Source: an uncultured Candidatus Saccharibacteria bacterium (GTDB lineage: Bacteria; Patescibacteriota; Minisyncoccia; Phycocordibacterales; DATDWN01). From it: a stretch of DNA of 64,000 bases. This document shows positions 1-64,000 of this stretch, piece after piece; within the stretch, counting starts at the first letter, position 1; every line of letters begins with the position of its first letter. The notes beneath the pieces are model-generated. The model had not been told where the DNA came from and did no database searches. It saw only the letters and a program-made list of their open reading frames with translations. Location of the stretch: the NCBI GenBank assembly GCA_964608465.1, contig CAZSNI010000001.1:16215-80214 (forward strand). The letters are read 5' to 3'. Position numbers and translations under genes: made by a program.

Positions 1-572
1 TTAAACTCGATAACTGGGAAAATAGCTGGATCTGGTTCGAACATTACGATAGTTCCGTTCTTTTTAGTTGAGCCAACTTTTTTCACAAGTGCTTTTTTCT
101 TTCCTTGTGAATACTCTTGCATGTAAATACCATCGCCAGTTTTGTGAACAGTTACCTTACAGTAAATAGAAAGTGCGTTAACAACTGATGCTCCCACACC
201 GTGCAAACCTCCAGAAACTTTGTAGCCTCCGTCTTCGCCGCCGAATTTTCCTCCCGCGTGAAGTGTTGTCATGATAGTTTCAAGAGCTGAAACTTTTGTT
301 TGTTTGTGAATATCAACTGGGATACCTCGTCCGTTGTCAGTTACTCTGATTCTGTTACCAGGAAGAAGTGTAACTTCAATGTCGTTAGCAAAACCGCCCA
401 TGGCTTCGTCACGAGAGTTGTCAAAAATTTCCCAAATAAGGTGATGCAAACCATCTACACCCGTTGTGCCAATGTACATTCCAGGACGCTTTCTAACAGG
501 CTCAAGACCTTCTAGAATCTGTATCGCATCTGCACCGTAGCTATCTTTTTTCTTTCCTGTTTCCTTGGCCAT
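1..572 (-). CDS. gyrB: DNA gyrase subunit B, N-terminal ATPase part (partial, continues beyond window start)
   Basis: Minus-strand translation reads [60 protein letters not shown]...[17 protein letters not shown]. These are GHKL ATPase motifs typical of GyrB. ATG at 572. Confidence 0.8.
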
Positions 573-719
573 ATTTATTAGTTTTTTAGTTAATTTAACT
601 CGTAAATTATAGCAAATTTACCCTCTTACAACAAGCCGTTTTTTTGCTATTTTAATAGTTAAATATTACTTGACTTTTATACTATTTGGTGTTAATATAT
701 AAAACTTAGGAGGAAACAG

Positions 720-1046
720 ATGAAGGGTGTACGGTGTGGAGGTAAGTTCACCGGAAACCATACGACTCTGGTGCCCCTTGCAGAGATCGTGTGTGATATC
801 GCTAACGCGGTACCGGAAGTGACCAAAATCACTCCAGGGTTCATAAAGGCGGGACTGAAGTCGGTATCGGGACAACGTCGAGTAAAGTTTACCGACGAGA
901 CTCCTCATTGCATTTTTCTTTCTATCAGGGACAATGCATCACACCAGGAAGTGAGAGTGTACGTGACTGACATTCAGTCGGCACGCACAACAATCGCAAG
1001 ACGTCTGCGGGACCGAGCCATCACCATCAGGTTCACCAAAGACTAG
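720..1046 (+). CDS. hypothetical 108-aa protein in GC-rich cassette A
   Basis: Strong RBS taggaggaaacagATG. GC-rich codons contrast with the AT-rich flanks. Followed by a long GC hairpin terminator. Confidence 0.5.
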   Translation: MKGVRCGGKFTGNHTTLVPLAEIVCDIANAVPEVTKITPGFIKAGLKSVSGQRRVKFTDETPHCIFLSIRDNASHQEVRVYVTDIQSARTTIARRLRDRAITIRFTKD

Positions 1047-1048
1047 CA

Positions 1049-1098
1049 CCCCGACCGGGAGCCCCGCGCAATGCGCGGGGCTCGGTACGGGGTTTTTT
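1049..1098 (+). terminator. rho-independent terminator (long GC-rich hairpin + T6)
   Basis: ccccgaccgggagccccgcgcaATGcgcggggctcggtacgggg followed by tttttt. Confidence 0.7.
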
Positions 1099-1130
1099 GA
1101 TACAAAAAAATTTCCGCACTTGCATTGCGT

Positions 1131-1280
1131 CGAACTAACATGATTTCAGAGCATCCGCAGGCCGTGAGCATGGTTTCGTCAACGACTCTATGTAATAAGA
1201 GCTCATTGACGAATCACGACCGAGGACCAGAATAAAACTTTCGCAGGAAAGTTTTATGTCTCTGAAATCATGTTAGTTCG
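1131..1280. repeat. perfect 21-bp inverted repeat pair bracketing the sRNA-like element
   Basis: cgaactaacatgatttcagag (1131-1151) and ctctgaaatcatgttagttcg (1260-1280). Confidence 0.8.
1144..1258 (+). ncRNA. candidate structured sRNA, copy 1 (paralog of 29982-30085)
   Basis: tttcagagcatccgcaggccgtgagcatggtttcgtcaa...ttgacgaatcacgaccgaggaccag plus terminal hairpin aaaactttcgcaggaaagtttt. The motif is shared with the second locus and shows compensatory changes. Confidence 0.35.
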
Positions 1281-1287
1281 TAAGCTT

Positions 1288-3192
1288 TTACCTAATTTCA
1301 AAACCTGACTGAGCCTTAAGTGTCTCATACACCGGATTCATCACCGCATTTATTTCTTCCTCTGTTAAAGTTCTATCGTTTGCTTGGAAAACAAGTCTGA
1401 ATGCATATGAAGTTTTGTCTGCTTTCGTAAATTTATCAAACATAGAAAATCTCACCACGATATCTGTAAGTTTTTCTTTTATCAAACTCTCTACTGCTTC
1501 CCCACTTACTTCGTTTGGTACAAAGACCGCAACATCGCGCACTGCAAAAGGAAAAGCAGAAATAGTTTTGAACGCCAAAGACTTTTCATTTTTTACCCAA
1601 AGGTCTACTGGGTACTCCTCTACTGGCCCCAATTCTTTTGCGACTCTAGCAATATCAAATTCAGCAACACCGCCAACGACAGAAACATTTCCAACAGAAA
1701 CCCCAAGTCCTTCTTCTAGACCTTGAATTGTTTTTGCTATTTCTTCGTCTACACTTAGTTTCTTTGATTTTGGAAACTTAACTCCGAGACAAAGATGTAG
1801 TTCCTCGCCCTTTGCATTAAATACTTTTCCGATTTCAAAAAGTTTTACCTCACTCTCCCCTAACAAATCTAAATATTTGAAATTTCTTTCAAGAGACTCT
1901 TCCACAGCACCACTTAGGTGACTTCGAAGAAACTTTTTATCTCCAGAGAGAGGATTTTCTATTTCCACTTCCCCACTAGGTGTCATTGCGTATGTATAGA
2001 TTTCAGTAAATCCAAGACTTCCCAAAATTCTTCTTGTTTTCTCCGCAATAAATATTTCTTGGTTAACTTTTACTTTTGCAACAACTTCCAGTTTTGCAGG
2101 CTCGACATTTTCATATCCGAACAGTCTGCCGATTTCTTCTACAACATCTTCCTCGATTTTAATATCAAGTCTCTCAAGGGGTGCAGTTACTTTTACTTTG
2201 TCACTTTCTATTAACGCCTTAATATTTTGTCGTGCTAAAAGTTCTACTGCCTTGTCGCCTGATACAGAAACCCCCAGCATTTTAGAAACTTTATCTAGCG
2301 CAACAGTAACTGTCGTTTCTTTTTGTGGATTTTTGTTTAGGTCTACCATTCCTACCACTGTTCCCCCTGCTAGTTCAGTTATGTTTTGTACTGCATATGG
2401 TAAAACACGATCCATAAGACTTTGAGCTATTTCATTTTCAAATCTATATGAAGCATCTGTTCTGACACCCAAAGCTTTTGCAGTTTTTCGAATACTTACA
2501 GGATCAAAAGCAGAGAATGACAAAATAATATCCGTTGTTGTATCACTGACTCCACTATCTTTTCCTCCCATTACTCCCGCCACATCCAAAGGCTTGCTTC
2601 CATCTGCTATAACCATATGAGTAGTATCAAGAGTGTATTCTTTTGTATCTAGCAAAGTGATTTTCTCTCCCTTAGCAGCATCTCGAATATTAAACTCGTA
2701 TTGACCTTTTTTATTAGTAGATACTTTTGATGCATCGAATGCGTGCATTGGTTGGCCGAAAGCAAAAGTAAGATAGTTTGTCATATCTACTATGGCGTTA
2801 ATAGAACGTGAGCCTTGAGTCGCTAGTTTTTCTTTGAGCCACGCAGGACTTTCTGTAACTTTTACTCCTGTAACTAAAACGAACATCTGTCGTGAACAAC
2901 TTTTTGTACTTATGTTTAGATTGATTTTGTCTGTAACTGGAAGAGAAACTTTAGGAAGAAGTTCTTTTCTTTTTAGATTCAAAACACTAGCGACTTCAGA
3001 AGCAACGCCGTAGTGCGACAAACAGTCGTGCGCGCGGTTTGGAAGAATTTTTACGTCCATAATTTTGTCGTCTCCATGCTCTTCAACTCCCTCGATTTCA
3101 AAAGAATGCATAGTCAAAGCCTCCACCACAGTTTCTACTGCTGGTAGTTTATCTTCGATATATTCTTGTAACCAGTTATACGAAATTTTCAT
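1288..3192 (-). CDS. pheT: phenylalanine--tRNA ligase beta subunit
   Basis: 634 aa. N-terminal tRNA-binding region, B3/B4 and FDX-ACB-like C-terminus (MNPVYETLKAQSGFEIR). Immediately downstream of pheS. Confidence 0.9.
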   Translation of the reverse strand: MKISYNWLQEYIEDKLPAVETVVEALTMHSFEIEGVEEHGDDKIMDVKILPNRAHDCLSHYGVASEVASVLNLKRKELLPKVSLPVTDKINLNISTKSCSRQMFVLVTGVKVTESPAWLKEKLATQGSRSINAIVDMTNYLTFAFGQPMHAFDASKVSTNKKGQYEFNIRDAAKGEKITLLDTKEYTLDTTHMVIADGSKPLDVAGVMGGKDSGVSDTTTDIILSFSAFDPVSIRKTAKALGVRTDASYRFENEIAQSLMDRVLPYAVQNITELAGGTVVGMVDLNKNPQKETTVTVALDKVSKMLGVSVSGDKAVELLARQNIKALIESDKVKVTAPLERLDIKIEEDVVEEIGRLFGYENVEPAKLEVVAKVKVNQEIFIAEKTRRILGSLGFTEIYTYAMTPSGEVEIENPLSGDKKFLRSHLSGAVEESLERNFKYLDLLGESEVKLFEIGKVFNAKGEELHLCLGVKFPKSKKLSVDEEIAKTIQGLEEGLGVSVGNVSVVGGVAEFDIARVAKELGPVEEYPVDLWVKNEKSLAFKTISAFPFAVRDVAVFVPNEVSGEAVESLIKEKLTDIVVRFSMFDKFTKADKTSYAFRLVFQANDRTLTEEEINAVMNPVYETLKAQSGFEIR

Positions 3193-3193
3193 A

Positions 3194-3940
3194 TTAAAAT
3201 TGATTTACTAGACGAAGATCACCTTGATACAAAAGCCTCACATCATCCACTCCGTATTTAAGCATCACTAGTCTGTCTACTCCACAACCAAAGGCGAAAC
3301 CGGAGTACTTTTTACTATCTATCCCTGCGCTTTCCAAAACTTTTGGATGAACCAACCCCGCACCCATGATTTCAATATAACCTGTGCCCTTACAAACATT
3401 GCAAGAAGAGTTTTGTCCGCCACATTTGAAACATGTCATGTCTATCTCAACTCCAGGCTCAACGAATGGGAAATAACTTGGTCGCAAACGAATGCCAGTT
3501 TTCTTTCCAAATAATTTTTCGAAAAATTCTTCCAAAGTCCATTTTAGATTTGCGAGAGAAACGTTCTCACCCACGACTAGACCTTCTAGCTGGTAAAACT
3601 GAGCCTCGTGTGTAGCATCTGTTGCTTCGTGTCGGAACACCTTACCCGGTGCAATGATTTTTATAGGTGGCTTATTAGCCTCCATGAAGCGCACTTGCAC
3701 TGGTGAAGTGTGGGTTCTAAGTAGTTTTCGAGCGTTTAGTGGTTTCAGCCAAAAAGTATCCCACATGTCACGAGCTGGGTGGTGTTCCGGTATATTAAGT
3801 GTATCGAAATTATAAAACTCTGTCTCGACTTCTGGACCACCCGCTACCGTAAAACCCATTTCTGTAAAAATCCTGTTTACGTCTTGCAAAATAAGAGTAA
3901 GAGGGTGAATATGCGCCTCCTTTTTACCATCTTTTTCCAT
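3194..3940 (-). CDS. pheS: phenylalanine--tRNA ligase alpha subunit
   Basis: Class II aaRS core motifs (FPFVEPGVE, GAGLVHPKVL, GFAFGCGVDRL). Confidence 0.9.
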   Translation of the reverse strand: MEKDGKKEAHIHPLTLILQDVNRIFTEMGFTVAGGPEVETEFYNFDTLNIPEHHPARDMWDTFWLKPLNARKLLRTHTSPVQVRFMEANKPPIKIIAPGKVFRHEATDATHEAQFYQLEGLVVGENVSLANLKWTLEEFFEKLFGKKTGIRLRPSYFPFVEPGVEIDMTCFKCGGQNSSCNVCKGTGYIEIMGAGLVHPKVLESAGIDSKKYSGFAFGCGVDRLVMLKYGVDDVRLLYQGDLRLVNQF

Positions 3941-3963
3941 ATCACTTCATTGTAGCCCAAAGG

Positions 3964-3992
3964 TTGAAAAACATCCAGAAAAAGGCTAATAT
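3964..3992 (+). promoter_or_regulatory. putative sigma-70 promoter for the glycosyltransferase gene
   Basis: TTGAAA, 17-bp spacer, TAATAT. About 40 bp upstream of the ATG at 4032. Confidence 0.4.
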
Positions 3993-4031
3993 GTAACAAT
4001 AAAAGGCTCGTTGAGTCTACAATAAGATATA

Positions 4032-5288
4032 GTGAATATGAGTGACCTAAATAACTACATCACGTACTTTTTCCTATTCATCTCGCTTAACTTTGAGATT
4101 TTTCTACTTATAACTTATTTCGAAAACCGAAAGGAAATCAAAGCCGAATCAAAGGCACAGTCTAACGTAAAGCTGAAAAAATACCCTTCGGTTACTATTA
4201 TCGTACCTTGCTGGAACGAGCAAAACACAGTGTCTAAAACCGTGCATTCTCTACTTAACCTAGACTACCCTAAAGACAAACTGAAAATCATGGTGGTGGA
4301 CGACGGTAGTACTGACAACACTTGGCAAGCGGTCCAAAAGTTTGCAAATCACCCACAAATAGAACTTCACACAAAAGAGAACGGCGGAAAATATACAGCA
4401 CTAAATTATGGAATATCAAAACTAACCACTGACCTAGTGGGATGCCTTGATGCAGACTCATACGTACACAAAGATAGCATGAAAAAAATTGCTCTTTATT
4501 TTGAGGACAAAGAAACTATGGCAGTAGCGCCGTCTATCAAACTTTGGCAACCAAAAAATATCCTGCAACTATTACAGAAAGTAGAATACGGCTTTGGTAT
4601 CTTTACTAGAAAAATGTACCACTACATGAATGCTATCTACATTACTCCTGGGCCTTTTTCAATTTTCAGACGTGAAGTTTTTGAAAAACTAGGTGGATAC
4701 GAACACGCCCACAACACAGAAGACATCCAGATAGCTCTACGAATGCAGAAAAATGGCTTCAAAATCGCTCATGCTCACGAAGCGATAGTTTACACAGTTC
4801 CCCCGGAAACGGTTAAAAAACTTTTGAAACAAAGAGTTCGATGGTCCTATGGTTTTATTAAAAATGCCTATGATTTTCGAGATATGATTTTCAACAAAAA
4901 GTATGGAAATGTTGGAATGCTTATACTCCCAATGGCTTGTATTTCTATAATCTCGGTTTTATTTGTATCTAGTGTTTCTATTTACAGTATTATCAATGGA
5001 TTAGTAAACTGGTTCGTACGCGTACAAACTGTAGGTATAAGTCCCCACTTTAGTTTGCCTAATTTTGATCTATTCTATATAAACACAGAGCTTATTGCTA
5101 TTGTTGGTGTAGTAGTAGCAACAGGATCAATTCTTATGATACTTATGTCAAAGAGAATGTCTGAAAACAAATTTGATATTGGCCTAGACTTGATTTATTA
5201 CCTATCTTTATATATGTTTATTGCGCCACTATGGATTGGAAAGGCTGCTTGGAATGCGGTCTTCAGCGTAAAGACCACTTGGCGCTAG
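4032..5288 (+). CDS. family 2 glycosyltransferase, membrane-integrated (processive GT2-like)
   Basis: DDGSTDNT motif, QxxRW-like region (QRVRWSYG), N- and C-terminal TM segments. Confidence 0.8.
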   Translation: MNMSDLNNYITYFFLFISLNFEIFLLITYFENRKEIKAESKAQSNVKLKKYPSVTIIVPCWNEQNTVSKTVHSLLNLDYPKDKLKIMVVDDGSTDNTWQAVQKFANHPQIELHTKENGGKYTALNYGISKLTTDLVGCLDADSYVHKDSMKKIALYFEDKETMAVAPSIKLWQPKNILQLLQKVEYGFGIFTRKMYHYMNAIYITPGPFSIFRREVFEKLGGYEHAHNTEDIQIALRMQKNGFKIAHAHEAIVYTVPPETVKKLLKQRVRWSYGFIKNAYDFRDMIFNKKYGNVGMLILPMACISIISVLFVSSVSIYSIINGLVNWFVRVQTVGISPHFSLPNFDLFYINTELIAIVGVVVATGSILMILMSKRMSENKFDIGLDLIYYLSLYMFIAPLWIGKAAWNAVFSVKTTWR

Positions 5289-5300
5289 ACTCGTAAAATC

Positions 5301-5987
5301 ATGAAAAATATAGACTATAAAAAATACATATTCTCTTTTGTATTAACTTCACTTATTTTTGCTACAGCAATTTATCTGAGCAATTATTTTGGACAGAAAA
5401 AACTAGACGAAATAAGAAATATACAAGATAAAATTTCGATTGATATTCTGTCTTCAGAAACACAGTTTTCTCTTCTAGAGCAGTCTAGTTGTAAAGATAT
5501 TGACTCTGGTTCTCTTTCTACTGAACTCGGAAACTTGGAAGCAAAACTTACCTACACAGAAAACCAAAGAGGCACAGAAGATCCTGAGGTTCAAACACTT
5601 AAAAAATACTACTCCCTACTAGAAATTAAAGACTACTTACTAATGAATAAAATCAGTGAGAAGTGTAAAAAAACACCACTATCTATTATCTATTTCTATT
5701 CAAACAATGAAAGTTGCAAAGACTGTGAAAAAGAAGGTTATGTACTAACTAAACTAAGAGAAACCTACCCAGAACTCAGAGTCTACTCTTTCGACTATGA
5801 CATGGATGTATCTGCCGTACAGACCCTGATTTCCATCAACAAAGTCAAAAATGAGCTTCCTGCGATAGTTATAAAGGACCAAGTCTACTATGGTTTCCAA
5901 AGTATAGAAGATATAGAAAAAGCAGTTCCAGAGCTAAAAGTTTTGAAGGCAAAAGCAGAGTCTGCAACAAGCACAAAAACAAATTAG
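5301..5987 (+). CDS. hypothetical membrane-anchored protein with CKDC (CxxC) motif, possibly thioredoxin-like
   Basis: N-terminal TM helix. C-terminal part carries a CxxC motif. Confidence 0.45.
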   Translation: MKNIDYKKYIFSFVLTSLIFATAIYLSNYFGQKKLDEIRNIQDKISIDILSSETQFSLLEQSSCKDIDSGSLSTELGNLEAKLTYTENQRGTEDPEVQTLKKYYSLLEIKDYLLMNKISEKCKKTPLSIIYFYSNNESCKDCEKEGYVLTKLRETYPELRVYSFDYDMDVSAVQTLISINKVKNELPAIVIKDQVYYGFQSIEDIEKAVPELKVLKAKAESATSTKTN

Positions 5988-5989
5988 TT

Positions 5990-6829
5990 TTATAGAGTAT
6001 TTTTAAGAGACAACATTATTTCTTCTAGTCTCGCGTCATTAACTGGTGGCATAGACACCCCCAGACTTTTTGCCTTTTCCATTGAAAGCACGCAATTACT
6101 TCTACCTGTTTTTGTAACGCTCTTTTCTAGTTCTTCTGGAGTAATAAGTTCAAAATTATGTTCTGGATTTACATACTTTTTATATGCTTCTAAAATCTGT
6201 CCGTGCGTTACATAGCCCTCGTTAGTAAGATTTAGAACTCCTAGCGCTTTTTTATTTATTAAATGTTCAATTGCTGGATACATATCTTCTACCAGGGTAA
6301 CTGAGTTAGGAACCGAAATAACTTTAGTATAGGAAATAATTTTGTTTATAGTGTTTCGTGGATTCGACTTATATGAAATAGGCATGCGAAGTCTAAGGTA
6401 TAACACCGGCAACTCCTTAAGAGAATTTTCCAAAACTATTCTCATTCTAGAATAAAAACTTCCATTAAAATTGGGGACATCGTCTTCGGTGAACGGATGA
6501 TTCTCATCCCCGTCGTATACACACCCTGAAGATACCTGAATGGGATGTGCGCCAACCTCTATTGCAGACAACATTGCATTTATCGCCCCAGAAACATTTA
6601 CAGCAACTGTTTCCTGTTTGTGATCTTCACACCAGTCAATATTCGGATATGCCCTGACGCCAGCAAAGTTTATAACAACATCCGGCTTTGTTTTATTGAA
6701 CACTTCTCTTAGTTTAGGCAGGTCAGACACATCTACTCTTTCAGTAAAAACAGTGTGCCCCTTACTAACCAAGTATTCAGCCATTCCGGAACCCATAAAC
6801 CCACTTGCTCCAAGGATATAAATTTTCAT
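5990..6829 (-). CDS. NAD(P)-dependent sugar nucleotide reductase/epimerase, RmlD-like SDR
   Basis: MKIYILGASGFMGSG Rossmann motif. About 280 aa, typical of the dTDP-4-dehydrorhamnose reductase family. Confidence 0.6.
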   Translation of the reverse strand: MKIYILGASGFMGSGMAEYLVSKGHTVFTERVDVSDLPKLREVFNKTKPDVVINFAGVRAYPNIDWCEDHKQETVAVNVSGAINAMLSAIEVGAHPIQVSSGCVYDGDENHPFTEDDVPNFNGSFYSRMRIVLENSLKELPVLYLRLRMPISYKSNPRNTINKIISYTKVISVPNSVTLVEDMYPAIEHLINKKALGVLNLTNEGYVTHGQILEAYKKYVNPEHNFELITPEELEKSVTKTGRSNCVLSMEKAKSLGVSMPPVNDARLEEIMLSLKNTL

Positions 6830-6853
6830 ACTTATATATTACTTTATAAAAAC

Positions 6854-7261
6854 TTAATTAGAAAACGTTCTTTTCCTGCCTTTTCTACCCTTACCTTTAT
6901 TTAGGTTTCTAAAATTATTTGTAAGAGAGTGACAATTAGGGCAAAGCAGTCTTAAATTCTTTTCTGAATTATTTGTTGAATCTCCATCAATATGATCAAC
7001 TTCTAGGGGAACATTGCCAGTTATAGGATTTATTTTAGACCAACCACATTTTAAACACTTGTTATTATACTTTTCTAATAAATACTTCCTAATGTTACTT
7101 GAAATACCTTTATAAATAATTCCCCTACTACCATCAACATTTCCTTTTTTCCAGGAAATTATATATTTTTCATAACGCTTATCCATTTGGCACTTATTAG
7201 AACAAAACTTAACTTGTTTTCTACCTTCTAAAGTTTTATTACAATAGTAACAGTTGCCCAT
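6854..7261 (-). CDS. HNH endonuclease with N-terminal zinc ribbon
   Basis: CYYCN...CSNKC zinc finger, then HNH core DHIDGD...N...LLCPNCH. Confidence 0.7.
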   Translation of the reverse strand: MGNCYYCNKTLEGRKQVKFCSNKCQMDKRYEKYIISWKKGNVDGSRGIIYKGISSNIRKYLLEKYNNKCLKCGWSKINPITGNVPLEVDHIDGDSTNNSEKNLRLLCPNCHSLTNNFRNLNKGKGRKGRKRTFSN

Positions 7262-7359
7262 ATTCTAAGTATACCACATAATCATACATGAGTATGGTAT
7301 ACTCAATATTGATAGTTGAAATATATCTTCAATAATGTTAGATTATTATAGTTAAATTT

Positions 7360-7435
7360 GCCACCTTAGCTCAGTTGGTAGAGCAATTCTTTTGTAAAGA
7401 ATAGGTCGTCAGTTCGAGCCTGACAGGTGGCTCCA
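7360..7435 (+). tRNA. tRNA-Thr (anticodon TGT), CCA encoded
   Basis: GCCACCTTAGCTCAGTTGGTAGAGCAATTCTTTTGTAAAGAATAGGTCGTCAGTTCGAGCCTGACAGGTGGCTCCA. Cloverleaf folds by hand and the anticodon loop is TTTGTAA. Confidence 0.85.
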
Positions 7436-7437
7436 AT

Positions 7438-7465
7438 AAAAAATCCCCTAAAGGGGATTTTTTAC
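7438..7465. terminator. bidirectional rho-independent terminator
   Basis: aaatcccctaaaggggattttt with A/T tracts on both sides. Confidence 0.7.
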
Positions 7466-7821
7466 TTACTATCCTCAGACAATCTCTCTAAGAAAGATGA
7501 GACTGACCCGTCGTTCCTAAGTAGTCTTCTACCTCTAAACTCGTTACCAGCATTGTAGTACCGCTTAGCAACATAGTCCTTAGACTTTACTAAAAACTCA
7601 TACAAAAGTGATGGTAAAAAGTCAAAAACAAAAATATGTGCAACTTTTTTATAGTAGTTATATCGTAGCACTCCACCGTCTATAGCAGAGTTGATATATG
7701 CATCCCCTTTCTCGTAGATCCTTTCCAAAAAAGCCACCTTACCTACTTTATTTTCGAACGCTCTGAGTATTACCAAAGCGCTCAATATAGCAAAAGAACC
7801 TATAAATAATATAGTTTCCAT
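7462..7821 (-). CDS. hypothetical small membrane protein
   Basis: 119-aa ORF with an N-terminal hydrophobic helix. No recognisable family. Confidence 0.4.
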   Translation of the reverse strand: METILFIGSFAILSALVILRAFENKVGKVAFLERIYEKGDAYINSAIDGGVLRYNYYKKVAHIFVFDFLPSLLYEFLVKSKDYVAKRYYNAGNEFRGRRLLRNDGSVSSFLERLSEDSK

Positions 7822-7830
7822 ATATAGAAA

Positions 7831-8418
7831 TTATTGAGTAACAGAGTATCTCACAAAGCGAGATAGCTCGATTTTTTCTCCGAATTTCTGTGTTGCAGAC
7901 TCTAGTAGGTTCTTTATAGTAACGTCAGGGTTTTTAATAAAAGCTTGGTTAAGCAAAACTCTTTCACTCCAGTAAGAAGCAAGTTTTCCTTCAAGGATTT
8001 TAGCCTTCATATCTTCTGGCTTGCCTTCGACCTCTTTTAGGAACATTTCCTTTGCTAAATCATTTGAATGTTCATCTATATCTTCCGCTTTTAGAAACTG
8101 TGGATTTGTAGCTGTAGCATGCATAGCAATATCTCGCGCCAAAGCCTTAAATTCCTCGTTCTTTGCAACGAAATCTGTTTCGCATAGTAGTTCAAGCATA
8201 ACACCAACATTGCCAGTAGAATGCACGTATGTAGAAACCACGCCAGCCCCTAGAGTTCTGTCGCTTTTTTTAGAAGCAATATCTGCACTTTTCTTCATAA
8301 GTAGCATTGTTGCCTTCTCCATATCGCCGCCAGTTTCTTCTAGTGCCTTTTTGCACTGCATAACTGAAACTCCAGTTTTATCTCTTAGTTCCTTAACTAG
8401 TTCTGTTGTAATTTGCAT
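7831..8418 (-). CDS. tsf: elongation factor Ts
   Basis: MQITTELVKELRDKTGVSVMQCKKALEETGGDMEKA matches the EF-Ts N-terminal UBA-like signature. Confidence 0.9.
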   Translation of the reverse strand: MQITTELVKELRDKTGVSVMQCKKALEETGGDMEKATMLLMKKSADIASKKSDRTLGAGVVSTYVHSTGNVGVMLELLCETDFVAKNEEFKALARDIAMHATATNPQFLKAEDIDEHSNDLAKEMFLKEVEGKPEDMKAKILEGKLASYWSERVLLNQAFIKNPDVTIKNLLESATQKFGEKIELSRFVRYSVTQ

Positions 8419-8460
8419 AGTAAAAATGAATATAAAGAATAATCCCCGAACAAACTATAA

Positions 8461-9189
8461 TTATACAGTAGGAGTAACTTTTTTCAACTGCCCGTCTTTG
8501 TAACTTGCTGCAACTTGTTTTAAGAAAAACTCAATACTAGTTCTTGAAGAATCATTACCAGGAATAGGAAAATCAACGTCGTTTAGGTTGTTATCAGTAC
8601 CACACAGAGCGATAACTGGAATTCCCATAGTTTTTGCTTCCTTCAAAGCGATAGACTCTTTTTTACTGTCTATAATGAAAACAACATCTGGAAGTTTCTT
8701 CATAACTGAAAGACCGAAAAAGAATGTTCTAAGTTTTTCAATCTCTCTGTCGATAAGTAGTCTTTCTTTTTTAGTGTATTTTACAAGTTCTCCTTTTTCT
8801 TTTTGAGAAACCCATGATTCTAGTTTATCAACTCTCTTTTTGATCTCAGGGAAATTACTTAAAGTTCCTCCAATAAATCTACCGGCAACGTATGGCATAT
8901 TTATACTTTCAGCTACTGTTGTAATAGCAGCTTTTGCTTCACTTTTACCACTTATGAAAAGAATGTTTGCTCCTCGAGATCCAAGTTCAGATACGAAAGA
9001 AAGTGCTGAATGTAGAGAATCTTTTGTTTTTTCTAGATCGAAAATTTCAATATTGTTTTTAACTCCGAAAATAAATGGTTTTGTACTTGGGTGTCTTCTA
9101 GATTTGATGAAACCGAAGTGAGCACCAGCGTTAAATAGAGCGTCAACTACGCCATTTCCGCTATTTGAAGAATTATCTGTTTTTGTCAT
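8461..9189 (-). CDS. rpsB: 30S ribosomal protein S2
   Basis: HFGF...RRHP..KPFIFG and VAGRFIGGTLSNF motifs. In the rpsB-tsf arrangement. Confidence 0.9.
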   Translation of the reverse strand: MTKTDNSSNSGNGVVDALFNAGAHFGFIKSRRHPSTKPFIFGVKNNIEIFDLEKTKDSLHSALSFVSELGSRGANILFISGKSEAKAAITTVAESINMPYVAGRFIGGTLSNFPEIKKRVDKLESWVSQKEKGELVKYTKKERLLIDREIEKLRTFFFGLSVMKKLPDVVFIIDSKKESIALKEAKTMGIPVIALCGTDNNLNDVDFPIPGNDSSRTSIEFFLKQVAASYKDGQLKKVTPTV

Positions 9190-9242
9190 ATGTCAGGATA
9201 TCCTAGCAAAAACCCCCCATTTACGCAACCCTATGTGGGGCC

Positions 9243-10220
9243 TTATTCAACTTCCTCTACTACTTCCCCCACTTCTCCCGTAAAGCCCGCCATGGCCTCT
9301 ACAATAGGTTCTATTGACCCTGCCAATATCTTCTCAATGTTGTGCCAATTTTGCCTTAGGCGGTGGTCTGTAATACGGTCCTGGAGAATGTTGTAAGTTC
9401 TTATCTTCTCAGACCTATCTGCCGTTCCCACCTGGGATTTTCTATCTGCCGAGTACTTTGCGGCCTCCTCTTCATCCTTTTTAAGCTGTAGTTTAGCAAT
9501 AAGAATGCTCATCGCCGCTTCGCGGTTTTTTAACTGACTTCGCTGTGAAGTAGAACGCACATCGATACCCGTCGCTTTGTGGATAATACGAACAGCTGTT
9601 TCAACTTTGTTAACATTTTGCCCACCAGCACCTCCAGAACGAGATGTTTCAATTTCTATATCAGATGGCTTAATTTCAATTGTTGTCTTTTTTCGAATAG
9701 GAAGCACTGCAACAGTAGCTGTTGAGGTATGAACTCGTCCCAACTTTTCAGTGGCAGGAACACGTTGGACTCTATGCACCCCAGTTTCAAAACGAAGTTT
9801 CTTATACACATCCTTTCCTCGTATTTCAAAAGAAGCCTCTTTGTAGCCACCGACGGCGCTCAGAGACTCATCGATAGGGTTTACAGACCATCCATTATTC
9901 TCTGCATATCTTGTATACATGTGCGCCAATTCATGCGCAAAAATCGAAGCTTCTTCCCCACCCGCACCCGCACGAACTTCTAGAATAATTTCATTTGGAA
10001 ACTCTTCTTCTTTTTCTTCCTCTTTTACTATCTCCTCCATCTGCTTCATAATTTCATTTTTTTGAAGCACTAAAGACTCCAACTCGCCATTTGCCAGTTC
10101 CGCCAAAGCAGGATCAGTTTCTATCATTTTTTTAGTTGCCTCCTCCTCTTTTTCTAACCTTCTATAACTTTCAGCCAGGTAAGATGTTTTTTGGTTGTTT
10201 AAAAATTTTTCTAAGTCCAT
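9243..10220 (-). CDS. prfA: peptide chain release factor 1
   Basis: GGQ motif ([24 protein letters not shown]) and PxT-type recognition region. Confidence 0.9.
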
Positions 10221-10271
10221 TGTATTTAGTATAGCAAAAAAGCGAGTTTGACTCGCCTTTTCACAAAACAG

Positions 10272-10541
10272 TTACTTAGCTGCTTTCTTAGTTTTAGCAG
10301 CTGCCATTTTAGTTTTGAATCTCTCCACTCTTCCAGCTGTATCCATGATCTTCTCGTTTCCAGTGTAGAAAGGGTGTGAAGAACTTGAAATTTCAAGTCT
10401 GTAGATAGGGTATTCCTTTCCGTCCTTTGCCTTGCCTTTTTCTGTAGAATTTACAGTAGACGAAATAACGAACTCAGCTCCGTTTGAGTTGTCGATAAAT
10501 AGAACTGGTCTATAGTTTTGTGGGTGAATGTCTTTTTTCAT
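10272..10541 (-). CDS. rpmE: 50S ribosomal protein L31
   Basis: MKKDIHPQNYRPVLFID... is a typical L31 N-terminus. 89 aa. Confidence 0.85.
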   Translation of the reverse strand: MKKDIHPQNYRPVLFIDNSNGAEFVISSTVNSTEKGKAKDGKEYPIYRLEISSSSHPFYTGNEKIMDTAGRVERFKTKMAAAKTKKAAK

Positions 10542-10621
10542 TACCGGATTACTCTATCAAAAAACCCTATTTTTGGCAACCGTGCTAAGCCTATTACAGC
10601 TCGTATGCACGAAAAATCACC

Positions 10622-11827
10622 CTACATTACCTTTTCTGTAAGCTCTGCCTTTGCTGTCTCAGTTTTACTACTTTTAATCATCTTTATGAATGGATATTCT
10701 ATGTACTGATACGTAACTGATGAAACCACAATAGTAAGAAGTCCACTTAAGGTTATGAGCGACCAAAACTCAAAAGCGGTCATTGTCACAATAGGCTTCC
10801 AGTAATCTGCAGTGTTCAGTACACCATACAAAACTATTCCATGAATAAGGTAAATACTATAACTAAGTGTTCCAAGAAACTTTGCAGTAAATGTCTTTAG
10901 AAAACCAAAAAGGTCTGAACCATAAACAAAACAAAGAAAAACCCCTAGAGAGACTGCGTACTGAGAAAAAGAATATGGTTTATAGTTCATAAAATAAACA
11001 AGCACGATGCCGAGCAGTGGGATAACCGACGATACTTTTCTATGGAAAAATTCAAACTTTGGGTACTTGTTATAAATGTGCGCGGCCATTATTCCAAAGA
11101 AAAATATCGCCCAATAGCCACGATCATCTGAAGACAGTGCATAAAATGCTAGTGGTAATGCCATGATAAGCATTTTTTTACTTCGAAGGAATATTGCGAG
11201 AATAGGAAGCAATAGATAGAAAAACCACTCAAAGTGCAGTGTCCAATGAATACCCGCGTTTACAGGTAAAACACTCACATTGTTTACTGACTGAGTTGTT
11301 ATAAGTCCAATAGTTAGCCACGACAAAATGTCTTTTGCGGTTTGTTTGAAATCAATATCAAAACCAGATTGAATCAGTATCAATAAAACAATAAGTGCTG
11401 CGCAAAAAATATACATTGGGGCTAGGCGCAAGAAACGACTTCTATACAAATACCCTTCATCCACCTGCCCCTTCTGAGCAATCATTTTTGACCAGTACAG
11501 AAAGCTGGTCATGATAAGAAAAAGTATTACAGCCTCCCCACCCAAATGCCTATAAAACCTAATATCTACTATCTCCCAGACCTTGGTCTGAAAATAAAAC
11601 CAACTAGTTACGGCGTGTTGAAAAAAGACATTAATAGCAAGTATTCCTCTCAATCCGTCCAAAGACTCAAAACGGCCTTTCTCTTCCTCACTTACCACCT
11701 TCTTATAAAAAGGCAGCCTATCAAAAAAAAGCTTCGCAAAAACCAAAAGAATTGGCATTACCAGGAAGTAATACAAGACGCTGGTATGACTAAAATCCAT
11801 GTAGGTAATTATAGGATATTTTTTCAA
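10622..11827 (-). CDS. acyltransferase family 3 membrane protein (OatA-like)
   Basis: Ten or more TM helices. LDGLRGILAINVFFQH motif of the acyltransferase-3 family. Confidence 0.75.
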   Translation of the reverse strand: MKKYPIITYMDFSHTSVLYYFLVMPILLVFAKLFFDRLPFYKKVVSEEEKGRFESLDGLRGILAINVFFQHAVTSWFYFQTKVWEIVDIRFYRHLGGEAVILFLIMTSFLYWSKMIAQKGQVDEGYLYRSRFLRLAPMYIFCAALIVLLILIQSGFDIDFKQTAKDILSWLTIGLITTQSVNNVSVLPVNAGIHWTLHFEWFFYLLLPILAIFLRSKKMLIMALPLAFYALSSDDRGYWAIFFFGIMAAHIYNKYPKFEFFHRKVSSVIPLLGIVLVYFMNYKPYSFSQYAVSLGVFLCFVYGSDLFGFLKTFTAKFLGTLSYSIYLIHGIVLYGVLNTADYWKPIVTMTAFEFWSLITLSGLLTIVVSSVTYQYIEYPFIKMIKSSKTETAKAELTEKVM

Positions 11828-11842
11828 ACATACAATATAAAA

Positions 11843-13567
11843 CTAATTCATGACACAAAATTCAGTTGTTGTTGATAGCGACAACATTTCAGATAGTTTA
11901 GAACAAATTGCTTCGTTTTGTGATACACCATTTATTACATGAGCTTGGTTTTTTACAGAGTAGTACTCTATATTCTTACCAGCTTTTAATGCTTCTTTAA
12001 AAAGATACTCTGACTGACTAAATGGAACCTGCTTATCAAGATCCCCATGAAAAACATAAAGTGGCTTATTAAGTTTTGAAAGGTTTTTAACTATACTAGA
12101 TTTTTCATATAAACTCTTATTATTCTGACCATAAATTCCTCGGAAGTGCACCTCAAAAGGAGTAGGAGAAACATCGTCAATTAGTTTTTTCCAATCAGTT
12201 ACCGGTGCCACCGCAACAGAACCCGAAACTTTTGTACCAAGCTCAACAAGAGACTTGATAGACAAGTATCCTCCGTAACTGTTTCCAAATAGATAAACAT
12301 CCCTTACTCCCAAACTTTTCACATAATCTACTGCCAAAGAAACATTTTTCACATCAACATCGCCTATCCGTCCCACAATGCTGTTTGTATATGCTGTTCC
12401 TTGACCCATACTGCCTGGATAATCAAGTTTTAATACAGTTACACCTGACTTAACTAGCTCATCAAGTATCCAGTCAAAAGTTGCGTAACTGCCATACGAA
12501 TGCTTGTCTGGAGATGTCTGTCTGTATGGCCCACCATGTAACCAAATTACGGCTTTTTTTACTGAAGTTCCTTGTTTAGGACTATATAGAACTCCTCTAA
12601 TATTTTTATTGTTAATAATTTTGTAAGGTAGATTTTCCACACTCTCCTGTGACACGCCACTAAAATCTTTGACTAGATTTTCTTTTAAATTATATGCTTT
12701 TATTTTACCCTGCCCTTTATTGTTCTCAGTAAAAACAATATTATCATTCACAAGAGCTAGACCGTTCGTGTACATCACATCAGCACTTACTGTTTTCAAT
12801 TTTCTTGTGTCTAGGTCTAGCTCATACAACCCCCAGTTATATAAACTGGCTCTGTTTGCAATAAAGTAAACACTATTTCCACTCACAACAAAATCCAAAA
12901 CAGTATATTTTTTAAGTATTAGAGCCTCACCAGTTAAATTTTTTGGTGACTTATCGAAATCAACTAAGTAAAGTTTACTACTCCCGTCTCTGTCATCTGT
13001 GTAAACTATCTTTTTACCGTCTGAAGTAAAACCAAACATTCTATATACATCAGTGACTAACTCCCATGGACCATTTGAGGCAAACTTCTCCAAAGTTTTG
13101 CCGTCATCAAAAACAACAACAAAACTTTTAAAAGTTTTTATCATCGTATTATCACTTCTAAAATACGCCAACTTCTTACCATCAGGAGAATACGTCAGAA
13201 ACCTAGCATCAGTAGGTATAACTTTCCCACCGAACACCAAATCCTCTTTCTTTGAAACTGAAGTTTGAGTAACCACTACTGGAGTAGTAGTTGCTTTATT
13301 TTTTTCTTTTTCATCTAGGAATTCTAAAGTAACAAGTTGCAATGGATTTTCTAATCTAGCATTGACCTGCTCTTTTGTTTGCAAACAACTATATGAATTC
13401 AAGTCACAATCATAGGTGACTCTTTTTAGAATAGTATTTATCGAAAATGAAAAACTGTTTGTAGTGGTTGAAGTAGTATTAATAATGGAGTAGGAAACAT
13501 CCGAAGCACTGACTCCTGAAGCTAAAGCCAAACCGATTAAAATAAAAAATAATTTTATAATTTTCAT
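11843..13567 (-). CDS. S9 family serine peptidase (prolyl oligopeptidase/DPP-like) with N-terminal beta-propeller
   Basis: GNSYGGYL nucleophile elbow. C-terminal alpha/beta hydrolase fold. Signal peptide. Confidence 0.8.
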   Translation of the reverse strand: MKIIKLFFILIGLALASGVSASDVSYSIINTTSTTTNSFSFSINTILKRVTYDCDLNSYSCLQTKEQVNARLENPLQLVTLEFLDEKEKNKATTTPVVVTQTSVSKKEDLVFGGKVIPTDARFLTYSPDGKKLAYFRSDNTMIKTFKSFVVVFDDGKTLEKFASNGPWELVTDVYRMFGFTSDGKKIVYTDDRDGSSKLYLVDFDKSPKNLTGEALILKKYTVLDFVVSGNSVYFIANRASLYNWGLYELDLDTRKLKTVSADVMYTNGLALVNDNIVFTENNKGQGKIKAYNLKENLVKDFSGVSQESVENLPYKIINNKNIRGVLYSPKQGTSVKKAVIWLHGGPYRQTSPDKHSYGSYATFDWILDELVKSGVTVLKLDYPGSMGQGTAYTNSIVGRIGDVDVKNVSLAVDYVKSLGVRDVYLFGNSYGGYLSIKSLVELGTKVSGSVAVAPVTDWKKLIDDVSPTPFEVHFRGIYGQNNKSLYEKSSIVKNLSKLNKPLYVFHGDLDKQVPFSQSEYLFKEALKAGKNIEYYSVKNQAHVINGVSQNEAICSKLSEMLSLSTTTEFCVMN

Positions 13568-13585
13568 TTTAGAATATTAACATTA

Positions 13586-14941
13586 TTATCTTCTAGAAAC
13601 ACCGTATTCCTGCAGATACTCAATATCAGCCTGAATAGTATCTTTAAGTTTCATTACACTCCTACTATATGAACATGTCGCACCACCGCTACCATAGTAC
13701 CTACAAGCTGCCCTGGACTCCGAACTAAATGTAGCGCTTTTTGCCCCCAAATCAGCAAGGAAGAGGGCTGACGCCATGAAAGCATGCTCCGGATTCCAAG
13801 GATTAGAGTCTACTCCAAAAATATCCTTGAGTTTATCATCAAAAATTTTCCAAGTAGAAGGTATAAACTGTGCTGGACCCATTGCCCCTCCATAGCCAGC
13901 CACCCCAGCGATAGGACAAGAAACTACGGTTGATTTCCAGTTAAACCCAAGTCTTGATGTAATTTCTAGGAATGGAACTGTGTCTCGGGGAGCCTTCATA
14001 GCATTTGAGAAAGTTTTTGTTCCTGCAGTATTTGATCCGGCGCCAGTCGCAGAATCTGTTAAGTAGCACTTACCGACGTTTGCTCCCAAGCTACTTTCCT
14101 GCGTAAGTATAGCCAAAACGAAAGCAGGAGAGACACCAGTTTTAGCTGAAGCATTTTGCGCATATATTAATGCAGTACCGAAAGGAATAGCTGCTGAACC
14201 TCCGGCAAGTTTGAACAACTTTGATCGTATTTCTCCTGCTTTTGCTTGCCTATCAGCAATAACTTGCTCATATGTTTTTTCCTGAGTTTTATTTACAGAA
14301 ATAAGATACTGTTTTTCTTTTTCATTTTTTTCTACTTCCTTTTTCTGAGCCTCTACTGCTGCTTTTGTATCAAGTTCTTTATCTTGAGCTTTACCAAGTG
14401 ACTCTTTTTCTTTTTCTGTTAGATTTTTTGTTTGACGTATCTCATTAAATAAAACGTGCAACTCTTTTTTTATGGTTTGGAATGAATCTACATCAGAAAA
14501 GAACTCGGAAATATCTTTGTTGCCCAAAACAACCTCAGGCAGAGAAAAGTCGTCAATCTCATTCGTTTTTCGTATTAACTGTGCCAAAGACTCATGTCCT
14601 TTTTCTATACGTGATTCAAGAGTAAGGATGGTTTTTTGTTTATCTTTTATTTGGTTACTTAGCTGAGCAATGTTTATATTTCTTTGTTTAATTGTTGCTT
14701 GAGCTTGTTTAATTTTTGCGTTTAAAGCCGCAGCCTCGTTTTGCAGAGACTTTGTGTTTGCCTTTGTGCCATTTAATATATCTTGCCACTTCGCAATATC
14801 TGCTTCAGTCTGTGCAAGTTCTGCTCTCCATATCGCTTCTTGCTCCTGGGGAGTTATAGCTAAAACAAGTTTTGTATTAATAGAAAAAACACTAATTAAC
14901 ACAAAAAATGCATAGAAAAATAACCGTTTATACATGTACAT
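13586..14941 (-). CDS. secreted coiled-coil protein with C-terminal lysozyme-like (lytic transglycosylase-type) domain
   Basis: Signal/TM region, long heptad-rich region, then AILTQESSLGANVG...YGGAMGPAQF. Confidence 0.55.
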   Translation of the reverse strand: MYMYKRLFFYAFFVLISVFSINTKLVLAITPQEQEAIWRAELAQTEADIAKWQDILNGTKANTKSLQNEAAALNAKIKQAQATIKQRNINIAQLSNQIKDKQKTILTLESRIEKGHESLAQLIRKTNEIDDFSLPEVVLGNKDISEFFSDVDSFQTIKKELHVLFNEIRQTKNLTEKEKESLGKAQDKELDTKAAVEAQKKEVEKNEKEKQYLISVNKTQEKTYEQVIADRQAKAGEIRSKLFKLAGGSAAIPFGTALIYAQNASAKTGVSPAFVLAILTQESSLGANVGKCYLTDSATGAGSNTAGTKTFSNAMKAPRDTVPFLEITSRLGFNWKSTVVSCPIAGVAGYGGAMGPAQFIPSTWKIFDDKLKDIFGVDSNPWNPEHAFMASALFLADLGAKSATFSSESRAACRYYGSGGATCSYSRSVMKLKDTIQADIEYLQEYGVSRR

Positions 14942-14982
14942 AATTATACTATTTTCAGACGGAAATTCATAACCAATATTAC

Positions 14983-15010
14983 AAAAAATCCCCAGACGGG
15001 GATTTTTTGT
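14983..15010. terminator. bidirectional rho-independent terminator
   Basis: aaaaaatccccagacggggattttttg. Confidence 0.7.
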
Positions 15011-15012
15011 AA

Positions 15013-15681
15013 TTACTCTGCTGATTCTGCTCCCTCCTCCTCTTTCTTACCTTTTTTCTCTACCTCAATTGAGCTTAGGTCGATTGGTGCTGATTCTTCT
15101 TCTGTTTCTTCTTTTTGTCTTGCTACCGCAGCAACAACTTCTTCTGGATTCTCTACTAGAGTAACTCCTGATGGAAGTTTTAGGTCACCTGCAACAATTT
15201 TACTATCAAAATCTACAAGTGTTGAAATATCTACATTAATTTCGTGAGGAATGTTTGTTGGATCTGCTGAAATTTTGATTTCGTGTAGGGCCTTAACCAG
15301 GTTACCTGAAAGGTCTTTAACAGCTGGAGAAACTCCGATGAATTCTAGAGGAACGTCAACTTCGATCTTCTTTCCTTTCTCGAATACGTAGAAATCTACG
15401 TGTCTTACGATGTCTGATACCGGATCTAGGTCTACATCTTTAATAAGAGCATCTACAGTGCCTTTTGCTGTTTTAATAGTAACAACTCCTGACTCACCTT
15501 CTTTGTGCCAAGCTGAGATAAAGTCGTTTCTAGATAGTGAAATAGGTGTTGATTCTGTCTTTTTTCCATAATAAACAGCAGGAATTTTACCTCCCGCCCT
15601 AAGAGCTTCGCTGTTTGTAGAACCGTCTCTGATTTCTGCTTCTAAAATAGTCATTCGGCTAGTATAGACTAACTGCCCCAT
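15013..15681 (-). CDS. rplY: 50S ribosomal protein L25 / general stress protein Ctc
   Basis: L25 N-domain (KIPAVYYGKK...) plus acidic C-terminal tail. AGGGG SD precedes the ATG at 15681. Confidence 0.8.
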   Translation of the reverse strand: MGQLVYTSRMTILEAEIRDGSTNSEALRAGGKIPAVYYGKKTESTPISLSRNDFISAWHKEGESGVVTIKTAKGTVDALIKDVDLDPVSDIVRHVDFYVFEKGKKIEVDVPLEFIGVSPAVKDLSGNLVKALHEIKISADPTNIPHEINVDISTLVDFDSKIVAGDLKLPSGVTLVENPEEVVAAVARQKEETEEESAPIDLSSIEVEKKGKKEEEGAESAE

Positions 15682-15692
15682 AAAATCAACCC

Positions 15693-17345
15693 CTAGGACT
15701 TCACAATATGGCTTAGCATATATTCCTTAGTGCCCCCCACCTTTTTACCCGGATTAAATATGTTCTGAGGGTCAAAAATATCCTTTGTTTTCTGGAATAT
15801 TTGGACCATTTCGTGACCAAACATTTGTTCTAGGTATGGAGTACGTATAATACCGTCGTTGTGCTCTGCATCTATAGAACCTCGATACTCTTTCACCAAA
15901 CTGTATATTTTGTCAGAAACTATTGGAATTACTGCCGCATTTTTAGGATCTTTCATATTCATGAGTGGAATAATATGAAAGTTTCCATTTCCAGCATGAC
16001 CAGCAATAGTGTAGACCAGTTTGTGTTCATCCAAAATCTTTCGCATCTTAGGTAGAAATTCTGGCAGATACTGTGGCTTAACGATAACGTCATCTATAAA
16101 AGGTGCAGTTCTCGCTCCCTTAACATGCTGACGCAAAAGGTTGAAGCTCTCGCGACGAATAGTCCAGTATTTACTAGATTCTTCTTCGGAGCGAGACATT
16201 CTAGTTTTCAAACCAAAATGCGCGATCTTTTTCTGCAACTCATACATCTTTTTATCTATCTCCTTTTCATCATTATCAGAAAATTCAACAAGCAAAATAA
16301 GTTTTGGTATTCCCCCAGTTAATATCATCCCCGCTTCTGGCAAGAAACCAAACATTAGTTTGAAAAAGTTGTGAACTTTCATGGTTTTAAGCATAGACGG
16401 GAAAAACTTGAAAGCTAGTTTCATCGTACTGTCATCATATGACTCAAGTGATTCTGGGTTTGTCGTAAGGATTTCGTTTACAAGTTCACTTAGGTGGTCT
16501 AGGTTTCGTAAGAAAATAACAAAAAGTTTTGATTTCTTTTTGATTGGGACTAGTTTGAATTTTATTTCTGTTATTACACAAAGCGTTCCTTGTGAACCAG
16601 TAATAAGTTTGTTTATGTCAAAAGTCTGACCATCCCACACATTCCACAAGTAGTATCCAGCTGAGTTTTTTGAAACATCAGGTTTGGCATACTTTATAGC
16701 GTGTTCATTTTCCTGTAATAAATTCCACAAATTTTTATAAATATTTCCTTCATAGTCGCCCTGAGCAATTTTTCTATCTAACTCTTCTTTGTTTAGTGGT
16801 TTTGTTACATATTCGTTTCCATCAGCAAAAATAACCTTCATTTCTTTTACATATCTTTCAGTCTTTCCATAAGCCAAAGTTTTTTCTCCCGCAGAGTTGT
16901 TACCCACCATTCCGCCCACAGTATTTAGATTTTTAGATGCGGTATATGAAGGCAATATCGCGTCGTGTTTCAGTGTCTCAACTTCAAAATCTCTATAAAA
17001 AGTACCAGGAAGAACAGTAGCTTCTTCAGAAGTGACTTCTTTTATACCGCCCATGTGTTTTGTGATGTCTAGAATAATAGACTCACTTAGAGAGCCTCCG
17101 GACATACATGTTCCAGCAGAACGTGCAGTGATAGAAAGAGCGGGGTTCTCAGATTTATTTTCACCTACAAATTTTACTAGCTTTTGTATATCCTCAGAAT
17201 CTTTTGGAAACAAAACTAGTTCTGGTTTTACCTCAAACAAACTCGCATCTCTACTGTATGTATCTAATGTTTTCACATCAGAATTAACTTCTCCATTAAA
17301 TATTTTTTTAATTTCATCAAGCAACTCTGAATGTGAATATTTCAT
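15693..17345 (-). CDS. FAD-linked oxidase (GlcD / D-lactate dehydrogenase family)
   Basis: FAD-binding PCMH domain followed by FAD-oxidase C-terminal domain. 550 aa. Confidence 0.75.
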   Translation of the reverse strand: MKYSHSELLDEIKKIFNGEVNSDVKTLDTYSRDASLFEVKPELVLFPKDSEDIQKLVKFVGENKSENPALSITARSAGTCMSGGSLSESIILDITKHMGGIKEVTSEEATVLPGTFYRDFEVETLKHDAILPSYTASKNLNTVGGMVGNNSAGEKTLAYGKTERYVKEMKVIFADGNEYVTKPLNKEELDRKIAQGDYEGNIYKNLWNLLQENEHAIKYAKPDVSKNSAGYYLWNVWDGQTFDINKLITGSQGTLCVITEIKFKLVPIKKKSKLFVIFLRNLDHLSELVNEILTTNPESLESYDDSTMKLAFKFFPSMLKTMKVHNFFKLMFGFLPEAGMILTGGIPKLILLVEFSDNDEKEIDKKMYELQKKIAHFGLKTRMSRSEEESSKYWTIRRESFNLLRQHVKGARTAPFIDDVIVKPQYLPEFLPKMRKILDEHKLVYTIAGHAGNGNFHIIPLMNMKDPKNAAVIPIVSDKIYSLVKEYRGSIDAEHNDGIIRTPYLEQMFGHEMVQIFQKTKDIFDPQNIFNPGKKVGGTKEYMLSHIVKS

Positions 17346-17347
17346 TT

Positions 17348-18214
17348 TTATAAATTATTAAAGAATTTTAATTTGTTAGTAACCACTTCTTGTACCGCAA
17401 GCATTCCTGGTTTTAGGAATTTGTATGGCGCAACTTCGTCTGGGTTTTCTTGCAATGCTTTTTTTACTGCATCTCTGAAAGCTAGGCGGATTTCAGTATT
17501 TATATGAACAATATTTATTCCATTTGCTATAGCTTGTTTGAAATCATCTTCTGAGTTTCCTGAACCACCGTGAAGCACAAGTGGAATGCCTGTTGTTTCT
17601 GATACTTGTTTTACTCTTTCTATATTTAGTTTTGGATCAACTCCCCCACGAAGCATGCCGTGAAAGTTCCCTACTGCAGGAGCGAGCATGTCTACGCCCG
17701 TAAGTTCTACAAATTCTTTTGCTTTTGCAGGATCAGTTAGAGAACTTTCATCAAGCATCACACCTTCTGGGATTTCATCCAAAACTTTTGATGATTGCCC
17801 AATATAACCCAGTTCAGCCTCAACCAAAACTTCTCGCCCACTTGCCCTAGCATACTCCACGCATTGTTTTGTAAGTTTTACATTCTCTTCAAAAGAAAGT
17901 TTTGCGCCGTCTACTATGACAGAGTCAAAACCGGCGTCTATCGCTTCTTTTACTCGGTCAAAAGAGTAAGTATGGTCAGCATTTAGGTATATTGGGTAGT
18001 CAAACTCCTCACGAATACTTTTTACTGCAGCTGCTACTAGCTTTACCCCAACAAAATCTCTCTCGCCTTCTGAAACTCCAATAATAACTGGCACATTTAG
18101 ACTCTGTGCTGCCCTGAAAATCCCCCATAATGCCTCCAAGTTAGAAATATTAAAATGTCCTACTGCAACTTTTTTCTCCCTTGCTTCCCAAACGGTTTGT
18201 TTCAATGTTTTCAT
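17348..18214 (-). CDS. fba: class II fructose-bisphosphate aldolase
   Basis: VPVIIGVSEGERDF, NADHTYSFD, LHGGSG motifs. Confidence 0.85.
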   Translation of the reverse strand: MKTLKQTVWEAREKKVAVGHFNISNLEALWGIFRAAQSLNVPVIIGVSEGERDFVGVKLVAAAVKSIREEFDYPIYLNADHTYSFDRVKEAIDAGFDSVIVDGAKLSFEENVKLTKQCVEYARASGREVLVEAELGYIGQSSKVLDEIPEGVMLDESSLTDPAKAKEFVELTGVDMLAPAVGNFHGMLRGGVDPKLNIERVKQVSETTGIPLVLHGGSGNSEDDFKQAIANGINIVHINTEIRLAFRDAVKKALQENPDEVAPYKFLKPGMLAVQEVVTNKLKFFNNL

Positions 18215-18244
18215 GCTAAAAGTATACCATAGGCAACTTTTGTT

Positions 18245-19264
18245 ATGCTACAATATTCCCATATGAATAATGAAAACAAACAGATAGACATGCTCGCTAT
18301 TGGCGACACGGTAGTAGATGCTTTTATTAAAATTAAAGACGCTTCAACACATTGCAAAATTAACAATGAAGAATGTGAACTTTGTGTAAGATACGGTGAC
18401 AAAGTTCCTTTTGAGTCTGTAGAAATATGTTACGCGGTTGGAAACTGTGCAAATGCTGCGGTTTCAGCTAGCCGACTTGGACTTAACTCATCACTATACT
18501 CATACGTAGGTAAAGATAGAGATGGAGAAGATTGTTTAACATCCCTACAAAAAGATGGAGTAGACACTACTTATATGCATGTTGATCCAGATAATAAAAC
18601 AAACTACCACTATGTACTATGGTATGAAGCAAACCGAACTATTTTAGTTAAACACGAGCACTATAAATATGATTTCAGTATGGACGTAGCTCCAAAATGG
18701 ATTTACCTTACTTCACTTGGTGAAAACACTATAGACTTCCAAATGCAAGTTGTAGATTTTGTTGAAAAGCATCCAGAAACAAAACTCGCTTTCCAGCCTG
18801 GAACATTCCAAATGAAAATGGGCAAAGAAGTTTTAGACAGAATATACAAAAATACTGAAATCTTTTTCTGTAATGTAGAAGAGGCTCAGAGAATCCTAGG
18901 AGAAACTAGTCGTGACCCAAAAACTTTGATGAAAGCCCTTGCGAACCTTGGACCAAAGAAAGTTGTGATGACTGATGGTTTTGCTGGAGCATATTCATAC
19001 GACCCAGCTACTGACGAAGCATATTTTATGCCAGTTTATCCTCACACTCCAAAGGAAGCAACGGGTGCTGGAGATGCTTTTGCATCAACTGTTGTATCAG
19101 CATTAATTCTTGGAAAGACTTTGCACGAAGCACTTTCATGGGCACCGATAAACTCAATGTCAGTTGTACAGCAAGTTGGCGCCCAAAAAGGACTGCTTAC
19201 TCGGGAGAAACTAGAAGAATATCTAAAAAACGCTCCTGCTGAATATAAACTTTCAAAAATATAA
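18245..19264 (+). CDS. PfkB-family carbohydrate kinase
   Basis: C-terminal GAGDAFAS motif and ribokinase-like fold. An alternative start is at 18263. Confidence 0.75.
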   Translation: MLQYSHMNNENKQIDMLAIGDTVVDAFIKIKDASTHCKINNEECELCVRYGDKVPFESVEICYAVGNCANAAVSASRLGLNSSLYSYVGKDRDGEDCLTSLQKDGVDTTYMHVDPDNKTNYHYVLWYEANRTILVKHEHYKYDFSMDVAPKWIYLTSLGENTIDFQMQVVDFVEKHPETKLAFQPGTFQMKMGKEVLDRIYKNTEIFFCNVEEAQRILGETSRDPKTLMKALANLGPKKVVMTDGFAGAYSYDPATDEAYFMPVYPHTPKEATGAGDAFASTVVSALILGKTLHEALSWAPINSMSVVQQVGAQKGLLTREKLEEYLKNAPAEYKLSKI

Positions 19265-19267
19265 ATT

Positions 19268-19296
19268 TAAAAAACCGCCACTGGCGGTTTTTTAAT
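19268..19296. terminator. bidirectional rho-independent terminator
   Basis: aaaaaccgccactggcggtttttt. Confidence 0.75.
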
Positions 19297-20293
19297 TTAC
19301 TTTTCTTCCTATGCATTTCTTGCACGCGTCGCGAATGTGAGTTTCGCCCATTTCATAGTGCTCTAGTAGTTCGTCTTGTTTACCTGACTGACCAAACTTG
19401 TCTTTCACACCAATAAACTCTTGTGGTACAGGGAAGTTTTGCGACAGACACTCTGCGACTGCTGATCCAAGTCCCCCAGCGATTTGATGCTCTTCAACAG
19501 AAACTATTGCTCCACAAGTTTTTGCTAAACTGATTACTGCTTCATTATCTAGGGGTTTTATTGTTGATATATTTAAAACTTTCACACTTATCCCCTCACC
19601 CTTCAAAGTTTCTGCGACTTTCAGCGCCTTGTACACAAGTGCTCCAGTTGCAACTATTCCAACATCTGCTTTTCCTTTTTCTTCCCCATAAAATATTTGT
19701 CCCTTTCCTATTTCAAAAGGTGTATCTACTGTTGTGATTACTGGAGTTTTCTCTCGTGCTAAACGTATATATGCTGGCTTACCAAGCTCTGCAGATGCCA
19801 AAGTAATTTTTTTTGCTTCTACAGAATCACAAGGTGAAAAAACTATCATATTTGGTATTACTCTTGTAATAGCCAAGTCTTCTATAGCTTGGTGTGTTCC
19901 CCCATCAGGGCCAACAGAAATACCTGCGTGACTTCCGGCAATAATAACTGGTCTGTCGTTATAACAAATAGTTGTTCGTATCTGTTCCCAGTTTCTTCCA
20001 GGCGAAAACATTGCGTAGCTAGATATAAAAGGAATTTTCCCCATTGCTGACATACCAGAAGCAACAGAAGCCAAGTTTTGTTCTGCGATACCAACTTGCA
20101 CGAATCTTTCTGGAAACTTGTTTGCAAACAAATGCATTTTTGTTGACTCTGTTAAATCAGCACAAAGTCCTACTACTTGAGGATTATTTTCTCCAGCTTC
20201 CAAAAGCCCTTCCCCAAATCCTTGGCGAATCGGAACCTGTTCTACTTTTTTTTGGAAAAGTTGAGGATTTAATTTTTGTGAAGAATTAATCAT
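19292..20293 (-). CDS. transketolase, C-terminal (pyrimidine-binding) subunit
   Basis: AEQNLASVASGMS...GSHAGISVGPDGGTHQAIEDLA. This is the split-type transketolase. Confidence 0.85.
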   Translation of the reverse strand: MINSSQKLNPQLFQKKVEQVPIRQGFGEGLLEAGENNPQVVGLCADLTESTKMHLFANKFPERFVQVGIAEQNLASVASGMSAMGKIPFISSYAMFSPGRNWEQIRTTICYNDRPVIIAGSHAGISVGPDGGTHQAIEDLAITRVIPNMIVFSPCDSVEAKKITLASAELGKPAYIRLAREKTPVITTVDTPFEIGKGQIFYGEEKGKADVGIVATGALVYKALKVAETLKGEGISVKVLNISTIKPLDNEAVISLAKTCGAIVSVEEHQIAGGLGSAVAECLSQNFPVPQEFIGVKDKFGQSGKQDELLEHYEMGETHIRDACKKCIGRKVN

Positions 20294-20499
20294 ATATTTA
20301 TACCGCTAGAAACTGCAAGCATAATAAATCCTAATGCTAAACCAATTATACCAAATATTATTAAAATTATTCCAAATATTCTAAATAAACTTGATAAAGA
20401 ACTTATATTTGGTTTATATATTCTCAAAATTAAAATGCCTCCAACTAAAGCAATGAGAGCTACAATATAAAATTCCAATTCAGTTGGTGTACCTATCAC
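20290..20499 (-). CDS. hypothetical two-TM small membrane protein
   Basis: 69-aa hydrophobic ORF. Weak support. Confidence 0.3.
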   Translation of the reverse strand: MIGTPTELEFYIVALIALVGGILILRIYKPNISSLSSLFRIFGIILIIFGIIGLALGFIMLAVSSGINI

Positions 20500-20510
20500 A
20501 AATTAATTAT

Positions 20511-20547
20511 ACAAAAAAAGGCGTGAGGGGGATAGTCCCCCTCAGCC
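20511..20547 (-). terminator. rho-independent terminator of GC-rich cassette B
   Basis: ggctgagggggactatccccctcacgcc followed by T7 on the minus strand. Confidence 0.7.
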
Positions 20548-20573
20548 CCACATCGCCGACTCAGCGTCAGTTG

Positions 20574-20750
20574 TTAGCGGTACTTACCATTACCGCTGTT
20601 GAACTCAGCGAGTCGGTCGCGTTCCTGGCGAATCGCGAGTTCACGCGCGGAATGCGCCCTGCCGAGTGCCTCCAGCTTCCGCTTCGAAGGGTTCTTCTGC
20701 CGGCGAACAACCTTCGTACCGAAACGACGACCCTTGCTTTTCTTTCCCAC
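20574..20750 (-). CDS. small highly basic protein (58 aa incl. start) in GC-rich cassette B
   Basis: GGAGG SD then GTG. Product GKKSKGRRFGTKVVRRQKNPSKRKLEALGRAHSARELAIRQERDRLAEFNSGNGKYR. About 60% GC. Confidence 0.45.
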   Translation of the reverse strand: MGKKSKGRRFGTKVVRRQKNPSKRKLEALGRAHSARELAIRQERDRLAEFNSGNGKYR

Positions 20751-20813
20751 GAGCACCTCCTAATGCATAAGTGTCCAACATTGAATGCTACACAACCTTA
20801 ACAAACTGGTCAA

Positions 20814-21713
20814 TTATTCGTGTTCGCTGATTATTTGTCCTCCCAGTGTCCTCAAATCATGCAATGCAATTTTTGCTTGTTCGTCTTTTGGTGGCTCTCC
20901 CGCAATTTCTGTTCCTGGTGGATTACCGTGCCATTTATAATCACGCTCCATAAATGAAACTCCTTTTCCAGGAATAGTTCTTGCGATAATTACCGATGGC
21001 CCGTCGAAAACTGCTTGTGCTCGCCCAACAGCCTCCACAATAGATGCAAAGTTGTGACCATCTATCTCCTCTGCATGCCAGCCAAAAGCTTCAAACTTAT
21101 GTGTAAGTGAGTCGAGAGGCATTACATCTTCAGTGTAACCATCTATCTGAATATTATTTCTATCAACTATTGCGATAAGGTTTCCGAGCCTTTCTTTTCC
21201 GGCAAGCATTATTGCTTCCCAGTTTTGTCCTTCATCTAGCTCGCCGTCACCAAGCAAACAGTAAAAAAATCTATCTGATGTTTTTCCCTTATCCATTCTG
21301 TCAGCTATTGCCATACCTACTGCTTGTGACAAACCCGCACCAAGTGGTCCTGAACTCGTTTCTAAAATAGGTAAAAATTCTCTGTGTGGATGTCCCTGCA
21401 GTCTACTTTCAAATTTTCTAAGTGTGAGTAATTCTTTTACGGGAAAGTATCCGACGTGAGCAAGAGTTGCATACAACACAGGATTTATATGACCATTTGA
21501 AAGTATCAATCTGTCTCTTTCTTCCCAAAATGGCTCCTCTGGGTTGTGTCGAAGTATATAAAAGTATAGTGCAGTAAAAATATCTGCCATTCCAAGTGGT
21601 CCAGCAGAGTGACCCGAACCAGCAGAAACTAGCATTTCAATAATTGAAATTCTTATCTCCTTTGCTTTTTCTGTAAGGAACTCTATTTTTTCGTCTGTTA
21701 AATTGTTTAACAT
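20814..21713 (-). CDS. transketolase, N-terminal (TPP-binding) subunit
   Basis: GHSAGPLGMADI...GDGELDEGQNWEA TPP-binding motifs. Confidence 0.85.
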   Translation of the reverse strand: MLNNLTDEKIEFLTEKAKEIRISIIEMLVSAGSGHSAGPLGMADIFTALYFYILRHNPEEPFWEERDRLILSNGHINPVLYATLAHVGYFPVKELLTLRKFESRLQGHPHREFLPILETSSGPLGAGLSQAVGMAIADRMDKGKTSDRFFYCLLGDGELDEGQNWEAIMLAGKERLGNLIAIVDRNNIQIDGYTEDVMPLDSLTHKFEAFGWHAEEIDGHNFASIVEAVGRAQAVFDGPSVIIARTIPGKGVSFMERDYKWHGNPPGTEIAGEPPKDEQAKIALHDLRTLGGQIISEHE

Positions 21714-21723
21714 TTTGTTTAGT

Positions 21724-22395
21724 TTAGAGAGACTCTAAATAATCAAAAACCTCTTTTGGATTAACGGCATTAAGTATTGTTCCGCCCGAAATTAGTTTAT
21801 TTACACCGCTATCTACAAGAGTTTCTGCATTGTCTTCAGTTACACCAATATCAATAGCAATTATACTATCTGGATACTTTGCTCGCAATGACTTTATCAT
21901 TTCTAAACTTTTTTCTTCGAGCTCTACTCCGTGTTTTCCTAAAAGTTGTGAGCCCATGACTTGAATAAAATCAACTTGAGGTACAAATTTTTCTATTTTT
22001 TCTATTTCTGTGTTTGGTTTTATTGCAACACCAACAGAAACATTTTTTTCTCTACAAATATCAATCACTTTTTGAAAGTCTTCTGTTGCTTCTATGTGTG
22101 CGACGATACTGGAGACTCCTGTCGCAATCCACTCAGCCACAACATCTTCTGGCTTACTTACCATTAGATGCAGCTCCACATCTGTTTCTTCCCATTTTGG
22201 CCAACCCTCCTCTTCTGTTTTAAGTTTTTCAAAATAATCTCTGTCCTGACCGTTATATGGCCATGTTCGTGTGTTTGTAAAAACACCGTCTGAAATATCT
22301 ACCTGCACAAGTTCTGCAAAATGCGAGACTTTTTCTATCTCTTCTATAAGTTGTGCTTTATTTACTGGAATTATTGCTGGAAGTACTTTAGTCAT
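21724..22395 (-). CDS. rpe: ribulose-phosphate 3-epimerase-like TIM-barrel protein
   Basis: VQVDISDGVFTNTRTW..., 223 aa. Sits in the pentose-phosphate gene context. Confidence 0.65.
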   Translation of the reverse strand: MTKVLPAIIPVNKAQLIEEIEKVSHFAELVQVDISDGVFTNTRTWPYNGQDRDYFEKLKTEEEGWPKWEETDVELHLMVSKPEDVVAEWIATGVSSIVAHIEATEDFQKVIDICREKNVSVGVAIKPNTEIEKIEKFVPQVDFIQVMGSQLLGKHGVELEEKSLEMIKSLRAKYPDSIIAIDIGVTEDNAETLVDSGVNKLISGGTILNAVNPKEVFDYLESL

Positions 22396-22399
22396 ATTT

Positions 22400-22846
22400 C
22401 TAATTATAATTTTCGATTTTTCTAATTCGTCTTACGTGACGTTCTTCGTTTGTAAATTCTGTATGAAGCCAAAGTTCTACAGCCTGCTTTGCCTCTTGAG
22501 TCGTAACAAAATGCGCGCCAATAGAAAGAATATTTGCGTCATTGTGTTCACGAGACAAAGTTAAAATATGTTTTGTGCCTCCATAAAACACAGCACAGCG
22601 TATGTTTGGGAACCTATTTGCCACCATTGCCTCCCCTTGTCCCGAAAATCCCAAAACAATTCCTTTTGCTTCTGGGTCGTTTGATACTTGTTTTGCCACC
22701 TCAGAAATATAGTCTGGATAGTCATCTTCGTGGTTATACTCGTGGGGACCACAGTCATATGCTTCTACAGATAAAGTTTTAAGATACTCAACGAGCTCTC
22801 CTTTTGTAGCAAACCCCGCATGATCTGATCCTATATAGATTTTCAT
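22400..22846 (-). CDS. rpiB: ribose-5-phosphate isomerase B
   Basis: MKIYIGSDHAGFATKGELVEYL... Start is set to the internal ATG. The longer ORF extension runs into GC-rich cassette C. Confidence 0.85.
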   Translation of the reverse strand: MKIYIGSDHAGFATKGELVEYLKTLSVEAYDCGPHEYNHEDDYPDYISEVAKQVSNDPEAKGIVLGFSGQGEAMVANRFPNIRCAVFYGGTKHILTLSREHNDANILSIGAHFVTTQEAKQAVELWLHTEFTNEERHVRRIRKIENYN

Positions 22847-22861
22847 TAGTATAATTGTATC

Positions 22862-22925
22862 AAATACTTTTACATATAGGAAAACCGCCGACTCTGTCGG
22901 CGGCCCCCCACGGGCCGCCAGTCGG
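22862..22925 (-). terminator. double-hairpin terminator module of cassette C (paralogous to 24626-24680)
   Basis: TAA ccgccgactggcgg...ccgccgacagagtcggcgg ttttcctatatg. Confidence 0.6.
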
Positions 22926-22928
22926 CGG

Positions 22929-23204
22929 TTACTTGTTGCACGAGGTACACTCGCACGGAATCTCATAGCTACTGATTCTACCCCCGCCTCCGCCGTCATT
23001 TCTGGAATGAGTACCGTGGGTACTCTTCAGACAGTTGTGCGGGTGAGAGCCTCTACATCCCTCACAGAGAATAGGTTTCTCTCCGACTCTGAAGGACGTC
23101 GGACGGAGTCGACTCGAGTCAGTGACCACAAAGCAAGAGCCGTTGGCCCCTCCAACCATACGGTGGAACCTCAAGCCATGCATAAGCTGTTCGAACGTGG
23201 GCAT
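22929..23204 (-). CDS. hypothetical Cys-rich 91-aa protein in GC-rich cassette C
   Basis: GGGGAGGG SD 4 nt before the ATG. CEGC...HNC...CECTSC cysteine pattern. Confidence 0.4.
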   Translation of the reverse strand: MPTFEQLMHGLRFHRMVGGANGSCFVVTDSSRLRPTSFRVGEKPILCEGCRGSHPHNCLKSTHGTHSRNDGGGGGRISSYEIPCECTSCNK

Positions 23205-23284
23205 TTTGCCCTCCCCTGAATAAATATAAATTAATTAAACTTTTTTGCAAGAATACCAACACGACCAAACTTTCAAAGTTAGTG

Positions 23285-23545
23285 CTATTGATTATTATTT
23301 CTCAATATCAATCTTTCAAACAAATAACCTACTATTATACTGTAGACCATGTACTCAAAAGGAATGTAGAACAAACTAAATATTTCTCCAACATATTTAC
23401 TTGCAACCTCACGAGAGAAAAAAGTAAAAAAAGAATACATCTTTTGGGAAAGTGCTGGGTTTATACCGTACAAAGCAGTAGGCCCGAACCAAAGAAACAT
23501 ATATGTCACCACTGTACCCACAAATGCGTATTTATTCTTCTCCAT
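23285..23545 (-). CDS. hypothetical small membrane protein
   Basis: 86 aa with two hydrophobic helices. AT-rich. Confidence 0.35.
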   Translation of the reverse strand: MEKNKYAFVGTVVTYMFLWFGPTALYGINPALSQKMYSFFTFFSREVASKYVGEIFSLFYIPFEYMVYSIIVGYLFERLILRNNNQ

Positions 23546-23549
23546 GAAT

Positions 23550-24569
23550 TTACTTTATAGTTTTTGCAGTCTTTACTACATGGTCAATAAGTGTATGAGT
23601 ATAACCCGCCTCGTTGTCATACCATGCCATAACTTTTATTAGATTTCCTCCAACAACTCGAGTCATTTTCAAATCCGCGATAGAACCAAAGTGACTTCCA
23701 AGTATGTCTGAAGAAACTAATTCCTCGTCTGTTGCAGAGAAAATATTATTCCATCTGTCAGACTTAGCTGCTTCTCGCAAAACATTGTTCACTTCTTCAG
23801 CATTTGTAGGTTTTTTAGAAATGAAAGTTACATCAACTATAGAGCCAGCCGGAACAGGAACACGAATAGAAATACCATCGAAAAGTCCTTCGAGACTTGT
23901 AAATGCTTTTGTTACTGCAATCGCAGCTCCAGTAGATGAAGGCACAATGTTTTGTGCAGCCGCTCTCCCTTCTCGTAAATCTTTTTTTGATGGACCATCA
24001 ACAAGTGACTGAGAAGCTGTATAACCATGCACGGTGTTTAGAATTGCTTTTTCAATACCAAAATTTTCATCAAGTATTGCAATAAGTGGTGACGCTGCGT
24101 TTGTAGTACAAGATGCGTTTGACGTCACGTCGCAAGTGCCAAACTTTTCTTCATTCACGCCCATTAAAATAGTTTCCACCTTACCTTCACCACCTTTCGC
24201 CGGAGCAGAGATAACAACTTTTTTTGCTCCAGCTTGTATGTGAACTGCTGCTTTTTCAAAATCTGTAAAAAGTCCAGTAGACTCTACTACAACATCTACT
24301 CCAAGTTCGGCCCAAGGAAGTTTCGTTGGTTCTTTTTCAGAAACAAAACGAACTGTTCTACCGTCTATAACCAAGTTGCCTCCTTCGACTTTTACATCAT
24401 GATTCCAGTTTTTATATACAGTGTCGTATTTAAGTAGATACGCCATATTGTCTACATTTCCAAGATCGTTTACAGCAACTACTTCTATTTCTTCTCTATC
24501 CCATGATCCTTTCAGAAACGCTCTTCCAATTCTACCGAAACCGTTTATTGCAACTTTTGTTTTAGCCAT
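23550..24569 (-). CDS. gap: glyceraldehyde-3-phosphate dehydrogenase
   Basis: MAKTKVAINGFGRIGR and the SNASCTTN active-site Cys. Confidence 0.9.
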   Translation of the reverse strand: MAKTKVAINGFGRIGRAFLKGSWDREEIEVVAVNDLGNVDNMAYLLKYDTVYKNWNHDVKVEGGNLVIDGRTVRFVSEKEPTKLPWAELGVDVVVESTGLFTDFEKAAVHIQAGAKKVVISAPAKGGEGKVETILMGVNEEKFGTCDVTSNASCTTNAASPLIAILDENFGIEKAILNTVHGYTASQSLVDGPSKKDLREGRAAAQNIVPSSTGAAIAVTKAFTSLEGLFDGISIRVPVPAGSIVDVTFISKKPTNAEEVNNVLREAAKSDRWNNIFSATDEELVSSDILGSHFGSIADLKMTRVVGGNLIKVMAWYDNEAGYTHTLIDHVVKTAKTIK

Positions 24570-24625
24570 TTATTTTGGGTTATATATTTTGTAATTTGTC
24601 CTAGAATTATATCATTTCGACATAA

Positions 24626-24680
24626 ATAGGAAAACCGCCGATGTATAGTCGAACGGGTTTCCGTCGACCACCTTCGGCGG
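24626..24680 (-). terminator. terminator module of cassette D (paralogous to 22862-22925)
   Basis: TAA ccgccgaaggtggtcgacggaaacccgttcgactatacatcggcgg ttttcctatttatg. Confidence 0.6.
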
Positions 24681-24791
24681 TTACTTCTTGTTGCGCTTAC
24701 GGTCTGCACAGATACCAATAGCAACGACTGCCAGGATGCAGAAGATCATAAGCGCTGCGTGGTAGTAGGGCAAGAAACGCGGAGGAATCAT
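24681..24791 (-). CDS. 36-aa single-TM peptide (peptide 2 of a coupled pair)
   Basis: MIPPRFLPYYHAALMIFCILAVVAIGICADRKRNKK. GGAGAA SD. Its ATG overlaps the peptide-1 stop (ATGA). Confidence 0.4.
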   Translation of the reverse strand: MIPPRFLPYYHAALMIFCILAVVAIGICADRKRNKK

Positions 24792-24904
24792 GCCCGGGTT
24801 CTCCGAATAACATCTCGGACACGAACATAAGCGAGTACTCGGAACATCAGGAACCCGAGCTGTATTCCCTGCCACAGATTTGGACGTTCAGCATCGAAGT
24901 GCAT
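24788..24904 (-). CDS. 38-aa amphipathic peptide (peptide 1 of a coupled pair)
   Basis: AGGAAGGAG SD 7 nt before the ATG. MHFDAERPNLWQGIQLGFLMFRVLAYVRVRDVIRRTRA. Confidence 0.4.
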   Translation of the reverse strand: MHFDAERPNLWQGIQLGFLMFRVLAYVRVRDVIRRTRA

Positions 24905-24956
24905 TCCAGATCTCCTTCCTGTTTTAAAATATCACAAACTAAATAGTTTTGAAAGG

Positions 24957-25973
24957 TTACTCAGAAACTTGTGCTGTTTCTTTTTTAGCGCTTGTACCAG
25001 CGTGGCCATCTACTTCGTATGAAGTATTTTGTGACTCAAAGAAGTTAACAAGTTCAAACACATCTGTTGCAGTGGACATCCATTTTGCAGGGTTTGTTGC
25101 ATTGTAGTATTTTGGCATTCCAAGTTCAGATAGTCTTCTGTCTGCTACATACTGCACATACTGGTTTACATAGTCAGCGTTTAGTCCCAAGATTCCGTTC
25201 GGGAACAAGTCTTTGTTGTATGCAGTTTCAAGATCCACTCCTTCGATAATTATGTTTCTTATTTCTGCTGCGAACTCTTCTGTCAGAAGTTCTGCATTTT
25301 CTTCTAGAATATTGTGAATAAGGTTAATACCAAATTTTAGGTGTAGTGACTCATCTCGCAGAACCCAGTTGATCATTGAGCCAAAGTTTCGAAGTTGGTT
25401 TCTTTGTCTAAAAGAAAGCATCACCATGAAACCAGAGTAGAACCAGATACCTTCCATCACAATATTGTACGCAACAAGGTTTCGTATAAAATCTTTTTTA
25501 CCTTCAAGAGTTTCAATATCGAGTCTGTCTTCTGTCATTCTCTTCAAATACCTCATTATGTAAGCTTCCTTTGCTTTCATAGAATCAGTCTCTAGGTGGT
25601 TGTTGTAAACCTTACTTCTATCGAAAGGAAAAGTTTCAAGAACGTACTCAAAAGCTACACAGTGGTTTGCCTCTTCCCACATTTGTTTAGCAATATACAA
25701 ATGCGCTTCTGGAGATTTAATATATGGATACACGCCAAGAGCAAGAGTTCTGTTTACTATAAGTTCTGCAGGGTTGAAAAATGACATAATAAACTCTACT
25801 GCATGTCTTTCATCCTCTGTCATTTTTGCAAAATCTTCCAAGTCTTCTTTCAAAGCGATCTCGTGTGGAAACCAAGTATTTCGAACAGCTTGGTTATACA
25901 AATCATAAGCCCACTGATATTTTATGGGGTGCAAATTTACGTCTTCTGGTGATGGTTTTCCTATTAAGCTCAT
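24957..25973 (-). CDS. nrdB: ribonucleotide reductase class I beta subunit
   Basis: Ferritin-like di-iron ligand pattern (EANHCVAFEY..., ESLHLKFG) and C-terminal tail. Confidence 0.85.
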   Translation of the reverse strand: MSLIGKPSPEDVNLHPIKYQWAYDLYNQAVRNTWFPHEIALKEDLEDFAKMTEDERHAVEFIMSFFNPAELIVNRTLALGVYPYIKSPEAHLYIAKQMWEEANHCVAFEYVLETFPFDRSKVYNNHLETDSMKAKEAYIMRYLKRMTEDRLDIETLEGKKDFIRNLVAYNIVMEGIWFYSGFMVMLSFRQRNQLRNFGSMINWVLRDESLHLKFGINLIHNILEENAELLTEEFAAEIRNIIIEGVDLETAYNKDLFPNGILGLNADYVNQYVQYVADRRLSELGMPKYYNATNPAKWMSTATDVFELVNFFESQNTSYEVDGHAGTSAKKETAQVSE

Positions 25974-25995
25974 AGTTTTTTGATTAAATAATAAT

Positions 25996-28734
25996 TTACT
26001 GACAACTTATACAAACGTTATCATCGGCGGGATCCTCGGGATAAATAATATTTGGCTTCTTAGCGGAAACGGTTTCAAGTGGTTTGTATTCATTCCTAGG
26101 AGTCTCTGGCATACTCACACTTGCAAAACCACCTGTAGTAACCGGCGTGGAATCCTCCACAACTTTAACCTGCTCGACAGCTACAGCGACTGGTTGTGTT
26201 GCTACAGCTTGCGCCACAACTTCCTCTTTAACAGCTTTTATAGGAGCGACAACTGGGATTTCTACAGGAACAACTTTTGGAGTAGACTCTGCCACATCCA
26301 TAGTTAGAGATTTCTGAAGTGGTGCAGAAAATGCTGGTGTGTTTGCAAAGTTTAGCGCACCGAAACCAACACGTCCCATTTTCTGTGATTTGTTTACAGC
26401 GGTTGTACTCTGCTCTGCAGTGTGACGAGGCTTCATGTGTAGATAGTATGTAGACTTTAGACCTTTCTCCCAAGCAGTACTGTATATTTTCATAGTCTCA
26501 TCCACGTCTCTTGTTTCTAGATACATATTTCGCGACAGTGCTTGGTCAACCCACTTTTGAGCTCTAGCGGCAACTTCTATATATGCATATGGAGAAGTTG
26601 TGAAAGAAGTTTTATAAACATCTTTTGTGTGCTGAGGGATGCCAGGAATTTCACTGATATCTCCTTGGTTCTCGATTATCGCTTCTTTTACTTCATCCCA
26701 GATTCCCATATTTTTCAAATCCTTAACCAAGTTGTGGTTAATATCCAAATATTTTCCAGAAATTTTATTTCTAGAGAAAACCTGTGCAAAACGTGCATCA
26801 ATACCTGGAGTTGTTGCGGCTACCAAACCAATGTTTGCGTTTGGAGCAACAGCCATAAGTGTTGCGTTTCGAATTCCCTTTTTAACTTTTTCTCGCAATA
26901 TATCCCAGTTGAGTCCCTTGTGTTTACTTACTTTCGAGACTGTTAGTTCTCGTCCTCTGTCTTTTTCCAAAGTAAGGATAGAATCGATTGGCACATGACC
27001 CTTTGACCACTCTGAGCCAGCAAAGTTTTTGTAAGCTCCTCTTTCCTGCGCCAAGTTTGCAGACTCGTCGATCGCCATATATGAAATAAACTCAAAAATT
27101 CTATCTGCAAAATCCCAAGCGTGTGTAGAGTCGTATGACATTCCTAGTTGCTCGATAGTGTCTGAAAATCCCATCACCCCAAGACCCACTGCTCTGTTTT
27201 CTTTGTCAGACTTTGCAGCTTCTGGGATAGGAAGAACGTTGATGTCGATAAGGTTATCCAACTGTCGTATTGCAAGACGCACTGACTCTTCTAGTCGTGA
27301 CCAGTTTACTTCTTTGTTTTTTATGTGAGCTGCTAGGTTTAGTGATGCAAGGTTACACACCGCTACATTTTCTCTATCTTGCGGAAGACAGATTTCTGTA
27401 CACAAGTTACTCATATGAATTGTTCCTGTGTTGTTGTTCAGAGCTCGAAGGTTTATTGTGTCTTTCCAAACAAGCCAAGGATGTGATGTGGTTTGTAGTG
27501 CTACAAGTATTTGTCTGTATTGTTCTGTTGCAGGAACTTTTTTAAATACTCTTAGTTTCTTTGCCTCTGCCATTTCTATGTACTGCTCATATCTAACTTT
27601 GAATGCAGCACCGTAAAGTTCGTTTAGATCTGCTGTTTCTGCAGGGTCAAACATATACCAATCTTCTCCCATAGAAACTCTTCGCATAAATTCGTCAGAA
27701 AGAAACACTGCTGTGTTTGCTGTTCGCATTCTCATGTAGTCGTCACCAGCGTTGTGTTTCCACTCTAGAAACTCAGGAAAATCGTAGTGCCAGTTTTCCA
27801 TATAGAAACAAAGCGCTCCTTTTTTCTTGCCTCCACGTTGTATGGCACGTATCGCAGTATCAATAATTTTTGCAAAAGGTGTTGGGCCAGTAGAAGTTCC
27901 TCCTCCAGAAGTTTTTAACGGTGAGCCACTAGCGCGAAGTTTTGTAACAGCAGCACCGATTCCGCCTGAACCTTTTGAAAGTAGCATCACGTCTGAAACA
28001 GACTTTGCGATGTGGTTCATGTCGTCTTGAATTTCAAGCAAGTAACAGTTTGAAAGTGCTGGACTATTTTTACCAGCTGCTAGGTTTGTAGAACCTCCTG
28101 CAACATACTCGAGGCGTGACATTTTTGCATAAAACTTTTTCGCCATTTCTGTTGGGTTTGCTTCGTTATATGAAAGCCCCATAGCGATTCTCATGAAAAA
28201 GTATTGAGGAGTTTCTAGAGGAATTTGTTTTTCATTCTTTATCAAGTATCTATTGATCAGTCCATCAAGTCCTGCATACTGAAAAAGCTCATCTCTTTGT
28301 ATGGCCAGAGCATTTGAAAGTTCGACAAGGTCAAACTTCTCTTTCATGTTCACATTTAGTTTTCCAGAAGCAACACTTTCAGTAATGTATGTAATGAAAC
28401 TATCCCGGTGTTTCTTTACAAAAACTTCTGCTTCGTCTGAACTTCGAAAATCCCTAACTACTTGTCTATAAACTGTTTTAAGTAAGAGTCTTTTTGCAAC
28501 TGTGTCGTACTCAACGTCTTCTTTAATGTTTTGAACCGCTGCGTTTATCGTTGCTTGGTCCATTTCATATTCCGTGATTCCATCGTATAGAGTAAGTTGT
28601 GTTTCTGTAGCAATCTGAGTGACTTTGGAAACTGGATCAAAAAGTCCACGACAAGCTCTTTCGATGGAACGGTTGATCCTGTCCGCGTTAAACGGCTCTT
28701 TTGTTCCATCTTGTCTTGTTACAGTTATATTCAT
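25996..28734 (-). CDS. nrdA: ribonucleotide reductase class I alpha subunit with ATP-cone and long C-terminal linker
   Basis: N-terminal ATP-cone (VTRQDGTKEPFNADRINRSIERA). Catalytic NLCTEI...Cys loop. About 100-aa Pro/Val/Ala-rich tail ending CISCQ. Confidence 0.9.
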   Translation of the reverse strand: MNITVTRQDGTKEPFNADRINRSIERACRGLFDPVSKVTQIATETQLTLYDGITEYEMDQATINAAVQNIKEDVEYDTVAKRLLLKTVYRQVVRDFRSSDEAEVFVKKHRDSFITYITESVASGKLNVNMKEKFDLVELSNALAIQRDELFQYAGLDGLINRYLIKNEKQIPLETPQYFFMRIAMGLSYNEANPTEMAKKFYAKMSRLEYVAGGSTNLAAGKNSPALSNCYLLEIQDDMNHIAKSVSDVMLLSKGSGGIGAAVTKLRASGSPLKTSGGGTSTGPTPFAKIIDTAIRAIQRGGKKKGALCFYMENWHYDFPEFLEWKHNAGDDYMRMRTANTAVFLSDEFMRRVSMGEDWYMFDPAETADLNELYGAAFKVRYEQYIEMAEAKKLRVFKKVPATEQYRQILVALQTTSHPWLVWKDTINLRALNNNTGTIHMSNLCTEICLPQDRENVAVCNLASLNLAAHIKNKEVNWSRLEESVRLAIRQLDNLIDINVLPIPEAAKSDKENRAVGLGVMGFSDTIEQLGMSYDSTHAWDFADRIFEFISYMAIDESANLAQERGAYKNFAGSEWSKGHVPIDSILTLEKDRGRELTVSKVSKHKGLNWDILREKVKKGIRNATLMAVAPNANIGLVAATTPGIDARFAQVFSRNKISGKYLDINHNLVKDLKNMGIWDEVKEAIIENQGDISEIPGIPQHTKDVYKTSFTTSPYAYIEVAARAQKWVDQALSRNMYLETRDVDETMKIYSTAWEKGLKSTYYLHMKPRHTAEQSTTAVNKSQKMGRVGFGALNFANTPAFSAPLQKSLTMDVAESTPKVVPVEIPVVAPIKAVKEEVVAQAVATQPVAVAVEQVKVVEDSTPVTTGGFASVSMPETPRNEYKPLETVSAKKPNIIYPEDPADDNVCISCQ

Positions 28735-28795
28735 ATTTTGGGATAAAATAAATTGATAAATAATCTTACTTTTTTACTTTTTTTCGAAAAAAATA

Positions 28796-28828
28796 TGCGA
28801 TTTTCAAGTTTTTTAACTCAAAATCGCA
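28796..28828. promoter_or_regulatory. 9-bp inverted repeat (tgcgatttt-N15-aaaatcgca) upstream of nrdA
   Basis: Palindromic element about 60-95 bp upstream of the nrdA ATG. Candidate operator. Confidence 0.3.
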
Positions 28829-28975
28829 AAATTTTTCTGTTTTAGTTCATTTATTGTACTCCAAATTCAAAACAAAAAACTGTGGATAACCCCTTCCAGA
28901 ATACTTCAAAATATAAAACTTTTTATGTAAAGTTTTACCGCTTAAAAAGACCTAAAAAATAGGAAATCGGAGAAA

Positions 28976-29419
28976 TTATTTGTAAAACTCCACAGTGTCG
29001 CCAACTTTCAGTCCTATCAAATCAGCCTGACCCGAGGCGAGCTCTAAAACGTATAAAGAAGGGGTCTCTGGAGCAAAAACTTTAGGGTAAGTTTGTGGGC
29101 TTACAGCCTTTTCTATGTGGTTTACGACAAAATTTTTATCGATCCAGATGATATCTATAGAAAAATTCATATCTTTCATCCAAAAACTGTGTTTATCTTC
29201 ATTTTCAAACAAGAAAATCATTCCTTGGTTCTGTGACAAATACTTTCTACCAGACAGCCCCTTGGTTTTTGTGTATGCAGTATCAGAAACATCGATATTG
29301 TATGTCTTTCCTTTGACTACTACTCTACTTTCGTAGTTAACAGTAGTAAGGTACCCCACAAGAGTTACTGCCACAACCACAAAAAGAATAATAAGCAAAC
29401 GAGCTTTGTTCGAATTCAT
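28976..29419 (-). CDS. DUF192 (COG1430) family protein
   Basis: ...GLSGRKYLSQNQGMIFLF...MKDMNFSIDIIWID... pattern. N-terminal TM. Confidence 0.65.
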   Translation of the reverse strand: MNSNKARLLIILFVVVAVTLVGYLTTVNYESRVVVKGKTYNIDVSDTAYTKTKGLSGRKYLSQNQGMIFLFENEDKHSFWMKDMNFSIDIIWIDKNFVVNHIEKAVSPQTYPKVFAPETPSLYVLELASGQADLIGLKVGDTVEFYK

Positions 29420-29448
29420 ACAAATATTGTACCACTTTTATACACAAC

Positions 29449-29473
29449 AAAAAACCGCCTAGGCGGTTTTTTG
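29449..29473. terminator. bidirectional rho-independent terminator
   Basis: aaaaaaccgcctaggcggtttttt. Confidence 0.75.
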
Positions 29474-29505
29474 TTTATTTAGTTTTTACAAACTAAACGG
29501 AGAGA

Positions 29506-29817
29506 TTACCATGTTCGGCCACCTCTATCGTTTCCACGATCGAAGCCTCCTGTTCTAGGTGCTCTAGGTTCCATAGGTCGAGCTTCATTTACTGTAAGCT
29601 TTCGTCCATCTAGTTCCTGACCATTCCACTTTGCAATTGCTGCATCAGCATCTGCATCGTTTGCGAACTCAACGAATCCGAATCCTTTTGATCGGCCTGT
29701 CATTTTGTCCATGATAATTGTTGCAGAAGTTACTTCTCCAACTTGTGCGAACGCATCCTTAAGACCGTCGTTACTTGTTGAATATGAAATTCCTCCTACG
29801 TATAGCTTCTTTGCCAT
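29506..29817 (-). CDS. RRM-type RNA-binding protein with Gly/Arg-rich tail
   Basis: RNP-2 LYVGGI and RNP-1 KGFGFVEF. C-terminal RGG-like tail. Confidence 0.8.
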   Translation of the reverse strand: MAKKLYVGGISYSTSNDGLKDAFAQVGEVTSATIIMDKMTGRSKGFGFVEFANDADADAAIAKWNGQELDGRKLTVNEARPMEPRAPRTGGFDRGNDRGGRTW

Positions 29818-29923
29818 TATATTTTCTCTAGTCTTTATTTTAAACTGTAAGGCGACTAGCTTCTCTCCTTTTCAACTTTCTCTTCGAAAATACGAAAACA
29901 TTGAGATACTTACATTACCTACT

Positions 29924-29952
29924 ATTATACTCCTGAGAGTCCCAAAAGTCAA
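29924..29952 (-). promoter_or_regulatory. near-consensus sigma-70 promoter driving the RRM gene (about 100-nt 5' UTR)
   Basis: Minus strand reads TTGACT, 17 bp, TATAAT. Confidence 0.55.
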
Positions 29953-29981
29953 GGTGCCAAAATGTGCCTATAAATAGTGTT

Positions 29982-30085
29982 TTTCAGAGCCTCCGCAGGC
30001 CGAAAGCATGGTTCCGTCAAGGCACCCCGTTCTTGACGGATTTGGCCGAGGACTAGCTAAAAAGACCCGCTGGGGTCTTTTTAGG
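29982..30085 (+). ncRNA. candidate structured sRNA, copy 2 (paralog of 1144-1258), with intrinsic terminator
   Basis: tttcagagcctccgcaggccgaaagcatggttccgtcaagg...cttgacggatttggccgaggactag, then agacccgctggggtcttttt. A TATAAA -10 element lies 7 bp upstream. Confidence 0.35.
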
Positions 30086-30111
30086 AAGCGATGAAAAATA
30101 CTATTTAGATA

Positions 30112-30834
30112 TTACTTCACTGAGACGGTTTTCATGATAACAGGCTGTACAGGCTTATCATTCGCTCCAGTCTGCACATTTGCTATCTTATCTACAACAT
30201 CCTGTCCCTCAACGACTTTACCGAAAATAGTATAAGCGTTTGGTAGTGGGTAGTCAGCATGCATTATGAAAAACTGACTGCCGTTTGTATTTGGACCTGC
30301 GTTCGCCATAGCAACTACACCTTTTTTATACCCTGCCTTATATGAAGCTGTGTTTGGGTTTAGTTCATCTTCAAACTTGTAACCAGGACCACCTGTTCCG
30401 TTTCCACTTGGGTCTCCACCTTGAATCATAAAACCTTTTATAACTCGGTGAAATGTAAGTCCGTTATAAAAACCTTTGTCAGCTAGTGTTACAAAGTTCT
30501 TCACTGTGTTTGGTGCATCCTCGTTGTAAGTTTCAAAAACTATTTTTCCGTAATTTGTTTCTAATGTGATCATGTTTGTTTTTTTGTTTGGGCTAATTGT
30601 ATTTGTTGTATTTGTGTTTGTAGTTGTATTTCCTTCTGGTGGCAAAGTGCCATCTTCGAAAACTGGTGTGGTTGTAGAGTACTCAAGCAAAGTATCATCC
30701 AAACCTGGGTCTACTACTTTTTTATCTTCCTTAAACAAATAATATCCTCCAACTATTACTAAACCTGTTACTATAAATCCCAATAATAAATTTTTCATAA
30801 AAAGAAGTTTAACATAAAAATAAAAGGAAACCAC
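30112..30834 (-). CDS. ppiB: cyclophilin-type peptidyl-prolyl cis-trans isomerase with N-terminal TM and Thr/Asn-rich linker
   Basis: FHRVIKGFMIQGGDP...GPNTNGSQFFI. Confidence 0.85.
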   Translation of the reverse strand: MVSFYFYVKLLFMKNLLLGFIVTGLVIVGGYYLFKEDKKVVDPGLDDTLLEYSTTTPVFEDGTLPPEGNTTTNTNTTNTISPNKKTNMITLETNYGKIVFETYNEDAPNTVKNFVTLADKGFYNGLTFHRVIKGFMIQGGDPSGNGTGGPGYKFEDELNPNTASYKAGYKKGVVAMANAGPNTNGSQFFIMHADYPLPNAYTIFGKVVEGQDVVDKIANVQTGANDKPVQPVIMKTVSVK

Positions 30835-30918
30835 TTTTTATCGCATCCCCTAATATTGACTATACTGAAAAAATAATTAGACTATATTTTGGACAAATTT
30901 CAAGGAGTCGCAAGACGC

Positions 30919-31431
30919 ATGAACAGACACGAAGTAATCAGGGCGTTCACCGAACTCGATCGCGAAGCGTTCGGGGACAAGATGCTCAAGTCGCTCGGCC
31001 TCACGGAGCGGGAACTCGAACTTCTCTTGGGGGCACTCAACGCTGTCCCCGATGACAGCTTCGAAATCCCGAACTTCAACGGCCTCGCGAAGAAGCTCAA
31101 GATCAGCAACCCACTCATCCAGATGCTCAAGAAGAAGGGCTACGTCAAGAACGGCTCTGGTCGTGGGAAGTGGGAGGTGACCGAAGGCGGGCTGAAGAAG
31201 ATGGCCAAGTCGATGCAGGTGTCGATCGATGGTGGCGAGAGAATGCCGCCGCCGGAAGTCGTCGAGCTGGAAGACGAGACTCTCCTCTGGCAGAAGTACC
31301 CCATCGACGGCATGACCCTCACGCAGATCGCTGACCGACTCAACGACATCGACAAGTCGGTCGCCGATCTCCTCGCTGAAAAGCGAGCGGTGCAGGGACA
31401 GCTTCGCAAGATGGCGACTCCGATGATGTAG
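30919..31431 (+). CDS. hypothetical 170-aa protein, GC-rich, possible HTH
   Basis: AAGGAG SD. About 55% GC. K/E-rich natural-looking composition, whereas the antisense frame is R/L-rich. Confidence 0.5.
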   Translation: MNRHEVIRAFTELDREAFGDKMLKSLGLTERELELLLGALNAVPDDSFEIPNFNGLAKKLKISNPLIQMLKKKGYVKNGSGRGKWEVTEGGLKKMAKSMQVSIDGGERMPPPEVVELEDETLLWQKYPIDGMTLTQIADRLNDIDKSVADLLAEKRAVQGQLRKMATPMM

Positions 31432-31443
31432 GGAGACAACCCA

Positions 31444-31489
31444 AGAAAAATCGAAAAGGGACTGACAACGCTCGCGCGTTGCCAGTCCC
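31444..31489. terminator. near-palindromic GC hairpin terminator between convergent genes
   Basis: gggactgacaacgctcgcgcgttgccagtccc, with a T-tract on the minus strand. Confidence 0.6.
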
Positions 31490-31510
31490 TCGTTCGTCTC
31501 GAAAGACTTC

Positions 31511-32857
31511 TTACAGATCACTCTCTTTGTACTTGTAACCAGCCGCCTCCAATCTTCTCCAGACTCTAGCGACAACCCTCTTTACGTTATCCTCGCTAAA
31601 GCCAAAATGTTTCGCGGTTTGTGAAAGCCCCTTACATGCTACGTCTGAACGACCGTAGTACGTCAGGAAAACTTCCTGTTCGACGATTGATAAGGGCTGC
31701 AACTTAGCGCCCAGTGAGCGGTAAACCTCGTCGTCCTTTTTTACGGGACTAATAGGTTTCGATTCTCTTGTGACTTCCGGAGCCAGTTCCGCAACAGAAA
31801 CATGATTACTCGGTTCTGGAACGTATGAGGCGAGTTCCTTGAGTTCGTTGAGACCTCTCACGAAGTCCCGCATCTCTCCCTTTCCCATCCTCAAGTAACC
31901 AAGAACCTTGTACTCGATCTGCCTGATGCGTTCCCGGGTAAGAGCAAACCTCTGCCCAACTTCTTCAAGTATTTTGGGATCAAAGGTTCCATCATCCAGA
32001 CCATAAAGCGCAAAGAATTTCTCAGCGTGTTTTGGTACAACACGCAGGACCTTTGCTTTTATGTTCTCCAACTTGAGCATTGCAACCTCGAGCTCCATCC
32101 GAGCCTCGACAGCTACAGCATCACTGTTGTGTCCGACGTCAGCGATAAAGTCGTTTATCACGACCTCTTCGCCATCTTTAGAAGTCCACACCGGCGTTTC
32201 CAATGACGAATCCCCATTAACAAGTTTCGCCCTTCTAACCTTCGCCAGTTTCGACTTACTCCAACCTAACGACGACATTGCTTCGTCATCGTCAGGTTTT
32301 GTACCACTCCCACCTTCGATGTTTCTCTCGAACCTCACAAGCTTTACCACATCACTGTACATGTGCTGTGGCAAACGAATGTTTCTCGAGGTGTTCGCCA
32401 AGGCGCGAGATATTGCCTGTCGTATCCACCACGTGGCATAAGTCGAGAACTTGAAACCTCTTTCCGCTTCAAATTTATCAACTGCCAACATGAGGCCAAT
32501 GTTTCCCTCCTGAATCAAATCCAGGAATTCCAAACCCCAATTGCCATACTTTCTGGCAATACTTACCACAAGTCGAAGGTTATGTCTTATCAACCTCTCC
32601 TTGAGTTTGGGGTCTCTAGTTGTTTGATACTCAGTGAACAACCTCACCTCTTCTGCTTTTTTGAGCAAAGGAAGTTCACCAGCCTCAACGAGGTAACGAT
32701 GAACGATATCATGTGGTTCTTTTGAAACCACGACGTTATCGTCAACATCTTCATCCACATCGAGTAGTTCCCAGACTTTCTCAGCCGGGATCTTGTCCAA
32801 ATCCTCTTCCAAATCATCGGGAGAGGAATAGTCTACTACGGCATCTGCCTCTGACAT
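31511..32857 (-). CDS. sigma-70 family RNA polymerase sigma factor (regions 1.2-4) with an extra C-terminal region-4-like domain
   Basis: Region 2 [39 protein letters not shown]. Region 4 [14 protein letters not shown]. Additional [15 protein letters not shown]...[12 protein letters not shown]. Confidence 0.8.
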
Positions 32858-32911
32858 GTCCCCTCCGTTTTCAAGTTACTTTTGAGTCCGCGACTGATTA
32901 TACATATAATC

Positions 32912-33841
32912 TTAATTTATTCCACAAAGTTTTTTGAGCTCTACAATATCGCTTGCAGTAGCTTTCTCGTTGTAGCCGTTGTTTAGGCGGTACATTATAG
33001 CTTTTGGATCTTCTATGTGATCTAGGCCAAGTGCGTGCCCAAGTTCGTGGGCCAAAACACGAACAAGCTTTGTTCTGTTATCAAACTGATAAATATCTAT
33101 CCTGCGTCCAGTAGAGTCACTAGTGAAACTACCCTCCTCAAACTCCCCACCCAAACTTCGCCCAATTGTGTTGAACTCTTTAACGTTCAAATTCAAATTT
33201 CCCGCCAAAGTGTTTAGAGTTTTTGTCATTTGGTTTATAGCAGAAACTTGTGAGCTCAAATTTTCCTGCATTTGGTTTATTGAAGCAATCTCTTGATTCA
33301 GATAATTCTTTTCTGTGTTTAGCCTTTCAACTGTTTGCTTGTTGGCACCACCCCTACTGTTTATCAGACTCACCTCTGACTCATATGCTTTTTTACGCGC
33401 CTCAAATTTAGAAACTTTTGTATCAAAAGTTGCCTTGGTTTGGTTGTACAAACTGAGCATCGAATTGTACTTCGCTTTTAGATTGTCGTATGAAGCTCTA
33501 CTACTTTCCACCTCAACACCTATTTCCTTCAACTGCAGAGTGGACTCCTGTCTTTCGTCAAAGATGAGGTTTATCTTCAAGTCCCCATCTGCTTTATATT
33601 TAAATAAATCTTTTCCTACAGTCGTTTCCCACAAACTTTCAGCATCTTGCAGAATATTTAGAAACTCATCTTCGCTTAATCCAAACTCTGTATCAAATTC
33701 TCCAAGTGAATAAGCGATTGGGGATCTACAAGGAAAATATGTATGGTAAGACTGCAACCAAATGTTACGCAAAGTATCCTGGTATATGTATACCGCAAAA
33801 ACTACTGCTCCTAAAAAAAGTATGTTGAAAATTCTATTCAC
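32912..33841 (-). CDS. membrane-anchored zinc metalloprotease (HExxHxxGxxH, matrixin/zincin-like) with coiled-coil region
   Basis: AHELGHALGLDH motif. N-terminal TM. Confidence 0.7.
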   Translation of the reverse strand: MNRIFNILFLGAVVFAVYIYQDTLRNIWLQSYHTYFPCRSPIAYSLGEFDTEFGLSEDEFLNILQDAESLWETTVGKDLFKYKADGDLKINLIFDERQESTLQLKEIGVEVESSRASYDNLKAKYNSMLSLYNQTKATFDTKVSKFEARKKAYESEVSLINSRGGANKQTVERLNTEKNYLNQEIASINQMQENLSSQVSAINQMTKTLNTLAGNLNLNVKEFNTIGRSLGGEFEEGSFTSDSTGRRIDIYQFDNRTKLVRVLAHELGHALGLDHIEDPKAIMYRLNNGYNEKATASDIVELKKLCGIN

Positions 33842-33845
33842 GATT

Positions 33846-34301
33846 TTAGTTTTCTCTTTCAGAGATTTCTTTTATTTTCTCTATCGCTTTTGGCCACATC
33901 TCTCCAAACATTTCCTCGTATTGGTCCTCTATATCTTGCATTAGAATAAACTTTGAACCTTCACCATCTTTTTCTATAGTGTAGTTCTCGTATGCTGGAG
34001 CCCATGCCTTTACCGCATCGCTAGTAGTATCCACTACACCGTTTTGCATATAACCCAAGTGTCGTATAGAAACATACTCTGGTTTTCTACTTTCTGCTAT
34101 TTCAGAAACCATTCCACCTTTTTCTCCTTTTTCATCTACTCCTACAAAGTTTATCTTATCCCCAGTATTCCACCCTCCTTCAAAGTAAGATGTAGGTTGA
34201 AACACAGACGTCCATTCTCTGTATTTTTTGTCGTCAGTTATTGTGTCCCAAACTTTTTCCTGACTAGCATTTATGTGTATTTCTAAATTTAATTTTTTCA
34301 T
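33846..34301 (-). CDS. SRPBCC-superfamily (AHSA1-like) protein
   Basis: 151 aa. N-terminal KVWDTITD pattern typical of the Aha1/SRPBCC fold. Confidence 0.55.
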   Translation of the reverse strand: MKKLNLEIHINASQEKVWDTITDDKKYREWTSVFQPTSYFEGGWNTGDKINFVGVDEKGEKGGMVSEIAESRKPEYVSIRHLGYMQNGVVDTTSDAVKAWAPAYENYTIEKDGEGSKFILMQDIEDQYEEMFGEMWPKAIEKIKEISEREN

Positions 34302-34324
34302 ATTATTTTTGATTAAATATAATT

Positions 34325-34915
34325 TTATTCACAAACAGCATTTACATCATTTTTATATGTTTCAGTCACAAAACCTAAATTATTTGTACACCAAAACTTT
34401 CCGGCTCCAGACGTCACTGAAAGATTGTATTCGTATTGCGAACTATCGCACTTGATTTCAACATTCGGAGTAGCTCGCAAATCAGCATAAACCTTGGCGA
34501 GTGGATCTGTTTTTGCATTACACATATCTTTATAACTATTTTTGTTCGACTTATAGTAAGTCTCTGCATTTGCCCTGAAGCCATAAATATACGAGCGAAT
34601 AAATGCTTCTTCCTTGTCCTCGGGTGGAAGTGTGGGAAGCATAACAGGTTCAGTTATATCACTATTATATGACGCTCTATAAATGCCCTGCATTATAAGT
34701 GATGGCAAAAAAAGCATTGCAACAATAGCTATCAATATACTAGATACCTTTGTTCCCTTTCCGGACCCTGAAACTGCAGCACTGGGTATACCAGTTATGC
34801 CAGCAGAAATCTCTGCCTCACTCCAGCCTCCACCACGCAAATCCTGCGCTATCTGCGCATCTGGCTTTCCTGCCAGTCTCGCAGCATCTACATATTTTTT
34901 TACTTCTGGGTTCAT
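34325..34915 (-). CDS. hypothetical single-TM protein, C-terminal disulfide-containing pilin-like region
   Basis: Central TM helix (VSSILIAIVAMLFL). C-terminal Cys pair. Confidence 0.4.
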   Translation of the reverse strand: MNPEVKKYVDAARLAGKPDAQIAQDLRGGGWSEAEISAGITGIPSAAVSGSGKGTKVSSILIAIVAMLFLPSLIMQGIYRASYNSDITEPVMLPTLPPEDKEEAFIRSYIYGFRANAETYYKSNKNSYKDMCNAKTDPLAKVYADLRATPNVEIKCDSSQYEYNLSVTSGAGKFWCTNNLGFVTETYKNDVNAVCE

Positions 34916-34954
34916 ATTTTTATTTATACAATTTAATTATTCTAGTATATTGAG

Positions 34955-35347
34955 CTACTTTACTCGAACAAGCTTCCCTTTCATCTTAACTATATTTTTA
35001 TAATCCCACTGTATGAGTTTACTTTTTTTAAGCCATCTCTTTAAATATTTTTCATTTACCTCATTTACATTGTTGTAAATAATCCGCGCGTCTTTAAACC
35101 TTCCCTTACTTGGAACAAGTAAAGGTTCATCAAAATCCCTTCCACTCCAAAACATAAGACTAATCCCCGCTTTGAGTTTTGAATAGCCCACTATTGGGTT
35201 ACCCTCCAAAAACCAAACCGCTGTCCTGTGCCATACTTTATTTTCTGCCTTTGGTAATCCAGCATCTATTTCTTTTGCCAAAAGGTTACATATCTTTTTA
35301 TCTGACACAGACATCTTTTCGTTGTACTCTCTAATTTCAGTATTCAT
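34955..35347 (-). CDS. DUF1801/YdhG-like domain protein
   Basis: 130 aa. Weak family pattern. Confidence 0.4.
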   Translation of the reverse strand: MNTEIREYNEKMSVSDKKICNLLAKEIDAGLPKAENKVWHRTAVWFLEGNPIVGYSKLKAGISLMFWSGRDFDEPLLVPSKGRFKDARIIYNNVNEVNEKYLKRWLKKSKLIQWDYKNIVKMKGKLVRVK

Positions 35348-35360
35348 AATTTTATATAGA

Positions 35361-35783
35361 TTAACTATTCTCTACGTGCTTTTTAAAATTGTTCATGAAT
35401 GCCTGCCAACCAGATCTCTGCAACTCCTCAGAGTTTTCATTTTCCATTTCAAATTCTTCTACAACTTTTACAGAACCATCTCCGATCTTTTGGAAATCAA
35501 CAGAAACTGTTCTTCCGTCATCCAATGTAAACTCTATTTTTTCCATAGGAACTACATTTGTATATACACCAGTGAAATCAAAGCCGGATGACCCGTCCTT
35601 TGCTGACAATCGTGTTAGAAACCTTCCTCCTGTTTTTAAATCATTTTCTGCGTGTGGCGCTTCCCAAGTTTCATCGGCAAAAGCCCACTTTGTAATATGT
35701 TCTGGACTAGTCCAGAATTCCCACACTTTTTCCATACCAGCGTTAATCACCGCCTCAACTGTTATTTTTTTCATATAGACCAT
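35361..35783 (-). CDS. SRPBCC-superfamily (AHSA1-like) protein
   Basis: ITVEAVINAGMEKVWEFWTSPEHITKW signature. Confidence 0.6.
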   Translation of the reverse strand: MVYMKKITVEAVINAGMEKVWEFWTSPEHITKWAFADETWEAPHAENDLKTGGRFLTRLSAKDGSSGFDFTGVYTNVVPMEKIEFTLDDGRTVSVDFQKIGDGSVKVVEEFEMENENSEELQRSGWQAFMNNFKKHVENS

Positions 35784-35839
35784 ATTGTACCAAAAATCGG
35801 CTTGGATATTAAATAGAATAAAGTCTATAATAAATACCG

Positions 35840-36271
35840 ATGAATACTTTTTTTAATAAGTTTGGTTTTGTTACTTGGCAACTTCCTGGAATATTTCTTC
35901 TTACAATAGCTTTCTGGCTAAACGGGATTCGTATAGTAAAAATAATGAACTACTATTCATTCTGGGGAGGCGTTGGAAGTATTATTATTTACGTACTCAG
36001 TTTCCCTGTCGCTTTTCTTGCAATAAAAGCTGTAAGCAAAATTTTGAAACTAACAGAGAAACAAGTGTATCCAGCTATCATTTTAATAGTATCGCTGGTT
36101 GGACTACTACATGGAGTAGCTCTTACATATAAACCAGAAATGTACCGAGCCACTGGTGAGTCGCTTATATTTGCGACTGCATGGATTATTTGGTTCTGTG
36201 GCGCAACCATACTCACATTGTTTTACATTCAACAAAAAGATTCTCCCTCAGAGAAAATTAATCAAAGTTAA
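35840..36271 (+). CDS. hypothetical 4-TM membrane protein
   Basis: 143 aa with four hydrophobic helices. Confidence 0.45.
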   Translation: MNTFFNKFGFVTWQLPGIFLLTIAFWLNGIRIVKIMNYYSFWGGVGSIIIYVLSFPVAFLAIKAVSKILKLTEKQVYPAIILIVSLVGLLHGVALTYKPEMYRATGESLIFATAWIIWFCGATILTLFYIQQKDSPSEKINQS

Positions 36272-36282
36272 AAACGGCGCCG

Positions 36283-36312
36283 GGGTGTAAACCCTGACGC
36301 CGTTCCGGCTTG
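36283..36312 (-). terminator. GC-rich hairpin terminator of cassette E
   Basis: cggcgccgggg...ccctgacgccg plus T-tract on the minus strand. Confidence 0.5.
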
Positions 36313-36324
36313 GTGCGAACTGGA

Positions 36325-36486
36325 CTAAATCTTCCAGATCGCGTGCTCGTAGCCGTTGTTGGCGGGAACGACCTTGGTCGCTTCCACACCGTGGCCCGTG
36401 CTGGGCTGGCCGAAGTTCTTGTCCATGTAGGACAGGATGCCGACGACCAGCACACACACAACCACAAACAGAACGTTATCTCGCAA
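36325..36486 (-). CDS. 53-aa exported/membrane-anchored peptide in GC-rich cassette E (TTG start)
   Basis: AAGGAGA SD, 6 nt, then TTG. MRDNVLFVVVCVLVVGILSYMDKNFGQPSTGHGVEATKVVPANNGYEHAIWKI. Confidence 0.4.
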   Translation of the reverse strand: MRDNVLFVVVCVLVVGILSYMDKNFGQPSTGHGVEATKVVPANNGYEHAIWKI

Positions 36487-36567
36487 TACCTGTCTCCTTG
36501 AAAGACGTTTGTAGTATTATAGCACATAATACTACTTTGTCAACTTTTCACTATGAATATCCTCTGG

Positions 36568-37281
36568 CTAATTATTCCCCCAGCCTCTTCCACTTCCGCC
36601 TGAACCATTTTCTTTCGGTGACGCTATTATACTTTCATACTCCTGTTCTGTTATGTATTCTGGCTTATATGTAACTCCTCGTGACTTCAACTGAGAAACA
36701 AAAGACCTCAAGTGGTTTCTAGATCCTCGCATCAAATTTTCATATACCAGTTTTATATCCTCGTTGTCTGTTTTAGAAATATTATTTTGTAAGTCCATTA
36801 TGTCCAGGTCTTCAATAAACGCACCAACAGACAGCGCTTCTTCTACAGAAACTTCTCCTCGTTTTACTAGATCATCAAAAAGTTTTTTCAATTCTGCATT
36901 TACAAACACTCCCACCGTATCGTTAGTTACCGGATCTTTAATATTGTATTTCACAAGTATCGCTCGCACAGCTTCGGTGTGAGTTTGTTCACTTTGTGAA
37001 ATGTTTGAAAATATTGGCACTCCCCACTTTTCAAATAATGTTATGTACACATCTCGCGCCAGCTTCTCCTCCTCTCGCATATATAGTAGCCCTTGTTTTT
37101 CATCTTCTGATATAGCTTGTGTAGGCAGAGCACTTACTCCAGGTCTTACTGACAAGAAATCCGAAGGCAACGGCACACTATCCGATGCCTGGTCCACATC
37201 AGCACTATTTTGCTTAGTAAACACATACGCTGAGGTTAATAAAACCACAAGAATTATGATAATTTTGGTTGTTGTTTTCAT
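36568..37281 (-). CDS. DUF2202 ferritin-like-superfamily protein with N-terminal TM
   Basis: LYMREEEKLARDVY...RGSRNHLRSF. Start set at MKTTTKIIIIL. Confidence 0.65.
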   Translation of the reverse strand: MKTTTKIIIILVVLLTSAYVFTKQNSADVDQASDSVPLPSDFLSVRPGVSALPTQAISEDEKQGLLYMREEEKLARDVYITLFEKWGVPIFSNISQSEQTHTEAVRAILVKYNIKDPVTNDTVGVFVNAELKKLFDDLVKRGEVSVEEALSVGAFIEDLDIMDLQNNISKTDNEDIKLVYENLMRGSRNHLRSFVSQLKSRGVTYKPEYITEQEYESIIASPKENGSGGSGRGWGNN

Positions 37282-37297
37282 ACCTACATTATACCAC

Positions 37298-38560
37298 TTA
37301 TAGGAAAAGTAAGTCGCGGTCGAGATCATCGGAGTCTGTGCCAAGAGTTTTAGTTTTTATTGCTTTGTCGGTGCTACCTAGATGCACCACACCTTTGCCG
37401 AACTTTTTTTCTAGATTGTCTATCTGTTTGTGTATGGTTTCAAACTTCGTGGTTTTTTCTATTGTGCCAAACAAGTCCCCTTGTTTTACATCTTCTGGTT
37501 CAAGCTCGTGCAAAGTGACTCCGGTGGTGCGATACAGCACACCCGCACGCCAAAGTTTAGGCAAATGGAACTTCGCAATGCTGACCAGAGTTTCTGGTGC
37601 GTTTGAGGGTGTTGTCAGCGCAACTGTGTGTGAGAAATATTTGAAATCTTTTGTTTTCAAAAAGAAAGAAAACTTTTTTGGCACGAGGTTAAAGTAGCGA
37701 GCTTTGCGACAAGCTTCTTCTGTGTGTTTGGATATCTGCGACATGAGAAATGTCTTGTCGTTCGTATTGGGGTGAAACGAGCGAGTTTTCTGGACTGACG
37801 AGTAAGTTGTTTTTGGTTTTGGATCAACATTGTGGACACAGACACCGTTTAACTCCAGCCATATTTCTATATATGGTTTTGAAAAGTTGTCACGAACCCA
37901 TGTCATATCTTTGCTGGCAAAATCCTGTGCTGTTTTTATTCCGCGGTGTACCAAGTTTTCTCCAGTACGAGGACCAATCCCCCAGATTTTATCTATTGCT
38001 GTTTGCGAAAGGAACTCTGAAATGTTTTCTTTTTCTATTATTGTTAGTCCATCTGGCTTTTTCCATTTGGATGCAACTTTTGCCAAAACTTTTGTGGGAG
38101 CGAGTCCAATAGAAACAGAAAGTCCAAGCTCCTCCGTCACTTCTTTTTTTATTCTCTCGGCGATTTGTCTGTATGACATGTACAGCGGTTTATCGAGTCC
38201 AGTCAGATCTGCAAAACATTCATCTATGCTGTATTCCTCCACATCGTCGGCGTATCTGCGAACGATATCAAACATTTTTTCGGAATACATTACGTATGAG
38301 GCGTAGTCACCAGGCAAAACCAAAACTGTCGGGAAATTTTTCTTCACACGGAAAATAGGCATACCTCGTGTTATGCCGAGAGCTTTGGCTTCGTATGAAA
38401 GTGCAGAAACAATCCCACGCTCCTGCCCGGTCACAACTGGAAGTCCTTTTAGTTTCGGATTTTTCGCCACCTCGCATCCGACAAAAAAGGCATCCCCATC
38501 CATATGAAAAATTACCCTATTCCGTTTCACCCCTATATTATACAGTGAACTATAGTTCAC
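37298..38560 (-). CDS. dinB: Y-family DNA polymerase IV
   Basis: FHMDGDAFFVGCEV...SIDECFAD...SVSIGLAPTKVLAKVAS. Confidence 0.85.
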   Translation of the reverse strand: MNYSSLYNIGVKRNRVIFHMDGDAFFVGCEVAKNPKLKGLPVVTGQERGIVSALSYEAKALGITRGMPIFRVKKNFPTVLVLPGDYASYVMYSEKMFDIVRRYADDVEEYSIDECFADLTGLDKPLYMSYRQIAERIKKEVTEELGLSVSIGLAPTKVLAKVASKWKKPDGLTIIEKENISEFLSQTAIDKIWGIGPRTGENLVHRGIKTAQDFASKDMTWVRDNFSKPYIEIWLELNGVCVHNVDPKPKTTYSSVQKTRSFHPNTNDKTFLMSQISKHTEEACRKARYFNLVPKKFSFFLKTKDFKYFSHTVALTTPSNAPETLVSIAKFHLPKLWRAGVLYRTTGVTLHELEPEDVKQGDLFGTIEKTTKFETIHKQIDNLEKKFGKGVVHLGSTDKAIKTKTLGTDSDDLDRDLLFL

Positions 38561-38587
38561 TGATACAAGAGGTCCCCTGCCGAGAAG

Positions 38588-38806
38588 TTAAAACAATATT
38601 CCCCACCATTTAAAATACGACCAAACCCCGGCCCAAATTAAAATAACTGCCGTTAATACATATGCTATGAACCATTCTATTTTTGGAGGGATTTCAATGC
38701 CCATCTTTTCGCATAATTTAAATATTAAAAATCGAAGTGTCCAATGAGTGACACTTCCGATCATACTGTTTATCTGAGATATGACGCCTCGATTTTTACG
38801 ACTCAT
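38588..38806 (-). CDS. hypothetical small membrane protein
   Basis: 72-aa, 2-TM ORF. Weak support. Confidence 0.3.
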   Translation of the reverse strand: MSRKNRGVISQINSMIGSVTHWTLRFLIFKLCEKMGIEIPPKIEWFIAYVLTAVILIWAGVWSYFKWWGILF

Positions 38807-38873
38807 AGCGAAAGATTACAGTAGGATAAGCCTATTGGTCAAATAATAGGTATAGGAGTAAAATTAGTGGCAT

Positions 38874-39434
38874 ATGAATGAAGAAATAAAAAGACTTGAA
38901 GATAAAATAGATGACCTATTTCAGAAGTTAACTAATAAGCAGAACTCTCAGTTTACAGAGCTTATTACTGAAATAAGAAGAGTTGGTGACATAGTTGAAA
39001 GTAAGAAAGAAGATTCATACGAAGAGGGTGTATTTGACGATCTCTATGATGAGGCTAAAGAAATTGTAATTGAAGAACAAAAAGCTTCATCGTCATATCT
39101 ACAAAGAAAACTTGGAATTGGATACTCTAGAGCTGTTGCACTTATTGACGCACTAGAGAAAGAAGGAATTATCGGATCTAGTGATGGTGCAAAACCGAGA
39201 GAAGTCTTAGAGAAATCTACTGAACCTAAAGTCTTTACTGATACAAGTGATGATGATTTATATGAAGAAGCAAAAAAGATAACATTAGAAGCCGGTAAAG
39301 TTTCAACTTCTTATTTACAAAGAAAACTTGGTATTGGATATGCTCGTTCTGCTCGTCTAATGGATATGTTGGAAGAAAATGGAGTAATTGAACCTGGTAA
39401 TGGAGCGGGTACAAGAAAGGTAATTGCTAGTTAA
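38874..39434 (+). CDS. standalone protein with N-terminal coiled coil and two tandem FtsK-gamma (winged-helix) domains
   Basis: Two repeats of D.LY.EAK..V......S.SYLQRKLGIGY.R.A.L.D.LE..G.IG...GAKPREVL. Confidence 0.7.
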   Translation: MNEEIKRLEDKIDDLFQKLTNKQNSQFTELITEIRRVGDIVESKKEDSYEEGVFDDLYDEAKEIVIEEQKASSSYLQRKLGIGYSRAVALIDALEKEGIIGSSDGAKPREVLEKSTEPKVFTDTSDDDLYEEAKKITLEAGKVSTSYLQRKLGIGYARSARLMDMLEENGVIEPGNGAGTRKVIAS

Positions 39435-39449
39435 AAAACCCATCCATTT

Positions 39450-40211
39450 TTATTTTGAAACAATATCGTCATAATATCTTGTAACCTCTTCATCCATCAG
39501 TGAAGCAAAAAGATATGTTGTTTCAACTATGCTTTTATGGAGCATAAAACTCTCATTACTAAACTTATTCAAAGTCGCCTCAAGCTTAGATTTATGCTTT
39601 TGTAATTCATAAAGTGCTAACTCACCAAATGGGCCACCATGTACGCTTGATGACATATTCGTATACTCAATTAGTCTTTCTAACAGATATTCTTCTTTAT
39701 ATCTTTTTATAATTTCACTGCCTTTTTCGTTATTATTGTTTATTAAATAATGAAAAATTTCTTTGATATCAAATTTTTTAGCAACATCCCCCAATGCCTT
39801 ATTGTGTTCACCTTTAGTATTCCACTCTGTTTTTTCTGGATAAACTAATTTATTGTAATTAATAATTTTTTGAAAAGATTTCAAATCTTCATAACCTTTA
39901 AGAGATTTGTAATATGCCTCACCGATAGAATCATCATTATCGTTCAAAGCTTTCGCAAAAATATATAGATGCTTAAAACTATGCTCAATAAGAGATCGAA
40001 ACAAAATTGAAGCAGAATATGCGTCTCCATTTTTACAAGAAAGTAGAATTGAATTTGTTAAATAACCACTTTTTGGTATAAAAGATACAAGTGCCTTTCC
40101 TGAATATTTAAATTTAGTCTTTTGTAAAGATTCTATAATGAAGGGGAGTGATTCTTGAATTTTTTTAGATAAAACTTCATTCAATACTAAATTATTATCG
40201 ATATCATTCAT
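39450..40211 (-). CDS. hypothetical protein of the candidate defence operon; Rx4H (HEPN-like) motif
   Basis: 253 aa. FRSLIEH motif. No other recognisable signature. Fourth gene of the tight operon. Confidence 0.45.
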   Translation of the reverse strand: MNDIDNNLVLNEVLSKKIQESLPFIIESLQKTKFKYSGKALVSFIPKSGYLTNSILLSCKNGDAYSASILFRSLIEHSFKHLYIFAKALNDNDDSIGEAYYKSLKGYEDLKSFQKIINYNKLVYPEKTEWNTKGEHNKALGDVAKKFDIKEIFHYLINNNNEKGSEIIKRYKEEYLLERLIEYTNMSSSVHGGPFGELALYELQKHKSKLEATLNKFSNESFMLHKSIVETTYLFASLMDEEVTRYYDDIVSK

Positions 40212-40229
40212 ATGTTCTTAAAATTTTTC

Positions 40230-41156
40230 CTATAAAACAATATCTACGAATCTTACTATTTTATTTTTCTCCCAATCCATAATTTTGACATACTTTCCAT
40301 TGTGTTTATCTGGTCGATTAAATTTACAACCTTCACACTCATGTTCTTCAACAATAGCTGGTATTTCCCCGAACAGTGTAAGTTTACTTGGAGTAACCGT
40401 ATTTTCGTGATGACAGCTCATAGGAACTACATACTTAAGTCCATCCATTTGAAAAATATTCCAGCTTATAATTTCAGCAAACTCCTTTTGAATTGAAATT
40501 GATGGAGGTATTTTAAACTTTGCCTCATGATAATCTATAAGAGTGTAGAGTAAATTTTCACGTGCAAGTAGTACATTATCCCCTTGCCATTCATATCCAT
40601 AACTTGCTTTGAATGCTTCTTTTGCCCAAAAAATCCAATCATCCTTATCTTTGCAATATTTAGATACGACTTTTAATTTTTTATCTAAAAAACCCACTCG
40701 ATTATCTAATTTTATTATTCTGTCAGTATTTGCAGTTGGATTGTATCTAGTTACAATAAATGGAGCCTCTCCGCATGTAATTTCTAGTTTGAGCTCATGA
40801 ACATAATTTTGCCAATTCTTTTTATCCACCCTTTTCCCATGTAAATCCATAACCTTATTTATCCGGTCAATAATCTTGAGCGGAGTAAAAACCTCAGCCT
40901 TATCTTTTGTACGTTTACGTTGTTCCACTATATTCTTAGCGGCACGCGGCTGAATAAGCATTCCGTATTTGCCAGTTACAAATTCTGACAAAATGTGATT
41001 TTTAGGCAAAAATTTATTGCCACGATCTTCATAAGAATCGGTTGCCCAAATGATATTCTTCTTAGTTGTACGATCAATTAGTAAAATGCTCAGCAAATCA
41101 CCTGTTCTGCGCAGATAACTTTCTATAATATCAATATTTGGCAGGAGTACATTCAT
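40230..41156 (-). CDS. hypothetical protein of the candidate defence operon; possible PD-(D/E)xK nuclease with C-terminal Cys/His cluster
   Basis: 308 aa. ...PLKIID...HELKLE... and CHHEN...ECEGCK. Sits 3 nt downstream of the giant gene. Confidence 0.45.
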   Translation of the reverse strand: MNVLLPNIDIIESYLRRTGDLLSILLIDRTTKKNIIWATDSYEDRGNKFLPKNHILSEFVTGKYGMLIQPRAAKNIVEQRKRTKDKAEVFTPLKIIDRINKVMDLHGKRVDKKNWQNYVHELKLEITCGEAPFIVTRYNPTANTDRIIKLDNRVGFLDKKLKVVSKYCKDKDDWIFWAKEAFKASYGYEWQGDNVLLARENLLYTLIDYHEAKFKIPPSISIQKEFAEIISWNIFQMDGLKYVVPMSCHHENTVTPSKLTLFGEIPAIVEEHECEGCKFNRPDKHNGKYVKIMDWEKNKIVRFVDIVL

Positions 41157-41159
41157 AAC

Positions 41160-44100
41160 TTAAGCCATAGGTTTTACATTCTTATCAATAAATTCAATTT
41201 CATTTTTATCTAGATTATATTTCTTATACAACTGCTTATCTATTTCAGGAATAGATTTAGACCAATCAATATCCGATTTTTTTGTAAAATCTTGAATTGG
41301 TACTTTTAACCAGGTTCTGGGTGAATTATCTTGTGTAATTTTAAGCACACCCAACATAATCCTTGAGAACTTTGTTTTAATATACTTCTGTAAATTCTCG
41401 GCTTCTTTTTTATTATTAAACGCGCCCATACTTAAAAAGGTTTGGGTATGTCCGACATTTTCACCCTCAATAGTTGAAGTTCCTAAAGTTCCGAAATCAC
41501 CACTACCATTTGATTTTGGTATTAAAACTTTAAATTTATCTAAGTTTAGGTGTTTTTCTAGATATTTTCGAGAGACCCACTTATAGACACGTTTACCATT
41601 AATTAATCCAAGAATTTTTGCGTCACTATCAGAATTTGAATCATCCCTAAATATATTGATTTGTTCGAATATAGAAGTGGTTAAACGTTTTTCCTTACCA
41701 CCACTTCCAATTATTTTTTTAAAATGAGGATGCTCTTTATATAAAACCCCAAGATTAAATTTATTCTGTAGATACATTATTTTATTCAATGACTCAAAAT
41801 ACTTATGATCTTCGACTTTTTCTCGTATTGTGTTAAGTTCTGGGTGGCTAGTAAAAGAACCTATTTCCCCAAAATCTTTGTTAGTATCACGGTAAGTTAT
41901 TGCAATCCCCCCTTTAATGTCCGTGTTTGGAAAAACTTTGGATGATTGTTGCTCGTAAAAAATAACTTTAATATGTCTATCATTTAATATCTTATTATTC
42001 CATTCTTTTGGGGTTTTTCCTGCATTAAATAAAAAACGTGCTGGATGGATTAATGCTACCTTGTCAGACAATTTGTAAGATTCATCCATAAATAGATGGT
42101 AAATTGGCTTATCGCTAGTATCCTTAGTCTGTTCTTGATACGGTGGATTTCCTACTATGGCAGTAAATTTCATTTCTTTATTATTAAAATTAAATTTTTC
42201 TAATAATTCTACACTAATATTATAATCCTTATAGCTACCTTTATGCTGAAGTTTTTTTACCAAATCTTCAATATAAACAATATTTGTCTCAAAACTTTGA
42301 TTATACCCTGCCAATGTTCTCCGAGTAATACTTTTGGCCATTGGACTCTTGCATAGCACATAAATATTTTCTTGTAACACTTTACTCCACAACTGTTTAT
42401 ATATTTTTTCCTCCGGTTTTTTATTCTTTTTGTCTTTTATCAGCTGTCTTGAATACACATTATAAGCCGCTAGTAATGGATACAGACCAGATTTTGAATT
42501 TATCTCAAGTATCTTTGTGTTGTCTTGTGACCAGATACTAGTATCGACACCATGACTACTTTTCCATTCGGGTTTTTCTCTAGACTTGTCCATTCCACCG
42601 CTAGCAAAATCGTGGCCGCCGAAAGCTTTGGTCATATGCATATTCACGACACTCCATGGGGTAAGAACTGTTTCTTTATCTGGGTTCTTAAATGTTTTAA
42701 ATATTTCGGAGATAGCTTGTATTCTCTCTGTTGGTAATAGATCATCACAATCAAATGCCTTGGCACGGATACTGTGTGCTACACCCTTAAATACATCCTC
42801 GTCGTAATATTTTATGAACTCACCGAAACCTTTTTTAGTCAGTCCAGGTGGCATAAATTCTTGCCAGGACTCTTCGTCAACTAGGTCAATAAATTTTTGA
42901 AGCGTAATATTTTCTCGAATAGACACATCGGCACCATAGACTAACATTGGCATACGAATACTCACTGCGCGCAATATGCTAATGGCCGTTTTCTTTTGAT
43001 CACGAACTTCTTTTAGTTTTTTTAATACTTCTTTTTGTTCTTCGGTTAAATCTTGTTTTTTCTTCCGCTCGACTTCTTCAGCTTTTTGAATTTTGAGGTC
43101 ATCCATACCAAGTTCATTAACCTTGATTTCATTCACTTTTTCAGTTGAGGATTTACCAACGATAGCTTTAAGTGCATTAAACCTGTCGATGTCCACTTTG
43201 TCGAGTTTCAACAATTCATCGTTATATAGCTTTGGATCGTCAAAGCCGTTTCGACTCACGCGTTCGATAATTGCTTTTTTAAGCTGACTAAGCATATTCT
43301 CAACATCATAAGGTTTCATTGATCCACCTTTCGCAGAAAGAATCGGACAGAAATTTAGAAACTCCCTCATCGCATCTTTCTGCTCAGGTGAATTTATTTT
43401 TCCTGATTTATGGCTAAGCTCCACAGCTTCAGCAATTAATTTTAGGGTCCGATCTGGTGCAAAATCAAACACATATCCTTGAGTCTTTAGTCTCCCATTT
43501 ATTATTGCAGGGGTCTGACAGCGAAATGCTGTTTGCAAATATGTAGTAGCAGAGCTAGTGTCTGACATCATGAAAACTGCTGTCCATTCAGGAACAGAAG
43601 CTCCTGTTGTGAGACGTTGGCCTGTCAGTGTAATAGTATACTCATGATTTTTAATTGCTTTAGTTACACGGTCCTTTGCAACTTTATCCTCCTCATCATC
43701 GCGACTATCACCAGAAATATTTACAACACCAAATTCATTAGAACCAAAAACTTGGTGGCCTTTAAGTAGCTTTTCCATTGCCTCTATAACTTTTACACGA
43801 TTTGGCAGCAGCCATAGCGAATGTTTATTGTAATTTCGATATTCTTCTGTCACATATGGAAACTTTGTTTGTAACTTATCATCCACTAGTAAATCTAAAA
43901 ATTTTTTTACCATTGCCTCGTGAACAAATTCAGCTATATCATTTTCATCTTCATCCTTGCGTACTCGGAAAAATTCATGAAATTTAAAAGCACCATCAAG
44001 AGAGTCATGAAAATTTTCACCTATACTACCAATATGATTGGCGAATGTATCCACATCATAAGTAAATATACTTAATGCTGGAAGTCCCGCATATGGATTT

Positions 44101-45176
44101 GGTACACCAGGATTTTTTTCATCCCATGTAAGCTTTGCTTCTTGCTCCATAACATAATCCCATGTAAAAATATCCTCCTTTTCGTGCTTATGCAGAATAT
44201 TGAATGGGGTCCCAGAAAGTTGAAGAGTAAACTTGGTTGGTATTTTTAAGAAAGTGGTATCGCCAAGGTTACTTTGAGTTCCTTCATGAGCCTCATCAAT
44301 AATTAACATATCCCAACTGGTATCAAAAACTTCATCATTTTTATCAAATCCCTTAGCCTTAGATCCAGATGATTCATCTTCCACTACACGTTTCGACAAG
44401 CGTAAATCTTGCAATGAAGCAAAATATACAAAAGGTTTATTTCCTCTGCTAAGAGTTTTTATATGCTCTCCTACTGTTACAGAAGAAAAATCGTAATTTG
44501 CACCTGCTAATATTTTATTATAATCATCATACCAATCACTACTAACACTCGGACGGTGTGTGACGATAAGAACCTTTTTCATTTCATTCTCTTTTGCAAC
44601 TTGCATAGCTGCGGAGGTTTTACCAAATCGCATCTTTGCATTCCAAAGAAAGTGTTTACGATTTTTCTTTATTGCTTGAGTAGTTTTATTTATAGCTTCA
44701 AGTTGATTTGGTCTAAATTGAAAATCAGAAATAACTGGAATTGCTTTCTCTTTTGTTGATAAAGCAATTCTATCTTCTTTTACAGCTTGAATTGCATTTT
44801 TTGCAATTTCTAAACTAATCTCAAACCATTCAGAATGTGAATTTTTAATATTTTCTGCCTTACGCTCAAAGCCAGAACGCTTAAGAACTTCATGTACGTC
44901 ATAGTCTGAAAAATATTTACCATCGTTTGTGATCGCTATTTCAACATGTTCAAGAGTGTAAGGTATATCTGCAGTTTTTGTTTGTTGTTCTATACGCTTA
45001 CGTGCAGCAGCATTTAACTCATCAAGTGTTGGGTTTTTAGAATTAATTGTTGCAGCACCAATTTTTAGTCTACCTTTATGCACTTCGCCCGGAATTGAAT
45101 ACACATAAATCAATCCAAAAGAAAAAGTTTCATGTATATTATTATTTAGAATAATTTCTTTAACATTTGTATTCAT
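41160..45176 (-). CDS. 1338-aa fusion of T5orf172 (GIY-YIG-like) domain, SF2 helicase (Res-like) and N6-adenine methyltransferase-like domain, with C-terminal extension. Type ISP-like R-M candidate.
   Basis: N-terminus GLIYVYSIPGEVHKGRLKIGAAT...EWFEI. Walker A FGKTSAAM. DEAH LIIDEAHEG. SGTPF. QTAFRCQT. Motif I-like ILEINSKSGLYPL. Motif IV IVGNPPYQ. About 320 aa follow the NPPY. Confidence 0.8.
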   Translation of the reverse strand: MNTNVKEIILNNNIHETFSFGLIYVYSIPGEVHKGRLKIGAATINSKNPTLDELNAAARKRIEQQTKTADIPYTLEHVEIAITNDGKYFSDYDVHEVLKRSGFERKAENIKNSHSEWFEISLEIAKNAIQAVKEDRIALSTKEKAIPVISDFQFRPNQLEAINKTTQAIKKNRKHFLWNAKMRFGKTSAAMQVAKENEMKKVLIVTHRPSVSSDWYDDYNKILAGANYDFSSVTVGEHIKTLSRGNKPFVYFASLQDLRLSKRVVEDESSGSKAKGFDKNDEVFDTSWDMLIIDEAHEGTQSNLGDTTFLKIPTKFTLQLSGTPFNILHKHEKEDIFTWDYVMEQEAKLTWDEKNPGVPNPYAGLPALSIFTYDVDTFANHIGSIGENFHDSLDGAFKFHEFFRVRKDEDENDIAEFVHEAMVKKFLDLLVDDKLQTKFPYVTEEYRNYNKHSLWLLPNRVKVIEAMEKLLKGHQVFGSNEFGVVNISGDSRDDEEDKVAKDRVTKAIKNHEYTITLTGQRLTTGASVPEWTAVFMMSDTSSATTYLQTAFRCQTPAIINGRLKTQGYVFDFAPDRTLKLIAEAVELSHKSGKINSPEQKDAMREFLNFCPILSAKGGSMKPYDVENMLSQLKKAIIERVSRNGFDDPKLYNDELLKLDKVDIDRFNALKAIVGKSSTEKVNEIKVNELGMDDLKIQKAEEVERKKKQDLTEEQKEVLKKLKEVRDQKKTAISILRAVSIRMPMLVYGADVSIRENITLQKFIDLVDEESWQEFMPPGLTKKGFGEFIKYYDEDVFKGVAHSIRAKAFDCDDLLPTERIQAISEIFKTFKNPDKETVLTPWSVVNMHMTKAFGGHDFASGGMDKSREKPEWKSSHGVDTSIWSQDNTKILEINSKSGLYPLLAAYNVYSRQLIKDKKNKKPEEKIYKQLWSKVLQENIYVLCKSPMAKSITRRTLAGYNQSFETNIVYIEDLVKKLQHKGSYKDYNISVELLEKFNFNNKEMKFTAIVGNPPYQEQTKDTSDKPIYHLFMDESYKLSDKVALIHPARFLFNAGKTPKEWNNKILNDRHIKVIFYEQQSSKVFPNTDIKGGIAITYRDTNKDFGEIGSFTSHPELNTIREKVEDHKYFESLNKIMYLQNKFNLGVLYKEHPHFKKIIGSGGKEKRLTTSIFEQINIFRDDSNSDSDAKILGLINGKRVYKWVSRKYLEKHLNLDKFKVLIPKSNGSGDFGTLGTSTIEGENVGHTQTFLSMGAFNNKKEAENLQKYIKTKFSRIMLGVLKITQDNSPRTWLKVPIQDFTKKSDIDWSKSIPEIDKQLYKKYNLDKNEIEFIDKNVKPMA

Positions 45177-45178
45177 AA

Positions 45179-46015
45179 TTATTTTCTCAAATTATCATCC
45201 AAGGTATTTCCAGCATCATCTTTCCAAGCTGTCCAACCATTAATTGGCCTCCCCGTGGTGGTTGCAGCTGCCGCAGATGGACTTTTAAATAAAATATCTT
45301 TTGTATAAACGTATGACATTTTATCACCTACTTCTACAAAGGTACCATCTTCCAGAAATCGTTTGCGAGCAGCTTGTGACCATCCCCAAAAAGCTTCCGT
45401 TTCTCTTATGCGAGCAGTAGATCCCTTTAATACATTAAGACTGCCATCTGCAAGTAGTTGGGCCTTTGCATCTGCCCCTTCTGCTTTCAGGAAATAAATT
45501 TTTTCATCAGTAATTGATTCGGCGACAGTTTCAAATACTTCATAACCAATTGCGCCAAGTATAAATTGCATATTCTCAAAATACTGCTCAACTGTGACTT
45601 TTTCAAATTCTGATAGAGTATTTTCTTGTGGTTGAACTTTATTCTGCACAAGCATTCGGTTTGCGTCGTGAGCAGTTGTTGTAGTTTTGTATTCTAGATA
45701 TTTAACAAATGCTCTATTTAATCCACCTGTAAAAACAACCGCAATGTTCCAAAAATCTTTATTTGAATCATGGTTAGAAATCCTACTATAAAAATTTTCA
45801 GATTCACCGATATAAACAAGCTCATCTGAAGAACTCTCGTCTATTCCAAATAATAAATAGAGTCCTGGCTTATTTACCTCAGGGCGATCTTTTAATTCCT
45901 TTAAACTTTGACGAGGCACTACAAAACACTTGCCTGACCAACCTGCAAGATCAATTATTTTCATTCCATTTGGATTTCCTTCAGGAACGAGCATTTGTAA
46001 GGCCTTAGATTTCAT
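45179..46015 (-). CDS. GIY-YIG nuclease-family protein (DUF4357-like C-terminus), first gene of the candidate defence operon
   Basis: KPGLYLLFG...DELVYIGESENFYSRISNHD. Start trimmed to MKSKALQ so the ORF no longer overlaps the upstream gene. A 2-nt gap separates it from the next gene. Confidence 0.65.
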   Translation of the reverse strand: MKSKALQMLVPEGNPNGMKIIDLAGWSGKCFVVPRQSLKELKDRPEVNKPGLYLLFGIDESSSDELVYIGESENFYSRISNHDSNKDFWNIAVVFTGGLNRAFVKYLEYKTTTTAHDANRMLVQNKVQPQENTLSEFEKVTVEQYFENMQFILGAIGYEVFETVAESITDEKIYFLKAEGADAKAQLLADGSLNVLKGSTARIRETEAFWGWSQAARKRFLEDGTFVEVGDKMSYVYTKDILFKSPSAAAATTTGRPINGWTAWKDDAGNTLDDNLRK

Positions 46016-46115
46016 ATTGTTCCAAAACTGTACCACTTTTATCCCCAGCAATCCAGTTAGTGAAAATCTACTCAACCGGACAAGCATTCCCGCCAATTGC
46101 GGTTTAAAACCAAAA

Positions 46116-46763
46116 TTATTTAATATCCACCTGAACCTCATTCCGAAGCATAAAAGGCAAGGTCCAAGGAGGGTTGAATCTAGCAATGTTTACCGCGCCC
46201 ACTGGCACTACACCATCTCGTTTGAGTGATGCCAAAAGTGACTCTTCGTTCTTGCGAAGTCTTGTTTCATTTACTACCCAAGTAAACCTCCTTACTGCGA
46301 CTTTTCTAGATGGAACCTGTATAAGTGACACGCGAGAGTCGTTTGGTATTGGCAGGGCATCCATAGTGTATTCACTTGGCAAAACAAATGATACTTTATA
46401 TGAACCCTTCTCCGCCTGCTCAGTATTCACCGGAACTGTCATCGCTATTTTTTCAGAATTTGTTTTTTCTGTATTTACTGGAGCCGTCATTGCTATCTTA
46501 TCTTTCTTTTTGTTGTCTCCAAAAATGTATCCGGCAACTATTGGGAAGCCTTTCCTTACCGCATCATCTCTGTCTACCGCACCAGAAATAACTGTTTCAG
46601 CAAGTATGTATGAGTTGTACTGCCGTATCTCGTATCCATCTGCCTTACTCACCACAGAGTACTTTGGCTCTTCAATATTTCTAACAGAAAGCCAACTATA
46701 TAGAAACCAAATAAGGAGCACTAAACCCAAAGTAATTAAAATATACATTGTTTTATTATTCAT
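46116..46763 (-). CDS. SOUL heme-binding-family protein with N-terminal TM
   Basis: EEPKYSVVSKADGYEIRQY...FGDNKKKDKIAMTAPV pattern of the SOUL/HBP family. Confidence 0.65.
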   Translation of the reverse strand: MNNKTMYILITLGLVLLIWFLYSWLSVRNIEEPKYSVVSKADGYEIRQYNSYILAETVISGAVDRDDAVRKGFPIVAGYIFGDNKKKDKIAMTAPVNTEKTNSEKIAMTVPVNTEQAEKGSYKVSFVLPSEYTMDALPIPNDSRVSLIQVPSRKVAVRRFTWVVNETRLRKNEESLLASLKRDGVVPVGAVNIARFNPPWTLPFMLRNEVQVDIK

Positions 46764-46802
46764 ACCTACATTCTAGCATTTTTGAATAGGTTTTATCTGA
46801 AA

Positions 46803-47252
46803 CTATTTCTCGGTCTTGTATTTCTTTTTCATATCTACAAGTGATTTCTTTATTACAATTTTCAAAACCTTTAGGTCAATATCTTCAACGCTCTTTATTG
46901 CAAGACAAGATATACCCGACAGCTTGTACTTACCTATTTTCTCAATATCTTTTTTATATGCTTTCCAGCTCATCATGTTGTAGAGAGTGAAACCGGTACT
47001 AGATACAGCAAAACCAGTAACAAGGTGTACGTGTTCCCCGCCCTTGCTGTCGAAATAGTGATATTTCCCGAAACCAAAAATCTTATTCCACATTACACAC
47101 TCAGAACCAGTCGCTTTTGTATATAAATCTACTAGCTGTAGCGCTTCTTTCTGTAGTTTAGGATTGCCCTTGAAATTTTTCTCTAGAAAACTTTTTGGTG
47201 TTAATTTTGTTGGCTGTGTCTTGTTTGTGTATGTCATATTTATTTTAAACAA
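46803..47252 (-). CDS. DUF1801/YdhG-like domain protein
   Basis: 149 aa. Weak family pattern. Confidence 0.4.
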   Translation of the reverse strand: MFKINMTYTNKTQPTKLTPKSFLEKNFKGNPKLQKEALQLVDLYTKATGSECVMWNKIFGFGKYHYFDSKGGEHVHLVTGFAVSSTGFTLYNMMSWKAYKKDIEKIGKYKLSGISCLAIKSVEDIDLKVLKIVIKKSLVDMKKKYKTEK

Positions 47253-47679
47253 TATTAAAATTAAAATGGTTTACCGCCACTTCCTCTCCTCCAATTTTTC
47301 TATAAAACTCAACTGCTCCAACATCTTCTGACTCTGCTTCAACAAAAATAGTTTTTACCCCTCTACTTTTTGCCTCCTCTTTTAATTGTTCAATAAGTTC
47401 TTTCCCAATTCCTTTTTGCTGATTCTCTGGATGAACTGCAATGTCATAGATGTAAAACTCTTTTGCTCCATGTATCGGCGACATTTCCATCGCCACTAAA
47501 CCACCGACGATTTTTTCTTCTTGTTCAGCACCGAGCACTAGAGTTGTGCCACTTTCTAACATTTTTGAAAGATACTCGTCAGTCACTTCGTATTCTGTTT
47601 CAAAAGCTACAGAAAAGACTGAGATGAGTTTGCGTAACTGTTCAACACTATTTATTTTCACTATTGAAATGTTACTCAT
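47245..47679 (-). CDS. GNAT family N-acetyltransferase
   Basis: Q.KGIG..L acetyl-CoA-binding motif (HPENQQKGIGKELI). Confidence 0.8.
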   Translation of the reverse strand: MSNISIVKINSVEQLRKLISVFSVAFETEYEVTDEYLSKMLESGTTLVLGAEQEEKIVGGLVAMEMSPIHGAKEFYIYDIAVHPENQQKGIGKELIEQLKEEAKSRGVKTIFVEAESEDVGAVEFYRKIGGEEVAVNHFNFNIV

Positions 47680-47706
47680 ATAAATATTATACCAAAGTAT
47701 ACGTGA

Positions 47707-47735
47707 CAGCCCCGCGCACGTGTGTGGCGGGGCTG
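47707..47735 (-). terminator. GC hairpin terminator of cassette F, gene 1
   Basis: cagccccgcgcacgtgtgtggcggggctg. Confidence 0.5.
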
Positions 47736-47753
47736 AGTGATGGTCGGACTTGG

Positions 47754-47981
47754 CTATGCGAGCCGGGGACTGATCATGTCGAAGTGCAGGCAGGCGACTT
47801 TTCTGTCACCGCCGACATACACGTAGACATAACGCCCAATGCGCCGCGTAGCAACTCCGTTCTTTGTTCGGCGCATGAGAACTTGCGAGAGATGGTCTAG
47901 CGAGTCCTGCGGTATCTTTGCGGACCACAGACCAATGAAGTTCATATCCGGAACTGTCTGAACCGAAGCTGGCTCCTGCAT
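47754..47981 (-). CDS. hypothetical 75-aa protein in GC-rich cassette F
   Basis: AGAAAGGA SD 5 nt before the ATG. About 57% GC. Confidence 0.45.
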   Translation of the reverse strand: MQEPASVQTVPDMNFIGLWSAKIPQDSLDHLSQVLMRRTKNGVATRRIGRYVYVYVGGDRKVACLHFDMISPRLA

Positions 47982-48046
47982 GCTTGTCCTTTCTTATTTG
48001 TACGGTTTCGTTTTTCAGTCTACAAAAAAGTTAAGAGGCTGTCTAT

Positions 48047-48085
48047 TAAAATGCGAAACGGCTCCACGTATGCGTACGTGGAGCC
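48047..48085 (-). terminator. perfect 11-bp-stem hairpin terminator of cassette F, gene 2
   Basis: ggctccacgta tgcg tacgtggagcc, then T-rich on the minus strand. Confidence 0.6.
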
Positions 48086-48104
48086 GAGTCGAGCGTTTGC
48101 TCGA

Positions 48105-48386
48105 TTAGTTGTTTTCGGTCGCGCGGTAGATTGAGATACCTTCGCTTTCGTGATCGGGGAGAAATTCGACGATCAAATCCATCACGAACTCGACTTCGCC
48201 GGTTGTGAGGATGGTCGGGTACTTGTTGACGTACTGCCAGTCGACTGACTCGCCACTGATCGCACACACTGCCTGTACGAACCTTTCGACATCCTCCGTG
48301 AGTGCATCTCGGAGCTGGCAGACGATCACACCTTCCCTGTCGATATCGGGATCACACGCCTGCACTTCCATGTCCGCAACGGCCAT
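48105..48386 (-). CDS. hypothetical acidic 93-aa protein in GC-rich cassette F
   Basis: AAAGGA SD. Natural-looking composition. About 55% GC. Confidence 0.5.
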   Translation of the reverse strand: MAVADMEVQACDPDIDREGVIVCQLRDALTEDVERFVQAVCAISGESVDWQYVNKYPTILTTGEVEFVMDLIVEFLPDHESEGISIYRATENN

Positions 48387-48463
48387 TTTACTATCCTTTC
48401 AGGGATAATATTCCCGATGAGAGTCTACAATAGAACGCACACCTTGTCTATTGAGAATTTAAC

Positions 48464-48970
48464 CTAGAGATTATTTTTTAAAGTGGTAGCTCTTTCAATA
48501 ATCTTTTCACCGATAACTCCCCAATCAAAATATTTTTTATGATCTTTTGGATTTATTAATTTCATTTCAGTTATAGTTCCAGCTGGATCAGAAACAAATG
48601 TCCCATATGGTCGGGCGGTGCAAGCATAGCGCAACTGATAAATATAAGAACTGTCACGAGTATCTATACATTTTTGGTATCCTACAGGTGCAAAATTCAG
48701 AACTTCCATATTTGATTCTTCTTTTATTTCTCTCTTAAGAGTTTGTTCAAATGTTTCACCTTTTTCAATACTGCCACCAACAAGGCCCCAAGTATTTTTA
48801 TTTCCATGATATACAATAACTATCTCCTCTCCATAAAAACACGCAGCATAAGTTTGTCTGCATAAGTCGTAGTCTAAATGTTCAAATGAATCAGTCTCAA
48901 AGTATTCAAAAATATATTTAACTCCAGAATGTCCGATATATTCATTTGTGGCAAGTGGTTTTAATTCCAT
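48464..48970 (-). CDS. NUDIX hydrolase (AT-rich copy)
   Basis: Nudix box GGSIEKGETFEQTLKREIKEESN. Confidence 0.8.
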   Translation of the reverse strand: MELKPLATNEYIGHSGVKYIFEYFETDSFEHLDYDLCRQTYAACFYGEEIVIVYHGNKNTWGLVGGSIEKGETFEQTLKREIKEESNMEVLNFAPVGYQKCIDTRDSSYIYQLRYACTARPYGTFVSDPAGTITEMKLINPKDHKKYFDWGVIGEKIIERATTLKNNL

Positions 48971-49033
48971 AATAAAATTATAACAAATTATTCTTTCTGC
49001 GGATGGTACAGGACTTAAACCTTATAAACAAAG

Positions 49034-49120
49034 CGGAGAGTAGGAGATTTGAACTCCTGAGGGAATTTCTTCCCTACCCGCTTTCCAAGCGAGCGCACTA
49101 GACCGCTATGCGAACTCTCC
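49034..49120 (-). tRNA. tRNA-Ser (anticodon GGA), long variable arm, CCA not encoded
   Basis: GGAGAGTTCGCATAGCGGTCTAGTGCGCTCGCTTGGAAAGCGGGTAGGGAAGAAATTCCCTCAGGAGTTCAAATCTCCTACTCTCCG. All four stems pair. Confidence 0.8.
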
Positions 49121-49237
49121 GCTTTATTTATAAACTTTCCAACGTAGGTCACGAATAATTTTTTGCTAAAAATTTTCTTGACCACACCTCGCACCGACGT
49201 GCTCCGGTTTTGAAATGTCCCTAACCCACATTTCAAC

Positions 49238-49262
49238 ACCAGACCGCTATGCGAACCATCCA
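49238..49262 (-). repeat. duplicate of the tRNA-Ser 5' half (acceptor 5' strand plus D-arm), 22/25 identical
   Basis: Minus strand GGATGGTTCGCATAGCGGTCTGGTG versus the tRNA GGAGAGTTCGCATAGCGGTCTAGTG. Followed by an unrelated 9-bp-stem hairpin. Confidence 0.7.
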
Positions 49263-49278
49263 AAATAATATTCTATAT

Positions 49279-49313
49279 TAAAAACGAGGAGGTGACGAAC
49301 GTGTCACCTCCTC
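49279..49313 (-). terminator. 11-bp-stem hairpin terminator of the GC-rich NUDIX gene
   Basis: gaggaggtgac gaacg tgtcacctcctc, then TTTT on the minus strand. Confidence 0.7.
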
Positions 49314-49840
49314 TACTCATCCGCCGCACAAACGACAACTACGTCCGAGAGCAGACGATAGTTGTGGTCCTGCTCGACCCAGGCGTGCATGTTGCGACCG
49401 TGGAGGAACTGCGGGAGCCAGAACTTGTCTCCCGGCAAAAGGTTCAGTCGTGGAATGCTGTGTACGCGATGGAAACCAGGACTACGCATTTCCTCTGTTG
49501 AACGGATCTCCCCGTACCAGAACTGTGTGACGTAAACATACACGTCGCAATTGACCACACGGCCGTCTTCTTTGTGGTTTGCGAAATGCACCACACCAAC
49601 ACAGTTGAACACATCCTGCTCGACTGCTTCGTCGGGAATAGTTGCGCCTCCAGTTTCTTCCTTGAACTCGCGCATGGCACACTCGTGGATTGACTCACCA
49701 GGCTCTACTCCACCTCCCCACCCGTTGAGATACCCCACCCCGATGCCACGCATTTTCGTTGCGAGCATCAGGTTGTTACCACGACGCGGAAACACGAGAG
49801 TCGCTACAAGCGGTGGATCACCATTTGCCTGCATAGGCAC
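49313..49840 (-). CDS. NUDIX hydrolase (GC-rich copy, cassette G)
   Basis: Nudix box GGGVEPGESIHECAMREFKEETGG. About 55% GC. Confidence 0.75.
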   Translation of the reverse strand: MPMQANGDPPLVATLVFPRRGNNLMLATKMRGIGVGYLNGWGGGVEPGESIHECAMREFKEETGGATIPDEAVEQDVFNCVGVVHFANHKEDGRVVNCDVYVYVTQFWYGEIRSTEEMRSPGFHRVHSIPRLNLLPGDKFWLPQFLHGRNMHAWVEQDHNYRLLSDVVVVCAADE

Positions 49841-49890
49841 CCTTTCCTTTCTTTTGAAAATACTATACTTATTTACAACTTTTTCAAGAA

Positions 49891-50250
49891 CTATTTAGTA
49901 TTTAAATTTTCTCTAACGTTCTTAATATTTCTAATGTTTAATCTAAAAAAATAAATTAAAACTAAACTGTACAGACTAAAAAATAAGCCTTTATACCCAA
50001 ACCCTAATAAGCTAGAAATTAAATAGATCCAGGCAATTACCCATAAACAAATATTTAAAAAAATCATTAAACGATACATCCACCTCCATTCAAATAAAAC
50101 TCCTAGTATAATAGGCAAAATTAAAATAAAAATTGCAATAACTGTGGAAAAATATATTGAATCTAAATTAGTATCACTAATTAAAAATAATATAAATGGT
50201 GAAAGTACTGCTATAGTGGTCCAATATTTTGAATTTTTATCTTTAATCAT
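49891..50250 (-). CDS. hypothetical 4-TM membrane protein
   Basis: 119 aa, very AT-rich, hydrophobic. Confidence 0.35.
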   Translation of the reverse strand: MIKDKNSKYWTTIAVLSPFILFLISDTNLDSIYFSTVIAIFILILPIILGVLFEWRWMYRLMIFLNICLWVIAWIYLISSLLGFGYKGLFFSLYSLVLIYFFRLNIRNIKNVRENLNTK

Positions 50251-50280
50251 AGTATTTATTTAATAAATATTCTAATCTAA

Positions 50281-50700
50281 CTAGTCAATTAAGTCACTGA
50301 GATCCGGAGAAAAATATTTTGGACCTTTTAAAACTTTGCCATCTTCTCTAAAAATAGGTTTTCCATCCTCACCCAGCTTACTCATATTTGACTCACAAAC
50401 TCGCACAAAAGCTTCACCCAACTTTGCTAGGGGTTTTAGCGCTACAGATGTTCCTGAAAGCACAAGCTGAACGTCAGCCATTTCTTTGAGAATATTTAGA
50501 TACAACTCCTGTGGAACTTCTTCTCCTTTTTCCAAGTGTAGAATCGCTTCGTCTATGTCAGAAAAAAGTTCTTTTACTTCTTCACCAATTAAAGTCTTTC
50601 TGAGTTGCAAAATTTTCACTGTAGGGTCTTCGTTCACATCCAAACCAAAAGCTTCATGAAATTCTTTTATATATTCTTCTCGAGTTTTATTTTCTTTCAT
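50281..50700 (-). CDS. MazG-like nucleotide pyrophosphohydrolase-family protein
   Basis: ...EVKELFSDIDEA...VCESNMSKLGEDGKPIFREDGKVLKGPKYFSPDL pattern. Confidence 0.55.
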   Translation of the reverse strand: MKENKTREEYIKEFHEAFGLDVNEDPTVKILQLRKTLIGEEVKELFSDIDEAILHLEKGEEVPQELYLNILKEMADVQLVLSGTSVALKPLAKLGEAFVRVCESNMSKLGEDGKPIFREDGKVLKGPKYFSPDLSDLID

Positions 50701-50701
50701 T

Positions 50702-51304
50702 TTATTTTATTTCTGAATAAGTAGTAACTTTATTCCTCCCTGTTTCTTTTGCACTGTATAAGGCCTCATCCGCATGTCTTACCATATCTTCAAAGGTTTT
50801 ACCCTCTTCAAACTCTGCTACACCAATACTGATGGTGATTTTAAGTTCGCTTGGATTTTCAAAAACCATTTGCTCTACCTCGCCACGGATCTGCTCTGCC
50901 TTCTTTTTCGCCTGCTCTTCGTTAGCACCAAGCAAAATCGCCACAAACTCCTCACCGCCCCATCTTGCAACTATGTCGCCAACTCGCAGATCTTTTTTAA
51001 GAGTGTCTGCAACTTTTTGCAAAACCGAGTCTCCCACTGAATGACCATATGTATCGTTTATTTTTTTGAAATGATCTATATCAAAAAATAGAAAAGAAAT
51101 ATCGTTGAAACCAGCCCACTCTCTTCTGTGGTTTTCTTTTATTTTTTGTGTGTTACCTAAATAACCTTTTGATTTCTCTTCAAAGTATCCTCTGTTTTTT
51201 AGAGATGTTAGTTTGTCATGCGACAAATTGTGTTCGAGTTCTCGAACTTTCTCCTCTAATTCTAGAGCTTTCTTTAGTAATTCTTCGTGTGTTAAATCTT
51301 TCAT
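50702..51304 (-). CDS. GGDEF-domain diguanylate cyclase with N-terminal coiled coil
   Basis: ARWGGEEFVAILLG (GGEEF) and DIDHFKKINDTYGH. Confidence 0.8.
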   Translation of the reverse strand: MKDLTHEELLKKALELEEKVRELEHNLSHDKLTSLKNRGYFEEKSKGYLGNTQKIKENHRREWAGFNDISFLFFDIDHFKKINDTYGHSVGDSVLQKVADTLKKDLRVGDIVARWGGEEFVAILLGANEEQAKKKAEQIRGEVEQMVFENPSELKITISIGVAEFEEGKTFEDMVRHADEALYSAKETGRNKVTTYSEIK

Positions 51305-51486
51305 ACTAGGATTCTAACATATGTGCAGAGTGTGAATGGTCAGACCCTTGCACACCCTATAGAAACTTTCATAATTTGGATGAGATACGATGTTGAGTAA
51401 TTGAAAATACGAGAAGCCTTACAAGTAGTAAGGTGACGAGAATTTTTAATTACAAAACAAGTAGATCGCCAAATTTGGAAGTTTCA

Positions 51487-52365
51487 CTACCAAGATCCAG
51501 ACGATCCTCCTCCTCCGGAACTACCCCCACCAAATCCACCAAACCCTCCCCCTCCGGAGCCACCTCTTCCTCCACCACTCATCCACCAAGGGTTCACGCC
51601 GTTTGCGCGTGCATTTGTGTATGACTTTGAAACAAGATAGTCAAACAACAGCCCAAGAAGCACGAGAACAATGACCATTGGAACAGCGATGATAAATGAG
51701 GCGACAAAAAAGTTCCACAAAATAATTCCGAGTACGCCCCCAACAACTCCTCCTCCCCACCATGATTTTGATCTAGAAAGTAGTGACAGAATTATTTGGA
51801 AGAAGATAATAAATATCCAAAAAATAAATTCAAAGTTAAAACCCGAACTACTTTTTTCTGAATAGTTTTCTGGAACAATATTGTTTCCACCAAGCGCCTC
51901 TATCATTTTATCCACCGCCCCGTTTATTCCCAAGTTATAGTCCCCCACTCGAAACGCCGGAGTGACAATGTCTCTCTGTATATATGAAGTACCAATATCA
52001 GTAAGATCCCCCTCGACACCATAGCCAGTGTGAATACGAGTTTTTCGGTCAGTCAGAGAAACAAGAAAAAGCACCCCGTTGTTTTTGTCTGCTTTTCCTA
52101 TGCCCCATTTTGTAAAAATTTCTTGTGCAACGTTTTCTACCGTATCTCCATCTAGTGAGTTTATGGTCACAACCGCGATTTCATTTGTGCTGTTTTTCTC
52201 AAAGCTCTGAAGTTTATTCTCCAATGCAGTTACCTGCTCTGCCGTAAGTATTCCAGCGTAGTCCTGTACAAAACCAGTCGGCTTTTCTGGCACAGTAAAA
52301 GCAAAAGTAACAATTGGAATAACAAAAGCAAATATGGTTAGAAATATTTTTGAAGAAAAACGCAT
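51487..52365 (-). CDS. TPM-domain (TLP18.3/Psb32-type) phosphatase with TM region and Gly-rich tail
   Basis: YAGILTAEQV...NEIAVVTINSLDGD...GVLFLVSLTDRKTRIHTGYG. C-terminal GGGSGGGG repeats. Confidence 0.75.
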   Translation of the reverse strand: MRFSSKIFLTIFAFVIPIVTFAFTVPEKPTGFVQDYAGILTAEQVTALENKLQSFEKNSTNEIAVVTINSLDGDTVENVAQEIFTKWGIGKADKNNGVLFLVSLTDRKTRIHTGYGVEGDLTDIGTSYIQRDIVTPAFRVGDYNLGINGAVDKMIEALGGNNIVPENYSEKSSSGFNFEFIFWIFIIFFQIILSLLSRSKSWWGGGVVGGVLGIILWNFFVASFIIAVPMVIVLVLLGLLFDYLVSKSYTNARANGVNPWWMSGGGRGGSGGGGFGGFGGGSSGGGGSSGSW

Positions 52366-52378
52366 AGTTTTTTCTGTT

Positions 52379-53218
52379 TTAAAGTACAGGAGACTCTGCA
52401 GTCACACTTTTCAAGTTAACCCAAACTACTACAAGAAGAATAAGTGTCGGCACTAGCATAGGCATTGGCATTCCCAAAAAGAAGAACAGAACTGACAGAA
52501 GTGTTGGCAAAGTAACAGCGTACATAGAAACACTGTATGACTTTTTGTAACTTAGGTTTACTTTTTTCAATTTTGAAAGAAGCATAACTAGCAGTGCTGC
52601 AACAAGTAGATAAACTAATTTGAACATGTATGCAACAAGAACTCCCACCAAGATAAGTAGTGGTACCGCGCCAGAAAGCACTCTTGAAATTGAATCTGTT
52701 TTTAAGAACCATCTTGTTAAGTTTTCATAGTTCACAGTAAAGTCTGGAATATCTTTAAGTGGAGTAATATTTACTCTGCCATCACTACCCTCCACAACAA
52801 AACTATCTTTAGTTAAAAGTATAATTGTTTTATAACTTCTGAATTTTTCTAAGTTAAAATCATTTTTGGTGTCGATAACCAAAACATTATCAAAATCCTC
52901 TACTTCTTTATCCATCGCTTTCAGATTTGCAGGAGCAGGTACAAAGTAAGGTTCTGTAGCGTTTGTTGAAGCGATACCACCTTGAATTTTAACTTCTAGA
53001 TCTTTCGGGTAGTTCTGCTCTATTTTATTTCTTGCATCAACTAGAAATTCCTTTATGTTTGGAACTACCATAAAAGAACTAGTTAGTGAAAAAACCAAAG
53101 CCAAAACTAAAGAAAGTTTCAGAAAATATTTGAATGGGCCTTTTTCTCTGCCTTCCACTACATCAGAATAAAACGCAGGATTATATACACTAGATTTAAT
53201 TTTGTTTAAAAAACTCAT
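52379..53218 (-). CDS. hypothetical polytopic membrane protein
   Basis: 279 aa. Lies between the TPM and LemA genes. Confidence 0.45.
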   Translation of the reverse strand: MSFLNKIKSSVYNPAFYSDVVEGREKGPFKYFLKLSLVLALVFSLTSSFMVVPNIKEFLVDARNKIEQNYPKDLEVKIQGGIASTNATEPYFVPAPANLKAMDKEVEDFDNVLVIDTKNDFNLEKFRSYKTIILLTKDSFVVEGSDGRVNITPLKDIPDFTVNYENLTRWFLKTDSISRVLSGAVPLLILVGVLVAYMFKLVYLLVAALLVMLLSKLKKVNLSYKKSYSVSMYAVTLPTLLSVLFFFLGMPMPMLVPTLILLVVVWVNLKSVTAESPVL

Positions 53219-53239
53219 TATATTGCACCTAAAGGTGAG

Positions 53240-53833
53240 TTAGTTAGTAAAATCTACTACAGGGTTAACTTGTGCTGCATCAGAAACCTCAAAGTATGCT
53301 CTCTCGTCTACTCCAAAAATCATAGCGACAAGAGATGATGGGAATACTTTTACACTTGTGTTAAAAACTTTTACCAAGTCATTGTATTTCATTCTTTCAA
53401 CTGAAATTCTGTTTTCTGTTCCTTCTAGAGAAACGATAAGATCTCTGTAAGCTTGAGAAGACTGAAGTGTAGGGTAAGCCTCTGCGATAACAAGTAGTCT
53501 TCCTAGAGCACCTTCTACTTGTGATGCTGCCTGAGCTTTTTGGTCTGGAGTTGTTGCACCAGAGTATTTTGTTCTAGCATCAGCAATAGCAGTGAAAACT
53601 GCTGTTTCCTGAGCTGCTACTCCTTTTACTGTGTTTACAATGTTTGGGATAAGGTCGAAGCGTCTTTGGTACTGGTTTTCTACTTGTGACCACTGTGCTG
53701 TGATAGATTCGTTACTTTTTACAAAGCCGTTTTTAATACCAACAGCCCAGAAAGCTAAAACTACCAAAACCGCCAAAACTACTAGCCATTTCATGTTTCT
53801 CTGTAAAAATCCTTTTTCTTGTGTTTGTTCCAT
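53240..53833 (-). CDS. LemA family protein
   Basis: N-terminal TM plus the LemA signature (NQYQRRFDLIPNIVNTVKG...). Confidence 0.8.
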   Translation of the reverse strand: MEQTQEKGFLQRNMKWLVVLAVLVVLAFWAVGIKNGFVKSNESITAQWSQVENQYQRRFDLIPNIVNTVKGVAAQETAVFTAIADARTKYSGATTPDQKAQAASQVEGALGRLLVIAEAYPTLQSSQAYRDLIVSLEGTENRISVERMKYNDLVKVFNTSVKVFPSSLVAMIFGVDERAYFEVSDAAQVNPVVDFTN

Positions 53834-53952
53834 ATTTATAAGTTTATTTGTTAAGTTTTAATCCCTGGCATTATACCATATTTCCCCCAAAGGAAAATCC
53901 GTCACCACCATGGAGACGAATCCCCTTGTGTGACGGACGCTTTGAGTCAGAA

Positions 53953-54288
53953 CTACCAGAACTCGAGAGGGCCTCCAAAATTCCTTCGTAGGACCCTTTT
54001 TAGTTTGACTCTTTCTGAATCTGACAGCAGTTTTACTTTAACTGCCATAACCCCCTTACTGGACCCTCTGAGCTGGTACTCTTTGCCGACCACTATGCCG
54101 GCGACGACTACAAAACTCCTCCGCCCGACCGAGACATGATGACCGACGATCGTTCCGTACTTGCGAGACTTGTATCGGTAAGTAAGACCGTGGGTCTCGG
54201 GCACATCAATCCAGTCTGAAGTGACTTCATCCCGGATAATGTACTCATCAAATCTCACCTGGGGCCTCTTTGGAATGGTTCTGGGCAC
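53953..54288 (-). CDS. hypothetical 111-aa protein in GC-elevated cassette H (GTG start)
   Basis: GGAGG SD, 8 nt, then GTG. VPRTIPKRPQVRFDEYIIRDEV... About 48% GC. Confidence 0.4.
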   Translation of the reverse strand: MPRTIPKRPQVRFDEYIIRDEVTSDWIDVPETHGLTYRYKSRKYGTIVGHHVSVGRRSFVVVAGIVVGKEYQLRGSSKGVMAVKVKLLSDSERVKLKRVLRRNFGGPLEFW

Positions 54289-54401
54289 TTTTATCACCTC
54301 CTTCCAAAAACAAAATAACACCGAATTACTTGTTCGTCAATTAACACAGGATGACAAGACCGGTTGCATTATTTCACAAATCTAGTACTATAGTATTCAT
54401 T

Positions 54402-54641
54402 ATGAGTATTGTTCAGAGTTTCCCGCAGTTAATACCGATAGTCCAGATAGTGCTATCTATACTACTTATAGGAGGAATCCTACTACAACAATCAGAATCT
54501 GGTTTGGGTAGTGCAATGGGTGGAGGAGATGGTTTTTCATCTGGTCATCATACAAAAAGAGGAGCTGAGAAGTTCATCTTTGTTTCTACTATAGTTGTTG
54601 CGGTACTATTCGTAGCCGTATCGTTCAGCCTCTTATTCTAA
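54402..54641 (+). CDS. secG: preprotein translocase subunit SecG-like
   Basis: Two TM helices with a Gly-rich loop (LLQQSESGLGSAMGGGDGF). About 79 aa. The longer ORF begins at 54351. Confidence 0.6.
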   Translation: MSIVQSFPQLIPIVQIVLSILLIGGILLQQSESGLGSAMGGGDGFSSGHHTKRGAEKFIFVSTIVVAVLFVAVSFSLLF

Positions 54642-54820
54642 TAAATTTTCCAAATCTAGCGCACTTCTTTGTCGCTTCAATTTTTTACTCCCGCACTGTA
54701 CTAAATGTACAGCTTGGTCCTAAAAAATCTTGCTTCTCGAATTGCATCTAGATTTTAAAAATTCTTATTTATCTGAGTTGGCTAGTAGAAATACTCTAAT
54801 TTATCATTAAATAATCAATT

Positions 54821-56569
54821 GTGAACAGAGAAAAATTTCAAGAACTATTACACAAAGAGTGGAATATTGGGGTTTTAGAAAAAATAATGAACGTAGTTAG
54901 GTCTTTCTCACTAACAGAGAAAACCTTATTCGTTATATTTTCTATCATTTTTATAGGAAGCGGTCTGTCTATGCTTTATAAAGTTAACAGGTCTTTTCTT
55001 GTAGAAGTTCCTGACTACGGTGGATCTCTAACAGAAGGAGTGGTTGGCGCACCAAGATTTATCAACCCTCTTTTGGCAACTAGTGACACTGACAGAGACT
55101 TAACTACACTTATTTACTCTGGACTAATGAAAATCGACGATCAGGGAAAACTTATTCCAGACATAGCAGAGAGCTATACAGTCTCTGATGACGAACTAAA
55201 TTATGTTTTTACTATCAAAGATAATGTGTACTTTCATGATGGAGAAAAACTTACAGTAGACGATGTAATTTACACAATTGAAAAAGCCCAAGACCCAGAA
55301 CTTAAAAGCCCACGCGAGGCAAACTGGGTAGGTGTTAAAGTTGAAAGAATAGACGATAAAACTATAGCTTTCAATTTGAAACAAGCTTACGCACCTTTTT
55401 TACAAAACACTACGCTGGGTATTCTTCCTAGACACATTTGGAAAGATGCTAGTCTAGAAGAGTTCCCTTTTAGTCAGTACAATATAAAACCTGTCGGGAC
55501 TGGACCGTACAAAATAGAATCGATTGCTTACAACGACAGTGGACTTCCAAAAGAATACCACCTACAGTCTTTCAATAAATATGCTCTTGGAAAACCATTT
55601 ATAACAAACATAAACATCAAATCGTATTCAAACGAGAATGAAGTTATCAGCGCATACAAAAATGGTGATATAGAAAGTTTGCACAGCATCTCGCCAAAAC
55701 AACTTCCAAATCTAAAAATAGAGAAAGACGAGATCTTACTTTCACCGCTACCAAGAATATTCGGACTATTTTTCAACCAAAACGTAGCAGGAGTTTTTGT
55801 TTATAAAGAAGTTAGACAGGCACTAGATATGGCGGCAGACAAAGACGCCATCATAGAAGAAGTTCTGGACGGATATGGAAAATCTATAAATAGCCCTGTT
55901 CCAACAAAAGACATAGAAACGAAAGTTGCAGTAGAAGATATCGCGTTAAGAGTTGAGAAGGCAAAAGAGCTTCTAACAAAAAATGGATGGAAACAAAACG
56001 CTGGAGGAATTTTTGAAAAGAAAGAAACAAAAGGAACTACACGACTTTCATTTTCGATTTCTACAGGAAATGCCCCAGAGTTAAAAGAAGCGGCCTATCT
56101 TTTACAGAAACAATGGCAACTTATCGGAGCAGATGTTGAGGTTAAAATATTTGAAATTGGAGACTTAAACCAAAATATAATTAAACCAAGAAAGTATGAC
56201 GCCCTGTTGTTTGGAGTAATAGTCGGCAGAGATATGGATATATACCCTTTCTGGCATTCATCTGGAAGAGTTAGCCCAGGACTCAACATTGCAATGTATG
56301 CAAACGTAAAAGCAGATAGACTACTAGAGAACATAAGAAAGACGAGTGACGAAGCGGAGAAACAGACATACATAGACAGTTTCAATGCTGAAATTAAAAA
56401 TGATATGCCTGCCGTGTTTACATACTCACCTTATTTCATCTATATAGTCCCGAAAAAAGTTCAGAATGTTAACCTTGGACTACTTACCAATCCAGGTGAA
56501 AGGTTTGTGGATGTAAACAAGTGGTATATAGAAACAAATGATGTTTGGGAAATATTTAAAAAAAATTAA
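54821..56569 (+). CDS. ABC transporter substrate-binding protein, family 5 (peptide/nickel type)
   Basis: N-terminal TM anchor. SBP_bac_5 architecture. 582 aa. Confidence 0.8.
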   Translation: MNREKFQELLHKEWNIGVLEKIMNVVRSFSLTEKTLFVIFSIIFIGSGLSMLYKVNRSFLVEVPDYGGSLTEGVVGAPRFINPLLATSDTDRDLTTLIYSGLMKIDDQGKLIPDIAESYTVSDDELNYVFTIKDNVYFHDGEKLTVDDVIYTIEKAQDPELKSPREANWVGVKVERIDDKTIAFNLKQAYAPFLQNTTLGILPRHIWKDASLEEFPFSQYNIKPVGTGPYKIESIAYNDSGLPKEYHLQSFNKYALGKPFITNINIKSYSNENEVISAYKNGDIESLHSISPKQLPNLKIEKDEILLSPLPRIFGLFFNQNVAGVFVYKEVRQALDMAADKDAIIEEVLDGYGKSINSPVPTKDIETKVAVEDIALRVEKAKELLTKNGWKQNAGGIFEKKETKGTTRLSFSISTGNAPELKEAAYLLQKQWQLIGADVEVKIFEIGDLNQNIIKPRKYDALLFGVIVGRDMDIYPFWHSSGRVSPGLNIAMYANVKADRLLENIRKTSDEAEKQTYIDSFNAEIKNDMPAVFTYSPYFIYIVPKKVQNVNLGLLTNPGERFVDVNKWYIETNDVWEIFKKN

Positions 56570-56590
56570 TAATAAATAACAGTAAAGAAA

Positions 56591-58456
56591 ATGGAAAAAA
56601 ACGAAAAAACGACAGACTTAGATAGAAGTATAGAAAAAGTGACGGCTGGAACATCTAGCACGCCTGCTCCACGAGCACACGGAGCATCTCCAAAACCAAG
56701 ATCATTTGGAAAGAGATCTTTTGGTAGAAGAGATACACCTACTGTACGAGGTACAGCAAGAAAGGTGGAAGATATTATCCCCCCACTTGAAGGAAACAAC
56801 ATCCGAATCATACCGCTAGGAGGAGTAGAAGAAATCGGCAGAAACATGACAATGATCGAATACAAGGGAGATATCATCGTGATTGATATTGGTTTTCAAT
56901 TCAAAGACGAAGATACGCCTGGTATCGACTATATTTTGCCAAACACAAAATACCTTGAAGACAACAAAGAAAGAATCAAAGCTGTTTTCATCACACACGG
57001 ACACTTGGACCACATTGGAGGTATTCCTTTCGTTATCGATAGAATTGGTTACCCAAAAATCTACACGAGACAGTTCGGAGCGATAATGGTTCAAAAAAGA
57101 CAAGATGAGTTCCCTCACCTTAAACCACTTGATATACAAGTTATTGAAGGAAACGAAACTATTACAGTAGGTTCACTGAAAGTAAAAACTTTCCCTATTT
57201 CTCACACAATCCCAGACTCAATGGGACTAGTTATAGAAACAGAGCAAGGAAACATTGTTTTTATCGAAGACGTGCGTGTAGACAATATGAACGGAGTTCC
57301 GACAGAAGAAGAAGTCGAGCAATACAAGAGATTTAAAGACATGAACGTTCTTCTGCTTACTATGGACTCTACTTCAATTGAAAAACCTGGCTTTTCACTT
57401 TCTGAAAACGTTGTGGTAGACAACATAGATAAGTTTATTAAAGACACAAAAAGTAGACTTATTATCGCGACTTTCGCTTCCCAAGTAGAAAGAATCATCG
57501 CTATCATAAAATCTGCAGAGAAATACGGCAAGAAACTTGTTATTGAGGGACGCTCAATGAAATCAAACATTGAAATCATCAAACAACTTAAGTTGGTGGA
57601 AGTAAGTAATATTATTCCTCTAGAGGATATCGAAAACTACCCTCCAGACAGAATCATTATGCTTGTTACTGGCGCACAAGGAGAAGAATTCGCAGCGCTT
57701 ATGAGAATTGCAAACAAAACTCACAAGTATGTTCGCCTAAAACCAACAGACACAGTTCTACTTTCAGCATCAGTTATTCCAACAAACCACAAGTCAGTTG
57801 TGAACTTGAAAGATAACCTATACAGGTCTGGTGCAAAAATCGTTACTTATCTAGACTCAGATATTCACGCTTCTGGTCACGGAAACAGAGACGAGCTGAA
57901 GTGGATTCACCAACAGATTCCTTACAAGTTCTTTATGCCTGTTCACGGACAACACTACATGTTGTGCCAACACGCAGAACTTTCTTACTCACTTGGCCAC
58001 GCAAAAGAAGATATCGTTATCCCAGACAACGGTTCTATTGTTGAGATTTATGACAACGGTGCAAAGATCAGAATACTAAAAGAAAAAGTACCAGCAAGCT
58101 TGGTTCTAGTTGATGGTTTTGCAGTTGGAAACATACAGGAAATGGTTATCCGTGACAGAAAAATGCTGGCACAAGATGGAATCTTCCTTATCGTTGTAAG
58201 TCTAAACACGAAAACAGGAAAGCTTAAAAAGTCCCCTGACATTATTTCTAGAGGTTTCGTTTACTTGCGAGAGTCACAAGACCTACTAAACCACACAAGA
58301 ATGATAATCAAAAAGACAGTGGAAGATACAACAAAAGGTATGAACCCTATCGACTTTGACCTTATCAAGGGTGCGCTAGTAGATGATGTTGGAAGATACT
58401 TGTTCCAGCAAACAGCTAAAAAACCTATTGTGATTCCAGTAATACTTGGAGTTTAA
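56591..58456 (+). CDS. rnj: ribonuclease J
   Basis: Metallo-beta-lactamase HGHLDHIGG plus beta-CASP and C-terminal domain. About 60-aa low-complexity N-terminal extension. Confidence 0.85.
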   Translation: MEKNEKTTDLDRSIEKVTAGTSSTPAPRAHGASPKPRSFGKRSFGRRDTPTVRGTARKVEDIIPPLEGNNIRIIPLGGVEEIGRNMTMIEYKGDIIVIDIGFQFKDEDTPGIDYILPNTKYLEDNKERIKAVFITHGHLDHIGGIPFVIDRIGYPKIYTRQFGAIMVQKRQDEFPHLKPLDIQVIEGNETITVGSLKVKTFPISHTIPDSMGLVIETEQGNIVFIEDVRVDNMNGVPTEEEVEQYKRFKDMNVLLLTMDSTSIEKPGFSLSENVVVDNIDKFIKDTKSRLIIATFASQVERIIAIIKSAEKYGKKLVIEGRSMKSNIEIIKQLKLVEVSNIIPLEDIENYPPDRIIMLVTGAQGEEFAALMRIANKTHKYVRLKPTDTVLLSASVIPTNHKSVVNLKDNLYRSGAKIVTYLDSDIHASGHGNRDELKWIHQQIPYKFFMPVHGQHYMLCQHAELSYSLGHAKEDIVIPDNGSIVEIYDNGAKIRILKEKVPASLVLVDGFAVGNIQEMVIRDRKMLAQDGIFLIVVSLNTKTGKLKKSPDIISRGFVYLRESQDLLNHTRMIIKKTVEDTTKGMNPIDFDLIKGALVDDVGRYLFQQTAKKPIVIPVILGV

Positions 58457-58538
58457 AAATAAAAATGTTTACTGAAAAATCTCCGAAAGGAGATTTTTCC
58501 TTTAACTATGAAGAAAAGTTTATTATAATGTATACAGT

Positions 58539-59714
58539 ATGGACAGAGTTCTACTTCCTTTTAAACAAAACAAACTCCTCAACACTCTTTTTCTTTCAAA
58601 CATTTTTGTTTCTTTTCACTATGCATTGGTTATTTATCTAAACTCCTCATTTTTGAGTAACTATTTTGAAGACTCTCAGATATCTACACTGTATATTATT
58701 GGTTCTATACTAAATGTTGTAATACTTCTTAACGCCTCAAAAATTCTAGAAAAGGTAAGCAACTACAAATTTTCACTTTACACGATTGGAATAGAGTTTA
58801 CAGCCATACTTTGTTTAGCTTTTACAAACAGCCCCTTTCTTATAGCACTCAGTTTTATTACCCACCTTTCTGCAATATCGACTCTACTTTTCAACCTAGA
58901 TGTTTTCGTTGAAAGTGTTTCAGATGACGAATCTTTAACTGGAAGCATACGTGGAACATACCTCACCATAACAAACATCATGATTGTTCTCGCTCCGCTT
59001 TCGATTTCCTTCCTTTTGGCAAACGGAAACTATTCTTCGGTTTACATTCTTTCAGCTTTACTTTTAATACCTCTCTACCTGATAGTTAGAAAGTTTAAAC
59101 ATGTAAACGAGGCAAAGATGCACCATATTGAAATACAAAAGACAGTTGGTGAATATATAAAAGATAGTAACTTATACAATGTATTTGTATCCCATACCCT
59201 ACTCCAACTTTTTTATGGTTTTATGGTTATTTATACTCCACTATATTTAGAAAAGTATATTGGTTTTGCATGGTCTGAAATTGGAATCATATTCACCATA
59301 ATGCTACTGCCATTTGTAATTTTTGAACTTCCTGTTGGAGAACTCGCTGATGACAAGTATGGAGAAAAAGAATTTATGACTATAGGTTTTGCGATTATGG
59401 GACTTTTTACTCTAGTGATAAGTTTTATAACTGTAAAAAACTTTTGGCTGTGGGCGATAATACTTTTTATTACTAGAATCGGAGCAAGTTTAGTGGAAGT
59501 TAGTACTGAAAGCTATTTCTTTAAAAAAGTTAACAAAAAAAGAACCGACGTTGTCAGTCTTTTTAGAATTAGTAGACCTCTAGCACTCGTTATTGCACCA
59601 GTTATTGCAACCGTAGCGTTCGGCTTCATTCCATTTAAGTATATTTTCATAATCGTAGGATCGATTATGATTATGGGGACACATTATTCGTTAGCCTTGC
59701 GAGACACTAAATAA
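58539..59714 (+). CDS. polytopic membrane transporter (MFS-like, about 12 TM)
   Basis: Hydropathy pattern only. Confidence 0.5.
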   Translation: MDRVLLPFKQNKLLNTLFLSNIFVSFHYALVIYLNSSFLSNYFEDSQISTLYIIGSILNVVILLNASKILEKVSNYKFSLYTIGIEFTAILCLAFTNSPFLIALSFITHLSAISTLLFNLDVFVESVSDDESLTGSIRGTYLTITNIMIVLAPLSISFLLANGNYSSVYILSALLLIPLYLIVRKFKHVNEAKMHHIEIQKTVGEYIKDSNLYNVFVSHTLLQLFYGFMVIYTPLYLEKYIGFAWSEIGIIFTIMLLPFVIFELPVGELADDKYGEKEFMTIGFAIMGLFTLVISFITVKNFWLWAIILFITRIGASLVEVSTESYFFKKVNKKRTDVVSLFRISRPLALVIAPVIATVAFGFIPFKYIFIIVGSIMIMGTHYSLALRDTK

Positions 59715-60370
59715 TGATTTCCTTCGGAATCTTTTTCTGAATCAATTGTAAGTTGAGCAAAATCTGGAAATTCAATAAGAATATCCTCGACAATATCTGT
59801 CTGTCCATCTTTTAGTGCAAGGTAATATGCTTCTCTAGCGGCACTTGTCGCCTCCTCTAATTTTCCCCCAGTCCTTAACAAATCCATGACTCTTAAATTG
59901 TGTACAATATTGGCACGAACAGTGTTCTCAGCTGTAACTGCTTTCATACTTTGAACAATCCACTCTTCCATTAACTCTGCTGACCGAGCATCTTCAAAAC
60001 CGTAAGTTTCTATGTACTTTTGTACTGCAAGTTTATTTTTCTTAATTACATCTGGAGTTAATGCTTCAACTTTATTACTGCCATTAATTTCAATATGTTT
60101 TGCCAATATTGCATCAGCGACAGACTCAAGATCGGTTTTATCCGAAACTTGAACTCCAAGTGCTAACAATTCTTGTGCATATTTTACTGAGATATTTATA
60201 CCTCTCTTAACTAAAATGCTATCTTTTTTTCCAGTAATAACACCAATCTCTTCAACGGTTAATTCCAAGTTACTCAAAGACTCAGCTTTATCTAGCTTAG
60301 TTTCTTCAGGTTTCTTCTCCTCTTCAGGCTCAGGTGGCAAAACTGGCGCTCCGAAATCTTCTATTCCCAT
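59684..60370 (-). CDS. hypothetical acidic protein
   Basis: 228 aa. No recognisable motif. Confidence 0.4.
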   Translation of the reverse strand: MGIEDFGAPVLPPEPEEEKKPEETKLDKAESLSNLELTVEEIGVITGKKDSILVKRGINISVKYAQELLALGVQVSDKTDLESVADAILAKHIEINGSNKVEALTPDVIKKNKLAVQKYIETYGFEDARSAELMEEWIVQSMKAVTAENTVRANIVHNLRVMDLLRTGGKLEEATSAAREAYYLALKDGQTDIVEDILIEFPDFAQLTIDSEKDSEGNHYLVSRKANE

Positions 60371-60371
60371 T

Positions 60372-62279
60372 TTATTTTGTAGTTAGTACGTCCAGTAATT
60401 TCTTAAGTGATATTGAGGCAACATCTATAACAGAATCCCCGCCTCCGTAGTACATATATATGTAACTATTTCTAACTATAGCACCGCAAGGAAACACAAC
60501 ATAGTTTACCTGACCCTCTATCTCATAGGCCTCTCTAGGCTCAAAAATAGGGTCTGTGGTACGCGCTAGAACCTTTGTTGGGTCTTTCAAGTCTAGTAAA
60601 ACAGCCCCTACTCTATAACGAGAACGTCCTGATACTCCGTGATACAAAAGTATCCAGCCTTTGCTTGTTTTAATTGGTGGAACAGACATCCCAACTTTTA
60701 CAGAATCCCACATACCCTTACGAGCTTTTATAAGTGGAATGTTTTTAAAGTTATTTCTTTCTGGAAAAGCAGGTGTCGAACCATAGTCTACACAAACATA
60801 GTTGTGCACTCTGTGATACAAAAGATACTTCCCATTCACTCTCTCAGGATGCAAACATCCGTCCTTATCATCAACTCCATCTGCAGTAACCAGAACCGGC
60901 TTAGTCCATTTCCATTTTCTATTTTTTAAGTCACTTTCTTTTATACTAGACATAGCAACGGATGGAGGAGTTATGCCGTTATATGCTGTGTAGTAGATAT
61001 ATATTGTATTACCGATCTTTATCAACCTCGGATCTTCACAACCTGAGTTTCCGTTCGGGACGCCCTTTGCTTCAAAACCTTCACGTGGTACATAAGCTGG
61101 CTTGTCAGAAATATATGAAATATCCGTAGCGTTTACACTCTCTGCATAACCCACAACTGAAGTATTGTCGTTGCCCATAGCTCTATAAAAAATTCTTGCT
61201 GTTCCATCTACATCAATAGCAGCAGGATTGAAAATTGCTTTTTCCTCCCACGGAATATTTTTTCTTGGCTTCATTAAAGCACCCTCGCCAATACGATGAA
61301 AACCTATTTCTCTGTACGGATACTCCATAACATCTAGCAACTGATCTAGGTTTACTTTTGCCATAGCGATAGTTGTATCTGTGGCTCCATAGTAAATATG
61401 CAGATCCCCCCCTTTTATCATTGCGCCACTAGGGAAAATAGTATTCCCTATAGTACCGTTTATTTCATATGGCTCCTCTGGAACAACAAGAGCTCCACGT
61501 GTTTTACCTATAATTTTTTTAGGATCTTTAAGATCAAGCAGAAGCGCTTCAATAGCGAAAACTCTATCATGCGACTTGTGGTTTTGAATTCTGCATGTAA
61601 CCAATAGCCAACCTCTCTCTGTTTTTATAGGACAACTACCGATTTCAATTCTGTCTATATCATCACCGTGTATAAAAATATGTTTATCCAGCTTGTCATA
61701 CCATTTTTTCCAGTACTTTTCATCCCACATGTCTTCAATTTTTGAAAACTCTGCAATAGCAAGGTGAGTCGGTAGTCTGTCTGGGTTTACAGTAAGAAGC
61801 GCGACGTACTTGCCGTTTATTTTTTCAGGAAACAATGTCATCGCCTTAGCATTAAAAGGAGTTACTAGGTGCTTCTCAGAAACTTTCTTCATATCACGAC
61901 TTATTGCAAGCCCCACCTTAATACCCTCAGGAATATTCAGTGGAAATGCAGAAATCGCTGTATAGAATATAAAATACTTTCCATCAATTTTTGTAACGCG
62001 AGGATCTTCACACCCATATCTTTCCCATGGATGCTCTGGAGAAATAAATACTTCTCTGTTTTTAAAATTCACACCATCCCTACTTTCTGCTTTGCCAATA
62101 ACAGACATTGAAAATGTATTACCCTCAACACGCTCAGGAGTACACTGTGCTCGGTATACCATATGTATCTTATCTTTTATTTGAATCGGGTTACCATTGA
62201 ATACAGCATAATTCTCCCAAGAATTTTCTTGATTTGGTGCCAGTATTGGATTTAGTTTTGATCTTTTTACTACGTACAT
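60372..62279 (-). CDS. tandem double GH130-family (beta-propeller glycoside phosphorylase/hydrolase-like) protein
   Basis: Two repeats of the ...IFP.GA....Y.YYGG.D......A... propeller module. 635 aa. Confidence 0.65.
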   Translation of the reverse strand: MYVVKRSKLNPILAPNQENSWENYAVFNGNPIQIKDKIHMVYRAQCTPERVEGNTFSMSVIGKAESRDGVNFKNREVFISPEHPWERYGCEDPRVTKIDGKYFIFYTAISAFPLNIPEGIKVGLAISRDMKKVSEKHLVTPFNAKAMTLFPEKINGKYVALLTVNPDRLPTHLAIAEFSKIEDMWDEKYWKKWYDKLDKHIFIHGDDIDRIEIGSCPIKTERGWLLVTCRIQNHKSHDRVFAIEALLLDLKDPKKIIGKTRGALVVPEEPYEINGTIGNTIFPSGAMIKGGDLHIYYGATDTTIAMAKVNLDQLLDVMEYPYREIGFHRIGEGALMKPRKNIPWEEKAIFNPAAIDVDGTARIFYRAMGNDNTSVVGYAESVNATDISYISDKPAYVPREGFEAKGVPNGNSGCEDPRLIKIGNTIYIYYTAYNGITPPSVAMSSIKESDLKNRKWKWTKPVLVTADGVDDKDGCLHPERVNGKYLLYHRVHNYVCVDYGSTPAFPERNNFKNIPLIKARKGMWDSVKVGMSVPPIKTSKGWILLYHGVSGRSRYRVGAVLLDLKDPTKVLARTTDPIFEPREAYEIEGQVNYVVFPCGAIVRNSYIYMYYGGGDSVIDVASISLKKLLDVLTTK

Positions 62280-62283
62280 ATAT

Positions 62284-63354
62284 TTATATTTTATCAGTAA
62301 ACCAGAAAATTATATATGGTTTGTTCTTAGGATAAGGATAATCACCTAAATACCGAAGAAACGGCCATCTCCATTTACTTATACTTTTTGTTGGGTAAGT
62401 TACAAGCATGCGGGGATAGAACTTTCTTAGATCATTAAATGTATTGAATGTTTCAATTCTCTTAACAACTCTTTCAAATGCTGGGATAGGCCATTTTTTA
62501 AAACTAACTCCGGATCTCTTAAAAATTAGCGTGTCTCCAACCTTAATTTTACTATAATCAACATACTTTTCATTTACTAACCGAGTTTCGTATTGCTTTT
62601 TATTTAAATAAACTAGTTTATGAATCCACAGATCTGGTTTATAACTATGAATTGTATGAACTGTGCCGTCGTAAATAGGATATTTACGCATTAAATTCAT
62701 ATAATCATCATATTTTATTCTGAACTTATCCTTGTACTGTGGATTTTTAACCAACCAATTCGAAATATCAGTATACCCGCCATGAAATCCAAACTGATTA
62801 TTCCATACTATAGTTCTCTCATTCCCTTCCCAAGAGAAAACAGATGCTACAGATTCAGGAGCAAATCGCATTCCATCTTTTTCTAAATATTCACGAGCAT
62901 ATCGAGAAATAAATATGTCTTCTGGATCAATCTTATTATTTATTATTGACCAATTCTCGCTTAGCCATTTAATAAGTCTTTTACTCCTCAGACTAAAACC
63001 ACCATTTCCAACTCTTAAGTCACCAATGTGATACCAGCAAGCGCCAATGTAATCATAATTTAAAAAATCATCAGACCAAGCCTTGGGATTCAAAATAAAA
63101 CCGTCATATTGAAAAACTAATGCATATTCAGTATCAATATACTTATCTAGTTCTTTTATCATGAAACTAGAATACTCGTCTCTATTTTTAATTTTTTTTA
63201 TGTGTACTACTCTAGGATCAGTACTCGCAATTGAAGTCAGAATTTTTACCTCCGCGAACTTAATCTCTTTAGTGCATATATCTGCTGCAAGTAAAACCCT
63301 ATCTAGATCAACACAATCAACTGCTACTAAAGTAACATTATCAAGTACTTTCAT
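62284..63354 (-). CDS. hypothetical protein (possible sugar-nucleotide transferase-like)
   Basis: 356 aa. Lies between GH130-type genes. No firm motif. Confidence 0.45.
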   Translation of the reverse strand: MKVLDNVTLVAVDCVDLDRVLLAADICTKEIKFAEVKILTSIASTDPRVVHIKKIKNRDEYSSFMIKELDKYIDTEYALVFQYDGFILNPKAWSDDFLNYDYIGACWYHIGDLRVGNGGFSLRSKRLIKWLSENWSIINNKIDPEDIFISRYAREYLEKDGMRFAPESVASVFSWEGNERTIVWNNQFGFHGGYTDISNWLVKNPQYKDKFRIKYDDYMNLMRKYPIYDGTVHTIHSYKPDLWIHKLVYLNKKQYETRLVNEKYVDYSKIKVGDTLIFKRSGVSFKKWPIPAFERVVKRIETFNTFNDLRKFYPRMLVTYPTKSISKWRWPFLRYLGDYPYPKNKPYIIFWFTDKI

Positions 63355-64000
63355 TATGCCTTTTTAAGCTGATAACTTTTTGCATTTCCAGTAACTAGAT
63401 ATTTCAAAAACTGTTTTAGAGGTGTCGTTGCAACACACACAACCTTATCTCCTCCCCCATAGTACACGTACAAGTCATCTCCACGAATAACTGTACCGGA
63501 TGCATAAACCACACCAGGCTTGCCATCGTTTTCGTAATGCATATCTGGTGAAAGTATTGGATGCTCTGATCGATACAAAACTTTTGTTGGATCGTTTTCA
63601 TCCAATATCATAGCGCCAAGTCTATACTTTCCAGTATCGTTTTTCTCTAATGCATGATAAAGAAGTAACCAGCCAAGTTCTGTTTTAACAGGTGGAGGTC
63701 CTGAACCTTTTAGCAAATGTGCCCAAGAATTTTTAGGACCTGGTTGTGGACCCTCAGGTCTTGGGCTGTGAATAATATCATCAAAAGTATCTAGATCATC
63801 AACATAGTCAACTAATACTTTTGGGTAAATACTGTGAAGCACAGCGAACTTTCCATTTATTTTTTCTGGGAATATCAGCCAGTTTTTGCTTCTATTTTTT
63901 GGTGATGAAATAAGTTTTGGTTTTTTCCATGTCCATCTACCAGCCTTAAAATCTTCAACACTGATTGAGGTAAGTGCTATTCTCATTGAGTCCCAACCTT
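63354..64000 (-). CDS. GH130-family protein, C-terminal part (probably continues beyond window end)
   Basis: ...VVYASGTVIRGDDLYVYYGGGDKVVCVATT. No stop lies upstream of the first Met before the window edge. Confidence 0.55.
   Translation of the reverse strand, partial: GWDSMRIALTSISVEDFKAGRWTWKKPKLISSPKNRSKNWLIFPEKINGKFAVLHSIYPKVLVDYVDDLDTFDDIIHSPRPEGPQPGPKNSWAHLLKGSGPPPVKTELGWLLLYHALEKNDTGKYRLGAMILDENDPTKVLYRSEHPILSPDMHYENDGKPGVVYASGTVIRGDDLYVYYGGGDKVVCVATTPLKQFLKYLVTGNAKSYQLKKA

Follow-up and report, generated by a model that had tools for sequence, protein, structure and literature searches.

The genes that we name g2 and g3, located in a stretch of 64,000 nucleotides (hereafter, the window) from an uncultured Candidatus Saccharibacteria bacterium, probably constitute a two-gene, ATP-dependent restriction-modification (R-M) system, with a methylase assembled in trans and a T5orf172 domain as the nuclease. 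They belong to a block of four genes, g1 to g4, all of which are real open reading frames (ORFs) on the minus strand separated by spacers of 2, 3 and 18 nt (Table 1), just as a first-pass annotation of the window had described them. Only g2 and g3 form a conserved unit; g1 and g4 are optional add-ons, and g3 is the sole dedicated partner of g2 among g1, g3 and g4.

Table 1. Features of the four-gene block (coordinates are positions in the window).
Feature	Coordinates	Strand	Description	Basis
g1	45179-46015	minus	278 aa, ATG start at 46015; GIY-YIG nuclease with C-terminal DUF4357/RAMA-like domain	Pfam, PADLOC
g2	41160-45176	minus	1338 aa	
g2, aa 21-132	44781-45116	minus	T5orf172 (GIY-YIG superfamily), putative nuclease	Pfam, above gathering score
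g2, aa 150-640	43257-44729	minus	SF2 helicase/translocase core	ResIII, SWI2_SNF2, PHROG, motifs
g2, aa 641-830	42687-43256	minus	Linker, Lys/Glu-rich, probably coiled-coil	Read from sequence
g2, aa 831-1000	42177-42686	minus	N', divergent, methylase-N-half-like	Motifs, weak profile matches
g2, aa 1001-1120	41817-42176	minus	C, catalytic half of gamma N6-adenine methylase (MKFTAIVGNPPYQ)	Eco57I, NPPY
g2, aa 1121-1240	41457-41816	minus	Hypervariable, putative target-recognition domain (TRD)	Identity drop
g2, aa 1241-1338	41160-41456	minus	Conserved C-terminal tail (DIDWSKSIPEIDKQLYKKYNL...)	Identity recovers to 0.57-0.74
g3	40230-41156	minus	308 aa; N, AdoMet-binding N-terminal half of gamma adenine methylase	Motifs, fold
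g4	39450-40211	minus	253 aa; DUF5677, all-alpha bundle, invariant R72-x4-H77	Pfam, alignment

Pfam searches with g2 gave matches to T5orf172 (1.1e-5; 26.2 bits, with a cutoff of 20), ResIII (1.8e-16), SWI2_SNF2 (1.7e-4) and Eco57I (2.8e-25), and a PHROG DNA helicase family matched at 7e-25. We counted motif conservation over 58 diverse members of the g2 family, and GK[TS], DE, SGT, QxxFRxQ and NPPY were each present in all of them. The motifs that the first-pass annotation had quoted for g2 are therefore all present and conserved across the family, and its reading of the NPPY region as a methylase is upheld by the Eco57I match together with the invariant NPPY. The order that it had proposed for this protein (T5orf172, SF2 motor, NPPY gamma methylase and a variable C-terminal region) likewise emerges from the Pfam matches, the motifs and the identity profile.

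The T5orf172 domain was originally described as a DNA-binding domain, and for this reason we infer the nuclease activity of g2 from residue conservation. K38, G40, R61, D91 and E116 are each found in 57 of the 58 members, H95 in 56 and Y24 in 45; these residues fit a GIY-YIG-type domain, and no PD-(D/E)xK family matched the N-terminus. T5orf172 nucleases of the ICP1/PLE system have been studied experimentally. No family matched the linker that follows the helicase core, whose identity among close homologues is 0.69-0.9.

The C half of g2 is homologous to stand-alone C-half proteins such as gp277 of phage PTm1 (E 1e-44), and the PADLOC models MTase_II (PDLC03375; 5e-36, aa 1000-1337) and REase_MTase_IIG (2.9e-58) also match the protein. 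An identity profile computed against 99 close homologues drops to 0.22-0.41 in the putative recognition region (aa 1121-1240), compared with 0.58-0.90 (mostly at least 0.65) upstream of aa 1080. The C-terminal tail is present also in the stand-alone N-C methylases P0148, P0129 and P0158 and in PTm1 gp277.

The g3 product contains the methylase motifs X (AEVFTP), I (LEITCGEAPF), II (YGYEW) and III (NIFQMD) and a Cys-rich insert, and in its predicted structure these motifs sit in a Rossmann-type, methylase-like fold. The catalytic motif IV, (N/D)PP(Y/F), and strands beta4-beta7 are not present in g3, which ends, without an NPPY, where its full-length relatives run on into MKFDFVIGNPPYQ. In these full-length methylases (650-717 aa), an N half resembling g3 is followed by a C/TRD half that is homologous to the g2 C-terminus. 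A PD-(D/E)xK-like D...ELK pattern and a Cys cluster had previously been pointed out in g3. Both exist, but a PD-(D/E)xK nuclease can be discarded, because the fold is methylase-like and the "ELK" lies within methylase motif I (HELKLEITCGEAPF).

Between the linker and the C half, g2 contains a region, N', with an X-like motif (ETVLTPW) and an I-like motif ((D/E)xxxK[ST]G). T839, E/D891 and G897 are conserved in 58/58 members, P840 in 57/58 and K895 in 55/58, and D971 is mostly retained; the acidic residue of motif II is missing, with position 942 occupied by C, P or A and acidic in none of the 58 members. The absence of this acid and the conserved Lys in the glycine loop suggest that N' is non-catalytic. 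A profile of the N' region matched each of the 14 analyzed helicase proteins without a C half at its C-terminal end (1e-23 to 1e-27), and the sequence comparisons place N' with the helicase subunit. An attempt to prove homology between N' and N (g3) failed: because motif X alone aligned (probability 42-60%), and because Pfam on the isolated region gave only an Eco57I match of E 0.0037 for the copy in the window and none for the variants, we label N' as methylase-half-like.

To place the four genes in a wider context we analyzed 160 related loci, 80 from genomes and 80 from viral contigs. The helicase gene adjoins the gene for N in 71 of the 80 genome loci and in about 68 of the 80 viral loci (about 139/160), and a g3-type gene occurs alone in nine genome loci. 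The arrangement found in the window, [N]+[Hel-N'-C], is present in 60 genome and 48 viral loci. In five other loci the modules are organized as [N-C]+[Hel-N'], and in ten as [N]+[C]+[Hel-N']. Phage PTm1 and locus L145 have separate N and C genes. In a fused N-Hel form (L080 and P0226), N forms the extreme N-terminus, adjoining the nuclease and away from C. N and C also occur without a helicase, either as pairs or as N-C fusions. N, C and helicase-N' travel together, and different genomes join them in all the ways possible. The related loci are accompanied by integrases, GmrSD, DUF262, DUF4145 and an HTH controller-like gene, and are found also on plasmids and viral contigs. This company and the hypervariable recognition region look like hallmarks of R-M, and support the R-M or defence character originally suggested for the locus.

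That all four genes make up one dedicated, undescribed defence operon, with g1, g3 and g4 as accessory subunits, is highly improbable. The short spacers and the absence of an excess of terminator-like sites (4 found versus 4.1 expected between positions 39200 and 46400) do suggest co-transcription, and g1 and g4 are probably co-transcribed with g2-g3 here, yet they are outside the machine. The "three dedicated accessory genes" of the first-pass annotation are reduced to one by the neighbourhood counts, which largely refute a dedicated four-gene operon: g2-g3 alone is conserved over the 160 loci, a g4-type gene is present in none of them, and a g1-like gene recurs in only 11 (7%; 1/80 genome and 10/80 viral-contig loci), where it is placed differently, on the downstream side of the helicase gene. 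Moreover, the closest g2-g3 homologues are flanked by GmrSD, DUF4145 or unknown genes and not by g1 or g4, and unrelated genes are sometimes inserted between g2 and g3. Both neighbours belong to families that accompany R-M genes elsewhere, which, like the recurrence of g1-like genes in 11 loci, speaks for the operon view. The GIY-YIG assignment of g1 was confirmed by Pfam (GIY-YIG 5.7e-5; DUF4357 3.4e-17; RAMA 1.8e-5, below cutoff), and g1 matches the PADLOC candidate PDC-S14 over its full length (5e-82). Its homologues on plasmids adjoin two Type I R-M loci and, in another case, a locus with a DEAD-box helicase and a site-specific methyltransferase; g1 is a facultative rider of R-M loci in general, outside the core. 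The Rx4H motif noticed earlier in g4 (DUF5677, 5.2e-9), a form of the Rx4-6H motif of HEPN domains, is invariant at R72 and H77 in 25 homologues of 46-81% identity; a HEPN identity of g4 is tentative. The g4 homologues elsewhere adjoin unrelated R-M genes, and g4 is an independent neighbour outside the system. DUF4145 is found beside homologous systems or fused to them; a relationship of g4 to it was rejected (hhalign probability 0.4%). Our literature searches found no characterised member of either PDC-S14 or DUF5677.

Two further explanations concern what g2 and g3 do. It is possible, though we consider it rather unlikely, that g2 alone is a complete Type ISP-like enzyme, in which N' and C together make a working methylase whose AdoMet site is unusual, and g3 is a regulatory or assembly subunit, which might, e.g., sense AdoMet and permit or hold back the nuclease or motor. 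N' immediately precedes C, with the motifs in the canonical order (X-I-II-III-IV), so that N'+C could fold as a complete methylase; the Eco57I profile starts at aa 936, inside N', and runs unbroken through NPPY; N' retains the invariant TP, the acidic motif I residue, G897 and mostly D971; and the fused form has N beside the nuclease and not beside C. However, the acid of motif II is missing from every N' analyzed, pairs and fusions of N and C without a helicase are known, and in 15 loci the helicase protein ends in N' and N is joined to C or adjacent to it. Since the helicase protein of those 15 loci does not contain a C half, the working partner of C there is N. Quite improbable, in our view, is that g2-g3 does not restrict at all and is either a methylase (epigenetic or orphan) whose motor is a relic, or a BREX-like phage block that acts without cutting. 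It would agree with the nine loci that contain g3 alone, and with the analogous split cluster dnmA-yeeB-yeeC of B. subtilis, which gave no protection against three phages and was regarded as a relic by its authors (PMC9973331). Against it, the residues of the nuclease domain, the ATPase and NPPY are almost totally conserved over 58 diverse members, whereas the recognition region is hypervariable; the families are located on plasmids, viral contigs and next to defence genes; and the sequences form more than 8000 clusters (65-80% identity) spread across phyla, which implies mobility under selection. In addition, homologues of the DnmA cluster reportedly affected phage sensitivity in Vibrio (cited in PMC9973331).

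In the two-gene R-M system that we favour, the N, C and helicase-N' modules would assemble into one complex, in which g3 would provide AdoMet binding and the C half of g2 would provide adenine flipping and catalysis. The variable region would read a short asymmetric site, of which one strand would be methylated. At an unmodified site, the SF2 motor would translocate on DNA using ATP, and the T5orf172 domain might then nick or cut, by analogy with the collision cleavage of Type ISP enzymes; N' may be a pseudo-half without catalytic function, through which the methylase is coupled to the motor. A more elaborate idea, which is unlikely to be correct, is that the duplicated half acts as a modification/restriction switch. 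C would pair either with N, and methylate, or with the AdoMet-blind, motor-tethered N', so that an unmethylated adenine, once recognised, would set off translocation by the ATP-driven motor and cleavage by T5orf172. Each of the permuted architectures would then be another encoding of the same three-part exchange.

Type ISP enzymes combine ATP-driven translocation, cleavage on head-on collision and methylation of one strand. Like LlaGI and LlaBIII, g2 has an SF2 translocase, a gamma methylase (NPPY) and a C-terminal TRD in this order on one chain, and the earlier comparison of g2 with Type ISP, made with the proviso of another nuclease, stands: the nuclease of Type ISP is of the Mrr/PD-(D/E)xK type, and the nuclease-like domain of g2 is T5orf172/GIY-YIG-like. 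Furthermore, Type ISP enzymes are single polypeptides, while the g2 system has a conserved separate half-methylase gene, g3, and g2 carries the extra pseudo-half N'. Searches with g2 (phmmer) and its family profile (hmmsearch) against all PDB chains, including that of LlaBIII (4xqk), left LlaGI and LlaBIII unmatched with E values up to 1. PDB-chain sequence searches with all four proteins gave nothing useful, and PDB profile searches with the g2 and g3 families gave no significant match.

The Type III systems resemble the [N-C-TRD]+[nuclease-helicase] variants in being gene pairs of a methylase (Mod) and a motor-nuclease (Res), and an asymmetric site with one-strand methylation is likely. Mod belongs to the beta class of methylases, the nuclease of Res is a C-terminal PD-ExK domain, and we did not find homology of the g2-g3 system to Mod or Res. 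The split C5-cytosine methylases M.AquI and M.EcoHK31I of plain Type II systems also have a methylase catalytic domain distributed over two assembling polypeptides; the g2-g3 methylase, however, is a gamma adenine methylase split between motifs III and IV, and halves of its type are variously re-joined to the motor protein. With Type IIG enzymes (Eco57I, MmeI and BpuSI), g2 shares the Eco57I domain, the PADLOC REase_MTase_IIG match and a fused nuclease-methylase-recognition organization. Those enzymes have a PD-ExK nuclease, no ATPase and cleave at a fixed distance (PMC3874165), whereas g2 has T5orf172 and an SF2 motor of 490 aa whose ATPase motifs are conserved without exception. The DnmA/YeeA-YeeB-YeeC cluster has the activities of a gamma methylase with TRD, an SF2 helicase and a T5orf172/GIY-YIG domain in common with our system, a likeness of domain content, and the [N-C]+[Hel-N'] variants share its two-subunit logic. 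In contrast to that cluster, g2 has nuclease and helicase in one protein; its methylase is on a different branch (Pfam Eco57I, with no MmeI_Mtase match) from the MmeI-like DnmA; and the g2-g3 methylase comes in two halves, to which the motor adds a pseudo-half as a third.

The g2 and g3 families each contain at least 8000 clusters at 90% identity and are present in candidate-phyla bacteria, Bacteroidota, gut Firmicutes, enterococcal and lactococcal plasmids and viral contigs. The system is very common and unstudied in the literature searched; no published biochemistry or methylome for any member of the two families was found in the libraries searched. The suggestion that the system is undescribed holds insofar as no characterised member was found, but each of the three modules has a PADLOC model (labelled Type IIG or Type II MTase), the proteins carry names at NCBI, and the class has been noted before. 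Morgan et al. (2009) mentioned uncharacterised large single polypeptides combining endonuclease, helicase, methylase and TRD, as well as MmeI-like methylases, also uncharacterised, that are accompanied by a helicase and a GIY-YIG protein, and predicted for the latter an R-M function with single-strand modification (PMC2731913). The labels "Type IIG" and "methylase" assigned by annotation pipelines mask the ATP-dependent motor and the non-canonical nuclease. If our proposal is correct, the system would be a GIY-YIG-superfamily, motor-driven class of restriction and contain a natural adenine methylase built from separately encoded halves, and the permutation of its modules could show how Types I, III, ISP and IIG interconvert. 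The family is a likely barrier to the genetic manipulation of lactic acid bacteria and gut anaerobes and a possible source of new specificities. It also illustrates that tight spacing alone does not prove that genes form a system, with g1 and g4 being interchangeable R-M companions.

Other searches with the four proteins were less informative. No NCBIfam families were matched; the PHROGs gave a generic helicase, one methylase and otherwise unknowns; and in PADLOC the signatures of BREX (PglZ, BrxC), DISARM (DrmA/B) and Hma (HmaABC) were unmatched by all four. No plus-strand ORFs of at least 80 aa are present inside the block, promoter and terminator scans of the region were at or below chance, and neither an integrase nor convincing flanking direct repeats were found near the block. 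As noted previously, the block is richer in AT than its flanks (GC content of 0.29-0.38 versus 0.38-0.48), which encode DinB/IMS, a double FtsK-gamma protein and SOUL. A tRNA-Ser gene is located 3 kb from the block, and the mechanically predicted ORF of g1 extends to a TTG at position 46186.

The first-pass annotation read the block as a four-gene defence or restriction-modification (R-M) operon with three dedicated accessory genes. The four tightly packed minus-strand ORFs (g1 to g4), the AT-rich composition (GC 0.29-0.38 versus ~0.38-0.48 in the flanks) and the named flanking genes (SOUL at one end, DinB and a double FtsK-gamma protein at the other) were borne out by ORFs, GC content and flank identities. 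Adjacent ORFs are separated by 2, 3 and 18 nt, and the opposite strand of the block carries no competing ORF. A scan of positions 39200-46400 detected terminator-like sites at a frequency not above chance.

Features of the four-gene block and its surroundings
Feature	Position	Strand	Description
g1	45179-46015	minus	ORF
g2	41160-45176	minus	ORF
g3	40230-41156	minus	ORF
g4	39450-40211	minus	ORF
Double FtsK-gamma gene	38874-39434	plus	186-aa protein
tRNA-Ser(GGA)	49033-49120	minus	3 kb upstream of block
Partial tRNA-Ser copy	49237-49261		25 nt, 141 nt from tRNA
DUF2202/SOUL similarity	37240-37299 and 46722-46781		60 nt, 70% identity

Pfam confirmed the domains proposed earlier: GIY-YIG in g1, and T5orf172 (whose score exceeds the gathering cutoff), ResIII and Eco57I as the domain content of the 1338-aa protein g2. 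Active T5orf172 nucleases appear as a subject of papers on the ICP1/PLE system. Residues of catalytic type are conserved in an alignment of 58 diverse g2 family members from related loci: the ATPase motifs GK[TS], DE, SGT and QxxFRxQ and the methylase motif NPPY are invariant, and the H of the DEAH box and the T5orf172 residues K38, G40, R61, D91 and E116 are each found in 57/58. A comparison of the window protein with 99 close homologues gave identities of 0.58-0.90 (mostly >=0.65) upstream of aa 1080, a drop to 0.22-0.41 at residues 1121-1240 and a recovery after that. Variability of this kind typically marks a swapped domain, here a putative target-recognition domain (TRD).

The 308-aa protein g3 matched no Pfam family. 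It is not a PD-(D/E)xK protein, despite the D...ELK pattern noted earlier: it matches the PADLOC 'Type II methyltransferase' model (6e-93), and in the family alignment motifs X (AEVFTP), I (LEITCGEAPF) and III (NxxQMD) contain invariant residues and motif II (YGYEW) is conserved. The AlphaFold model is confident (pLDDT 91.9), and NPPY is absent from g3. Three relatives of 650-717 aa (P0148, P0129 and P0158) consist of a g3-like half followed by MKFDFVIGNPPYQ, with a C half and tail plainly homologous to the g2 C-terminus. As these full-length relatives join the two parts, g3 is the predicted AdoMet-binding N-terminal half (N) of a methylase, of which g2 carries the other half (C) and the recognition domain. 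The 226-230-aa 'N-6 DNA methylase' genes adjoining g2 homologues on plasmids of lactic acid bacteria are homologous to g3 (hhalign 98.4%), and their matches to the Pfam N6_Mtase and MmeI_Mtase profiles are confined to the first third. Another relative, P0121 (552 aa), has a g3-like N half and a 250-aa C-terminal extension without a Pfam match; its D...EVK pattern (AVDYVLPEIAIEVKE) could mark a PD-(D/E)xK nuclease.

We fetched 80 reference-genome and 80 viral-contig loci via the g3 family and searched their ORFs with the window proteins and g2 sub-domains. The obligatory pairing is seen in the genome set, where a g2-like gene lies beside g3 in 71/80 loci, in either order and a median of 3 nt apart; in one locus the two are fused. 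Nine loci were counted as lacking a g2-like gene; at least two of them (L025 and L041) do not extend far enough for a call, and in L078 the contig ends in a T5orf172 fragment. In L030, where g3 is seemingly alone, a 1014-aa ORF (3-3047) weakly matches the profile of the g2 region termed N' below (E 1.9e-4) and could represent a motor partner that has diverged strongly. About 68/80 viral-contig loci contain the helicase gene. Unrelated genes separate the pair in L019, L022, L023, L026, L036 and L048 (LexA-like peptidase plus NYN, MUG113/T5orf172, Fic, AlbA_2-type, Bro-N-like and DUF1016-type; labels mostly read from sequence, MUG113/T5orf172 confirmed by Pfam), which recalls the embedded genes of Type I loci. 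The closest homologues are flanked by GmrSD, DUF4145, DUF262 or an unknown 1065-aa protein. DUF4145 appears to be a recurrent third partner replacing g4; in the lactococcal g2 homologue it forms an N-terminal fusion (L001, 5566-6165), and it directly follows g3 as a separate gene in the closest metagenomic relative (L097, 6690-7490). On a conjugative plasmid of E. faecium (L100, 6711-6914) and in phage PTm1 (L098, 5792-5992), the gene ahead of the N half encodes a small HTH regulator; these resemble R-M controller (C) proteins, which the window locus lacks.

The most informative result is the permutation of three recurring modules: N, C (with the TRD) and a nuclease-helicase part (Hel) ending in N', a divergent region resembling the methylase N half. 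The majority arrangement, that of the window, is [N]+[Hel-N'-C]. Five loci (L169, L173, L179, L182 and L183) have [N-C]+[Hel-N'], ten (e.g., L150, L158 and L166) have [N]+[C]+[Hel-N'], and N is fused to Hel in L080 and P0226. In the loci whose helicase protein lacks C, C is joined to N or encoded beside it. Helicase-free forms are a fused N-C protein in a Fusobacterium phage and jumbo phage PTm1, in which an HTH gene lies between C (gp277) and N (gp279); gp277 begins exactly at MKFDIIVGNPPYQ (E 1e-44 to g2). In L134, a 584-aa protein (7021-8775) adjoining an N-half gene matches T5orf172, the linker, N' and C with no helicase match, and resembles a reduced g2 without the motor.

N' lies between the g2 linker and NPPY, and the N' and C parts of g2 might form a working methylase by themselves, with g3 then being regulatory. 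Two motif-like elements recur in N' across the 58 aligned members: ETVLTPW, resembling motif X (T 58/58, P 57/58), and (D/E)xxxK[ST]G, resembling motif I (K 55/58, G 58/58). The Eco57I match of g2 begins inside N', at residue 936. The motif II position is non-acidic in all 58, and the isolated region gives only a weak Pfam match. When a profile was built from N' of window-type proteins, it hit the very C-terminal end of each of the 14 C-less helicase proteins (1e-23 to 1e-27), so N' belongs ancestrally to the motor subunit. With g3 as the N half, N, C and Hel-N' would assemble as a single complex in which g3 binds AdoMet, C provides the adenine pocket and specificity, and the host site is methylated. 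Unmodified sites would trigger ATP-dependent translocation, and the T5orf172 domain would cut, by analogy with Type ISP enzymes (PMC3874165).

The system would work like Type ISP, but it differs in having T5orf172 instead of Mrr, a separate g3 gene instead of a single chain, and no sequence homology to the LlaBIII/LlaGI chains in searches of PDB chains with g2 and the family profile (E up to 1). With Type IIG, g2 shares the Eco57I domain and a PADLOC 'Type IIG' match, but Type IIG has no motor. The same activities are spread over separate genes in DnmA/YeeA-YeeB-YeeC, a cluster predicted as an R-M variant by Morgan et al. 2009 (PMC2731913), who also pointed to uncharacterised single polypeptides combining endonuclease, helicase, methylase and TRD; in B. 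subtilis the cluster did not protect against three phages (PMC9973331). In the literature searched we found nothing describing the g2/g3 family, the half-methylase that partners it or the permutation. The g2-g3 pair belongs to a very abundant putative R-M family, labelled in databases and known from sequence. Its unusual architecture, which combines a GIY-YIG-type nuclease and a motor with a methylase from separately encoded, permutable halves, is well supported.

About half of the earlier interpretation holds: the T5orf172-SF2-methylase order of the putative R-M protein stands; g3 as a nuclease and g1 and g4 as dedicated parts do not. The 253-aa protein g4 (Pfam DUF5677) is present in 0/160 related loci, and genes resembling g1 (Pfam GIY-YIG plus DUF4357) in 11/160, usually directly downstream of the helicase gene. 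Elsewhere, g4 homologues adjoin a C5-methylase-LexA fusion, a PLD-SNF2 and MmeI-like methylase pair, and DpnI, and plasmid g1 homologues adjoin two Type I loci and a DEAD-box helicase/site-specific methyltransferase locus. Therefore, g1 and g4 are general companions of R-M genes and not subunits of the g2-g3 system. In L091 (4-6404), the g4 homologue follows a PLD-SNF2 helicase (1096 aa) and an MmeI/Eco57I/TaqI_C methylase (1037 aa), a pair from a different family than g2/g3. g1 also matches the untested PADLOC candidate PDC-S14, and its DUF4357 weakly matches, below the Pfam cutoff, the RAMA profile; RAMA domains were proposed by Iyer et al. as adenine-methylation readers (PMC4738411).

The double FtsK-gamma gene, convergent with the block, encodes two winged-helix domains (Pfam 2.2e-53, two stretches); it is unusual for this KOPS-reading domain to stand alone. 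The partial copy of the 5' part of tRNA-Ser(GGA) (88%) may have been left by a duplication or an integration event, although no integrase was seen. The DUF2202 and SOUL genes bracket the dinB/FtsK-gamma/R-M region, and the similarity spanning their start regions may reflect a common promoter or leader and signal-peptide start.
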